Shown: positions 1 to 43,171, numbered from the stretch's first letter. The stretch is 43,171 nt of DNA from PVC group bacterium (GCA_043804695.1 JAZDIV010000023.1:1-43171); one strand, 5' to 3'. Notes: a model not told the origin generated them from the letters alone. Program-made: numbers and translations.

Positions 1-213
1 TCGATCTTTTTACCCGAACATTGCTTTTAACCATCTGGGTTACCTCCGTTCTGATTGGGGTTTTTCTTGCCAACCAATCATATAACGGATCCCAGATGGT
101 TTTTTAGTGTTTTTTTAGCTCAGTGGTGCAATATTCAGGTAATACCATCCCCGGTGAGCTTGACTCACCGGAATGGAAGTTCACTTGCTATAATCTGATA
201 TCACAAAAAACGG

Positions 214-366
214 CCCCTGCCGCTTTATGCGGCAGGTGAGAAAATTCACCCGGAATTAGCTATGAACTTATTCACCCGTGACATAAAGTCACGGGGGCCT
301 TCTGGGCTGAAGAGATCCCAATGATAGCTGATAAACTGATTCACCTGCCGCATAAAGCGGCAGGGG
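214..366. repeat. Cluster of three REP-like palindromes (ATTCACC-stem-ATAAA-stem-GGGG family)
   Basis: CCCCTGCCGC-TTTAT-GCGGCAGGTGA at 214-239, CACCCGTGAC-ATAAA-GTCACGGGGG at ~273-297, TCACCTGCCGC-ATAAA-GCGGCAGGGG at 341-366. Same family recurs at 17804-17964 and 31922-31950. Confidence 0.8.
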
Positions 367-473
367 TATAAAACCTCAGAGATCGCTATCTCTTGTCTCT
401 TGTGCAGGAAAAAACATATAATATAATTTTCGCCGGACCACAATCTTTATCGGGCGGAAAGAGGAGAAGCCAG

Positions 474-1034
474 ATGCCTTTTACATTTACCGAGCATGAG
501 ATCCCCGGCGTGGTGATGATCGAGTACCGGAAGTTCGATGATAACCGGGGCTACTTCATGGAGACCTTCCGCGAGAAGGACTTTGCCGCCGGCGGCATCA
601 CCCTCCCCTTCGTCCAGGACAATTATTCCCACTCGGTCCGGGGGGTGCTGCGGGGGCTCCACTACCAGCAGGACCCCTGCGCGCAGGGGAAGCTGGTTCT
701 GGTCCTGAAGGGATCGGTCTTCGATGTCGGGGTGGACATCCGGAAGGGATCACCGACCTACGGGAAGTGGATCGGCGAGGTCCTCTCGGCCGAGAACCGC
801 CGGATGCTCTACCTCCCGCCCGGAATGGCCCACGGGTTCTGCGTGCTGAGCGAGGAGGTGGATTTCTTCTACAAGGTGACCGCCGACTACGCCCCGGAGA
901 CGGACCGGGGAATCATCTGGAATGACCCCGAAATCGGGATCGCATGGCCGATCTCCGACCCCATCTTATCTGAAAAAGACAAGAAACTCCCTCACTTCCA
1001 AAAGGCAGATAACAACTACATCTACAGAAAGTAA
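474..1034 (+). CDS. rmlC: dTDP-4-dehydrorhamnose 3,5-epimerase
   Basis: Motifs DNRGYFMETF, FVQDNYSHS, GVLRGLHYQ, QGKLV, VDIRKGSPTYGKW, PPGMAHGF. GAGGAG RBS before ATG 474. Confidence 0.96.
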   Translation: MPFTFTEHEIPGVVMIEYRKFDDNRGYFMETFREKDFAAGGITLPFVQDNYSHSVRGVLRGLHYQQDPCAQGKLVLVLKGSVFDVGVDIRKGSPTYGKWIGEVLSAENRRMLYLPPGMAHGFCVLSEEVDFFYKVTADYAPETDRGIIWNDPEIGIAWPISDPILSEKDKKLPHFQKADNNYIYRK

Positions 1035-1112
1035 TCAGTAATCAGTAATCAGTAATCGGTGATCAGTGAGTTCTGTGCTGTGAACTGCCGATTACCGATC
1101 ACTGTTTACCGA

Positions 1113-3197
1113 TTACCTTCTTTTCCCCAAAGCGGCGGCCTTTTTGACCAGGTCGATGAACTCGGCCCGGTAGCCGTGGGGGTCTTCTCCCCTGCCCGCT
1201 TCGGCCAGGTCGAGGACGATGGAGAAGGTCGCGTTCCCCCGGTGTTCCGAATCGCGCAACAGCATCCCGAAGGAAGCCACGGCGGCGGCGAACGCGAAGT
1301 CGGCATCAGCATCCGCGAACGTCTTGCCGGTGTCAACGACCGGGAACTCCAGAAGCCTGCTCTTCTCCCCGTCCGGTTCCTTGTACCTGAGTTTCAACGT
1401 CAGGAGTTCGCCGCCGGCGGCCGCCCCGGCAGTTCCGGCCGGGCGCTGATACTTGAGGGGATCAACCTCAGGCAGGTCGATATCACTCCCCGGCGGGACG
1501 ATCTCGTAGAGCGCGGTGACGGTATGGCCGGCGCCGATCTCTCCCGCGTCTTTGGTGTCGTCATTGAAGTCCTCGTCCCGGAGCATCCGGTTCTCATAGC
1601 CGATCAACCGGTAGGCCGCCACTTCGGCCGGATTGAACTCGACCTGAATCTTGACGTCCTTGGCGATGGTGACGAGCGTCGATCCCATCTCCTCGACCAG
1701 GACCTTTTTCGCCTCCCGGATAGTATCTAGGTAGGCATAGTTCCCGTTCCCCTTATCGGCCAGCTGCTCGAGCGCGGAGTCCTTGATGTTCCCCATCCCG
1801 AACCCGAGGACGGTGAGAAAGACCCCGCTCTTTGCTTTATCTTCGATCAGGCGGACGAGATCTCCCCGATTGGTGACGCCGACGTTGAAGTCCCCGTCGG
1901 TGGCAAGAATGACCCTGTTAACTCCTCCATCGATAAAATGTTGAGCGGCGGTATCATACGCAAGCTGGATGCCGGCGCCTCCGTTGGTCGAACCGCCGGA
2001 TTCCAACCGCTCGAGCGCGTCCCGTAACGCTTCCTGATTATCACCGGTCGTGGAGGGTAGCACCAGCCCCGAGGCACCGGCATAGACGACGATCGCCACC
2101 CGGTCGTTCCCGTTCAGCTGCTCCACCAGCATCTTCATCGCTCTCTTTAGAAGCGGCAGCTTGTTTGAGGGAGACATCGAACCGGAGACGTCAAGGAGAA
2201 AGACCAGGTTGCCCGGCGGGCGCTGTTTTTCCGGCATCTCCCAGCCCTTGAGGCCGATCCTGACCAGCCGGTGTTCCGGTTTCCAGGGACAGCCCGCGAC
2301 CTCGACAGCGGCGGAGAACGGCACGTCACCCACGGGAGGAGCGTAGTCATAGCTGAAATAGTTGACCATCTCCTCAATCCGGACGGCGTCTTTCGGGGGC
2401 AGATTCCCGTTGGTAAGGAATCGCCGCACGTTGGCGTAGGAGGCGGTATCGACGTCGATCGAGAAAGTGGAGAGCGGGTTTTGAGTTGCTTCCAAAAAGG
2501 GGTTATCAACGATGTTGTCGTAGGCTTCCGTATCGTGTCCCGGCCAGTAGACTCTGGAGGGGTCATCATGCCAGTCCGCGAAACCCCGGGTGGCTCCTCC
2601 GGCAATATAGTCCCTCGATTTCAGAGTGGACGGTGACCCCGGTTTCGCAAGGTTCACCCCTCGAACACTCCATAGGCCATCCTTCCTCTCGTAAGAGCGA
2701 ACTGAGGCTTCTTCCCTGCACGCTAATTCTCTCGGCTCATTTAAAACTCTTGCCCCCAGCCGAGCGGCTTTATCCGTCACTGTTCTCTCCGATTGCATCC
2801 GCGCGAGCATAGCTCCCTTCTTCCCTCTGCAGATCTGTTGAGTGAACCGGGGCATGACCATAATACCGACACCGACCAGGATCAGCAGGAGAACTGCCGC
2901 ATAGGCGAGGCGGCGGACCTGAATCCGGCCGGGAAGCCATAATGCGAGCCCCGGTCTTCTCCGTGATCGGGCGGTAAGGTTAATGATCTCTCTCCTCTGT
3001 TCCGGCCGCAGGGCATAGGCCGGCGCTTCTTTGAGTGCCTCGCCGGTCAGTTGTACCGCCGCCTCCAGTTCCTGCACGATTCGGCGGGCGGTCTCATCGG
3101 TTTTAAGAGCTCTTGCCACCGCTCTCCGTTTCCGGAGAGAAAGCTCATCCAGAACGTAGGCGGTGAGTACCCGGTCGTTCAGTTTGATCTTCATCAT
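1113..3197 (-). CDS. YfbK-like vWA-domain protein with N-terminal anti-sigma-like segment and one TM helix
   Basis: [70 protein letters not shown]-terminal LTAYVLDEL and a hydrophobic helix at about aa 97-116. Confidence 0.92.
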
Positions 3198-3767
3198 CTA
3201 TACCTCCGGGGCCGGTTCCAGTCCGGCCCCTAATCTCTTTCGTATCGTATTCAAGGCCCCGGTCAGCAGGCTGCTGACCGTCCCTATCGATTTTCCCATC
3301 ACCCGGCCGATCTCCCGGTAGGTCAACTCATCGTTGAACTTGAGATGGCAGGCCTCCCGCTGGTCAACCGGAAGTTCGTTCAGCACCGCCAGCACCAGGC
3401 GGCGGGACTCCTCCCGTTCGGCCTGCGCCGCAGGCCCGGGCCGCTGACTGGGGAGACGGCTGAGCTGCTCTTCATGTAACGGCTGCATGCGTCCCTCCTT
3501 CTTCCGGACGTCGAACGCCCGGTTCCGGCAGACCCGGTAGAGCCAGGCCGGCATGCGGTCCCGCACTTTTGTCCGGTCGGCCCGGCAAAGCTTGAGGAAG
3601 GCATCCTGGACAACGTCCCGGGCGCTCTCGAGATCACCGGTTATCCCGAACGTGTACCGGATCAGGGCTTGCTCGTAATCCTGGAGCATTGCGCGGATCC
3701 AGGCGGCTTTACTGAGTCTGTCGTCAGGTTCGGTCACGTACGGTTTCTCCAAAGTTGGGGCGCCCAT
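3198..3767 (-). CDS. ECF-type RNA polymerase sigma factor
   Basis: Region 2 (ARDVVQDAFLKL, AWLYRVCRNRAFD) and region 4 (LPVDQRE, LTYREIG, SIGTV). Abuts the vWA gene. Confidence 0.93.
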   Translation of the reverse strand: MGAPTLEKPYVTEPDDRLSKAAWIRAMLQDYEQALIRYTFGITGDLESARDVVQDAFLKLCRADRTKVRDRMPAWLYRVCRNRAFDVRKKEGRMQPLHEEQLSRLPSQRPGPAAQAEREESRRLVLAVLNELPVDQREACHLKFNDELTYREIGRVMGKSIGTVSSLLTGALNTIRKRLGAGLEPAPEV

Positions 3768-3960
3768 GCATCATATATAACGATTGAGGAGATAGCCTGT
3801 TCAGGGAAAAAACTCAACTATGCAATGTACTGGTTAATCTTGTATTCGCTCCGGCACGGGCGATCATCTGGGCAATCACAAGGATCGCCCCTGCCATCGG
3901 CCACCGGGGGGTTATAGCCCGACACCATCCCGTAGGGGCGAATCTTGTATTCGCCCCATC

Positions 3961-4998
3961 TTAATAGGCGAATTGACGGAGGTTCTTCTCGAAGGGGGGG
4001 TGGATCAGGCCGCGCTCGGTGATGAAGGCGGTGATCAGGTGGTGAGGAGTGACGTCGAAGGCCGGGCAATAGGCCTTGACCCCTTCGGGGGCGACCCGGA
4101 CTCCGCCGAACGAGGTGAGCTCCTCCTGACCCCGTTCCTCGATCGGGATCTGTTCCCCCTCGGCCAAGGAGAGGTCGAGGGTGGATGACGGCCAGGCCAT
4201 GTAAAACGGGATTCCGTGGGCCCGGGCCAGGAGGGCCACCCCATAGGTCCCGATCTTGTTGGCGGCGTCGCCGTTGGCGACAACCCGGTCGGCCCCGGTG
4301 ATCACCAGGTCGATCTTCCCTTCTTTCATCACCTGGGCGGCCATGTTGTCGCAGATCAAAGTCACGTCAATCCCCTCCCGCATCAATTCCCAGACCGTCA
4401 ACCGCGCGCCCTGGAGGAGAGGCCGGGTTTCGTCGGCATAGACTTTGACCCGTTTCCCTTTCCCACACGCGACATAGATCGGGGCCAGGGCGGTCCCTAA
4501 GCCGGAGGTCACCAGCCCCCCGGCGTTGCAGTGAGTAAGAATCCCGTCGCCGTCCTTGATCAGGGACGAGCCGGCTTCCCCGATCGCCCGGCACATCGCC
4601 CGGTCCTCCTCTAAAACAGCGACGGCTTCCCGGCACAGTATCTCCTTCAATTCCCCAACCGAACGGGCGCTGTTCCGGCGGCCGGTCTTCTTCATCCGCT
4701 CCAGTGCCCAGAAGAGATTGACCGCCGTCGGGCGCGAAGTGGCCAGGTAATCAGCGGCATCGTTCATTTCGTCAAGAAACGCTTCCGCGTCCACCGCCGT
4801 GCTTCGGAGCATTTCGGCGGCAACCCCCATGGCGGCGGCGATCCCGATCGCCGGGGCGCCCCGGACCCGGAGCTTTTTTATCGCTTCCCACATCTCCTCT
4901 TTGGTCCCGATTTCTTTCACTTCATACTTTCCCGGCAGGAGGGTCTGGTCGATGATCCGAACCACCCCGTCCTGCATCTCGACGGTTTTTATGTCCAT
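3961..4998 (-). CDS. mtnA: S-methyl-5-thioribose-1-phosphate isomerase
   Basis: IDQTLLP, VRGAPAIG, SRPTAVNL, LTHCNAG, ETRPLLQGARLT, GADRV..NGD.ANKIGTY, PAFDVTP. Start reassigned to ATG 4998. Confidence 0.96.
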   Translation of the reverse strand: MDIKTVEMQDGVVRIIDQTLLPGKYEVKEIGTKEEMWEAIKKLRVRGAPAIGIAAAMGVAAEMLRSTAVDAEAFLDEMNDAADYLATSRPTAVNLFWALERMKKTGRRNSARSVGELKEILCREAVAVLEEDRAMCRAIGEAGSSLIKDGDGILTHCNAGGLVTSGLGTALAPIYVACGKGKRVKVYADETRPLLQGARLTVWELMREGIDVTLICDNMAAQVMKEGKIDLVITGADRVVANGDAANKIGTYGVALLARAHGIPFYMAWPSSTLDLSLAEGEQIPIEERGQEELTSFGGVRVAPEGVKAYCPAFDVTPHHLITAFITERGLIHPPFEKNLRQFAY

Positions 4999-5251
4999 AG
5001 AATTACTCTCCTTTTTCAATCCACTTCGCAGCCTGCGTATATATATCCGGCTGAATGGAGTATTGGAGTAGCCGCCTTCGCCATAGTAGCCTTTGGCTAC
5101 GACGGCCGAACTGGAGTGATGGAGTACTGGAATACCTCTCGGGCAACGGGAAACCATCACTCCATCATTCCATCACCCCATTACTCCATTTTGGCCGAAA
5201 CTGATTATTTGATGATCCGGGAATTATAAAAATGCTAATGACCCAGCTTCA

Positions 5252-6367
5252 TCAATTGCTCAATTCGAACACCAGCACCGTGAAGGTCAAAAACAGACCG
5301 TTGTGAATGACGTGGATGAAGATCGGGACCAGGATGGAGCCGGTTTTCTGGTAGCTGCCCGCGAGCAGAATCCCGAGCCCGAAGATCGGCAGCCACCCGG
5401 CCCAGTTCAGATGCAGTGTCGAAAAAACCGCCGCGGTCAGGATGGCGGACCAGAAGACGCTCATCCTCTGCTTCAGGGCCGGGAAAAGAAGCCCCCGGAA
5501 AAAAAGTTCTTCCGCCAGCGGCCCCAGGAAAATTCCGATCGCGAAGAGCGGCCAGATAAAAGAGGTCTCCCCCGCTTCCAGGAGCGGCTGTACCAGCGGA
5601 TGGGGCTGGAAAGGAACGCCCAGGGCTCGGGTGACCCCCAGTGAAATGAGAATGAGGGCAACCAGGGCCGGGAAGAAGAGGATATAACCCCGGACGGCCT
5701 GCCGTGCGCTCCCTTTCCAGTCCATTGACGCCGGTCCCGGCAGCCGGGCCGGCGGGAGGACGGTCCGGCGGGCGGCCTCGGGATGAGCGGCCCCGGCGGT
5801 CATCCGTTCTGCGCCCCCGGGGGGAGACACGGGGGTCGCCGCCCGGAACTTCTCCAGGAAATAAAGAACGAGAACGATCAGGAGAGAGAATTGGAAAAAG
5901 GCATTTCCCAGAAGCCGCAGCTGATAGACCCGCGCCCGGGGGAAGCCGGCAAAATCGACGACGAGCGCCTCCAGTCTCTGAAAGAGCAGAAGCAGGCAGA
6001 TGAAATAGACGGCGACTTTTGCTACCGGCCAGATCCCCCACCCCGCTTCGGGCGGGGGGCCGGGCGAGAAAAATCTCCAGTCCCGTCCCAGGAGCCCCTG
6101 AACGTTCAGGACCAGACCGGAGGCGGCCAGGGTGAGAAACACGACAGTGAGGAGCCGGAACATAATCGCCGGAACCGGCGGAGCATCTTCCAGTCCGATC
6201 GCCCGGCTGAGCCGGGACCAGTCCGGAGAAGAGTCCCGGGCGGCGGGTCCTTCCGGCAACGGTCCCGCCGTCAGGATCAGGGCCGCCGCCAGGAGAACCG
6301 CTCCCGCGACCGCCCTCTCTTCTTTGAGCTTCCTGAAGCAGACCTGAAGCGCGGATTTATTTTTCAC
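5252..6367 (-). CDS. CPBP/CAAX-family intramembrane glutamic endopeptidase
   Basis: Multiple TM helices. PLAEELFFRG, FSTLH and PIFIHVIHN motifs. Confidence 0.9.
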   Translation of the reverse strand: MKNKSALQVCFRKLKEERAVAGAVLLAAALILTAGPLPEGPAARDSSPDWSRLSRAIGLEDAPPVPAIMFRLLTVVFLTLAASGLVLNVQGLLGRDWRFFSPGPPPEAGWGIWPVAKVAVYFICLLLLFQRLEALVVDFAGFPRARVYQLRLLGNAFFQFSLLIVLVLYFLEKFRAATPVSPPGGAERMTAGAAHPEAARRTVLPPARLPGPASMDWKGSARQAVRGYILFFPALVALILISLGVTRALGVPFQPHPLVQPLLEAGETSFIWPLFAIGIFLGPLAEELFFRGLLFPALKQRMSVFWSAILTAAVFSTLHLNWAGWLPIFGLGILLAGSYQKTGSILVPIFIHVIHNGLFLTFTVLVFELSN

Positions 6368-7425
6368 CTGATCTCCCGGCGATCCGCCGGCCCGGCTCGC
6401 CCGGCATTTTCGGAGGCACGGGATTCAGATAACCGGTCCGAAAAATGCACCGCGATCCGGTCTTTTTCTTCGGTAACAATGATTCCGTCCGCCCCTTCCA
6501 CATCCCCCAGCAGCTTGAGCCCGTCCTTGGCCCCCACGACAAAGAGCGCGGTGGCCAGGGCGTCGGCGGTCGCGCAGTCGGGGGCGAGGACGCTGCTTTC
6601 CACGACGCCGGAACCGGCCGGGCGGCCGGTTCGGGGGTCGATGATGTGCGAATAGCGCTTCCGGCGGCGGACGAAATAGTTCCGGTAATCCCCCGAGGTT
6701 GCGACCGCCCGATCCGACAGCTCCAGGACGGTCAGCACTTCATCGTCATCTCTCGGGTGCTCCATCCCGATCCGCCAGCGGCGGCCGTCGGGGTACCGAC
6801 CCAGGCAGTAGATATCGCCTCCGGCATTGACCAGGGCGCTCTTGATTCCCTTCGAGACCAGGAGCGCGGCCAGGCGGTCCACCACGTACCCCTTGGCAAG
6901 GCCTCCCAGATCGATCGTCAGGCCGGGAACCCGAAAACGGACCGTCCGGCCGGAGCGGTCCAGCTCGATCTTCTCCCATCCGCAGCGGGAGAGCGCCTGA
7001 CCGATCTCCTCGCCAGTCGGGAGACGCCCCTTTCTCTGCGGGAAGAAACCCCAGATCTCCATCAGGGGCCCGACGGTGACGTCGAAGGCGCCGCCCGTTA
7101 ACCGGCTGATCTCGACCGACCGCGAGAGGACCGCCATCATCTCCCCGCTCACCCCGACCGGTTTCAGGCCGGCCTCCCGGTTGATGCGGTTCAGTTCGCT
7201 TTCGGGCATATACCGGCTGAAGATCTTTTCCAGCCGCTCCGCCTCGGACCAGCACGCATCCAGAGCATCGGCCGCCCGGCCGGAGCCGGGCGCCGCCAGT
7301 TCGATGGAGAGCACCGTCCCCATCATCATCCGGGACTCTTGATAGAGAACGGGCCGGCGGCAGCTCGGGGAAGCCAGGAAACCGATCAGGCAGGCGGTGA
7401 TGTAATATCTTTTCAATCCCTGCAT
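6364..7425 (-). CDS. apbE: FAD:protein FMN transferase (lipoprotein)
   Basis: MMGT, SELNRIN, GAFDVTVGPL, DLGGLAKGY, NAGGD, ATSGDYRNYF, HIIDPRTG, ADALATA. N-terminal signal ending in Cys. Confidence 0.95.
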   Translation of the reverse strand: MQGLKRYYITACLIGFLASPSCRRPVLYQESRMMMGTVLSIELAAPGSGRAADALDACWSEAERLEKIFSRYMPESELNRINREAGLKPVGVSGEMMAVLSRSVEISRLTGGAFDVTVGPLMEIWGFFPQRKGRLPTGEEIGQALSRCGWEKIELDRSGRTVRFRVPGLTIDLGGLAKGYVVDRLAALLVSKGIKSALVNAGGDIYCLGRYPDGRRWRIGMEHPRDDDEVLTVLELSDRAVATSGDYRNYFVRRRKRYSHIIDPRTGRPAGSGVVESSVLAPDCATADALATALFVVGAKDGLKLLGDVEGADGIIVTEEKDRIAVHFSDRLSESRASENAGRAGPADRREIR

Positions 7426-7531
7426 CGGATATTGAACCGGATACGTAAACCCGGATTATCCATGAAAATTTTTCATTTCCATGAATAATCCGGGTTGATG
7501 GTACCCGATTAAATTTTTCCGGAGGAAAAAT

Positions 7532-7834
7532 TTAAATCCAGGAGAACCAGCCCAGATCAAAAATCTCGGAGACCGTTGCCAATCCCAGAACGATGACATA
7601 GACGATCAGGATGGTGAGCCCGATCGTCTCCTTGTATCTCCGGAAAAAGGGGAAGTCGGAACGGAAGAGGCAGTAGGCGAAAGCGGCCACCCAGAAGACA
7701 AGCATGACGATCAGAACGATCTTCTGGGGAGTGCTCAGCGGAGGGAATAATTGGGCAATCCCCCAGAGGGCGGCGGTCAGGCAAACAATGAGAAGCAGGA
7801 ATATCTCCCCATGTTTTCGCAAATAGTTCATCAT
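7532..7834 (-). CDS. Small membrane protein (about 3 TM helices)
   Basis: Hydrophobic 100-aa ORF overlapping the upstream stop (ATGA), with AGGAGGAG RBS. Confidence 0.75.
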   Translation of the reverse strand: MMNYLRKHGEIFLLLIVCLTAALWGIAQLFPPLSTPQKIVLIVMLVFWVAAFAYCLFRSDFPFFRRYKETIGLTILIVYVIVLGLATVSEIFDLGWFSWI

Positions 7835-8889
7835 CTCCTCCTGGACGTTGCTCTCAAGGTGACGGTGATTTCAGTCGCATCATCTATCCGGGCCTGGAGA
7901 TTCTTTCCCGGGATCACCTGCTCCAGCACCATCAGCAGATCGAGACCCTGCTTCAACCGGCTGCGGCTGCTGAGCACCAGCCCGTCCTTGATATCAAATT
8001 CGACAGTGCCGGTCAACAGGTGAGTGGACCGTTTTACACCCGAGAGGGGCCTCCCCCCTTCTTCCGGGAGGCTCTCCTGCTCGTATCTGCCCGTAAAATC
8101 GATCAGCGCGATCTTTTCTTCTTTCCCCTGGAAGCCCCGGAAAGTTGAATCGAGCTTGACCGCCCAGGTTTCTCCCCGGTCCCAGGGGCTCCCCGCTCCC
8201 GGAGCGGGTATCTCAACCTCCCTCGACCAGCCGGCGCCGACCGGCACCTCCGTTTCCGGGAACTCGGGCTGAATCCGCTCCCAGAGATTATCGAACTTGA
8301 GATAGGGGAAGCGGCGGCCCGGGGAGGGCGGAACCCGGGCGGCGATGATCCTGCCCCGCGGATCGACTTCAACCGTGAAGGTTTCCCCCGAGATCCCGCG
8401 CAGGGGGAAATCCTCATCATCGGCAGTGATTTCTTTTTTGACTGTTTCTCCTTCGACGGTCCTGAGGCTCCGGTCGGTGAGGATGATGGTCGACTCCCGG
8501 TCCCGGACCCGGTTGGTCATGGTGAGATGGAAATCTTTATAGGAGACGGAGATGGCAGCGGTCCCTTCCGGGGAGACGGACTCCACTGCGGCCTCCAGGA
8601 GATAGCTGCCCTGGATCCGGACCGGGAGAACCAGTCTGTCCCCCTCTTTCTTTGAGCCGACCTCCTCCATGGTGACTGTCCCCTCCCCGGTGAGATAAAC
8701 ATCGTACTGGAGAATGTCGCCCGGCTGGAAATGATAGCGGAGAAGATAGCCGGGAGGCGTCGGCTTTTGGCAGCCGGCGGCACCGAGGAGGATCAGCAGC
8801 ACACCGGCGGTAAAGGCGGCCTTTACCGGCCGGGGAACCGCCCCGCGCCCCCGATCAGGGATTATTCCGATAGAGCTCACAGCTTTCAC
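7831..8889 (-). CDS. Hypothetical beta-rich lipoprotein (start uncertain)
   Basis: Hydrophobic stretch plus lipobox LLGAAGC. LRYHFQPGD and FPETEVPVGAGWS motifs. In operon with neighbours. Confidence 0.7.
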   Translation of the reverse strand: MKAVSSIGIIPDRGRGAVPRPVKAAFTAGVLLILLGAAGCQKPTPPGYLLRYHFQPGDILQYDVYLTGEGTVTMEEVGSKKEGDRLVLPVRIQGSYLLEAAVESVSPEGTAAISVSYKDFHLTMTNRVRDRESTIILTDRSLRTVEGETVKKEITADDEDFPLRGISGETFTVEVDPRGRIIAARVPPSPGRRFPYLKFDNLWERIQPEFPETEVPVGAGWSREVEIPAPGAGSPWDRGETWAVKLDSTFRGFQGKEEKIALIDFTGRYEQESLPEEGGRPLSGVKRSTHLLTGTVEFDIKDGLVLSSRSRLKQGLDLLMVLEQVIPGKNLQARIDDATEITVTLRATSRRR

Positions 8890-8902
8890 CGATCGCAGAT
8901 GC

Positions 8903-9664
8903 CTACTTGGCCGGACGGCCGCCCGACGGGAGAGGCAGCCGCTGGCTTTTTTCCAGCAATTCGCTGACAACCGGCGCCATCTCCTTCCGGGCGGCCAGTT
9001 GTCTGAGAGCGGAGATGATGATCGCCTTGTAAAACCAGTCCACTTCCGAACTGTTGACCAGGTTCACCAGGGCCGCGGCCGATTCTTCAACCGGGGTGTG
9101 GGCCAGATCCCAGATGGCCGCCTGACGCATCTGGTCCGGTTGATCCGGGTCATTGAAGATTTTCAGCAGCGGCTCGACGACCCGCCTGTCCTCGATGTAT
9201 CCCAGCATCTGCATCGCCAGCAGGCGATGGTCCGCATCTCCCGTGCCGGTCTGGCTCAGGATATAGCTCTGATACCGGGAATAATTATAATCGAAACGGC
9301 AGAGCGCTTGCGCCGCCCGCAGCTTCAGCCCGGGGGCAGCTGTCTCCTGCCAGATCTTTTCGATTTCGGGCGCCGCCGGCCGATAACGGATGACGGCCAG
9401 GATTTCGATCACATTCTCCTTTTCTCCGGCGGGAGATGAGGCGAGGGCCTGAAGGAGAGCGGGGCCGGCCTGCTCTCCCATTTTGGCCAGCACGGCCTTG
9501 GCCCGGATCCGGGCGGCCGGGTCGGCTCCTTTCAGATCACCGATCAGGGTACCGAGATCAGGGGCTTTCTTTTCAGGAGCGGGCTCATCGGCCAACGGTG
9601 CGGAAACGGCAGAAACAACAGTTAAAAGGGCAATCGCCGCGGCGACTGAGATAATCATTCTCAT
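8903..9664 (-). CDS. Secreted HEAT-repeat protein
   Basis: Signal peptide followed by HEAT-like units (RIRAKAVLAKMG, RLLAMQMLG..EDRRVVEPL, RQAAIWDL). Start uncertain (9664-9712). Confidence 0.8.
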   Translation of the reverse strand: MRMIISVAAAIALLTVVSAVSAPLADEPAPEKKAPDLGTLIGDLKGADPAARIRAKAVLAKMGEQAGPALLQALASSPAGEKENVIEILAVIRYRPAAPEIEKIWQETAAPGLKLRAAQALCRFDYNYSRYQSYILSQTGTGDADHRLLAMQMLGYIEDRRVVEPLLKIFNDPDQPDQMRQAAIWDLAHTPVEESAAALVNLVNSSEVDWFYKAIIISALRQLAARKEMAPVVSELLEKSQRLPLPSGGRPAK

Positions 9665-9801
9665 CTTTTTTTGCTCCGGTAATCTGGTCCATTGTTTTAC
9701 TGCGGCCATCATACTATAATTACCCCTGCATTCCAAATAGTAATCTTTGTCCATAACTGACCCGATCAGTATGCGGGTTAACGGGAAGCCGGTACTATAT
9801 T

Positions 9802-10605
9802 TTACCGGGAGTTCCCCCTCAATCGATCCGCTCCCCCTTCCCGGGAGAGATGCCACTTCTCCAGTTCCGGCAGGAAAGAGTAATTGGTCATGTCGTAGTG
9901 GAGCGGGGTGACGGCGATGTAGTTCTCCATCAGCGCCTGGTGATCGGAGCCGGGGTCCTCTTCCGGCGAATCCATCTCACCCCCCAGCCAGTAGTACGTC
10001 CTGCCCCGGAGATCAATCCTTTCCTCCATGATTTCCTGAAACCGGGCGCCGCCCTGGTGGGTCACCCGCACCCCCCTGATCTCTTCCTCCGGGACGGCGG
10101 GGACGTTGACATTGAGGAGAAGTTTGGGGGGCAGCCCCCGGGCCAGTACCGTCAGCGCCAGCGACCGGGCGAACCGCGCCGCGGGTTCATAATCGGGTTT
10201 GGTAAAGGTGCCCAGGGAGACGGCGATCGCCGGAATCCCCATGATGGAAGCCTCGGTGGCGGCGGAGACGGTGCCGGAGTAGATGACGTTGGTCCCCGTG
10301 TTGGGCCCCAGGTTGATCCCGGAGATGACGAGATCCGGGGGGCGCTCCAGGAGCACCTTGACGGCGACCTTGACTGAATCGGCAGGAGTACCGGTGACCC
10401 CGTAGCCGTACAGGGTGCCGTCCTTGAAAACCTTGATCGCCCGCAGGGGTTCGGTCAATGTGATGGCGTGGCCGGCGGCGCTTCGCTCGGAGTCGGGGGC
10501 GACGATCATTACCTCCCCCAGGCTCCCGATTTCCCGGGAAAGCGCGTACAGCCCGAGCGCGTTGATGCCGTCATCATTGGTGAGAAGAATCAGAGGCCGT
10601 GTCAT
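9802..10605 (-). CDS. surE: 5'/3'-nucleotidase SurE
   Basis: ILLTNDDG, GTPADSVK, SGINLGPN, YSGTVSAATE, LNVNVP, VTPLHYD. Confidence 0.97.
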   Translation of the reverse strand: MTRPLILLTNDDGINALGLYALSREIGSLGEVMIVAPDSERSAAGHAITLTEPLRAIKVFKDGTLYGYGVTGTPADSVKVAVKVLLERPPDLVISGINLGPNTGTNVIYSGTVSAATEASIMGIPAIAVSLGTFTKPDYEPAARFARSLALTVLARGLPPKLLLNVNVPAVPEEEIRGVRVTHQGGARFQEIMEERIDLRGRTYYWLGGEMDSPEEDPGSDHQALMENYIAVTPLHYDMTNYSFLPELEKWHLSREGGADRLRGNSR

Positions 10606-10734
10606 GTATCATGATTCCTATCTAAAAAGTTGTTACCCGGACAGGTTTCTATCCTCGACGTAATAATATATAATGACAAAATCCTCAGCCGGAGGCTGAT
10701 CCGCCTCCGGCGGAGAATGACGAAACCCGAATGT

Positions 10735-11478
10735 TCAATCTTTTCCTTTCACCCGGCCGGCCTGCACCCGTTTCCAGATCGCCCAGAGAAACCACCTGAT
10801 GTATTCCGGGGCCACCTTCAGGACCTTGAAATGGGATTTTCCCCTGGCCCGGTCCTTCCAGACGGTGGGGACTTCGGCAATTCGGAACCCTCCGACGTAT
10901 GCCTTGACGGTCAGCTCCAGCCCGGTGGTGAAATTGTCCGATTTCAGTATCCCCACTTTCGGGAGGATGTCCGCCCGATACATCTTATAGGCGTTGGTGG
11001 CATCATTCGTCGGCAGACCGATCAGGATTTTGAGGACGATCCCCAGCAGCCGGGAGAGGAAATGCTTGATCTGGTCCTGGTGCTCCCCGGATCCTCCCGA
11101 GATGTAGCGGGAGGCCGAGACCAGGTCGTACCCCTTCTTGATCTTCTCCAGCATCACCGGGATGACGGTCACGTCGTCGGCGAGATCCGCCATGACCGCC
11201 ACGATCACCCCCCCGTCCACCTCTTCATACGCCCGGTTGAGACATCTCCCCAGTCCGTGATTGCCCCGGCGGTTGACCAGGACGATGTTATCGATGCTCT
11301 CCTGCAGCTTCTCCACGACCTCCCAGGTCCGGTCGGTCGAGTTGTCGTTGACCACGATCAGCTTGTGGGGGATCTTCACCCGGTCCTGGATCTCCCGGAT
11401 GGTCCGGATGGTCTCGGAGATGCTCTGCTCTTCATTGTAAGCGGGAACGATGATGTTCAAAAAATAGGGATCCGTCAT
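10735..11478 (-). CDS. Family 2 glycosyltransferase (Dpm1-like)
   Basis: IIVPAYNEEQSI, VVNDNSTD, MADL, SRYISGG, DATNAYKMY, EVPTVWKDR..GKS. Confidence 0.92.
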   Translation of the reverse strand: MTDPYFLNIIVPAYNEEQSISETIRTIREIQDRVKIPHKLIVVNDNSTDRTWEVVEKLQESIDNIVLVNRRGNHGLGRCLNRAYEEVDGGVIVAVMADLADDVTVIPVMLEKIKKGYDLVSASRYISGGSGEHQDQIKHFLSRLLGIVLKILIGLPTNDATNAYKMYRADILPKVGILKSDNFTTGLELTVKAYVGGFRIAEVPTVWKDRARGKSHFKVLKVAPEYIRWFLWAIWKRVQAGRVKGKD

Positions 11479-11484
11479 GGTATT

Positions 11485-11680
11485 AATTAGCGCCTTCGGC
11501 GCTACTTAATATTGGACCCCGATTGATTCAATCGGGGTCTGTTGGTTAACTATAATATTTCTACCGAGGCAATCCTATAAAAAAGTCTTATAACCGCAGC
11601 CAACATTTTACCTCTGAAGAACGCGGGATCTGTAGAATGAAAGCTGTTCAACTATTATTTTTCACAGAAAAATAATATTA
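11485..11680. repeat. ~200-bp structured intergenic element, copy 1
   Basis: Close to 28583-28808 over the first ~125 bp and to the reverse complement of 27429-27633. Three hairpins plus a TGTTGG/CCAACA long-range pairing. Confidence 0.8.
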
Positions 11681-12120
11681 GGCACTTTTTCCAAGAGTAT
11701 CGTCACCGGACCGTCGTTCTCCAGCCGGACCAGCATGTCGGCCCCGAAGACGCCTCTCCCCGGGGGGAACCCCAGCCCGGACAGGCACCGGCAGAAATAA
11801 TCGTAGAGCCGCTCTCCCTGTTCCGGGGGAGCCGCGTCGCTGAAACCGGGGCGGCGCCCCCGCCGGCAGTCGGCATAAAGGGTGAACTGGGAGACCGCCA
11901 GGATCTCTCCCCCGATGTCCGGAAGGGAGAGGTTCATCTTCCCGCCGACGTCTTCGAAGACCCGCAGTCCGGCAACCTTGCCGGCCAGAAACTCCGCCTC
12001 CCGTTCGGTGTCGCCGCGGGCCACCCCCAGGAGCACCAGGAAGCCCCGCCCGATCCGCGAGATCGTCTGCCCCCCGATTTCCACCGAGGCGGATCTCACC
12101 CGCTGAATGACCGCCCTCAT
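11662..12120 (-). CDS. dtd: D-aminoacyl-tRNA deacylase
   Basis: MRAVIQRV, LRVFED..GKMNLS, VSQFTL, FGADMLV.LENDGPVT. Confidence 0.97.
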   Translation of the reverse strand: MRAVIQRVRSASVEIGGQTISRIGRGFLVLLGVARGDTEREAEFLAGKVAGLRVFEDVGGKMNLSLPDIGGEILAVSQFTLYADCRRGRRPGFSDAAPPEQGERLYDYFCRCLSGLGFPPGRGVFGADMLVRLENDGPVTILLEKVPNIIFL

Positions 12121-12222
12121 TATAAATTAGCTCGCTTCGCTCGCTAATTTACTGCTTCGGAATTTTCAGCCTGAGGCTGATGCGCCTCTGGCGCACAATA
12201 AATGTCGTAGCGGCAGCCTTCA

Positions 12223-12389
12223 GAGGCTGTCCGGTAAACCCTAAAATGTCATTGCGAGCCCCGAAGGGGCGAAGCAATCTATTTTTTCATTCACAACCAC
12301 CTCTTATCCAAAATGATGAGATTGCTTCGTCGCTGCGCTCCTCGCAATGACCTCTAAAATGCCTAAAATCTGAATTATCGGACAGCCTC
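12223..12389. mobile_element. 167-bp MITE (IS1182-like ends), copy 1
   Basis: TIRs GAGGCTGTCCG/CGGACAGCCTC and 4-bp TSD TTCA (12219-22, 12390-93). Inserted in the loop of GGCAGCC-TTCA-GGCTGCC. Inverted copy at 32084-32274. Confidence 0.85.
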
Positions 12390-12630
12390 TTCAGGCTGCC
12401 ATAATATGGCGACCTGAAGGTCGCCGCTACAAAGTTGCGCCGCAGGCGCTAATTTATGTTTTAAACCAAGACTATCATGATTACAGCGAGGCAATACCGG
12501 TAATTTAAAATAGTCCTGCAATATTGCTTCTCTGCTTGCACATTCTTATTTTTCCGTAGGGAAAATAAGATTATTATACCTTCATGAAGACGGATTATAA
12601 CACAATCAAAATACAGGGGGAACAGTTAGA

Positions 12631-13602
12631 TTGAACTCACCGCTCACCAATCTCGAGAGATGCTCAATCTGCCCGCGGGACTGCCGGGTCAACCGCGGCG
12701 CGGGAGAGCACGGCTACTGCCGGACCGGGACCGGCTTCCCGATCGCCTCCATCTGCCTCCACCGGGGGGAGGAACCGCCTCTCTCGGGAGAGAGCGGGAT
12801 CTGCAACGTCTTCTTCGCCCACTGTAACCTCCAGTGCCTCTATTGCCAGAACAGCCAGATCAGCCGAAACGACAACGGCCGCGGGGGAGACCGGATGACC
12901 CTCGGGGAGGCCGTCGGCCGGATCGAAAAAACGCTCGACCGGGGGGCGCGAGGCGTCGGGTTCGTCTCCCCTTCCCACTGCATATCGCAGATGCGGGCGA
13001 TCATCCGGGGTTTGCGGGAGCGGGGCCGGCGTCCGTTCTTCGTCATGAACACCGGCGGCTACGACCGAGCGGAGACGATCGCCGCCCTCAAAGATGAGAT
13101 CGACGTCTACCTCCCCGATCTGAAATACCGCGACCCCGGCCTGGCCGAACGATACTCCGGGGCCCGGGACTATCCCGCCGTCGCCGGCCGGGCGCTCCGG
13201 GAGATGTACCGGCAGAAAGGGCCGGAGCTGTCGTTCGGGCCCGACGGCGCCATCCGCTCCGGCCTGATTGTCCGCCACCTGATCCTCCCGGGCGAAACCG
13301 AGAACAGCAGGGCCTGCCTCCGCTTCATCGCGGAAGAGCTCTCCCCCGGCGTCCACATCTCGCTGATGGCCCAGTATCATCCGCCGCCCGCCGTCTATGA
13401 GCATCCGCGACTGGGGCGACCGCTGTGCCGAGAAGAATATGAAGAAGTAAAAGAAGAGATGGAACGCCTGGGGTTCCGCAACGGCTGGATCCAGGAACTG
13501 GAGAGCCACGAGAGTTATCTACCCGACTTCGATAAAGTCAACGTCTTTACTGATTCCGATCAAAGTATCTGGGAAGAAGGGAGTAGTGGAGTATTGGAGT
13601 GA
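12631..13602 (+). CDS. PflX-like radical SAM protein
   Basis: CSICPRDCRVNR, HRGEEPPL, CNLQCLYCQN (CxxxCxxC), IDVYLPDLKY, GLIVRHLILPG, SLMAQYHP. Confidence 0.92.
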   Translation: MNSPLTNLERCSICPRDCRVNRGAGEHGYCRTGTGFPIASICLHRGEEPPLSGESGICNVFFAHCNLQCLYCQNSQISRNDNGRGGDRMTLGEAVGRIEKTLDRGARGVGFVSPSHCISQMRAIIRGLRERGRRPFFVMNTGGYDRAETIAALKDEIDVYLPDLKYRDPGLAERYSGARDYPAVAGRALREMYRQKGPELSFGPDGAIRSGLIVRHLILPGETENSRACLRFIAEELSPGVHISLMAQYHPPPAVYEHPRLGRPLCREEYEEVKEEMERLGFRNGWIQELESHESYLPDFDKVNVFTDSDQSIWEEGSSGVLE

Positions 13603-13644
13603 TGGAGTGATGAGGCTGAGGCACCCCGGTCTTCCATTACTCCA

Positions 13645-14172
13645 TCACTCCATTACTCCCTCATCAAGATTCCTACGTCCCCTCTCATCCTTCACTACCT
13701 CAATAACGTCTCCCACCGCCACCCCCCCCCCCTCCACCACCCGGGCGAAGATCCCTTCCCGGGGCATGATGCAGTCCCCGGAGAGCTTTCGGATGGCGCA
13801 GCCGTCGTGGCATTCCTTGCCGATCTGGGTGACCCGGAGAACAACCTCGCTGCCGATCCGCAGGAGGGCGCCGACCGGGATGGTGTGAAGCTCGATCCCC
13901 CGGGTCGTCAGGTTCTCGGCGAAATCCCCGGGCGCGAAGGGGGGGTAATCACTGCCGGGAGACTGCCGCGAGAGAGCGCGCTCCAGTTTCGCCATGCTCT
14001 CGGCCGCCAGGAGGCTGATCTGCCGGTGTCCGGTCCCGCTGTGGGCGTCCTCCTCGATCCCCCAGTCCGGCTGCAGCCGGGCTTCTCCGACGTTCTTTTT
14101 CCGGACCCCCTTGCGGTCGCTGACGCAAACCGCCACGATCTCTCCCGGTTGTTTTTGAATCACCATAATCAC
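13645..14172 (-). CDS. MOSC domain protein
   Basis: GIEEDAH, RQISLL, PGDFAENLTT, VTQIGKECH, CIMPREGIFARV. Confidence 0.92.
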   Translation of the reverse strand: MIMVIQKQPGEIVAVCVSDRKGVRKKNVGEARLQPDWGIEEDAHSGTGHRQISLLAAESMAKLERALSRQSPGSDYPPFAPGDFAENLTTRGIELHTIPVGALLRIGSEVVLRVTQIGKECHDGCAIRKLSGDCIMPREGIFARVVEGGGVAVGDVIEVVKDERGRRNLDEGVME

Positions 14173-14230
14173 AAAATTCTAAATATTAATTAAGATCTAA
14201 CCTGTTGCTTCGAAATTTCACTACTTATTT

Positions 14231-14490
14231 GCCACCAAGGCACAAAGGCACCAAGAAAAGAGGAAAAAGTGAAAAATATTCACCTACTAAGGAGGGCATT
14301 AAATAGATCGCATTCTCAGCAATAGTCATTGCGAGCGCAGCGAAGCAATCCCTTGTTCTTCAACTAATTGAGATTGCTTCGTCCAGCCGCCGTAGCCTTC
14401 GGCTACTATGGAGGAGGCGGCTCACTTCGTTCCTCGCAATGACATGCATTCTATTTAATGCTCTCCTTAGTGTCTTGGTGTCTTAGTGGC
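14231..14490. repeat. Nested inverted-repeat element
   Basis: Outer 8-mer IR GCCACCAAGGCACAAAGGCACCAAG / CTTAGTGTCTTGGTGTCTTAGTGGC. Middle ~21-bp IR ACTAAGGAGGGCATTAAATAG / CTATTTAATGCTCTCCTTAGT. Inner GTCATTGCGAG..GAAGCAATC / GATTGCTTC..CTCGCAATGAC pair. Confidence 0.75.
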
Positions 14491-14510
14491 GAAAAGTTGC
14501 GCCGAAGGCG

Positions 14511-14846
14511 CTACTTTATTTCTTCCCCCAGCCAGTCGAGATACTCTCGGCTGCCGCCGCTGACGGGGAGAGCGACGATCTCGGGGACCTCGTAGCGGTG
14601 GATTTTCTTCACGGCCCCGATCAGACCGTTCAGCTTTTTCCCGCGGGTCTTGGCGACCAGGAGAAATTCCTCCGCCTGGTCGATCTTTCCCTCCCACCGG
14701 AAATAGGACTCGCCCCGGGGGAAGATGCTGACGCAGGCGGCAAGACGCTCCTCGAGCAGTGTCAGGGCGATCGTGCGCGCCTCTTCCCGGTCCGGGCTGG
14801 TCATCAGGACGACGATGTATGGATTATCTTCCGGCTCATTCATCAT
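14511..14846 (-). CDS. cutA: Divalent-cation tolerance protein CutA
   Basis: LLEERLAACV, SYFRWEGKI, HRYEVPEIVALP, YLDW. Confidence 0.95.
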   Translation of the reverse strand: MMNEPEDNPYIVVLMTSPDREEARTIALTLLEERLAACVSIFPRGESYFRWEGKIDQAEEFLLVAKTRGKKLNGLIGAVKKIHRYEVPEIVALPVSGGSREYLDWLGEEIK

Positions 14847-14890
14847 TTCATTCCTGCTCCGGCAGATTAAGGGAGAATAAAAACAACTAA

Positions 14891-15202
14891 TCAGTCGCCG
14901 GCCGCGATCGCGAGGGCCGGCGGGGACGTGCTCTCCGGAGTTTTTTTCTTCTCGGAAGGAGCTTTCTCGGCCGGAGGCTTCGTCTTCTCCTTCTCTTTCT
15001 TCTCCGCCTCCTGATAGCCTTTGCTCCGGTAGTCCGTCTGATAGAAACCGGAACCTTTAAAGATGATACCCGCTCCGGTTCCGATCAGCCGCTTCACCTT
15101 TCCCCCACAGAGGGGACACCGGGCGAGCTTCTTGGCTCTAATGCTCTGAAACTTTTCAAAACGGTGACCGCACTCTCCGCAAACATAATCATAGGTCGGC
15201 AT
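14891..15202 (-). CDS. FmdB-family zinc-ribbon protein
   Basis: MPTYDYVCGECGHRFE, CPLCGG, GIIFKGSGFYQTDY. Confidence 0.94.
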   Translation of the reverse strand: MPTYDYVCGECGHRFEKFQSIRAKKLARCPLCGGKVKRLIGTGAGIIFKGSGFYQTDYRSKGYQEAEKKEKEKTKPPAEKAPSEKKKTPESTSPPALAIAAGD

Positions 15203-15218
15203 GAGTCTGCTCCCTTCT

Positions 15219-15322
15219 AAATTAGCGCCTCCGGCGCTAATTTAGATAATCACACCTTGCTGAAACAAAATTATTGTTATCCCGACGGATGTCGGGAAAA
15301 TTCCGAAGCAACAAGTTAGTAT
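15219..15322. repeat. Hairpin-to-AAAATTCCGAAGCA intergenic element (related copies at 15394-15449 and 24835-25048)
   Basis: Shared modules AAATTAGC-hairpin-GCTAATTT, AATCACA.CT.GCTGAAA.AAAA and TTGTTATCCCGACGG..GTCGGGAAAATTCCGAAGCA. Confidence 0.75.
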
Positions 15323-15505
15323 CAGGGGTCATCATAGAGCACTATTTTTGATTGTCAAGTTTACAGAGGTCCGGTTATGCTTGATCGTTCAATAAAATAG
15401 CGCCTTCGGCGCTCTTTTAGTTGAAATTCCGAAGCAGCAAGGTAATATCCCATAACCGCGCTCCAAAGTTTAAAATAGAGGCACTAATAATCCTGGGGTA
15501 ATGGA

Positions 15506-16399
15506 GTGATGATTGGACAGGATTGCCAATCCTACCTGGCGAAGAAGAAAGAACTGATCGACCGGGCCCTGGCGGCATTCCTCGAGCGGGGGGAGGGATG
15601 CCCGGAGATACTGCGGCAGGCGATGCGGTACGGCCTGCTGGGAGGGGGGAAGCGGATCCGCCCCATCCTCTGCCTGGCTGCCTGCCGGACGGCCGGCGGC
15701 GAGGAGAAAGGCGCCCTGGCCGCGGCCTGCGCCCTGGAGATGATCCACGCCTACTCGCTCATCCACGACGACCTGCCGGCCATGGACGACGACGATCTCC
15801 GCCGCGGCCGGCCGACCCTTCACCGCGCTTTCAATGAAGGCACCGCCATCCTGACGGGAGACGCCCTCCTCACGCTGGCCTTCGAGGTGATCGCCCGGGA
15901 CGGGCATCTGAGCGACCGGCAAGCCCGGCGGATCGTAACCGAACTGGCGTCCGGCGCCGGGGACCGGGGGATGGTGGGGGGACAGCAGGCCGATCTCGCC
16001 GCCGAAGGGCGGCGGGTGGACGGGGGCGCCTTAAAATATATCCACACCCGCAAAACCGGGGCGCTCCTCACCGCCTCCGTTCTCTGCGGGGCGATCGCCG
16101 GGGGCGCCGGGCCGAAACAGCTCGACCGCTTCAAAGGGTTCGGGAAGGCGATCGGCCTCGCTTTCCAGATCAGGGACGACCTGCTCGACGTCGAGGGGGA
16201 GGCCGCCGCGCTGGGAAAGCCCACCGGTCAGGATGAAAAGGCCGGGAAGGCGACCTATCCCGCCGTCTGGGGGATACCAGCCTCCCGGGAAAAACTCGAG
16301 GAAGCGATCGGGGAAGCGCTGGCCGCGCTGGAAGAGTTCGGCGAAGAAGCCGGACCCCTCCGGGAAATCGCCCGGTTCATCGGCTCCCGGGAGATGTGA
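15506..16399 (+). CDS. ispA: Farnesyl/geranylgeranyl diphosphate synthase
   Basis: GGKRIRP, YSLIHDDLPAMDDDDLRRG, GMVGGQ, KTGALL, AFQIRDDLLD, KATYP. Confidence 0.93.
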   Translation: MMIGQDCQSYLAKKKELIDRALAAFLERGEGCPEILRQAMRYGLLGGGKRIRPILCLAACRTAGGEEKGALAAACALEMIHAYSLIHDDLPAMDDDDLRRGRPTLHRAFNEGTAILTGDALLTLAFEVIARDGHLSDRQARRIVTELASGAGDRGMVGGQQADLAAEGRRVDGGALKYIHTRKTGALLTASVLCGAIAGGAGPKQLDRFKGFGKAIGLAFQIRDDLLDVEGEAAALGKPTGQDEKAGKATYPAVWGIPASREKLEEAIGEALAALEEFGEEAGPLREIARFIGSREM

Positions 16400-16501
16400 T
16401 CAGGAGTCAGTAATCGGTAATCAGTAATCGGTAATCAGTAATCGGTAAGCGGTGAAGGCGACATGCGAGGTTTTCACCGCTCACTGCTAACCGCTCACCG
16501 C

Positions 16502-16897
16502 TTACGATTTCACAAAAGAGATCCAGACTCTTCTCTGCCGGGGGCCGTCGAACTCGCAGAAGAAGATGCCTTGCCAGGTCCCCAGCCGCAGCCGTCCCCG
16601 CTCCACCGGGACACAGACCGACGACCCCATCAGCGAGGCCCTGACGTGGGAGTCGGCGTTCCCCTCCAGATGGGAATACCCGGTCCCGGCGGGAACCAGC
16701 CGGGAGAGGACCGACTGGATGTCGGCCCGGACGCTCGGGTCGGCGTTCTCGTTGATGGTGATTCCGGCGGTCGTGTGGGGAACAAAGACCACGCAGATCC
16801 CGTCCTCCATCCCCGAAGCGGAGACCTCGCGCTCCACCAGGTCGGTGATCTCCACCATCTCCGATCGCCGGCAAGTTTTTAGAGCGATTGTTTTCAT
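16502..16897 (-). CDS. yjbQ: YjbQ/UPF0047 family protein
   Basis: HTTAGITINENADP, HLEGNADSH, LGTWQGIFFCEFDGPR. Confidence 0.94.
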   Translation of the reverse strand: MKTIALKTCRRSEMVEITDLVEREVSASGMEDGICVVFVPHTTAGITINENADPSVRADIQSVLSRLVPAGTGYSHLEGNADSHVRASLMGSSVCVPVERGRLRLGTWQGIFFCEFDGPRQRRVWISFVKS

Positions 16898-17006
16898 CTA
16901 AAATTTTCCTCCGGAAAATTTTAACTTTCGTCATTTGTCATTCGGATTTCGTCATTTGTTGTATTTTATCCTTGAGCCACCCTGCCCGCGGAGCTTTCGG
17001 TTCAAC

Positions 17007-17037
<31 letters not shown>

Positions 17038-17050
17038 GAGCGTTGGACGT

Positions 17051-17701
17051 TCATTCTTTCTTCATCTCCCTCTGTAGCCACCCCCCCCACTCCTCCATCC
17101 CCTCCCCGGTCCGGCAGGAGACCTCGATGACCGGGATGGCGGGGTTGACGGCTCTCAGACCGCTGTAAAAAGCCGCCCGGTCAAAGTCAGTATAGGGGAT
17201 AAGGTCGATCTTGTTCAGAATCACCACCGCCGCCTCGATAAAAAGAAGCGGGTACTTGGTCGGCTTGTCATCGCCTTCGGCGACGCTGACCAGCCCGATC
17301 TTTGCTTCTTCCCCCAGGTTGAAGCCGACCGGGCAGACCAGGTTGCCGACATTCTCGATGATCAAAAGGTCGATCGCGTCAAGATCCATCCCGGCCAGCG
17401 CCTCCCGGATCATCTGCGGACTCAGGTGACATCCCCGGCCGGTGTTGATCTGGAGCGCGTCCAGCCCCAGCCTCCGGAGCCGGACCGCGTCCTTGTCCGA
17501 TGCCAGGTCGCCTTCGATCACCCCGATCCTGATTTTTTTCCCCAGCCGCCGGTAGGCGGCCTCGATGAGCGAGGTCTTCCCCGAACCGGGAGACCCGATC
17601 AGGTTGAATGCCGTCACTCCGTGCCGGCGCAGCGTCAGCCGGTTCTCCGCCCCGATCCGGTCTTCTTCTTTCAAGATATCCTGTTTGATCGCAACCTTCA
17701 C
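17051..17701 (-). CDS. hypB: Hydrogenase nickel incorporation GTPase HypB
   Basis: GSPGSGKT, VIEGD, TGRGCHL, IENVGNLVCP, EGDDKPTKYP, NKID. Confidence 0.96.
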   Translation of the reverse strand: MKVAIKQDILKEEDRIGAENRLTLRRHGVTAFNLIGSPGSGKTSLIEAAYRRLGKKIRIGVIEGDLASDKDAVRLRRLGLDALQINTGRGCHLSPQMIREALAGMDLDAIDLLIIENVGNLVCPVGFNLGEEAKIGLVSVAEGDDKPTKYPLLFIEAAVVILNKIDLIPYTDFDRAAFYSGLRAVNPAIPVIEVSCRTGEGMEEWGGWLQREMKKE

Positions 17702-17745
17702 TGCTCCTCCCCAGATTTCAACAGTTAATATGAATGTGATTGAAT

Positions 17746-18002
17746 GTCACGTCCTGATTTAAAGTTGTCACTTTTTACCGGTAAAACGTTGTCATACTAA
17801 GATCCCTGCCGCTTTATGCGGCAGGTGAATCAATTCATAGCTATCAAATTATAGCAGCTCAGGACTTTCTCCCCTGCCGCGTAAAGCGGCAGAGGCCGTT
17901 TTGGGTTTTGTCCCATTCGATTAGCTTATCGAACTTTCATTCCCCGGGGATAAACCCCGGGGGGATGTGCTTTATCTGTGACAACCTATATCAGGACGGG
18001 AC
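17746..18002. mobile_element. ~257-bp MITE-like insert between hypA and hypB carrying three REP palindromes
   Basis: Imperfect ~25-bp TIRs GTCACGTCCTGATTTAAAGTTGTCA / TGACAACCTATATCAGGACGGGAC. Internal palindromes at ~17804, ~17871 and ~17941. No clear TSD. Confidence 0.7.
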
Positions 18003-18038
18003 CATTTCGTTCGACGATGAACGTTGGACGTTGGACGT

Positions 18039-18398
18039 TCATTCTTTTACATCTTTCCTCTCTCCTTCTATATAATCAATGTACAGCTCCTTCCCGGAGA
18101 GGATTTCCAGGTCGCCGCCGGCGCAATGAGCGCAAGTGAAGAGGATCCCGCCCTCCGCGGTTGTTTCTCCGCAGGACCGGCAGCGGACCTCCAGGGGCAC
18201 CGTCTCGGTCACCAGCCGGGCGCCGGCAATCTCCGTCTCCCCGGCCAGCATCTCAAACGCGGTCTCGAGAGTTTCGGGGATCACCTGCCGGAGCGCGCCC
18301 ACTTTTATGACCACCCGGGAGACCGCGGCCAGATTTTCCTTTCGGGCGGCTTCCGTCACCAGCCTGACCAGGTTATCGGCGATCGCCCATTCGTGCAT
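18039..18398 (-). CDS. hypA: Hydrogenase maturation nickel metallochaperone HypA
   Basis: MHE start, CRSC and CAHC zinc site, SGKELYI. Confidence 0.95.
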   Translation of the reverse strand: MHEWAIADNLVRLVTEAARKENLAAVSRVVIKVGALRQVIPETLETAFEMLAGETEIAGARLVTETVPLEVRCRSCGETTAEGGILFTCAHCAGGDLEILSGKELYIDYIEGERKDVKE

Positions 18399-18522
18399 GG
18401 TGAAGACTCGGCTCTCGGTTACGGTTACGAAGCCCGGGTCGTTGATCGGTAACGGTCACGTGAGCGAGGGAGCTCGACTTTACCGTAACTCTCTCCGAAA
18501 CGGGCATCGTTACCCTCACCTT

Positions 18523-19437
18523 TTAACCTTCTTTTAATGGCACCTCGTACACGTCCAGGTCCCGGGCGATCCGGGTGTTCGGGAAAACCTCCCGGGCTTC
18601 CCGGAGCATCGACGTGATCGAAAGATACCGGGGGCTGAGGTGGACCAGGACCAGCTGGCGGACCCCCGCCTCTTGCGCGATCCGGGCCGCCTCCCGGGCG
18701 GTGGAGTGGCCCCTCAGCCTGCTCTCCCCGGCCATCTCGTCGTCGAACATCCCGTCGTGGATGAGAAGATCGGCCCCCCGGGAGAAATCAACGGCCGCCG
18801 GGAAAGGGCGGGTGTCCACCATATACACAACGGTACGTCCCGGCCGCGGTTCTCCCAGGACCTCTTCCGGCTGCACCCGCCGCCCGTCATCCAGAACCGC
18901 CTCTTTCCCCGATTGAAGACGCTTGTAGAGCGGGCCGGGCGGTATCCCCAATTTCTCCGCCGCTTCCAGATCGAACCGGCCCGGGCGCGGACGTTCCACC
19001 AGCCGGTAGGCGAGGGTAAAGACCCGATGATCAACCGGCATCGCTTCGATGCAATAATCCCCTTCGTCAACGATCACCCCGCCCTCGATTTCTTTCACTT
19101 CGAGCGGATAAGCGACGCCGAACCGGAGATATTTCCGGCTGAGATGGACGTAGTCGGCGATCCCGGGGGGACCGAAGATGGAGAGGGGCGCGGACCGGGA
19201 TCCCATGCTCATGCTCATCAGGAGACCGGCCAGCCCGATGACGTGGTCGCCGTGAAGATGGGTGACGCAGATCGCCCGCAGGCGCGCCCAGCCCAGATGA
19301 GACCTGCCCAGCTGGAGCTGGGTGCCCTCTCCGCAGTCGAACATGAACATCTCCCCTTCACGAAGGAGGACCGTGGAGGGAAGCATCCTCCGGGTGGTGG
19401 GGAACGATCCTCCTGAGCCCAGGATTACTACTCTCAT
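18523..19437 (-). CDS. rnz: Ribonuclease Z
   Basis: FDCGEGTQ, THLHGDH, exosite GIPPGP, DTRP, GHST, HLSPRY. Start reassigned to ATG 19437. Confidence 0.96.
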   Translation of the reverse strand: MRVVILGSGGSFPTTRRMLPSTVLLREGEMFMFDCGEGTQLQLGRSHLGWARLRAICVTHLHGDHVIGLAGLLMSMSMGSRSAPLSIFGPPGIADYVHLSRKYLRFGVAYPLEVKEIEGGVIVDEGDYCIEAMPVDHRVFTLAYRLVERPRPGRFDLEAAEKLGIPPGPLYKRLQSGKEAVLDDGRRVQPEEVLGEPRPGRTVVYMVDTRPFPAAVDFSRGADLLIHDGMFDDEMAGESRLRGHSTAREAARIAQEAGVRQLVLVHLSPRYLSITSMLREAREVFPNTRIARDLDVYEVPLKEG

Positions 19438-19635
19438 GAATAATTTTTCCTTCGAAAAATTATTACAACAATCGGTTACGTAAAGAATATCTTTATAGTG
19501 GCAATTTTGCCTTTGAATAAGTCTGAATACTAACAAATTTTTGTCAACCCGGAATTACATTTATCATCATTCCATCACTCCATCCCTGCTTTTTCTCTTC
19601 ATGCCTCTTTAGTCTTCAGTGTTATATTCAGACCC

Positions 19636-20859
19636 ATGACGACTTTTGAAAAAGACCGACAGTTCTACCGGTTCGCGGTATACGGGTTCCTGAAGAATTT
19701 GCGCTTCTTCGAGCCCTTCATCATCCTCTATTTCCGGGAGACGGGTTTTTCCTTCCTCGAGATCGGCACACTGTACTCCATCCGCGAGACCGCCACCCTC
19801 CTCCTCGAACTTCCCACCGGTTTCATCGCCGACTTCTACGGCCGGCGAATATCGATGATCGTTTCCATGCTGGCTTACATCGCCAGTTTCCTCATTTTCT
19901 ATCTCTTCCCGTACTTTTTTGCCTTCGCGGCCGGGATGATTCTCTTCGGCGTCGGGGAGGCGTTCCGGACCGGGCCCCATAAAGCCCTGATCCTCGAACA
20001 CCTCCGGCAGAGGGGACTGCTTGATCTCCGGGTTGATTACTACGGCGCTACCCGGGGCGCCTCCCAGCTCGGCTCCGCTCTGAACGCGATCCTGGCGGCC
20101 GCGCTGGTCTTCTACGGAGGAAGCTACCGGATCGTCTTCCCGGCGGCGATCATTCCCTGTCTGATGAACCTGATCAACCTGGCCACCTATCCGAAGATAC
20201 TCGATCGGGCAATCCGGAGAACCGAGAAGAGACAGACCTTGGGAGATTTTCTCGCGGTCTTCCGCCACCGGGATTCACGGCGGGGGATACTGAACTCGGG
20301 CGTCTTCGATGCCTTCTTCAATACCGGTCAGGAATATCTCCAGCCGATCCTGAAGAGCATGGCCGTCGCCCTCCCGGTCCTGAGCGCCCTGGAAGGGCGG
20401 CAGAGAACCGCCGTCCTGGTGGGGATCGTTTATTTCCTGATCTACCTGGTCACCAGTTACGCGTCACGGAATGCCGGCCGCATGAGCCGGAGATTAGGCG
20501 ACACGGCCCGGACACTGAACCTGACCTACCTGGCCGGGGCGGCCATGCTGGCCGTTGCGGGCGTTTTCATCGGACTCAATATCCCGGAGGGGGCGGTACT
20601 CTTTTTCCTCCTCATCTTTGTTCTCCAGAACGCCCGACGTCCCGTCAACATAACCTATATCAGCGAGAAGATATCCCACCGGGCTATGGCCTCGGGGCTC
20701 TCGGCTGAGTCCCAGATCAAAACCCTGATAATGGCGCTCATCGCCCCCGCGGCCGGTTTCCTGGCCGACCGCTTCGGAATCGGCCCCGCGCTCATTGTCA
20801 GCGGAGTCGTCATGGGCCTCTTGCTGACCGGGGCTCATCTCAGGGAAGAGACTAAATAA
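19636..20859 (+). CDS. MFS transporter
   Basis: About 12 TM helices. ELPTGFIADFYGRR (motif A) and GFLADRFG. Confidence 0.92.
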   Translation: MTTFEKDRQFYRFAVYGFLKNLRFFEPFIILYFRETGFSFLEIGTLYSIRETATLLLELPTGFIADFYGRRISMIVSMLAYIASFLIFYLFPYFFAFAAGMILFGVGEAFRTGPHKALILEHLRQRGLLDLRVDYYGATRGASQLGSALNAILAAALVFYGGSYRIVFPAAIIPCLMNLINLATYPKILDRAIRRTEKRQTLGDFLAVFRHRDSRRGILNSGVFDAFFNTGQEYLQPILKSMAVALPVLSALEGRQRTAVLVGIVYFLIYLVTSYASRNAGRMSRRLGDTARTLNLTYLAGAAMLAVAGVFIGLNIPEGAVLFFLLIFVLQNARRPVNITYISEKISHRAMASGLSAESQIKTLIMALIAPAAGFLADRFGIGPALIVSGVVMGLLLTGAHLREETK

Positions 20860-20990
20860 TGACCCCGATTGTATCGGGTCGGAGCCAAACCCGACCCGAA
20901 AAATAATCTTCGATTATCTCGGGTTAAAAATGACGAATGAGGAGGAGGCGATGGAGGTTATCCGGGAATATTCCTGATCGGTTACCCCGA

Positions 20991-22544
20991 TTATTTCAAA
21001 CCACCGCCGTAGGTACGGATCAGAGCGCGCTTGATCTCCCATAATTTCCCGGTGAGAGAAACGTGATAGACGTGGGGATTAACCAGGCGGGTCACTCCCG
21101 GATCAAGCGCTTCCAGGTCGGCGTCCCGGAGCCGCCGCATATCCTCGATCTCCGGCTGTTCATAAACGATCTTTCCGTCCTCCATCACCGTTATTTCCAG
21201 GGGTTCAATCTCCGATATTTCCTCCCCCTGCAGAGTCCGGTATTTAGTTTCATCGATGGGATGTCGCAGGACAAGCTCTTTCGCCGACCGGGGGTCCTCA
21301 TCCGCCAGGCTGAGCAGGTCGCCGACGGCCTTTCCCCGCCGGCCATACACCCGCCAGGACCGCTTCTCCCCCGGGTTGATGGTCTTCTCGGCATTTTCGG
21401 AAAGTTTGAAGGCCGGCTTCCATTCCCCTCCTTCCCTGACCGCGGTCAACTTATACACACCGTCCAGCGCGGCGCACCCCTCGGAGGTGATCAGCCTGGT
21501 CCCCACGCCGTACACCAGGCGTCCGACCAGGTGATCCGGGTCCACCCCGTACTGGAAGGCTTCCTTCCTGATCCGGGTGACAATCTGCCAGATGACCAGC
21601 TCGTCGAGCTGGTTGGAGAGAACGATGCCGGCATCCTCGAACCCCGCCTCGTTCAGCAACCGGGCGGCCCGGATGCTGAGATAAGCCAGATCGCCTGAAT
21701 CAAGCCGGATGCCGAGCGGGCGGTGACCCTTCCGGCGCAGCTCCTCGAAGACCGTGACGGCATGGGGAACACCGCTCCGCAGGGTGTCGATGGTGTCCAC
21801 CAGGAGCAGGCAGTCGTCAGGATAGAGATCGGCATACGCCCGAAAGGCGTCCAGCTCCGAGCCGCCGAGGGCCATGAAAGCCTGGACCATGCTGTGGGCG
21901 TGGGTGCCTTTGGGAGGGTAGCCGAGGGCACAGGAAATGCCGGTATTGGAGGTAAAGTCAGCCCCCCCGATCAATGCCGCCCGGGCACCGGCGTTGGCCC
22001 CGCTCCCCTGGGCGCGCCTCATTCCGAAATCGATTAATAGGTTGTCGCACCCGGCCTGCCGGAGGCGGGAGGCCTTGGTGGCAACCAGCGTCTGGTAGTT
22101 GAGGTGATTGAGAAGCGTCGATTCCAGGATCTGGGCCGGGACCAGCGGCCCCTGCGCGACAACCAGGGGGACATTAGGATGGACCACCCTCCCCTCCGGG
22201 ACGGCCCGCAGGGAAAGCCCCCTAAAATCTCCGTTGTCACGGAGCCATCCCAGAAAATCCTTCGCGAAAAGGGGCGCGCCGTCTCCTCTCTTCTGCTGCT
22301 CCAGGCAGGCTATTTCCTCCTCCCCGAACTTCGCCTCCCCCATCCAGTCCAGCAGCCAGGCCAGGCCGGCATTGATACAGTACCCGGCCTGGTGGGACCC
22401 GTAATCGGGGCAGCTCCGGAAAAAGTAATCGAACCGGGCTTCTTTTTCATAAAGTCCCGTCCGGAAGTAGAGCTGAGCCATGGTGAGTTGGTAGAAATCG
22501 GTAAAAAGGATATTCCCGGCCGGACCGGGATATTTTGCGTTCAT
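20991..22544 (-). CDS. pncB: Nicotinate phosphoribosyltransferase
   Basis: [48 protein letters not shown]. Start reassigned to ATG 22544. Confidence 0.95.
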
Positions 22545-22782
22545 ATTCAATTTTGTGTCTTGGTGGCTAGTAATTATCAAAATTCCAAAGCAGTAAATTA
22601 ACCTATAATAACACCGGTGACGGTTGTATAATTCTACCATTTAGCGTTCTGGTAGGCTATGATAATAAATGTAATCATTATTTTTCGTGTTGTTGTTCTG
22701 TTAATCTTTGTCGTTATTCAAAACTAACCCGATTTATTTCCGCCTGCTGGCAGGAGGAAATAACTCGAGTTAAGGAGAAGAC

Positions 22783-23331
22783 ATGAAAAGATATCTGCCG
22801 GCAGTGGTAACCTTCAGCCTGATCATCTTCCTGGGGGCAGCCCTCTCATGGGCAAACGGGGGAGAAAAAACCCTCCGCTGCTGGCGCTGCGGGAAGAGTT
22901 TCGCGGTTTCGGCATCACAGCAGGGGAGAGTGATCTGCCCTGACTGCGGCGCGCCCTGCCTGATCAAGAAGCCAACGCCCATCCCGACACCGAGCCCGGT
23001 CCCCTCCCCCACTCCGATTCCGGGCCAGGAGCCTGCCTCCATATCCTGGAAGGAGGGGGCGAAACACGTCGGCCAGACCAGATCGGTCAAGGGGATGATC
23101 GTGGGTACCCACCTTTCCTCCGGGAGCGGCAATCTCTACCTGAACTTCGATCCTGATTACACGACCTACATCTCGATCAAGATCCCCAAAGAGGCGCTGG
23201 GGAAGTTTCCCTCCGGGGCCGCGGGCCACTACCAGGGGAAGACCGTGGTCGCGACCGGGGAGATCGTCCGCGACAAGAAATACGTGCGCCTGATCGTCAC
23301 CGACCCGTCCAACCTCTTTGTCGTTGAATAA
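22783..23331 (+). CDS. Secreted protein: CxxC..CxxC zinc ribbon, Pro/Thr linker, OB-fold-like domain
   Basis: AGGAG RBS, signal peptide, CWRC/CPDC, PTPIPTPSPVPSPTP linker, then GNLYLNF...YQGKTVVATGEI. Confidence 0.8.
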   Translation: MKRYLPAVVTFSLIIFLGAALSWANGGEKTLRCWRCGKSFAVSASQQGRVICPDCGAPCLIKKPTPIPTPSPVPSPTPIPGQEPASISWKEGAKHVGQTRSVKGMIVGTHLSSGSGNLYLNFDPDYTTYISIKIPKEALGKFPSGAAGHYQGKTVVATGEIVRDKKYVRLIVTDPSNLFVVE

Positions 23332-23355
23332 TTCCGTAAATTCCGGGGACGATAC

Positions 23356-24831
23356 TCATTTTAAGTTCGGCAGCGACGGCTTCTTCTTGTGGTACTCCGT
23401 GCTCCGTTCGAACGCGTGAGCAATCCGGAGTATCTTTTCCTCGGCGAAGGGGGGGGCGATGATCTGTAATCCGACGGGCAGATTCCGCTCATCGAAACCG
23501 CAGTTGATGGACAGCGCGGGAAGCCCGGCCAGGTTGACCGCGATCGTGAATATGTCGGAGAGGTACATCTGCAGGGGGTCCTCCGACCGGGCGCCGAGCT
23601 CGAAGGCGGTCCCGGGAGAGGTGGGCATGACCACACAGTCGCATTGAGAAAATGCCCGATCGAAGTCATTCTTGATCAGCCGCCTCACTTTCAAGGCCTT
23701 CGCGTAATAGGCGTCGTAATACCCCGCGCTGAGCACATAGGTGCCGAGGATGATCCTCCGCTTGACCTCGTCGCCGAAACCCTCTTTTCGGGTCGCCTCA
23801 TACATCTCGAGCAGTCCCTTCCCGGTTCGGCTCCGGAAGCCGTACTGGACGCCGTCGAAACGGGCCAGGTTGGAACTGGCCTCGGCGGTTGATAAAATAT
23901 AGTAGCAGGCGACGGAATACGGGATCCGGGGGAGCTCGATCTCCACGACCTCGGCGCCGAGTTCCCGATACGTCTCCAGGCCGGCCGCAAACGCCCGCTC
24001 CACCCCCGGCTCCATCCCCTCGGCCAGGTACTCCCGGGGGAACCCCAGCCTCATCCCGCCGGCATCTTTCCCCAGGACGGTCCGGAACCGGGGGACCTCG
24101 ACCGGGGCGGAGGTGGAGTCGAGCGGATCGCACCCCGAGATCGCCTCCATCAAGAGGGCGATGTCCTCCACGTCCTTGCCGAAGGGGCCGATCTGGTCGA
24201 GGGACGACGCGTACGCGATCAGCCCGTACCGGGAAACCCGGCCGTAGGTCGGCTTCATCCCGGCAACCCCGCAGAGGGCCGCGGGCTGACGGATGGAGCC
24301 GCCGGTGTCCGACCCCAGGGAAGAGACCGCTTCATCGGCCGCCAGGGCGGCCGCCGAGCCGCCGCTCGATCCTCCGGGGACACGGCCCGGATCCCAGGGG
24401 TTGCGGGTCGGGGCGTAGCCCGAGTTCTCGGTCGACGACCCCATCGCGAACTCGTCCATGTTGGTCTGCCCGAGAAAGACCGCGCCCGCCTCTTTTAACT
24501 TTCTGACGACGGTGGCGTCATAGGGGGAGATGAAACCCTGCAAAATCCGGGAGCCGCAGGTTATCTCCTTCCCCTGAACGCAGAAGATGTCCTTCAGGGC
24601 GACGGGGACCCCCGACAGCAGGCCGGCCGCCTCGCCCGAACCGAGCCGCCGATCGACATCGGCGGCCATCGCCAGCGCCCCGTCCCGGTCCACCCGGATA
24701 AAGCTCCCGATCAGCGGCTCGACTTCATCGATCCGCCGGAGACAGGCCTCGGCCGCCTCGACAGCCGTTATTTTCCCCCCGGCGACCAGATCGGCCGTCT
24801 GATGGGCGGTCAATTGGTTAATCTCGGTCAT
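23356..24831 (-). CDS. gatA: Asp/Glu-tRNA amidotransferase subunit A
   Basis: NMDEFAMGSSTE, PGGSSGGS, GSDTGGSIRQPA, SNLARFDG, EVKRRIILG, DPLQMYLSD. Confidence 0.98.
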   Translation of the reverse strand: MTEINQLTAHQTADLVAGGKITAVEAAEACLRRIDEVEPLIGSFIRVDRDGALAMAADVDRRLGSGEAAGLLSGVPVALKDIFCVQGKEITCGSRILQGFISPYDATVVRKLKEAGAVFLGQTNMDEFAMGSSTENSGYAPTRNPWDPGRVPGGSSGGSAAALAADEAVSSLGSDTGGSIRQPAALCGVAGMKPTYGRVSRYGLIAYASSLDQIGPFGKDVEDIALLMEAISGCDPLDSTSAPVEVPRFRTVLGKDAGGMRLGFPREYLAEGMEPGVERAFAAGLETYRELGAEVVEIELPRIPYSVACYYILSTAEASSNLARFDGVQYGFRSRTGKGLLEMYEATRKEGFGDEVKRRIILGTYVLSAGYYDAYYAKALKVRRLIKNDFDRAFSQCDCVVMPTSPGTAFELGARSEDPLQMYLSDIFTIAVNLAGLPALSINCGFDERNLPVGLQIIAPPFAEEKILRIAHAFERSTEYHKKKPSLPNLK

Positions 24832-25068
24832 TATAAATTAGCTCGCTGCGCTCGCAAATTTATAAAAATCACATCTCGCTGAAATAAAAGTATAGTGAGA
24901 ACGATTTGAGAATCAGTTTAAGTCCAACAGTTCACGCCAGAAGGTTAATTTTAATGCATTATTGTCCCGATTGATTTATTCAAAAGCATTGTTATCCCGA
25001 CGGCTGTCGGGACGGATGTCGGGAAAATTCCGAAGCAGGGACTAATATTTATGAAACCGACCCAATCC

Positions 25069-25365
25069 CTATTCAATCACTGGCGGGACTATAAAAAATC
25101 CATCCTTCTTCTCCGGGGCACAGCGGAGGGCATCAGCCTGATCTATCCCTTCCCTGACGGCGTCCTCGCGCAGGACATTCACCAGCGGAAGGACATGGGA
25201 CAGGGGCTCCACTCCCCCGGTGTCAAGCTCGTTCAGCTTTTCCATGTAGAGAAGGACATCGTTAAGCTGGCGGACGAATTTTTCTTTGTCTTCAGGGGAG
25301 AGGCCGAGGCGAGCCAGCGCCGCGACCTTTTCCACGTCAGTGATGGTGATCTTCCTGTCAGTCAT
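25069..25365 (-). CDS. gatC: Asp/Glu-tRNA amidotransferase subunit C
   Basis: VAALARL, LNELDTGGVEP, NVLRED, FIVPPVIE. Upstream of gatA. Confidence 0.95.
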   Translation of the reverse strand: MTDRKITITDVEKVAALARLGLSPEDKEKFVRQLNDVLLYMEKLNELDTGGVEPLSHVLPLVNVLREDAVREGIDQADALRCAPEKKDGFFIVPPVIE

Positions 25366-25407
25366 GACTGAATTAGTCCTGTTGTTCCCCCCCTCAAGCC
25401 GGCATAA

Positions 25408-26301
25408 CTAACGATCCATTTTGATTTCTCCTAGGGCACTGGCGAGACGGTAGAAATCGTCCGCCGAAAGGTTTTCCGCCCGGTCTTTCGGATCGATCCC
25501 GGCCCGGGAGCAGGCCGTGACGATCTGTTCTTCAGTATAATCCAGACCGCGGCCGGCGGCCAGCGCATTTTTGAGCATCTTCCTTCTCTGGGCGAAGGCC
25601 GCCGCCGCCACCGGACGCCAGAGCGCGAGGTCCCGGACCGGCCGCTCGTCCGGCGGAATGATGTCGAAGCGCACGATGACCGAATCAACCCGGGGACGGG
25701 GGAAAAACGAATTCCGGCAGACGGCGGCGACGATCCGCGGCCGGCTGTACATCCGGGCCAGCACGCTCAGCCTCCCGTAGCGCTTCCTTCCCGGGGGACT
25801 GACAATCCGTTCTCCCATTTCTTTCTGCACCATCAAAACCAGCAGGCTGAACCCGGCATCGGACTCGATCAGCTTAGCCACCAGGGGACCGGAGATGGAA
25901 TAGGGCAGGTTGGCGACGACCTTGAGAACGGAGCCGGGCCGCCGGCCGGCCCCCAGCCGGGCGGCAAGCGCGGCCAGATCCGTTTTCAGGAAATCCTCCT
26001 CCAGGACTTCCAGATTGGAGCAGTCCCGGGTCTGTTCCCGGAGGACCCGGACCAGCCCCCGGTCCCACTCCACGGCGATCACCCGGGCCGCCCGGCGGCA
26101 GAGTTCCCGCGTCAGCGTTCCCGGGCCGGGGCCGATCTCCAGCACCGCGTCATCCCTGCCGAGGCCGGCGGACCGGATGATCTTCTCCGCTATATTGCGG
26201 TCGATGAGAAAAGTCTGGCCGCGGCTCTTGCGGGCGGAGAGGCCGGCCGCCTTCAAAAGCCCCCGTAGATATGCGGGACTGAAGAGAGAATTGTCGTTCA
26301 T
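25408..26301 (-). CDS. rsmA: 16S rRNA m6,2A dimethyltransferase (KsgA)
   Basis: GQTFLID, LEIGPGPG, VANLPYSIS, MVQKE, YGRLSV, FFPRPRVDS, AFAQRRK, RAENL. Confidence 0.96.
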   Translation of the reverse strand: MNDNSLFSPAYLRGLLKAAGLSARKSRGQTFLIDRNIAEKIIRSAGLGRDDAVLEIGPGPGTLTRELCRRAARVIAVEWDRGLVRVLREQTRDCSNLEVLEEDFLKTDLAALAARLGAGRRPGSVLKVVANLPYSISGPLVAKLIESDAGFSLLVLMVQKEMGERIVSPPGRKRYGRLSVLARMYSRPRIVAAVCRNSFFPRPRVDSVIVRFDIIPPDERPVRDLALWRPVAAAAFAQRRKMLKNALAAGRGLDYTEEQIVTACSRAGIDPKDRAENLSADDFYRLASALGEIKMDR

Positions 26302-26424
26302 CAGGAAACACACATTAAGAATTTTCAACCACGGAGAACACAGATGGCACGGAGAGGTACTACTTATTAACTCCTACCGTATATTCATTTTTTCTCCGTG
26401 GACTTCGTGCTCTCTGTGGTGAAG

Positions 26425-27429
26425 TCAGGTTTTTTTGTAAGATGCTAGCCGGCAGGCGGTCTTGAGGGCCTCGATCATGGAGGAGGGGTCCGCGACGCCG
26501 CGGCCGGCAATATCATAGGCCGTCCCGTGATCGGGGGAGGTCCGGACAAACGGCAGACCCAGGGTGATGTTCACCCCCCGGTCGAAGGCCGCCATCTTGA
26601 GGGGTATCAGCCCCTGGTCGTGGTACATCACGACGGCGACGTCATACCGTCCCCGGGCCATCTGGTAAAAAAGGGTGTCCGGCGGAAGCGGGCCGTCCAC
26701 CCGCAGGCCGGCGGCCCGGCACTCATCGACCGCCGGGGCGATCACCGCCGCCTCCTCGTCGCCGAAGGCGCCCCCCTCTCCTGCGTGCGGATTGAGACCG
26801 GCGACCGCGATTTTCGGCTCCGTGATGCGGAAACGAATCATGGCTTCCCGGGCCAGGAAAATCTTCCGGACGATCCCCTCTTTCTTCAGAGAGCGGCTCA
26901 CCTCGCGCAGGGGGATATGGACGGTGGCCAGAACCACCCGGATATCGCCCCCGACTAACATCATCGCGTAATCAAGGGTTCCGGTCAGGGAAGCGAGATA
27001 ATCGGTATGCCCCTGAAAGTCATACCCGGCCCGGTGTATCCCCTCTTTATTGATGGGAGCGGTCACCAGCGCCGCCGCCTGGCCCTTCCGGACCATCGCT
27101 GCCCCCGCGGCCACGGCATCCATCGCCGCCCGGGCCCAGCCGGCGTCGATCCGGCCCGGTTCGGGGAGCGTTTCCGGGGCGTCCGCGATCTGTAAAATAT
27201 GCAGCCCTTCCCTTTCCCATTGCACCCGGTCCGGAGCACCGTACACATGTACGGGAAGGTCAAAACCCAGGGCGGGTAGCAGCACATCGAAAACCCGGTG
27301 ATCGCCGATAATCAGCGGGCAGCACCAATCCCGGATCCCGGGTGAGGCAACCGCCTTCAGGACCACTTCCGGGCCTATCCCGGCGGCGTCACCCATGCTG
27401 ATAGCTAATTTAATACGGGGTAATTTCAA
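26425..27429 (-). CDS. pdxA: 4-hydroxythreonine-4-phosphate dehydrogenase
   Basis: MGDAAGIGPE, TAPINKE, GHTDY, GLNPHAGE, MYHDQG, RTSPDHGTA. surA-pdxA-rsmA synteny. Confidence 0.96.
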   Translation of the reverse strand: MKLPRIKLAISMGDAAGIGPEVVLKAVASPGIRDWCCPLIIGDHRVFDVLLPALGFDLPVHVYGAPDRVQWEREGLHILQIADAPETLPEPGRIDAGWARAAMDAVAAGAAMVRKGQAAALVTAPINKEGIHRAGYDFQGHTDYLASLTGTLDYAMMLVGGDIRVVLATVHIPLREVSRSLKKEGIVRKIFLAREAMIRFRITEPKIAVAGLNPHAGEGGAFGDEEAAVIAPAVDECRAAGLRVDGPLPPDTLFYQMARGRYDVAVVMYHDQGLIPLKMAAFDRGVNITLGLPFVRTSPDHGTAYDIAGRGVADPSSMIEALKTACRLASYKKT

Positions 27430-27633
27430 TATATTATTTTTTCTCCGAAAAAATAATAGATGGTTCGATTTAGGCTAACTATACCGTATGCCTATGGTGA
27501 TAGATGTCGGCTGGGGTGAGGAATACCTTTTGCGACGGTGCCTTCAGAAAATATTTTTTGTTTAAGCAACAGCCCCCCCGATTGATTCAATCAGGGGGGC
27601 TCATATAAATTAGCGAGCGCAGCAAGCTAATTT
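27429..27633. repeat. ~200-bp structured intergenic element, copy 2 (inverted)
   Basis: Reverse complement has the AAATTAGC hairpin, a CCCCCC(T)GATTGAATCAATCGGGGGG hairpin, CTGTTG, CAGCCGACAT and the terminal TATTATTTTTTC-GAAAAAATAATA hairpin. Confidence 0.75.
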
Positions 27634-28579
27634 ATTTTTCAATAATGACATGCGCCCGGGATTTTAACGCCTTAATCCATTCATCGTACCGTTTCTGGAA
27701 TTCGGCCTGGTACAGTTTATCTTCAATCTCTTCCCAGAGTTCTTCCATCGGCTTTTGAAAGGCGTCTTTCTTCCCCGTGCATTTAATCACGTGGTAGCCA
27801 AGCTCGGTCTCGATGATCCCGCTGTTTTCTCCCACCCCCAGGGAGAAGGCCGCCTCATCGAGCTGGGGACGCAGATGGCCCCTTTTAAAATACCCGAGAT
27901 CGCCGCCCTGGTCCGCCCGCGGGCCCCCGGAATGCTTCCGGGCCAGCTCGGCAAAATCAGCCCCCGATTTCAGCTCCTCCAGGATAGACTCAGCCAGTTC
28001 GCGGGCCGCCTCGTTTTTCCCGGAATCTTCACCGGTCGGGATCAGGATGTGGCTGACCCTGGCCATCTCGTCCTCCCGGTATTCGTCTTCGTGCTCACGG
28101 TGATATCCGATTATTTCCCGGGGAGAGATGGCGATCACCGCGGTGACTTTCTGGTATGTCAGGGCCCTGACCTTGAACTGGTCTTCGAGGTTCTTTTTGT
28201 ACATCTCCTCGTCCAGGCCCTCCAGGCTCAGGGCGCGATCGAATTCTTCCCGGGTGGTGAACTGCGCTTTCGATTCCTCGAAGCGCTTGTCGATCTCCAT
28301 CTGATCGACCTGGAACCCTTCTATGCCCTGCGCCTCCTGGAGGATCAGCTGGTGTTCGATCCAGTTGTTGATGGCGCCCTCCCGGGTTTTGGCCATGCGA
28401 TAGGAAAGCTCCTGCCCCCGGCTGGCCAGTTCATGCTGGCGGAAGAGCGGCGCCAGGATCCGGTTCAGTTCGGCCGTGGTCAGAATGCTGTCGTTGACCC
28501 GGGCCTCTATCTTTTCCCGGCCGGGGGCGGCCAGGAGGAGAAGAAACGCGCAGCCGATTGTCAAACCCTGGATGATCAT
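27632..28579 (-). CDS. SurA-like parvulin peptidyl-prolyl isomerase
   Basis: Signal peptide, ARVNDSILT, SHILI, GADFAELARKHS, GGDLGYF, ETELGYHVI. Upstream of pdxA. Confidence 0.9.
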   Translation of the reverse strand: MIIQGLTIGCAFLLLLAAPGREKIEARVNDSILTTAELNRILAPLFRQHELASRGQELSYRMAKTREGAINNWIEHQLILQEAQGIEGFQVDQMEIDKRFEESKAQFTTREEFDRALSLEGLDEEMYKKNLEDQFKVRALTYQKVTAVIAISPREIIGYHREHEDEYREDEMARVSHILIPTGEDSGKNEAARELAESILEELKSGADFAELARKHSGGPRADQGGDLGYFKRGHLRPQLDEAAFSLGVGENSGIIETELGYHVIKCTGKKDAFQKPMEELWEEIEDKLYQAEFQKRYDEWIKALKSRAHVIIEK

Positions 28580-28582
28580 GAT

Positions 28583-28808
28583 AAATTAGCGCCTTCGGCG
28601 CTACTTTATATTGGCCCCCCCGACTGATTCAGTCGGGGGGGCTGTTGGTTAACAAAAATATTTTCACCGGGGCAATACTATAAAAAAGCCTTATAACCTC
28701 AGCCAACATTTGCCCTAAAGAAGATAATTTATGTATCGGCTTCAGATATACCATTCTTATTTTTTCGCCCCGCCCCGAAGCATTAATCGGGGCAGAAAAA
28801 ATAAGATT
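28583..28808. repeat. ~200-bp structured intergenic element, copy 3
   Basis: Aligns to 11485-11680. The second hairpin shows compensatory changes (GATTGATTCAATC vs GACTGATTCAGTC). Confidence 0.8.
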
Positions 28809-28912
28809 CGGAAGCAGCACGTTGGCTCACTTTGTTCACAACCGGTTACGGTTATGGTATAACCCTGACCGTTACCATTTTATACTCAAGGGTCGCTGAC
28901 GCCCGCCAGCGC

Positions 28913-29821
28913 CTATCTCGCCTCCTGGAGCGCTTTTCTCTGCTCGGCCCGGAGGTGGTCGATCAGGTCCGTGTTCATCCAGATGACGGATTCGGAGGCC
29001 AGGCGGGACTTGACCGTGTCGAATCTTCCCTTTCTTTGGGCGGCCAGCAGGATCGCGACAACCTCATCCTGGCTTTCTTCCAGTGTCTTCTCCCGGGGGG
29101 GCTTGCGGTCAGTAACGGCGACCAGGTGGCAGCCGTAATCGGTCCGGAGCGGTTCACTGACTTCGCCGATCTCGAGTTTCCCGGCCGCCTCCTTGAACTC
29201 CGGCGATATCTGGCCCGGCCGGTAATAGCCCAGATCCCCCCCCCGGGCGGCGCTGCTTCCTTCGGACACTTCCCGGGCAACGTCCGCGAAATCAGCTCCG
29301 GTATCAAGCCGTTTTTTGATTTCCAGGCAGCGCGCGAGGGCTTCTTCTTCAGTCTCGCCTTCGCCGGCCTTGACGAGGATATGGCTGAACCGCGTCAACT
29401 CCGGCACCGTGAAGGCGGCCTTATTGTTCGCCCAGTACTCTTCTATCTCGTTCTGGCCGGGACGGTCCACCGTCAGTACTTCCTGGTTGAGCAAGGTTTC
29501 CACCATCAGCTGTTCGCGATATTTCTCCACTTCTCCCCGGAATTTCTCGTCCTGATCGAGCTTCCGCCGACGGGCTTCGATCAAGAACAGCTTTTCCGCG
29601 ATCATGTCATTAATAAATTGATCGACGGGTTCCTGCGGTTCGCCCGGCGGAGGGGGAGGCTGCCGCAGCCACTCTTTCTTGAATTCATCCAGAGTGATCA
29701 CGGAGTCGTCCACCTTGACCAAAATGTTCTCCGGGCTTTTCTCCCCGCAGGCGAAGAGAATGATCCCCAGTGCGGCAACAGCAAAAAAGGCCGCCATGCT
29801 CCCGATTGACTTCTTCTTCAT
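28913..29821 (-). CDS. Parvulin (PpiC/PrsA-like) PPIase, lipoprotein
   Basis: Lipobox LFAC, SHILV, GADFADVAREVS, GGDLGY, VSEPLRTDYGCHL. Start reassigned to ATG 29821. Confidence 0.9.
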   Translation of the reverse strand: MKKKSIGSMAAFFAVAALGIILFACGEKSPENILVKVDDSVITLDEFKKEWLRQPPPPPGEPQEPVDQFINDMIAEKLFLIEARRRKLDQDEKFRGEVEKYREQLMVETLLNQEVLTVDRPGQNEIEEYWANNKAAFTVPELTRFSHILVKAGEGETEEEALARCLEIKKRLDTGADFADVAREVSEGSSAARGGDLGYYRPGQISPEFKEAAGKLEIGEVSEPLRTDYGCHLVAVTDRKPPREKTLEESQDEVVAILLAAQRKGRFDTVKSRLASESVIWMNTDLIDHLRAEQRKALQEAR

Positions 29822-30007
29822 CTTTGTTCTCCTTCCCAAGGTCTTTTCATTGCCGTTCCTTTCCGGATACGGCTTCCCATTATATAACAACCCCTCCGAT
29901 TCATTTCAATATTTTTCGCTGACCTTTTTTCATCCCTTGACAAAAACCCGGTAGTTCATAGATTATAAACTTGAAATAAAATTTTCGCCGAAGGCGACAA
30001 TTTTAAA

Positions 30008-30091
30008 GCCGAAGTGGTGGAACTGGCAGACACGCATGGTTCAGGGCCATGTGAGGGCAACCTCTTGGGGGTTCGAATCCCCCCTTCGGCA
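30008..30091 (+). tRNA. tRNA-Leu(CAG)
   Basis: Acceptor GCCGAAG/CTTCGGC+A. Anticodon stem CATGG/CCATG with loop TTCAGGG. Long variable arm and GTTCGAATC T-loop. CCA not encoded. Confidence 0.96.
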
Positions 30092-30104
30092 ATAACCCGA
30101 TTAT

Positions 30105-30261
30105 TTATTTCATCCGGGAGAGGCGGGCGAAGGCCCGCCTCTTTTCATAATAATCCACGCGGCTCTTGTTGAGCAGCTCTTCCAGGATGGAGATTGATTG
30201 GTCATAATTCTCCCGGTCGACCGGATAGGGATGGTCATCTTTCCCCCCGTGGGCGAAGCTG
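30105..30261 (-). pseudogene. 3'-terminal fragment of a DUF763-family gene
   Basis: SFAHGGKDDHPYPVDRENYDQSISILEELLNKSRVDYYEKRRAFARLSRMK*. About 88% identical (manual count) to 40741-40893. Confidence 0.85.
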
Positions 30262-30405
30262 GACGCCAGTGGGGTCCAGAAGGCCACCGCGTTGGAGTTG
30301 GACGAGACCAAGGGATTCACCGAGCTGGTCGAAATGCTCAAGGCGGCGGCCCTGGCCCCGCCGGCCCAAAAATCCTTTTCCAAGCGCATCCTGGCCCGAG
30401 GCTGA
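30262..30405 (+). pseudogene. Possible C-terminal fragment of an ankyrin-repeat gene
   Basis: DASGVQKATALELDETKGFTELVEMLKAAA resembles a terminal ankyrin repeat (TAL..A...G..E.V..L). No start. Confidence 0.4.
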
Positions 30406-30605
30406 ATCTCGGTCGTCTCCGGCCGGGATAGAAATCCAAGCAATAGAAAGTTGAGAATCGACTTTATCCATGCCGCTCCGGGAGCGGCGATGACCGGTTT
30501 TAACTACTACGTGGGTCTCTACATCAATTACCTGATCGACAACGTCGGCACTCCGCCTACCCCGCCCTTCATGTCGCCCAGTTAAAAGCTGAAGGCCGGA
30601 AGATA

Positions 30606-30643
30606 AAAACCCCCGGACCACAACAATGTGATCCGGGGGTTTT
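30606..30643. terminator. Bidirectional intrinsic terminator-like hairpin
   Basis: AAAACCCCCGGA...TCCGGGGGTTTT. Confidence 0.6.
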
Positions 30644-30745
30644 CACTTTTTCGGGGGGACCCTCTCCGCTTCCACTCCGCTACAATCTCTAACTGCTATT
30701 TCAACCGCTTGAGGCCGAGGATGCGGCGGTTTGACCTGATCCAAG

Positions 30746-31921
30746 ATAGGGGTGGGGAGGATCGGTTGTTTACCCGGTCCCCCCTCCCTCCGAACCGGAC
30801 GTGCGGATCTCCCGCATTCGGCTCTCCAGTGTCTTGAACTGTTTGAGACTTTTCTTGATTGGCCATCTGTAGCCTCGCTCAAAGTGATAGCCCAAGAAAT
30901 CGAATCCTCCTCTCTGCTCGACGTCTACAATTCGCGTCTTCTCAGGGTGTAGCTTCAGTCCAGCTTCTTTTACCCAGGCAGTTATCTGGTTGAGCGCCCG
31001 TCGGGCCTCTTCCTCACTGCGACACAAAATCACAAAGTCGTCGGCATACCGAATCATCTCAAAACCCAGCCTGGTCATTATATGATCAAGCGGATTGAGA
31101 TAGATATTTGCCAGCAAAGGGCTGATTACTGCTCCTTGCGGCGTCCCCTGACCCGGTCCCCAACCAGTAAGATCTGATAGAATACCTTGATTCAGAAAGG
31201 ATTCAATCAATGCCAGAACCCCTCCGTCGGCTATCTTGTCTCGCAGGCATTCCATCAGTCGATCATGCGGAATCATATCGAAGTAACTTCTGATGTCCGC
31301 ATCGACGACCCAGGTGTAACCGGCATGCAAAAGGTGACTCACCCTCCGCAACGCGTCCTTACACCCCCGGCCCGGACGAAACCCATAACTATGCTCCGAG
31401 AAACCTTGCTCGAAGATCGGCTCGACAACGTTCTTGACCGCACCCTGAACTATCCGATCCCGGATAGTTGGTATCCCTAAAGGGCGCTCTTCTTTCGACC
31501 CCGGCTTTCTTATTTGCTTTCGCCGGATTCCTTGGGGCTTATAGGTGTTGTCCCTCAGCCCTTTCTCCAGCCGATTCAGGTTCACATCCAGTTGCCGCTC
31601 GAATTGTTCAACCGTAACTCGATTGATGACGGCAGCTCCCCGGTTGCGTTTAGTCTTGCTCTTAATAATAACACGCTATCCCTCACCGCGACGGACGTTT
31701 CGACTCTTCTCTTGTGGTCGAAATCAGACTTCACCATTGGGGTGCAGGCTCGTCAACATGTCACGCCGAATCAGGTTCGTCATCCTACGGACTGGTTATT
31801 CGCCTCCAGTTGCTTCCCACCTTGCCTCACGGCAACGCAGTTACTTTCAGCTACGGGGCCGGAGAGCGTGTACCCCGAAGAGGACTTTCACCTCTCTGGT
31901 TCCTTGTGCTTTCAGGCGCAC
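30746..31921 (-). mobile_element. Internally deleted group II intron (AGC-triad domain V, not IIC)
   Basis: 5' GTGCG at 31921. Domain I motifs (GGTGAAAGTCC, AACTGCGTTGCCGTGAGGCAAGG). Domain V GAGCCGAATGCGGGAGATCCGCACGTCCGGTTC. Domain VI ends CCCCTAT at 30746. Confidence 0.92.
30770..31655 (-). pseudogene. ltrA: Group II intron reverse transcriptase, N-terminus and maturase/thumb domain deleted
   Basis: RT0 remnant NRGAAVINRVT, RPLGIPTIRDR, SYGFRPG, GTPQGAVISPLLANIYL, RYADD, FDFLGY. The frame runs into domain V about 18 codons after FDFLGY. Confidence 0.9.
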
Positions 31922-32083
31922 ACCCCCATGACCTTGGTCATGGGTGAATCAGTTCACCAGCTAAAACCTGTCCTCTCCCTCTCCCCCCTCACCCTTTCCC
32001 CTCCCCCAGTCTCCGCCCCGATTGCTTCAATCGGGGCGAAGCAAGGGGGGTAAGGATAGCCCGGGCTCTCTGTCAGCAGTCGA

Positions 32084-32274
32084 GAGGCTGCCCGATAATT
32101 TGGATTTTAGGCATTTTAGAGGTCATTGCGAGGAGCGCAGCGACGAAGCAATCTCATCATTTTGGATAAGAGGTGGTTATGAATGAGAAAATAGATTGCT
32201 TCGCCCCCGAGCTTGTACTGAGCGTAGTCGAAGTGGGGCTCACAATGACATTTCAGGGTTTACCGGACAGCCTC
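32084..32274. mobile_element. 191-bp MITE (IS1182-like ends), copy 2, inverted relative to 12223-12389
   Basis: TIRs GAGGCTGCCCG/CGGACAGCCTC and 4-bp TSD TCGA (32080-83, 32275-78). 24 bp longer than copy 1 because of an insert containing CTGAGCGTAGTCGAAG. Confidence 0.85.
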
Positions 32275-32556
32275 TCGAGGCTTGACCCTGCGCTTTTCCT
32301 GTGAAAATGTGCCACAGCCTGCCCCGTGGCGGAGCCATACGGGGTGGCACATTTAGATACGATTTCGGGGCCCCAGGCGTCTGAGGGGGCGTTTTTGTCA
32401 GGTAGTTTGGTGAAAATGGGGCCTGATTTTCTCGCTTTAGACGCGTTTTTCAGCCCCGGTGATTTGGCTGGGGCAGTTTCGGTTTTTCCGAAATGAGACG
32501 AATAATTAGGTATCGTGTCCCCGGAATTCACCGGAATTCACGATGCTTTTTCTGAA

Positions 32557-33087
32557 TTATTCCTCTCTTGTCTGGAAGCCGATTTTTCTGCGGGGCGGAT
32601 CGGGGGGTGTCATGAGCTGACGGATGGCTTCAAATACTACCCGGAACTGTGAGTCATATTTTTTCTCCATCTCTTTCAGTTTACGAGCCAGATCATCATA
32701 CGAAATAAGCATTTTCCGCATCCGTATAAACGCCTCGATGACCTGAATACTGATAGAAATTGCCTGCTGGCTTCTCAAAACATTTGCTGACATCAGGGCT
32801 CCGTGTTCGGTGAAAGCATATGGTAGATATTTTAAATGCTGACCACGTTTTAAGGTCACATTTTGTGACCTTAAAGAAAACAGCTCTTTGGCTTCTTTTT
32901 TCGTAAGCTTAAACATGAATGAATCAGGGAAACGTTCGTTATTCCGTTTTACGGCTTGATTTAACACCTTTGTCTGAACCCCGTAAAGAGCAGCCAGATC
33001 AGTATCTATGATTACCTTCGTTCCCCGTATAGTAAAGATCAGGTTCATAATACGTTCAGACAAGATCATGGATTCCTTTTTATTCAT
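32557..33087 (-). CDS. ORF6N-domain DNA-binding protein
   Basis: IRGTKVIIDTDLAALYGV.TK.LNQAVKRN.ERFP.SFMFKL, PYAFTEHGALM, C-terminal RRKIGF. Low GC. Confidence 0.92.
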   Translation of the reverse strand: MNKKESMILSERIMNLIFTIRGTKVIIDTDLAALYGVQTKVLNQAVKRNNERFPDSFMFKLTKKEAKELFSLRSQNVTLKRGQHLKYLPYAFTEHGALMSANVLRSQQAISISIQVIEAFIRMRKMLISYDDLARKLKEMEKKYDSQFRVVFEAIRQLMTPPDPPRRKIGFQTREE

Positions 33088-33598
33088 GTTTTTTCTCCAT
33101 TTAGTAGGCCGTGATCGGTTTTGTTATTCATATATTATTAGTCGGGGAATTGGGTCCAGCTCAATTGTCTTATCAGCGCTGAGACAATCCGCTTATCAGG
33201 CTCATCTAATCAGTCGGAAAAGAGGGGGTTTTTATTCCCGGAAAAACAAATAATCGCGAAGATTTTTAAAATCGGGGAGAGGGAGATGAACAACGAGATC
33301 GGGGTATTTTCAGGGATTGGCAAGGATCATTGATACCGACGTTGAGAGCGGATAATACGGGATAGGAGGAGGGGGATAGAAAGTTGAAATATTTGCTCCG
33401 TCCCGTTGTTCCTTGTCTGATCATCTCTCTTCGTCAGGATCTCTCTGGCCACTTTCTCGCTTTCGCGCGCCTGTCCGCCTCTGGAGGAAAAGCAAGAAAG
33501 TAAAAAAAGGGGGGACAGGTGCTGTTCTAAGCGCTTGCCAAAGTTTTAATTGAATTAATCTGCCGGGCCGGCGTTGGTGCGGATTGTTTTTTAATCAG

Positions 33599-33735
33599 CT
33601 ACAGGTAATCCGGCAGATTCTCTCTGATCTGGGTGCCGGTGAAACGGAGGACCGACCAGCCCTGGCCGGCGAGTTCATTGTTTATTTCCCGGGCCCGGGA
33701 AATAAAAGGCCAGATAGCGGATAGTCCTGACGAGT
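33599..33735 (-). pseudogene. Internally deleted DUF559 (Vsr-like) endonuclease remnant
   Basis: RTIRYLAFYFP joined through a 26-bp perfect palindrome to NNELAGQGWSVLRFTGTQI, a DUF559-type C-terminal motif. Confidence 0.6.
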
Positions 33736-33800
33736 GATTTTTCAACTGTCAAGATGAAAGATCTGTTCACCAGTGGGTTCCCTACCGGACATATCTTCCT

Positions 33801-33844
33801 GCTGGAATATACAAACAGAACTTCGGTATAATCAATCGTTGGAC
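33801..33844 (+). other. attI-like recombination site C
   Basis: GCTGGAATATACAAACAGAACTTCG-GTATAAT-CAATC-GTTGGAC (7-bp L box, 5-bp spacer, GTT R box). The 16-mer AGAACTTCGGTATAAT is identical to site A. Followed by RBS and ATG. Confidence 0.65.
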
Positions 33845-33862
33845 CGCGGAAAGGAGAGCTAA

Positions 33863-34290
33863 ATGCAAGAGTTATCCCTTCTCTCACAGATCAGCATGTA
33901 CGTGCTGTTGGCATTGATGGGTCTGTTCGCCCTGCTCCTATGGGGCTGTCAGGTGATGATCCTCCGGGGCAAGGCGTTCAACAATCCTGATGGCTCGACC
34001 GATGACTGGCACGAGCAGAAGACTCACTACGGCATTGCCGTCGCCGATGTCTTTGTGGCTTGTCCGGCCAACATAATCGGAATCGTGCTCGTGTTTGTTT
34101 ATCCACGCTGGGGATATTATCTGCTCGCCCTGGTTAGTTTTTGGTGGGTCTGGGCTAACGTGATGACCACGGCAACCAGTCTTCGATTCTACAAGCCGAG
34201 GATCAACCCTCTGATGTGATTCATCGGATATCCCTTCGGGGGGCTGCTGGGGCTGGCGTACATTGCGTGGACAGTCGTTATTAGTCAGTC
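33863..34290 (+). pseudogene. Membrane-protein gene cassette with a premature TGA at 34217
   Basis: AGGAG RBS and several TM helices. The hydrophobic frame continues past TGA (FIGYPFGGLLGLAYIAWTVV). A REP pair follows at 34311-34413. Confidence 0.7.
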
Positions 34291-34515
34291 CATAATTGTA
34301 TGGACATGTCCATTGCGAGGAGCGAAGCGACGAAGCAATCTCAACTCTATGCACAGCAAGAGATTGCTTCCCGCCACGCTTTGCTCGCGGCTTCGGCTGG
34401 CGCTCGCAATGACCGCAATCGTTGATGTAAATACTACAACGGTCGGATTAACAACTTTGACATCATTTACTTCCCGTGACGCTTTACGGGCGGACCGGGG
34501 CGGCGGGGGGCGCCC

Positions 34516-34572
34516 GCCCAACCCCCGCTGGAGCCTTCGCCGGTCCCGTCGAGGCTCAGCGCCACGTTCGGA
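34516..34572 (+). other. attC site
   Basis: R'' GCCCAAC, L'' CGCTG(G)AGCC pairing with L' GGCTCAGCG leaving one extrahelical base, R' GTTCGGA. Confidence 0.8.
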
Positions 34573-34617
34573 GCAAGGCAAAATTCAGCGTGCGCGCACA
34601 GGAAAGGAGATGAACGA

Positions 34618-35379
34618 ATGAAAATCCTTGTATTGAACGGCACCTATCGTCCCGATGGAACGACCACCGAACTCGCCCGGTCATTCATGGAAGGAGCCAG
34701 GGCCGGCGGCGCGGAAGTTGATATGATTATGCTCCGTGATCGAACCATCGGATACTGCACCAACTGCCTTACATGTTATAGTTTTACAGGTGAAGGCATA
34801 TCTCCCTGCAGCCTGAAAGACGATATGGATGAGATCATCAACCGAATCGTTGAAGCGGACGGCGTCCTTTTCGCCTCTCCGGTACATAATGGGTTTGTGA
34901 CCGGCTTGATGACGGTCTTCTGGGAGCGTCTGTCCTGGCGGGTGGGACGTCCGGGAGGTCCGCTCTTCAAGTGCATGAGCATCAAATCGCGCGTTCATCA
35001 CAAAACTCGGGCACTGGGCGCGATCTCCAGCGTCGGCGGTATGCCCGCACGGTTAAGAAAGTTTTGCGATGACGGGACGCCCTGGCTGAAAAGCAATTCC
35101 CGTTTGATGCTTCACGGGCAATGGATCGGGGACATTTACGCCGGCGCGGATCTCGAACACATGCCGGAGAGCAAACAGGATTGGCAAAGGCTTTTCTTTT
35201 TGCGGCGTTTAAGCGCACGGCAGCGGCGGCAAGCATATGCACTGGGCGTGAAAATGGTCCAGGCCATCCAATCCGGTCGCCTGAGCCCCTTCACGATGGA
35301 GAAAATGCTCCACCCGGCAGTACGATGGGTTATGGAACTCATTTTTACCATCAGCCACCCCTATCGAGTCGCCGGGTAA
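34618..35379 (+). CDS. Flavodoxin-family / NADPH-dependent FMN reductase-like protein (gene cassette)
   Basis: MKILVLNGTYRPDGTT, CTNCLTC...CSLKDDM (Isf-like Cys cluster), ADGVLFASPVH. AAGGAG RBS. Confidence 0.88.
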   Translation: MKILVLNGTYRPDGTTTELARSFMEGARAGGAEVDMIMLRDRTIGYCTNCLTCYSFTGEGISPCSLKDDMDEIINRIVEADGVLFASPVHNGFVTGLMTVFWERLSWRVGRPGGPLFKCMSIKSRVHHKTRALGAISSVGGMPARLRKFCDDGTPWLKSNSRLMLHGQWIGDIYAGADLEHMPESKQDWQRLFFLRRLSARQRRQAYALGVKMVQAIQSGRLSPFTMEKMLHPAVRWVMELIFTISHPYRVAG

Positions 35380-35394
35380 CACGGCAAATAGTGG

Positions 35395-35415
35395 TGCGAA
35401 CCAGGGGCTGGAGCT
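35395..35415 (+). other. Truncated attC (R'' and L'' half only)
   Basis: TGCGAAC-CAGGG-GCTGGAGC just after the stop codon. R'' is complementary to the cassette's GTTCGGA at 6/7. Right half absent. Confidence 0.55.
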
Positions 35416-35467
35416 CCTCTGGGAGTATTTATCCCGTCAGAGAATTACGAATCAGCGATTGATGAAA

Positions 35468-35911
35468 TCAATCAGCGAAAAATCGCGCCGCGGTGGGGGC
35501 GCTCAAGATCATGACCTGGGCCCGGTTGAATTGCTTGCGAAACGCCTCGATTATCTCCTGCACCGCCTTGTCGACGGCCGGGTCTTTGGGGTGTACCACG
35601 GCGACCACCCAGGTGGACTGCCGTTCAATCCGGCCGTCTTCATGGGCCATCTGGCCATAGGCATCATAAACGGTCAAGCCTTTGGGGAAACGGGGCGTGA
35701 TCACCGTGTCCATAAACTCCTCCCATGCCCCCCGGGAAATCTCCTGGCCGCCCGGGATGTCGCGGCCGAAATAAATCTCGGTTTTAATCCATTCCGGAGC
35801 GGCGGCCGGCCCGGCGGCGGGTTTTTCCGCCGCCCGGCACAATTCCGCCGCGCCGCCGATCAGTCCGGCCATGAGTCCGGCGGCGATGAATGACCAAGTC
35901 CATCTTTTCAT
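35468..35911 (-). CDS. DUF3574-family secreted protein
   Basis: Signal peptide, TEIYFGR, WEEFMDTVITPRFPKGLTVYDAYGQ, FRKQF. GGAGG RBS. Confidence 0.85.
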   Translation of the reverse strand: MKRWTWSFIAAGLMAGLIGGAAELCRAAEKPAAGPAAAPEWIKTEIYFGRDIPGGQEISRGAWEEFMDTVITPRFPKGLTVYDAYGQMAHEDGRIERQSTWVVAVVHPKDPAVDKAVQEIIEAFRKQFNRAQVMILSAPTAARFFAD

Positions 35912-36046
35912 GGAATCCTCCTTTCCCCTGAACGGGGCGCGGCCCGCAGAGTGACCACACACACATATATATTGCCTTCCGGCAGGCGGATCCGACCCGG
36001 GATTGGGAATTCTACTTCTCCCGCTCGCGGTTCTCCTCTTTTTTCA

Positions 36047-36685
36047 TCAGCTCGTCAATTTTCTTTTTCTCCCACTCCTCGCCCAGAAATTTACCCCGAA
36101 TGGTAAAAACTCGGACAGCGTGAATCTCGATCCTTTCCGGCTCAGGTAATTACTAACCTTCCTGCTCCGGGATATTTTACACAGCAGATCGGAGATGATC
36201 GGCACCCTCCCCCAACTGGCTGTTCCCTCAAGCAGGGAAACCGCGAATTTTCCCGCTTTTTTCAGCCCGAATTCCTTTTTCCTCTCATTCTTTTCATGAT
36301 TAATTTTGCCGGGGAGAAAGTTATTGGGCATAACGATCTCTTTCGCCCCCAGCGGCCGATACCCTTTTCCGGTTAAAAGCTTCCTCAAGGGACCCACTAT
36401 CCCGCCGGAAAAGGCGGCCAGGGTATCGACCATGAAGACTCCGGTTGACTGGGCGGGGGGTAATTGTTCAATAAATTCCCAGACCAGCGGATAAGTGGAT
36501 TGTGCCGCCACCGGGAAGGCTAGGCCGATGGTGCGGGCGGTATTAATCCGGGCGGGATCACTCTTCTCTATTTTTAAAAGCCGGGTGGCGGCCCCATTCT
36601 CCCGAAAAACGTCTGCCATCTTTTTTACCACCAGAAGAGTGTTGCCGGTCCCTGAGAAATAGTAAATGTCGATATCCTTGATCAT
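36047..36685 (-). pseudogene. EFR1-family flavodoxin-ferredoxin, C-terminal 4Fe-4S domain missing
   Basis: IYYFSGTGNT, IGLAFPV, MPNNF. After GSRFTL the expected CxxCxxC..CP domain is replaced by unrelated sequence. Confidence 0.75.
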
Positions 36686-36708
36686 TGTGTTTCAGCTGTC
36701 TTTTTAAT

Positions 36709-36798
36709 GATGTGATACCAGCGCTCTTTACGGATAATCGGCCAGAGCTCCTTCCGGGGAACGATCCCTACCAGCGCCGGGTTATCGCCTTGTTTCAT
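36709..36798 (-). pseudogene. N-terminal fragment of a DUF559-type nuclease gene (72-bp direct repeat with 37943-38014)
   Basis: MKQGDNPALVGIVPRKELWPIIRKERWYHI. 69/72 nt identical to the second copy. Confidence 0.65.
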
Positions 36799-36935
36799 GG
36801 TTCTGAAGTATTACTTTCGGGTCAACGATTTTGTAATTTTCCTGGATGGCTAATAATGCTTCTTTGGTAATGATGCAAGTGATTTTAAACTGTCAAGAGG
36901 AAAGATCCTCATTTCATGCATTTCACTTTTCCATT

Positions 36936-37784
36936 TCACTGATTTTTCTTGAGGGCATATTTTACCGCTGCTTCTGCGTGTATCTTAGTGGTGTCAAAAA
37001 CCGGTACACTTACGTCTTCCTGCTTAACCAACAACGGGATTTCGGTGCATCCCAGGATCACTCCTTCCGCGCCCTCCTCATTCACAAGACGATTAATAAT
37101 CTGAACATACCCTTCTTTTGATTTATCGTAAAACTTTCCGGCGCATAATTCATCAAAGATAACCGCATTGATGTAATCCCGTTCGGCTTCATTGGGGACA
37201 ACTACTTTTAGCCCGAATTTTTTCTCTAATCGGTCCCGGTAAAAATCCTGCTCCATGGTGTACTTCGTACCCAGCAGCGCGATAGTCTTTATCCCACTAT
37301 TATTCACTGCTTCGGCGGTTGCGTCGGCGATGTGAATAACCGGGATCTTAACATTTTCCGCAATAATATCGGCAGTTGAGTTCATGGTATTAGAGCATAT
37401 TATGATAAAATCCGCGCCTCCCCGCTGGAGCCTCTGTGCGGCGTCAATCATCGTTTCTCTTAAAGGCCCCCAGTTTCCCTGATCTGCCAGCCGCTCCTGT
37501 TTTGAAAAATCACCGAATTCAATGGAAAACATCAGAATCTTGGCGGAATGCAATCCGCCAAGTTCATCCATGACCATCTCGTTCATTAAGCGGTAATATT
37601 CTGCTGTTGACACCCAGCTTACCCCTCCGATTACGCCGATGGTTTTCATCTGCGGCTCTGCCGCGCTAACCGCGCTTATATCATCCTTTTCTATATCCGC
37701 AGGATGAGGGGCTGCGCATCCGCTTAGCGCAATCAGTGCCAAAAACACAGCTGTGAAACAAAATAACCCAAACCTTTTTTTCAT
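36936..37784 (-). CDS. Asp/Glu racemase family (YgeA/RacX-like) protein with lipoprotein signal
   Basis: KTIGVIGGVSW.ST, GGLHSA, ICSNTMN, LLGTKYTM, ILGCTEIPLL, FDTT.IHA. N-terminal MKKR, hydrophobic stretch, LSGC. AAAGGAG RBS. Confidence 0.9.
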   Translation of the reverse strand: MKKRFGLFCFTAVFLALIALSGCAAPHPADIEKDDISAVSAAEPQMKTIGVIGGVSWVSTAEYYRLMNEMVMDELGGLHSAKILMFSIEFGDFSKQERLADQGNWGPLRETMIDAAQRLQRGGADFIIICSNTMNSTADIIAENVKIPVIHIADATAEAVNNSGIKTIALLGTKYTMEQDFYRDRLEKKFGLKVVVPNEAERDYINAVIFDELCAGKFYDKSKEGYVQIINRLVNEEGAEGVILGCTEIPLLVKQEDVSVPVFDTTKIHAEAAVKYALKKNQ

Positions 37785-37854
37785 CTTTTCTCCTTTCTGC
37801 TTATAATTGTATAATTGACCATATCCAATATCTCTTACCTCTTCAAATAATGCC

Positions 37855-38023
37855 ATGCCGGATTATCAAAATCAAAGACGGCCGGGAAATACCAGGCCGG
37901 ATAGCGGATAGTCTTGATGGTGCGGGGAGCGGAGGCAACCGGGATGTGATATCAGCGCTCTTTACGGATAATCGACCACAGCTCCTTCCGGGGAACGATC
38001 CCTACCAGCGCCGGTTTGTCCAT
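37855..38023 (-). pseudogene. Second, longer N-terminal fragment of the DUF559-type nuclease gene with an in-frame stop
   Basis: MDKPALVGIVPRKELWSIIRKER*YHIPVASAPRTIKTIRYPAWYFPAVF. Confidence 0.65.
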
Positions 38024-38295
38024 GAGTTTTTGCTGATTTTGGGCGCGGAGTGGCTGTAAGTTATTGCTGTTTACTACATTCCACTAAAGTGGTGCATGAT
38101 GCACCACTTTCCATTTAAGCGTTTCGATCGGTTGAATTCAGGTTTGGTTTTCTTAGAAGCCCGGTTTTGAGGCCAAAATTTTACCCCGCGATGAACAAAG
38201 TTCATTTTACGGGGTGGGGTTTTAAGTCCTATTATGGGGGGGGTATTTTTAGATAACTTATTAATATTCAATTTGTTGGGTAGGTCCGACCCAGT

Positions 38296-38952
38296 TTATT
38301 CATCCGGACAGCTCTCGATCACCTGCACCACGTTGGGAAGCGCCCGATCCTCATGATTATCCGGGAAGACCTCCCTTAATCCCCCGGGCCGGTCGAGGAC
38401 GAGGACGCTGGAGAAGCCACCGTCCAGGTTGATTGCGTCGGAGATGTCCGGGAAGTGCTCCCGGAGAAAGTCCGCCGCCTCGGCGAAGGACATGCCGAAG
38501 GCGTGGATCGGGTCCCTCCCCTTAATGATCACCAGGTAGACGAAGCGTCCCTCTCCGTCCGTTCCCACAATCGTCCGCGGGTGGCGCTCGGCGATGATCT
38601 GGAAATCAAGACTCTCTTCCAGATAGGCGTTCTTCCCCTTTTCGATGAGGGGCCAGGCATAATAGGGCCAGGAGAGGAGGGCACAGCGCACCCCGGAGGG
38701 GGCCTTTGCTCCCACCTCCTCTTTCTTGAGATACATCTCCCGCACAAAGGCCCTCCTTTCCCCGGAGTTCTCCTCTATTCCGAAGCAGAACTGGGACCAG
38801 TCGTGGATAAGCAGGTGGGCCGGATCGGCGAAGGAGCGCACCATACCGGCACTGATGTAGCCGGAGACGTTGCCGTTGACGGTGACCAGACAGCGGGCAG
38901 AAGGAGCGAGCGCTTCATTTCTCATGCGGTGGTAGGTAATCGCCGTGAGCAT
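38296..38952 (-). CDS. Phosphodiester glycosidase (NAGPA-like) domain protein, possibly 5'-truncated
   Basis: RHPRTIVG, LVIIKGR, GMSFAEAADFL, AINLDGGFSS. Confidence 0.75.
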   Translation of the reverse strand: MLTAITYHRMRNEALAPSARCLVTVNGNVSGYISAGMVRSFADPAHLLIHDWSQFCFGIEENSGERRAFVREMYLKKEEVGAKAPSGVRCALLSWPYYAWPLIEKGKNAYLEESLDFQIIAERHPRTIVGTDGEGRFVYLVIIKGRDPIHAFGMSFAEAADFLREHFPDISDAINLDGGFSSVLVLDRPGGLREVFPDNHEDRALPNVVQVIESCPDE

Positions 38953-39083
38953 CCCCTCCTTAACAAATAACGCATAGCGTGTTTTGTTAAATAAGGAGAC
39001 CCGGCGACGGGCGGAATGGCTGGTTTTGAAAAGCGAACAAAGAGGAAGTTAAAAAGTCAAGGCCGTCCCCCTATCCCTTATTC

Positions 39084-39555
39084 CTACAAGATACTGATGA
39101 TATATTTGATAAGCTTGACCAGACCATATATGAATAAGGCGATCGCTCCAATATATATCCACCCTACCATACGTCCTTCCCTTGAATGCCTGTGCTGGTT
39201 CAGCCAATTCGCTGTTCCCCCTTTTCGGCGATAAAGGGATTTCCTTTTTTTCCTTTTCTTCTTTGGAGGCTTACGTACCTGAGGAGTAACAGGATGATAA
39301 TCTGTCCTGGGCTTTTCGATTTTTCGTGGGGTCGTTGTAATTTTCGGCTTACTTGATCTGCGTTTTGGGCGGTCTTTTATCGGGGAAGTGGAAGATCTTA
39401 CAGATGCTTTACCAACATCCCTGATCGGTTTTATTACCGGAGCTTCTTTTGCTGGAAGAACAGCGCTACTTTTATCCTGTCTTTTAATTTCTGTTACGGG
39501 CTTTTTATTGAGAGGAGACGCGGATGAACCGCAAGTCACGCGGCGTGTAGCTCAT
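39084..39555 (-). pseudogene. Degenerate cassette gene (Lys/Pro-rich region and C-terminal TM helix)
   Basis: GTTCGGC-AGGAAGAAAA-ATG start at 39555 stops after 16 codons. The main frame 39084-39539 is shifted. No downstream attC seen. Confidence 0.55.
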
Positions 39556-39565
39556 TTTTCTTCCT

Positions 39566-39635
39566 GCCGAACGCCCCACCTAACGCGCAAATGAAGCGCG
39601 GCTTTTCACTTGTCGTGTTCAGGTGGTTGTTGGGG
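39566..39635 (-). other. attC site
   Basis: R'' CCCCAAC, L'' CCACCT(G)AAC pairing with L' GTTAGGTGG, R' GTTCGGC. GTCCCCAAC is the exact complement of the cassette 5' junction GTTGGGGAC at 40297. Confidence 0.88.
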
Positions 39636-40028
39636 ACAGATCAACTTCACAACCGGAAAGTAAGTGCTCAGTCGTTTTGTGTCACGAGTGAGAAGCGGGA
39701 TTCCTGCCGCTTCGGCGTGACCGCCAATGAAAAAGTCCGGAAGGATCGAAGTCTTGTTTCCTTTCCGGGTCTTGTAGAGTCCGAACGCTCTGGCCGCCCG
39801 GAAAAGACCTTGTCGGGGAATCTCCTGATAGGTCAGACCAAAGCGCCTGACCACATCATCGACAAACTCGATCGAAGGGCTACCGAAACACAGCTCTGCG
39901 TAGATTATGGGATTGATTATCAGCCCGGCATCGCGGTTGCTCTCAAGATGCGCAATGGACCACTCTGCCCACCGAGGATCATCTGTAAGGACATCAGCGA
40001 GCACGTTGGTGTCAACCAAAACGGGCAT
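39606..40028 (-). CDS. vapC: PIN-domain (VapC-type) toxin
   Basis: VLVDTNVLAD, IYAEL, LPDFFIGGHA, LLTRD. TGATG-coupled to the antitoxin. Confidence 0.9.
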   Translation of the reverse strand: MPVLVDTNVLADVLTDDPRWAEWSIAHLESNRDAGLIINPIIYAELCFGSPSIEFVDDVVRRFGLTYQEIPRQGLFRAARAFGLYKTRKGNKTSILPDFFIGGHAEAAGIPLLTRDTKRLSTYFPVVKLICPQQPPEHDK

Positions 40029-40252
40029 CAGTCGCCTCTGGTCTCGCGCATCCACTGTTGAGTCGTGAGTCTTCCCTTCAGAACGCCCCGCAAGGCCGAG
40101 AACCGCGCGTCTGTCCCCCGGTCCCGCTCCTGCTTGACCAAGACGACATTTCCGCCTGCAATGCGGAAATCCACTTCAGTGTGTGGCGCAATTCCCAGGT
40201 AGTCCCGGATGCGCGCCGGTATCGTAACCTGTCCTTTTGTCGTCACTTTCAT
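40028..40252 (-). CDS. AbrB/MazE/SpoVT-family antitoxin
   Basis: MKVTTKGQVTIPARIRDYLGI.P.TEVDF. Confidence 0.92.
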   Translation of the reverse strand: MKVTTKGQVTIPARIRDYLGIAPHTEVDFRIAGGNVVLVKQERDRGTDARFSALRGVLKGRLTTQQWMRETRGD

Positions 40253-40258
40253 GGTATT

Positions 40259-40288
40259 ACTATGCCACGTATTACTTTCTCGTGTCAA
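40259..40288 (-). promoter_or_regulatory. Cassette-internal sigma70 promoter of the TA operon, probably leaderless
   Basis: TTGACA-N18-CATAGT with an upstream TG, ending 6 nt before the ATG. Tandem AGTAATAC boxes are a possible operator. Confidence 0.6.
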
Positions 40289-40290
40289 GT

Positions 40291-40335
40291 CCCCAACTAT
40301 ATTATACCGAAGTTCTTCTTTTATATTTCAGCAAA
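40291..40335 (-). other. attI-like recombination site A
   Basis: GCTGAAATATAAAAGAAGAACTTCGGTATAAT-ATA-GTTGGGG. Homology with copy B stops at the GTT, where different cassettes begin. Confidence 0.7.
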
Positions 40336-40389
40336 TAGACTTCAACTGGTCAAGGCGAGTTTTGGCGGGTGTTGTATACTTACCCCCCT

Positions 40390-40676
40390 GGTTCTCTTCC
40401 ATTTTGTGTGGGTAGTTCTCCTCCACCGGGCTTGTCCCGGTGGGGATATGATTGGTAACTAACCCATCAGCGAAAAACAACAATGGTTACCACCGGGCTT
40501 GCCCCGGTGGAACCGTAACTTACTAAAATTAAGATAGTTAAGTCATCGCTCCACCGGGATAAACCCGGTGGTGGCGCTGAAGATATAGTCGATATTAGTA
40601 GTCAATCATGATTCCACCGGGACCAGCCCGGTGGTGATTCTAAATGTGGTTTACCCACACAAAATGGAAAAGAACC
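40390..40676. mobile_element. 287-bp MITE with ISL3-like ends carrying four palindromes
   Basis: 25-bp TIRs (24/25) GGTTCTYTTCCATTTTGTGTGGGTA. 8-bp TSD ACCCCCCT/ACCCCCTT. CCACCGGG-N5-CCCGGTGG at 40423, 40490, 40551 and 40614. Confidence 0.88.
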
Positions 40677-40733
40677 ACCCCCTTCTATGAGTAGATACAT
40701 AGCATCCAGCGAGGAAAAGAGGTAAGCTCCTGG

Positions 40734-41262
40734 TTAAGACTTCATCCGGGCGAGGCGGGCAAAGGCCCGCCTCTTTTCATAATAATCCACCCGGCTCTTG
40801 TTGAGCAGCCCTTCCAGGATGGCGATGGACCGGTCATAGTTCTCCCGGTCGACCGGGTAGGGAACTCCGTCCTTCCCGCCGTGCGCGAAGCTGTAACGGG
40901 CTGGATCCCTAGTGCTGGTCCGGGTCCCGTAGATCAATTCCGAGAGTAGGTTCAGGGCCCGGAGGCTTTTCGGTCCCAGTCCTTCCACCAGGAGAGCATC
41001 CTCAAACGAGCCCGGCGGGCGTTCCTCCAGGCGATGGAACAGGTTCACCATCCGGGCTGAGACGAAATCGGAGGGGAGGATGTGGTGCCGCGACGGCAGC
41101 TCCAGGGAAGCTACCTTCCGCAACTCACTGACCGTTTCCCGGGGGCTCAGCCGGGCCACCCGGACAATCCCGGAGCGGGCGCCCGCGGACTCTTTGGCCA
41201 CCAGGTTGAGCACCGCGCCCCGCCGGGCGCAGCAGACCGCCCGGTGAGAATCGGAGACGAAA
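40734..41262 (-). pseudogene. DUF763-family gene, 5'-truncated
   Basis: FVSDSHRAV, LNLVAKES, GLGPKSLRALNLLSELIYG, DPARYSFAHGGKDGVPYPVDR. N-terminal half absent. Confidence 0.85.
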
Positions 41263-41296
41263 CATGAATGGGGTAAAATTATGTTGATATGGGAGC

Positions 41297-41359
41297 ATGA
41301 CCAGGCCACTGAGAATCCAGTACCCCGGCGCTTGTTATCATGTGACCTACCGGGGAAAC
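41297..41359 (+). pseudogene. N-terminal fragment of a REP-associated (Y1/RAYT) tyrosine transposase
   Basis: GGGAG RBS then MTRPLRIQYPGACYHVTYRGN. Homology ends at the AAC that is the GTT of the adjacent attC. Confidence 0.8.
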
Positions 41360-41464
41360 GACCGAATTAACTCGCCACCCGACGAGACCACACAAGCAAG
41401 CCGAAGCCACACAAGGTTGATGAGAGGCACGCTGAGGGCGGTCGGGTTGAATGAGTTGTTGGAT
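41353..41464 (-). other. attC site (long), R' fused to the RAYT fragment
   Basis: R'' ATCCAAC, L'' ATT(C)AACCCG, L' CGAGTTAAT, then TCGGTC-GTT. Confidence 0.75.
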
Positions 41465-41504
41465 GCAGCTTTCCAAGTCCACTGACTCACCGTCATTAGA
41501 TTGC

Positions 41505-41810
41505 CTATGACCTTAAAAACTCTCTTCCCGCTTGAGTGATTCTCCAGTCTTCAACAGCAGGATCATGCGGATATCTGTAGCCTGCATTAACAGCCTTGCG
41601 ATTGACATACTCACGCAGGGACGCTTTGCCCTGCTCTGGAAGCATAGCACAGTTCATGCGTTGCTCAACCGCTGCATATAGGTCTGACATTTGAGCCGTG
41701 CCACCATTATTAACGATGGCTTCTAAAACAATTCTCATTTGGGCATTTGAAGACAGCCCAGCTTCAACTCCCGTCATTGCCCGAACTTCTTCCATAACCT
41801 TCACCTCCAT
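41505..41810 (-). CDS. Small winged-helix-like protein (cassette gene)
   Basis: IVLEAIVNNGGTA...WRITQAGREFL resembles a Mrr-N-like wHTH. Followed by attC. Confidence 0.55.
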   Translation of the reverse strand: MEVKVMEEVRAMTGVEAGLSSNAQMRIVLEAIVNNGGTAQMSDLYAAVEQRMNCAMLPEQGKASLREYVNRKAVNAGYRYPHDPAVEDWRITQAGREFLRS

Positions 41811-42204
41811 AGTTCACAAACCATACGGAATAGTCCTTCCGCGTTAGGTATTCTGGGGATTTCTTGTCAACGCACCGGAACCATGAGAGCCCCATCTGGA
41901 ATATCTGGCCGTCCGAGACACGTTTAATCACGGCGATCAGATCATCCGATTCTGGATTTAAGATATCCAGGAGGTCAAACTTGTCCGTGTAGGACGGGTT
42001 TGTTTTCTTCAGTTCCTCGTATTCATTTTGATCCCAGCCCGCCATCACGTAAGGTTCTTCCCACGGGAAGTCTTCGATTCCTGTCACGAGCACGGGAAGG
42101 GTCAGATGATTCTTGAGGTATGCACGGTAGCGCCAGACATTTTTGGACGTCCGTCCGTTGTCGTCACCGAGCATGGCGACAATTCGCTTTTCCGATGCTG
42201 TCAT
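41764..42204 (-). CDS. Hypothetical cassette protein resembling the CcbP-like calcium-binding family
   Basis: ATG lies 9 nt after R' GTTCGCC. YLKNHLTLP..VTGIEDFPWEE and DYSVWFVNY motifs. The 3' end runs into the next gene. Confidence 0.65.
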   Translation of the reverse strand: MTASEKRIVAMLGDDNGRTSKNVWRYRAYLKNHLTLPVLVTGIEDFPWEEPYVMAGWDQNEYEELKKTNPSYTDKFDLLDILNPESDDLIAVIKRVSDGQIFQMGLSWFRCVDKKSPEYLTRKDYSVWFVNYGGEGYGRSSGNDGS

Positions 42205-42213
42205 TTTGTTTCC

Positions 42214-42272
42214 GGCGAACGTTACTCCTCAGGCGCGGCCTTCAGGATGTTGCCTGCAGGAGATGGTTCTAA
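42214..42272 (-). other. attC site
   Basis: R'' TTAGAAC, L'' CTCCT(G)CAGG pairing with L' CCTGAGGAG, R' GTTCGCC. R'' is complementary to the cassette junction GTTCGAA at 6/7. Confidence 0.85.
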
Positions 42273-42280
42273 CGTCCGCT

Positions 42281-42514
42281 TCAGACCGCGTGTGCGAGGG
42301 GGTGCTTCGCACGCTCGGTCTGGATTCGATGCATGGCTTCATCGTCGAAGAACCTAGCACCGCAAGCACGGCACCTAAAATGCCGCAGGCTCTTCATGGC
42401 GAAGCCGTCGTCAAGGCGGCAGTTCCCCACCACCTGGGCCATCTGCATCGCACTGCACTCTGGACACGGCAAAGGTTCAGAGATCCGTGCTTTTCTTTGA
42501 GGAGATGAGGACAT
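42281..42514 (-). CDS. YgiT/MqsA-type zinc-finger protein (putative antitoxin)
   Basis: CPEC...CRACGARFFDDEAMHRI. Overlaps the upstream gene. Confidence 0.75.
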   Translation of the reverse strand: MSSSPQRKARISEPLPCPECSAMQMAQVVGNCRLDDGFAMKSLRHFRCRACGARFFDDEAMHRIQTERAKHPLAHAV

Positions 42515-42781
42515 AGAAAACGTCAACTCCTTTCTTCGTCAGTATCTTGCCTTTGGTGTAGATATCGAGACCGTCAAACGTGAGGCCTTTGATAATGTAA
42601 AGCGTCTCCGCGTTTCTCGTCCGGGGATTGCGTGACCGGAGAACTTTGAAAATGGACGGAGCGTTCAGGATCGATTCGTAAACCAGCTCCGGCGTGAGCG
42701 ATTCGGCCGCCATCTCGCCCTCCGCGTGAATAGCACGTGCCGTGCGATCACCAATCGCTTTATCCGTACGAGAATATCCAT
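42477..42781 (-). pseudogene. Putative toxin partner, frameshifted near 42725
   Basis: AGGAG RBS then MDILVRIKRLVIARHVLFT in one frame. AEGEMAAESLTPELVYESI...FYVLISSKKS continues in another. TTGAAC-N17-TAATAT promoter at 42827-42799. Confidence 0.65.
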
Positions 42782-42851
42782 GACTTCTCCTGAGCAAAAT
42801 ATTACGTCAATGCGACCGTGGGTTCAAGATCGGGGATCAAGCATCTCCTCG

Positions 42852-42902
42852 TTCGAACTATACATTATATACATTATGCCAAAGTTCTTCTTTTATTTCA
42901 GC
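42852..42902 (-). other. attI-like recombination site B (dif-like)
   Basis: GCTGAAATAAAAGAAGAACTTTGGCATAATGT-ATATAAT-GTATA-GTTCGAA. Part of a ~150-bp segment (to 43009) duplicated at 40295-40725. Confidence 0.7.
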
Positions 42903-43030
42903 AAAAAGATTACGACAGGTCAAGACGAGTTTTGGCGGGTGTTGTATACTTACCCCCTTGGTTCTCTTCTATGAGTAGATACATAGCATCCAGCGAGGAA
43001 AAGAGGTAAAATATTTTTTGCTTTACAAAA

Positions 43031-43171
43031 AAAACGGTGAGCCTCGTCCCGGATCCGCATCAGGAGCTGGAGCGCCGGGGAGCGGGAACGGAGGGCGGCC
43101 GGATTCTTGCGGCCGGGCAGGTACACCCGGTCCCGGACCACCCGGCCCGATGTCAGTCGTTTCTCCTTGGC
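43031..43171 (-). pseudogene. uvrC: UvrC RNase H-like domain segment, truncated after DEAHRF and running off the window edge
   Basis: AKEK...[12 protein letters not shown]...[17 protein letters not shown] followed by unrelated AT-rich sequence. The HhH domain is missing. Confidence 0.8.

Follow-up and report, generated by a model that had tools for sequence, protein, structure and literature searches.

An attI-like module repeated without an adjacent integrase gene in a PVC group bacterium

The locus and its cassettes

We analysed a window of 43,171 nt from a PVC group bacterium (GCA_043804695.1, JAZDIV010000023.1:1-43171). The host genome (G000) is a MAG of 155 contigs, with a 2.97-Mb assembly that is 88% complete. 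It was compared with a sister genome (G001) and with related genomes (G002, G003, G004, G007 and G008). Families were assigned to the region's ORFs with Pfam and NCBIfam, and integron integrases were sought over the whole assembly with the TIGR02249 profile, at a cut-off of 265 bits. The search for attC sites used two independent covariance models (R1 and R2) and a strict geometry count.

Three copies of one non-coding module, ~100 nt long (165 nt in copies A and B), lie in the window, at the positions given for three related sites in the initial annotation. Copy C (33760–33838, plus strand) consists of a promoter-like part and an attI-like 3ʹ end. The core of copy A spans 40297–40402 (minus strand), and copy B (42858–43030, minus strand) is made up of a core, a 44-nt box (42966–43009) and a 21-nt spacer that reaches the breakpoint in uvrC. 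Each copy ends with the G of a crossover GTT (at 33838, 40297 and 42858 in C, A and B, respectively), and the full triplets lie at 33838–33840 in C, 40297–40295 in A and 42858–42856 in B. Copy B has a 9-nt tandem duplication just before its GTT. Copies A and B are 88% identical over ~105 nt, and their 44-nt boxes are 100% identical. In unit A the box (40682–40725, minus strand) is split from the core by an insertion of ~280 bp (40403–40681), recognized by comparison with B, that carries four CCACCGGG...CCCGGTGG hairpins between inverted ends of 26 nt. The box marks the outer boundary common to the copied units A and B, which finish at the same outer nucleotide next to different flanks (the DUF763 stop and uvrC). 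The 16-mer AGAACTTYGGYATAAT, allowing at most one mismatch, occurs three times in the 2.97-Mb assembly, always inside the window and with cassettes behind it; its backwards control has no occurrence in that assembly.

A different set of cassettes follows each copy. Behind copy C, cassette C1 (33839–34566, plus strand) has an ORF for a membrane-like protein of 118 aa (33863–34219), which starts 22 nt past the GTT with an RBS only, a REP-like palindrome (34311–34366) and an attC-like site (34516–34572). Homologues of C1 are present in G001 and on two further contigs of the host genome, C73 and C122. Cassette C2 (34567–35422, plus strand) combines an FMN_red-family ORF (34618–35379; Pfam) with half an attC of the C1 type, namely its 5ʹ part (35395–35422). 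Behind copy A, cassette A1 (39572–40296, minus strand) encodes an AbrB/MazE-type antitoxin (40028–40288) and a PIN/VapC toxin (39606–40055; Pfam and NCBIfam), with an attC-like site at 39566–39635. The adjoining cassette-like unit A2 (38958–39571, minus strand) has a 151-aa ORF (39084–39539) together with a mini-palindrome, 35 nt long (38958–38992), that reads AAC-N5-stem-N5-GTT (E 0.081 with R1 and 1.3 with R2). Behind copy B, cassette B1 (42220–42857, minus strand) has a 106-aa ORF (42477–42797) and an 81-aa zinc-ribbon ORF (42281–42526), with weak MqsA/zinc-ribbon matches in Pfam and NCBIfam, and an attC-like site at 42214–42272; the two ORFs are probably a toxin–antitoxin (TA) pair. Cassette B2 (41353–42219, minus strand) has ORFs of 146 and 101 aa that belong to no known family, and an attC-like site at 41353–41464.

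Gene fragments surround these units. The last attC of array B cuts, at a GTT, a RayT/IS200-like N-terminal fragment (41297–41365, plus strand), which was named by reading and has no HMM match. The 3ʹ half of a DUF763 gene (40734–41263, minus strand; Pfam, profile positions 178–319) is likewise cut at a GTT, and a second DUF763 3ʹ piece lies at 30105–30261. Unit B truncates uvrC (43031–43171, minus strand; Pfam) ~200 nt before its natural end. Among the flanking fragments listed in the initial annotation, DUF763 and UvrC are thus recovered by Pfam; the DUF559-like stretch of 25 residues (33599–33690, minus strand) has no HMM match and owes its name to reading.

Atypical attC-like sites and junction complementarity

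All four complete attC-like sites and the half site predicted at the outset were found, and the four complete ones have the geometry AAC-N4-6-stem with one bulged base...stem-N4-6-GTT. Covariance models recognize two of the four complete sites. The two best matches of R2 in the window are the predicted sites of C1 (E 0.0066) and B2 (E 0.011), and B2 also matches R1 (E 0.034); the sites of A1 and B1 have no match with R1 or R2. By strict geometry, C1 and B1 each score 8/8 with one bulge, and A1 scores 7/8. The folds are weak (z −0.7 to −2.1, the latter for B1) compared with that of a canonical site (z −5.5). The window's attC-like sites are thus atypical, also in their top-strand bulged base, which is G, whereas that of canonical sites is C.

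The initial annotation took complementarity between each junction and the Rʹʹ box of the cassette behind it as the footprint of attC × attI integration. The complementary strings are present at all three junctions: GTTGGGGAC and GTCCCCAAC at A (9/9), TTCGAAC and TTAGAAC at B (6/7), and GTCCAAC and GCCCAAC at C (6/7). By hand count, 3 of 12 comparisons between non-cognate junctions and Rʹʹ boxes also reach three of the four variable positions, and all four C1-type copies that keep the box have GCCCAAC. Hence, only the 9/9 match at A is clearly above chance, and the 6/7 matches at B and C are within background. Further from the junctions, the Rʹʹ of C2 (TGCGAAC) agrees with the expected TCCGAAC at 6/7 positions. 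The Rʹʹ of B2, expected to be GGCGAAC, is ATCCAAC or CAACAAC and is not complementary to the cassette's own 5ʹ end, and that of A2 has no match to the expected GCCGAAC. Complementarity of this kind is found at none of the four module junctions in G001 (0/4). An attC in G001 that is homologous to that of A1 has a different Rʹʹ and sits behind a different TA pair.

The module family and its likeness to attI

The proposal that a small attI-like module had been copied is supported, and the family is larger than was apparent from the window: at least nine copies are present in two genomes, representing two species of one genus. Besides A, B and C, these include four copies in G001 (G1a to G1d) and copies on contigs C46 and C122. 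By reading, the gene block behind eight of the nine copies closes with a same-strand attC-like site, with no attC behind the C46 copy; none of the nine has intI beside it. The GTT is absent from G1b and G1c, and is the end of the shared sequence in six of eight full copies. Across the six copies with a GTT, mean ungapped identity is 61% for the 12 nt that precede it and falls to 36% for the 12 nt that follow (30% over 30 nt). This drop bears out the observation that likeness between A and B stops at the GTT.

We consider an attI verified if its junction is complementary at 7/7 positions to the Rʹʹ of the first attC. Three sites have this property: G001:C7, G002:C49 and G008:C304. The 3ʹ 35 nt of the module align with the G008:C304 attI, and the local alignments finish at the GTT of both. 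Four of six copies are significantly similar to that site, with 24–26 of 35 nt identical and z from 3.3 to 6.1: G1a (26/35 ungapped, z 6.1, 0/300 shuffles), C46 (z 4.9, 0/300 shuffles), A (z 3.7, p 0.003) and C (24/35, z 3.3, p 0.007). The comparisons for B and G1d are not significant, nor is any of 12 comparisons with the two verified attI sites that belong with the other class of integrase. The 32 nt ahead of the GTT in C match the verified G008 attI at 21/32 positions, ranking third among 69,451 GTT sites in the genome; only two canonical attI copies, both on contig C53, rank higher. An earlier blastn-short comparison of the module with 16 intI loci gave no match. The right-anchored alignments support the initial reading of the module as attI-like, with a 3ʹ end of 35 nt that is homologous to attI as verified next to complete integrase genes of integrons in related genomes, although only 24–26 of the 35 nt agree. 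The initial annotation proposed to look for the same motif upstream of a complete intI; the intI-bearing contigs of G001 lack the module.

Like the attI sites of short-integrase integrons (G008:C304, G007:C75 and G001:C26), the module is a double-stranded, non-hairpin site whose terminal G|TT is the point at which the first cassette starts, and has an AT-rich −10-like hexamer just upstream in a putative promoter facing the cassettes. Unlike those sites, it has no divergent intI, occurs in at least nine copies in two genomes rather than once per integron, and is followed by cassettes with atypical attC sites; its upstream 60–130 nt show no relation to the spacer between intI and attI in the canonical arrangement. 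In copy B, a promoter scan picked out CTGAAA-17-CATAAT with TG, in a region where the scan found eight promoters against 7.4 expected, which is not above chance. The initial annotation recognized in B and C the 7-bp L box and 5-bp spacer of attI1. This reading is not established: five of the six copies with a GTT have AAT-N5-GTT, but the AAT is part of a −10-like TATAAT. The first ORF begins 20–25 nt past the GTT, with an RBS only, at C, G1c and G1d, and cassette A1 has its own TTGACA promoter according to the scan.

In the family, the canonical attI is also commonly found in copies that lack an integrase gene. Two copies without a complete intI are on C53, a locus that pairs an orphan attI with its own cassettes, and there are others in G002, G003, G004 and G007. 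An intI remnant was detected by tblastn at one of seven loci examined. Canonical cassette arrays are headed, in the checked orientation, at four of six loci in family relatives (L106, L107, L109 and L111). Behind the site in G002:C111 there are only weak or partial attC matches, and one of the seven loci (L108) has no attC match in the 190 bases to the contig end.

Origin of the units and relation to known systems

No intI is adjacent to and divergent from A, B or C, as it would be in a complete integron, and instead of lying immediately upstream of intI, as attI does, the copies are flanked by DUF763, uvrC and other fragments. The TIGR02249 profile has seven matches in the assembly, none above 265 bits and none on this contig, and Pfam likewise identifies no integrase among the region's ORFs. 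Both searches agree with the initial description of different cassettes at each copy in the absence of intI. An intI of another class, with an internal deletion, is on contig C32, and canonical cassette arrays are present on other contigs of this genome. Five of eight family relatives have an intI above the family cut-off; the cognate class is found in relatives only, and its G001 copy has a TAG stop. That a trans-acting IntI captured the cassettes, as first suggested, is not established by an 88%-complete assembly in which the deleted intI of another class is the only one. The sister genome G001 keeps an empty locus in which the tRNA, DUF763 and uvrC genes are adjacent, with no integron. Therefore, the units are insertions. 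Three breakpoints of the locus fall on GTT.

What is the functional significance of these units? We propose that A, B and C are probably copies of an orphan integron platform that serves an integrase encoded elsewhere. The module would combine outward-facing promoter-like hexamers with a double-stranded site, at its 3ʹ terminus, for recombination of the attI type. An integrase whose gene is missing or unassembled would have recombined circular cassettes with this G|TT, giving the units of cassette and attC behind each copy, and the module promoter would then drive any first cassette that lacks a promoter. The platform, beheaded of its integrase gene, would itself have been copied to new places, here into the ancestral tRNA-DUF763-uvrC locus, probably with recombination at GTT triplets. 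These observations suggest that the landing sites of integrons are able to spread, and to persist, in the absence of the enzyme.

An alternative explanation is opportunistic insertion of the attG type, in which a mobile or duplicated strong promoter had a GTT that was a good IntI target, selection kept the cassettes, and the attI likeness reflects AT-rich convergence. According to the preprint of Loot and co-workers (10.1101/2022.09.11.507474), as far as its description goes, IntI places cassettes at GWT sites genome-wide, forming attG/SALIN insertions outside the complete integron, in small clusters, with hotspots about as recombinogenic as attI and expression from nearby resident promoters. 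The module resembles these sites in its G|TT in double-stranded DNA, its putative resident promoter and the small clusters behind it, and the breakpoints in uvrC, DUF763 and the RayT-like fragment, which coincide with GTT triplets away from any att site, do fit attG-type events. However, attG sites as described there are unrelated genomic sequences whose conservation is limited to a few bases, the GWT core, and lack att homology. The module is a conserved, multi-copy repeat that resembles one attI class only (0/12 for the other), its likeness is anchored at the crossover, with C ranking third of 69,451 sites, and the same GTT is the boundary in six of eight full copies. We therefore regard this explanation as unlikely.

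It seems decidedly improbable that the module is a mosaic intergenic repeat, a portable promoter or leader unrelated to integrases, that lies among decayed cassettes by coincidence. The copies on C46 and C122 are in ordinary gene contexts, the module has no att-like hairpin, and REP-like hairpins occur with it, as does a repeat insertion. Coincidence would have to account for the 9/9 footprint at A, the attC-like site behind eight of nine copies, the homology to a verified attI and the sharp 3ʹ boundary at the GTT. In-situ decay of three ordinary integrons, each having lost its own intI, is very unlikely. Decay does occur in the family: ~20 codons from the 5ʹ end of intI survive in the two C53 platforms and in G004:C35, an N-terminal remnant is left in G002:C111, and the intI on C32 is internally deleted. 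Against loss in place stand the empty locus of G001, the shared outer nucleotide of A and B next to different flanks, the lack of a TIGR02249 match on the contig, and the 44-nt box, which has no significant likeness to intI 5ʹ regions (p 0.23 to 0.86). Faulty assembly or binning that joined unrelated metagenome pieces, as might arise in a 155-contig MAG at a region full of repeats and gene fragments, is barely credible, since A and B at 88% identity would not collapse into one, synteny with G001 extends over both flanks, the remainder of uvrC is on contig C107, and the same architecture occurs four times on one 220-kb contig of G001.

The classes named in the initial annotation (complete integrons, In0 and CALINs) do not include attG/SALIN insertions or delta-attI cassettes, and the units are less novel for that reason. 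CALINs are described (PMC4889954, 2016), in the definition given there, as cassette clusters with heterogeneous attC sites and no intI in reach, without reference to any attI. The clusters here are similarly small, heterogeneous in attC and without intI, with two of four attC sites passing covariance models; array B, for example, has two attC-like sites ~750 nt apart, of which B2 passes a model and B1 passes on geometry alone. Unlike CALINs so defined, each is headed by a repeated attI-like module with a putative promoter. In delta-attI cassettes, extra full or partial attI copies bound cassettes and are reported to be functional with IntI1; attI can therefore be duplicated and move. Those copies lie inside the arrays of complete integrons, of classes 1 and 2, in clinical bacteria, whereas the copies here are solitary, integrase-less and scattered over separate sites on the chromosome of an environmental bacterium that is uncultured.

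In the family studied here, attI is recognizable, outnumbers and outlives integrase genes and, with a putative promoter, heads separate small cassette sets. Integron surveys sort elements by intI and attC only, because, to our knowledge, the attI sequences of most integrons are unknown. If the orphan sites are still used, cassette capture would be untied from one locus per integrase, and many “CALINs” would be working landing pads rather than debris. The origin of CALINs, a question since 2016, would then be testable by a simple recombination assay. We tentatively suggest that modules of attI and promoter could form a self-standing, proliferating layer for which a trans-acting integrase keeps capture and expression going, with the “integron” spread over many loci. 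The module type and its own attC variant, with the top-strand bulged G and constant GCCCAAC, may belong to a second recombinase.

The attI-like module family

The best description of the element under study is a family of orphan attI-type landing sites with a predicted promoter, a variant of known integron-derived elements. The observation in the initial annotation is confirmed, and its reading is supported in part; in that reading, a small attI module was copied and each copy captured cassettes through an integrase acting in trans. The three sites it named, A (40291-40335, minus strand), B (42852-42902, minus strand) and C (33801-33844, plus strand), are located where it placed them. The 16-mer that they share occurs three times in the source genome, G000, always in the window, and the backwards control gave no match. 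BLAST identified the motif as the core of a ~100-nt module, and the family is larger than these three sites. Two additional copies are found on contigs C46 and C122 of G000, the second diverged and restricted to the 5ʹ half, and four more (G1a-G1d) lie on one strand of a single 220-kb contig of G001, a sister genome from the same genus. In a pattern scan of one genome per species, the module core was found in that G001 contig only. A first, strict scan of metagenomes for the module returned nothing; a looser scan returned 37 loci, none of which extends past 34 nt, and which therefore represent chance matches.

In six of the eight full copies, likeness ends at the GTT, across which identity drops from 61% to about 30-36%. 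The GTT is 3-5 nt past a TATAAT-like hexamer; in B, a 9-nt duplication widens this spacing to 14 nt. The module has no conserved hairpin: its seven predicted pairs show no covariation, and the fold z-score is near 0 on both strands. Hence, the module is not an attC. We also considered as a gene the repeated reverse-strand “fragment” upstream of the G001 modules. It has no Pfam match and no homologue among longer proteins, and is thus probably non-coding.

Is the module related to attI? True attI junctions in relatives were located by 7/7 complementarity to the first attC. This identified junctions at G001:C7 and G002:C49, which have long-class integrases, and at G008:C304, which has a short-class integrase with a complete match (463.7 bits). 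The G008 attI is also found next to two other intI genes, a complete one on G007:C75 and one with a single TAG stop on G001:C26. When the module is aligned locally with the G008 attI, the alignments end at the GTT in both sequences. The strongest match is that of G1a (26/35 ungapped, z 6.1), followed by C46 (z 4.9), A (z 3.7) and C (24/35, z 3.3); for B and G1d the alignment with this attI is not significant. None of 12 comparisons between the module and long-class attI sites was significant. We also ranked the 69,451 GTT sites in G000 by how many of the 32 nt ahead of each match the G008 attI without gaps. The first two places are taken by two canonical attI copies on contig C53 (30/32 and 23/32), and the third by window site C (21/32). 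The initial annotation had proposed testing whether the motif lies upstream of a complete intI; by these comparisons it does, in diverged form. A blastn-short comparison of the nine module copies with 16 intI loci had found a hairpin repeat only; this negative result was overturned by the crossover-anchored alignment, which recovered the attI likeness that blastn-short had missed.

Most copies of the module carry the hexamers TTGACC-17-TGAAAT, as well as TATAAT beside the crossover. A promoter scan recognised the hexamers of B only, and across the region it gave no more sites than shuffles or chance. At C, G1c and G1d, only a ribosome-binding site separates the junction from the first ORF, which begins 20-25 nt past it, so transcription must come from the predicted module promoter. 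Cassette A1 has its own TTGACA promoter, according to the scan, and B1 appears by reading to have its own promoter too. An own promoter is usual for toxin-antitoxin cassettes.

Cassettes, attC-like sites and junctions

Each of the window modules is followed by different genes: an AbrB/PIN toxin-antitoxin pair behind A; a 106-aa ORF/zinc-ribbon pair and then two ORFs of no known family behind B; and a small membrane-like ORF and then an FMN-reductase-like gene behind C. The units end in attC geometry, that is AAC, ~5 nt, a stem with one bulged base, a loop, the stem, 5-6 nt and GTT. A strict scan of the genome for this geometry gave 35 matches, compared with 8 in a reversed control, and the sites of C1 and B1 are among the 35; a relaxed scan adds A1 and B2. 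In eight of the nine module copies, reading, homology and geometry together place an attC-like site on the same strand at the end of the gene block, C46 being the exception. Homologues of the A1- and C1-type sites follow unrelated genes in G001 and on contigs C73 and C122 of G000, which is the behaviour of attC families.

The initial annotation counted four complete attC sites in the window, and covariance models bear this out for two of them. The models were trained solely on sites outside the window: R1 on 8 attC sites from the G001:C7 integron, every one of them with perfect chain complementarity, and R2 on 27 sites from four genomes. The best hits are C1 and B2 (E 0.0066 and 0.011, respectively, with R2), and A1 and B1 were missed by both models. 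A third R2 hit in the window, at 9200-9272, looks false. The attC-like sites of the window fold weakly, with z-scores of -0.7 to -2.1 versus -5.5 for a canonical site, and their bulged base on the top strand is G versus C in canonical sites.

The same genomes contain two populations of sites, module-linked attC-like sites with a bulged G and canonical attC sites with a bulged C. Sites with a bulged G are found at 34516-34572, 39566-39635 and 42214-42272 of the window, and at 16821-16899 of locus L028. The inverse core GCCCAAC is constant in many module-linked sites, whereas the inverse cores of canonical attC sites vary.

In the true integron of G001:C7, the 5ʹ end of each of the eight cassettes is complementary at 7/7 positions to the Rʹʹ of that cassette. 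The complementarity taken in the initial annotation as the footprint of attC x attI integration is upheld at A (9/9); at B and C it is 6/7, which is within the hand-counted background. The half site likewise gives 6/7, B2 fails, and A2 is without a proper attC. By hand count, non-cognate pairs match at three of the four variable positions in 3 of 12 comparisons, and GCCCAAC is present in all four C1-type copies that keep the box, regardless of how the cassette starts. Hence, only junction A is decisive. What makes the perfect match at A meaningful is that its attC homologue in G001 differs in Rʹʹ. None of the four G001 module junctions is matched by a complementary Rʹʹ.

Host locus and integrases

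The metagenome-assembled G000 genome comprises 155 contigs and is 88% complete; the window is the whole of its contig C23, of 43,171 bases. Ordinary housekeeping genes occupy positions 1-30,000, followed by a tRNA at 30008-30091, beyond which the sequence is a mosaic of gene fragments, repeats and small gene sets. The only Rfam matches in the window are the tRNA and a group II intron. In G001:C11, the tRNA, a full-length DUF763 gene and uvrC all lie inside ~2 kb. Relative to this locus, the units are insertions. In G000, ~950 bp are replaced by unit B (module, two cassettes and RayT-like fragment): uvrC has lost its final 200 nt and DUF763 its 5ʹ half. Unit A begins a few bases past the DUF763 stop. 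A GTT coincides with every breakpoint in uvrC, DUF763 and the RayT-like fragment, and this is compatible with integrase-type exchanges at secondary sites. A and B share a 44-nt outer box with 100% identity; in both it stops at one and the same nucleotide, against different flanks, which argues that the unit was already beheaded when it was copied. The likeness of this box to the 5ʹ end of intI, of which it might have been a remnant, is not significant (p 0.23 to 0.86). Synteny with G001 near the C46 module copy was uninformative.

The sole copy of uvrC in the assembly is split between 43031-43171 of the window and C107:7817-9288, with the C-terminal part absent; unit B cuts the gene ~200 nt short of its natural end, and the frame continues for 27 codons into the module. 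DUF763 is present in G000 as fragments only. In G001:C11 (locus L096, 1700-2250), two partial repeats of the tRNA 3ʹ end come after the tRNA, and about eight tandem 33-nt units (CACAGACAGGAATGTCTGTGC...) then lead up to DUF763. The group II intron of the window (30756-31960, minus strand) lies just past the tRNA and a 3ʹ fragment of DUF763, with a reverse transcriptase ORF at 30770-31585 and an Rfam domain match at 30756-30826.

No intI above the family cut-off was found in the G000 assembly, at 88% completeness; five of eight family relatives have one. Contig C99 carries a short intI fragment, and canonical cassette arrays are found on C106, C53 and other G000 contigs. Another contig, C32, has at 273-1178, ~270 nt from its start, an intI with a clean internal deletion and a frame that is still open. 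It is of the long class (TIGR02249, 183.9 bits), matching positions 2-110 and 248-315, with family positions 111-247 missing.

Orphan attI platforms and other repeats

Canonical attI also occurs without an integrase. Two copies of the short-class platform lie on the minus strand of contig C53 (locus L091), at 193-420 and 3435-3720. Ahead of both lie REP hairpins and a copy of the same DUF2784 3ʹ gene end; both by reading retain ~20 5ʹ codons of intI, and the cassettes behind them differ. At the first, the junction is complementary at 9/9 positions to a canonical attC; the second aligns with the G001:C26 region into the first intI codons. C53 begins with sequence similar to the end of C106, so this second copy may lead the C106 array.

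Of 15 genomes, 7 contain the short-class attI, at 12 places in all. We examined six places outside G000, L106-L111 (G004:C9, C35 and C48; G007:C234; G002:C111; G003:C397), where the orphan copies are 40-90 nt long and lie directly behind unrelated housekeeping genes. Four of the six (L106, L107, L109 and L111) head canonical arrays in the checked orientation. At G002:C111, attC hits behind the site are weak or partial only, and at L108 there is no attC hit in the 190 bases before the contig end. When these six places and the C53 locus were searched by tblastn with two integrases, an intI remnant turned up only in G002:C111, and G004, which is 94% complete and has three orphan sites, has no intI match at E 1e-40 or better. 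These copies indicate that orphan attI platforms are common in the family.

Several integron-derived elements have been described. CALINs were defined by Cury et al. 2016 (PMC4889954). According to a preprint (10.1101/2022.09.11.507474), IntI mediates insertion at genomic GWT “attG” sites, with hotspots, and the inserted cassettes are expressed from resident promoters; SALINs are described there too. Delta-attI-type cassettes and attI1-ORF-attI1 units are reported to be functional with IntI1 (PMC12901181). In contrast to CALINs, attG/SALINs and delta-attI cassettes, the element described here is a conserved, multi-copy attI-like module with a predicted promoter and without an integrase, and our literature search found no description of such a module.

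The window contains other repeats. Inserted in module A is a ~280-bp element (40403-40681); its 26-nt ends are inverted, and it contains four CCACCGGG-N5-7-CCCGGTGG hairpins, one every ~65 nt. The same hairpin is found near an intI locus of G011 (L041). A palindromic repeat with CATTGCGAGGAGCG.AGCGACGAAGCAATCTC is present at 12266-12390, 32083-32207 and 34311-34366. Two of its copies are complementary to each other at 96% over 125 nt, and cassette C1 contains one copy. Short repeats of the variable region pair 36709-36786 with 37943-38020, 33688-33735 with 37887-37925, and 33745-33775 with 36878-36907; they include a duplicated 5ʹ gene fragment (94% identical, 78 nt) and a promoter-like piece, TTGACAGTT, that points away from module C. 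Finally, AT-flanked GC hairpins of the form TAAATTAGCGCC-TTCG-GGCGCTAATTTA are located behind many housekeeping genes, at 11482-11520, 12429-12467, 14491-14529, 15217-15255, 15392-15430, 28581-28619 and 29978-30003.
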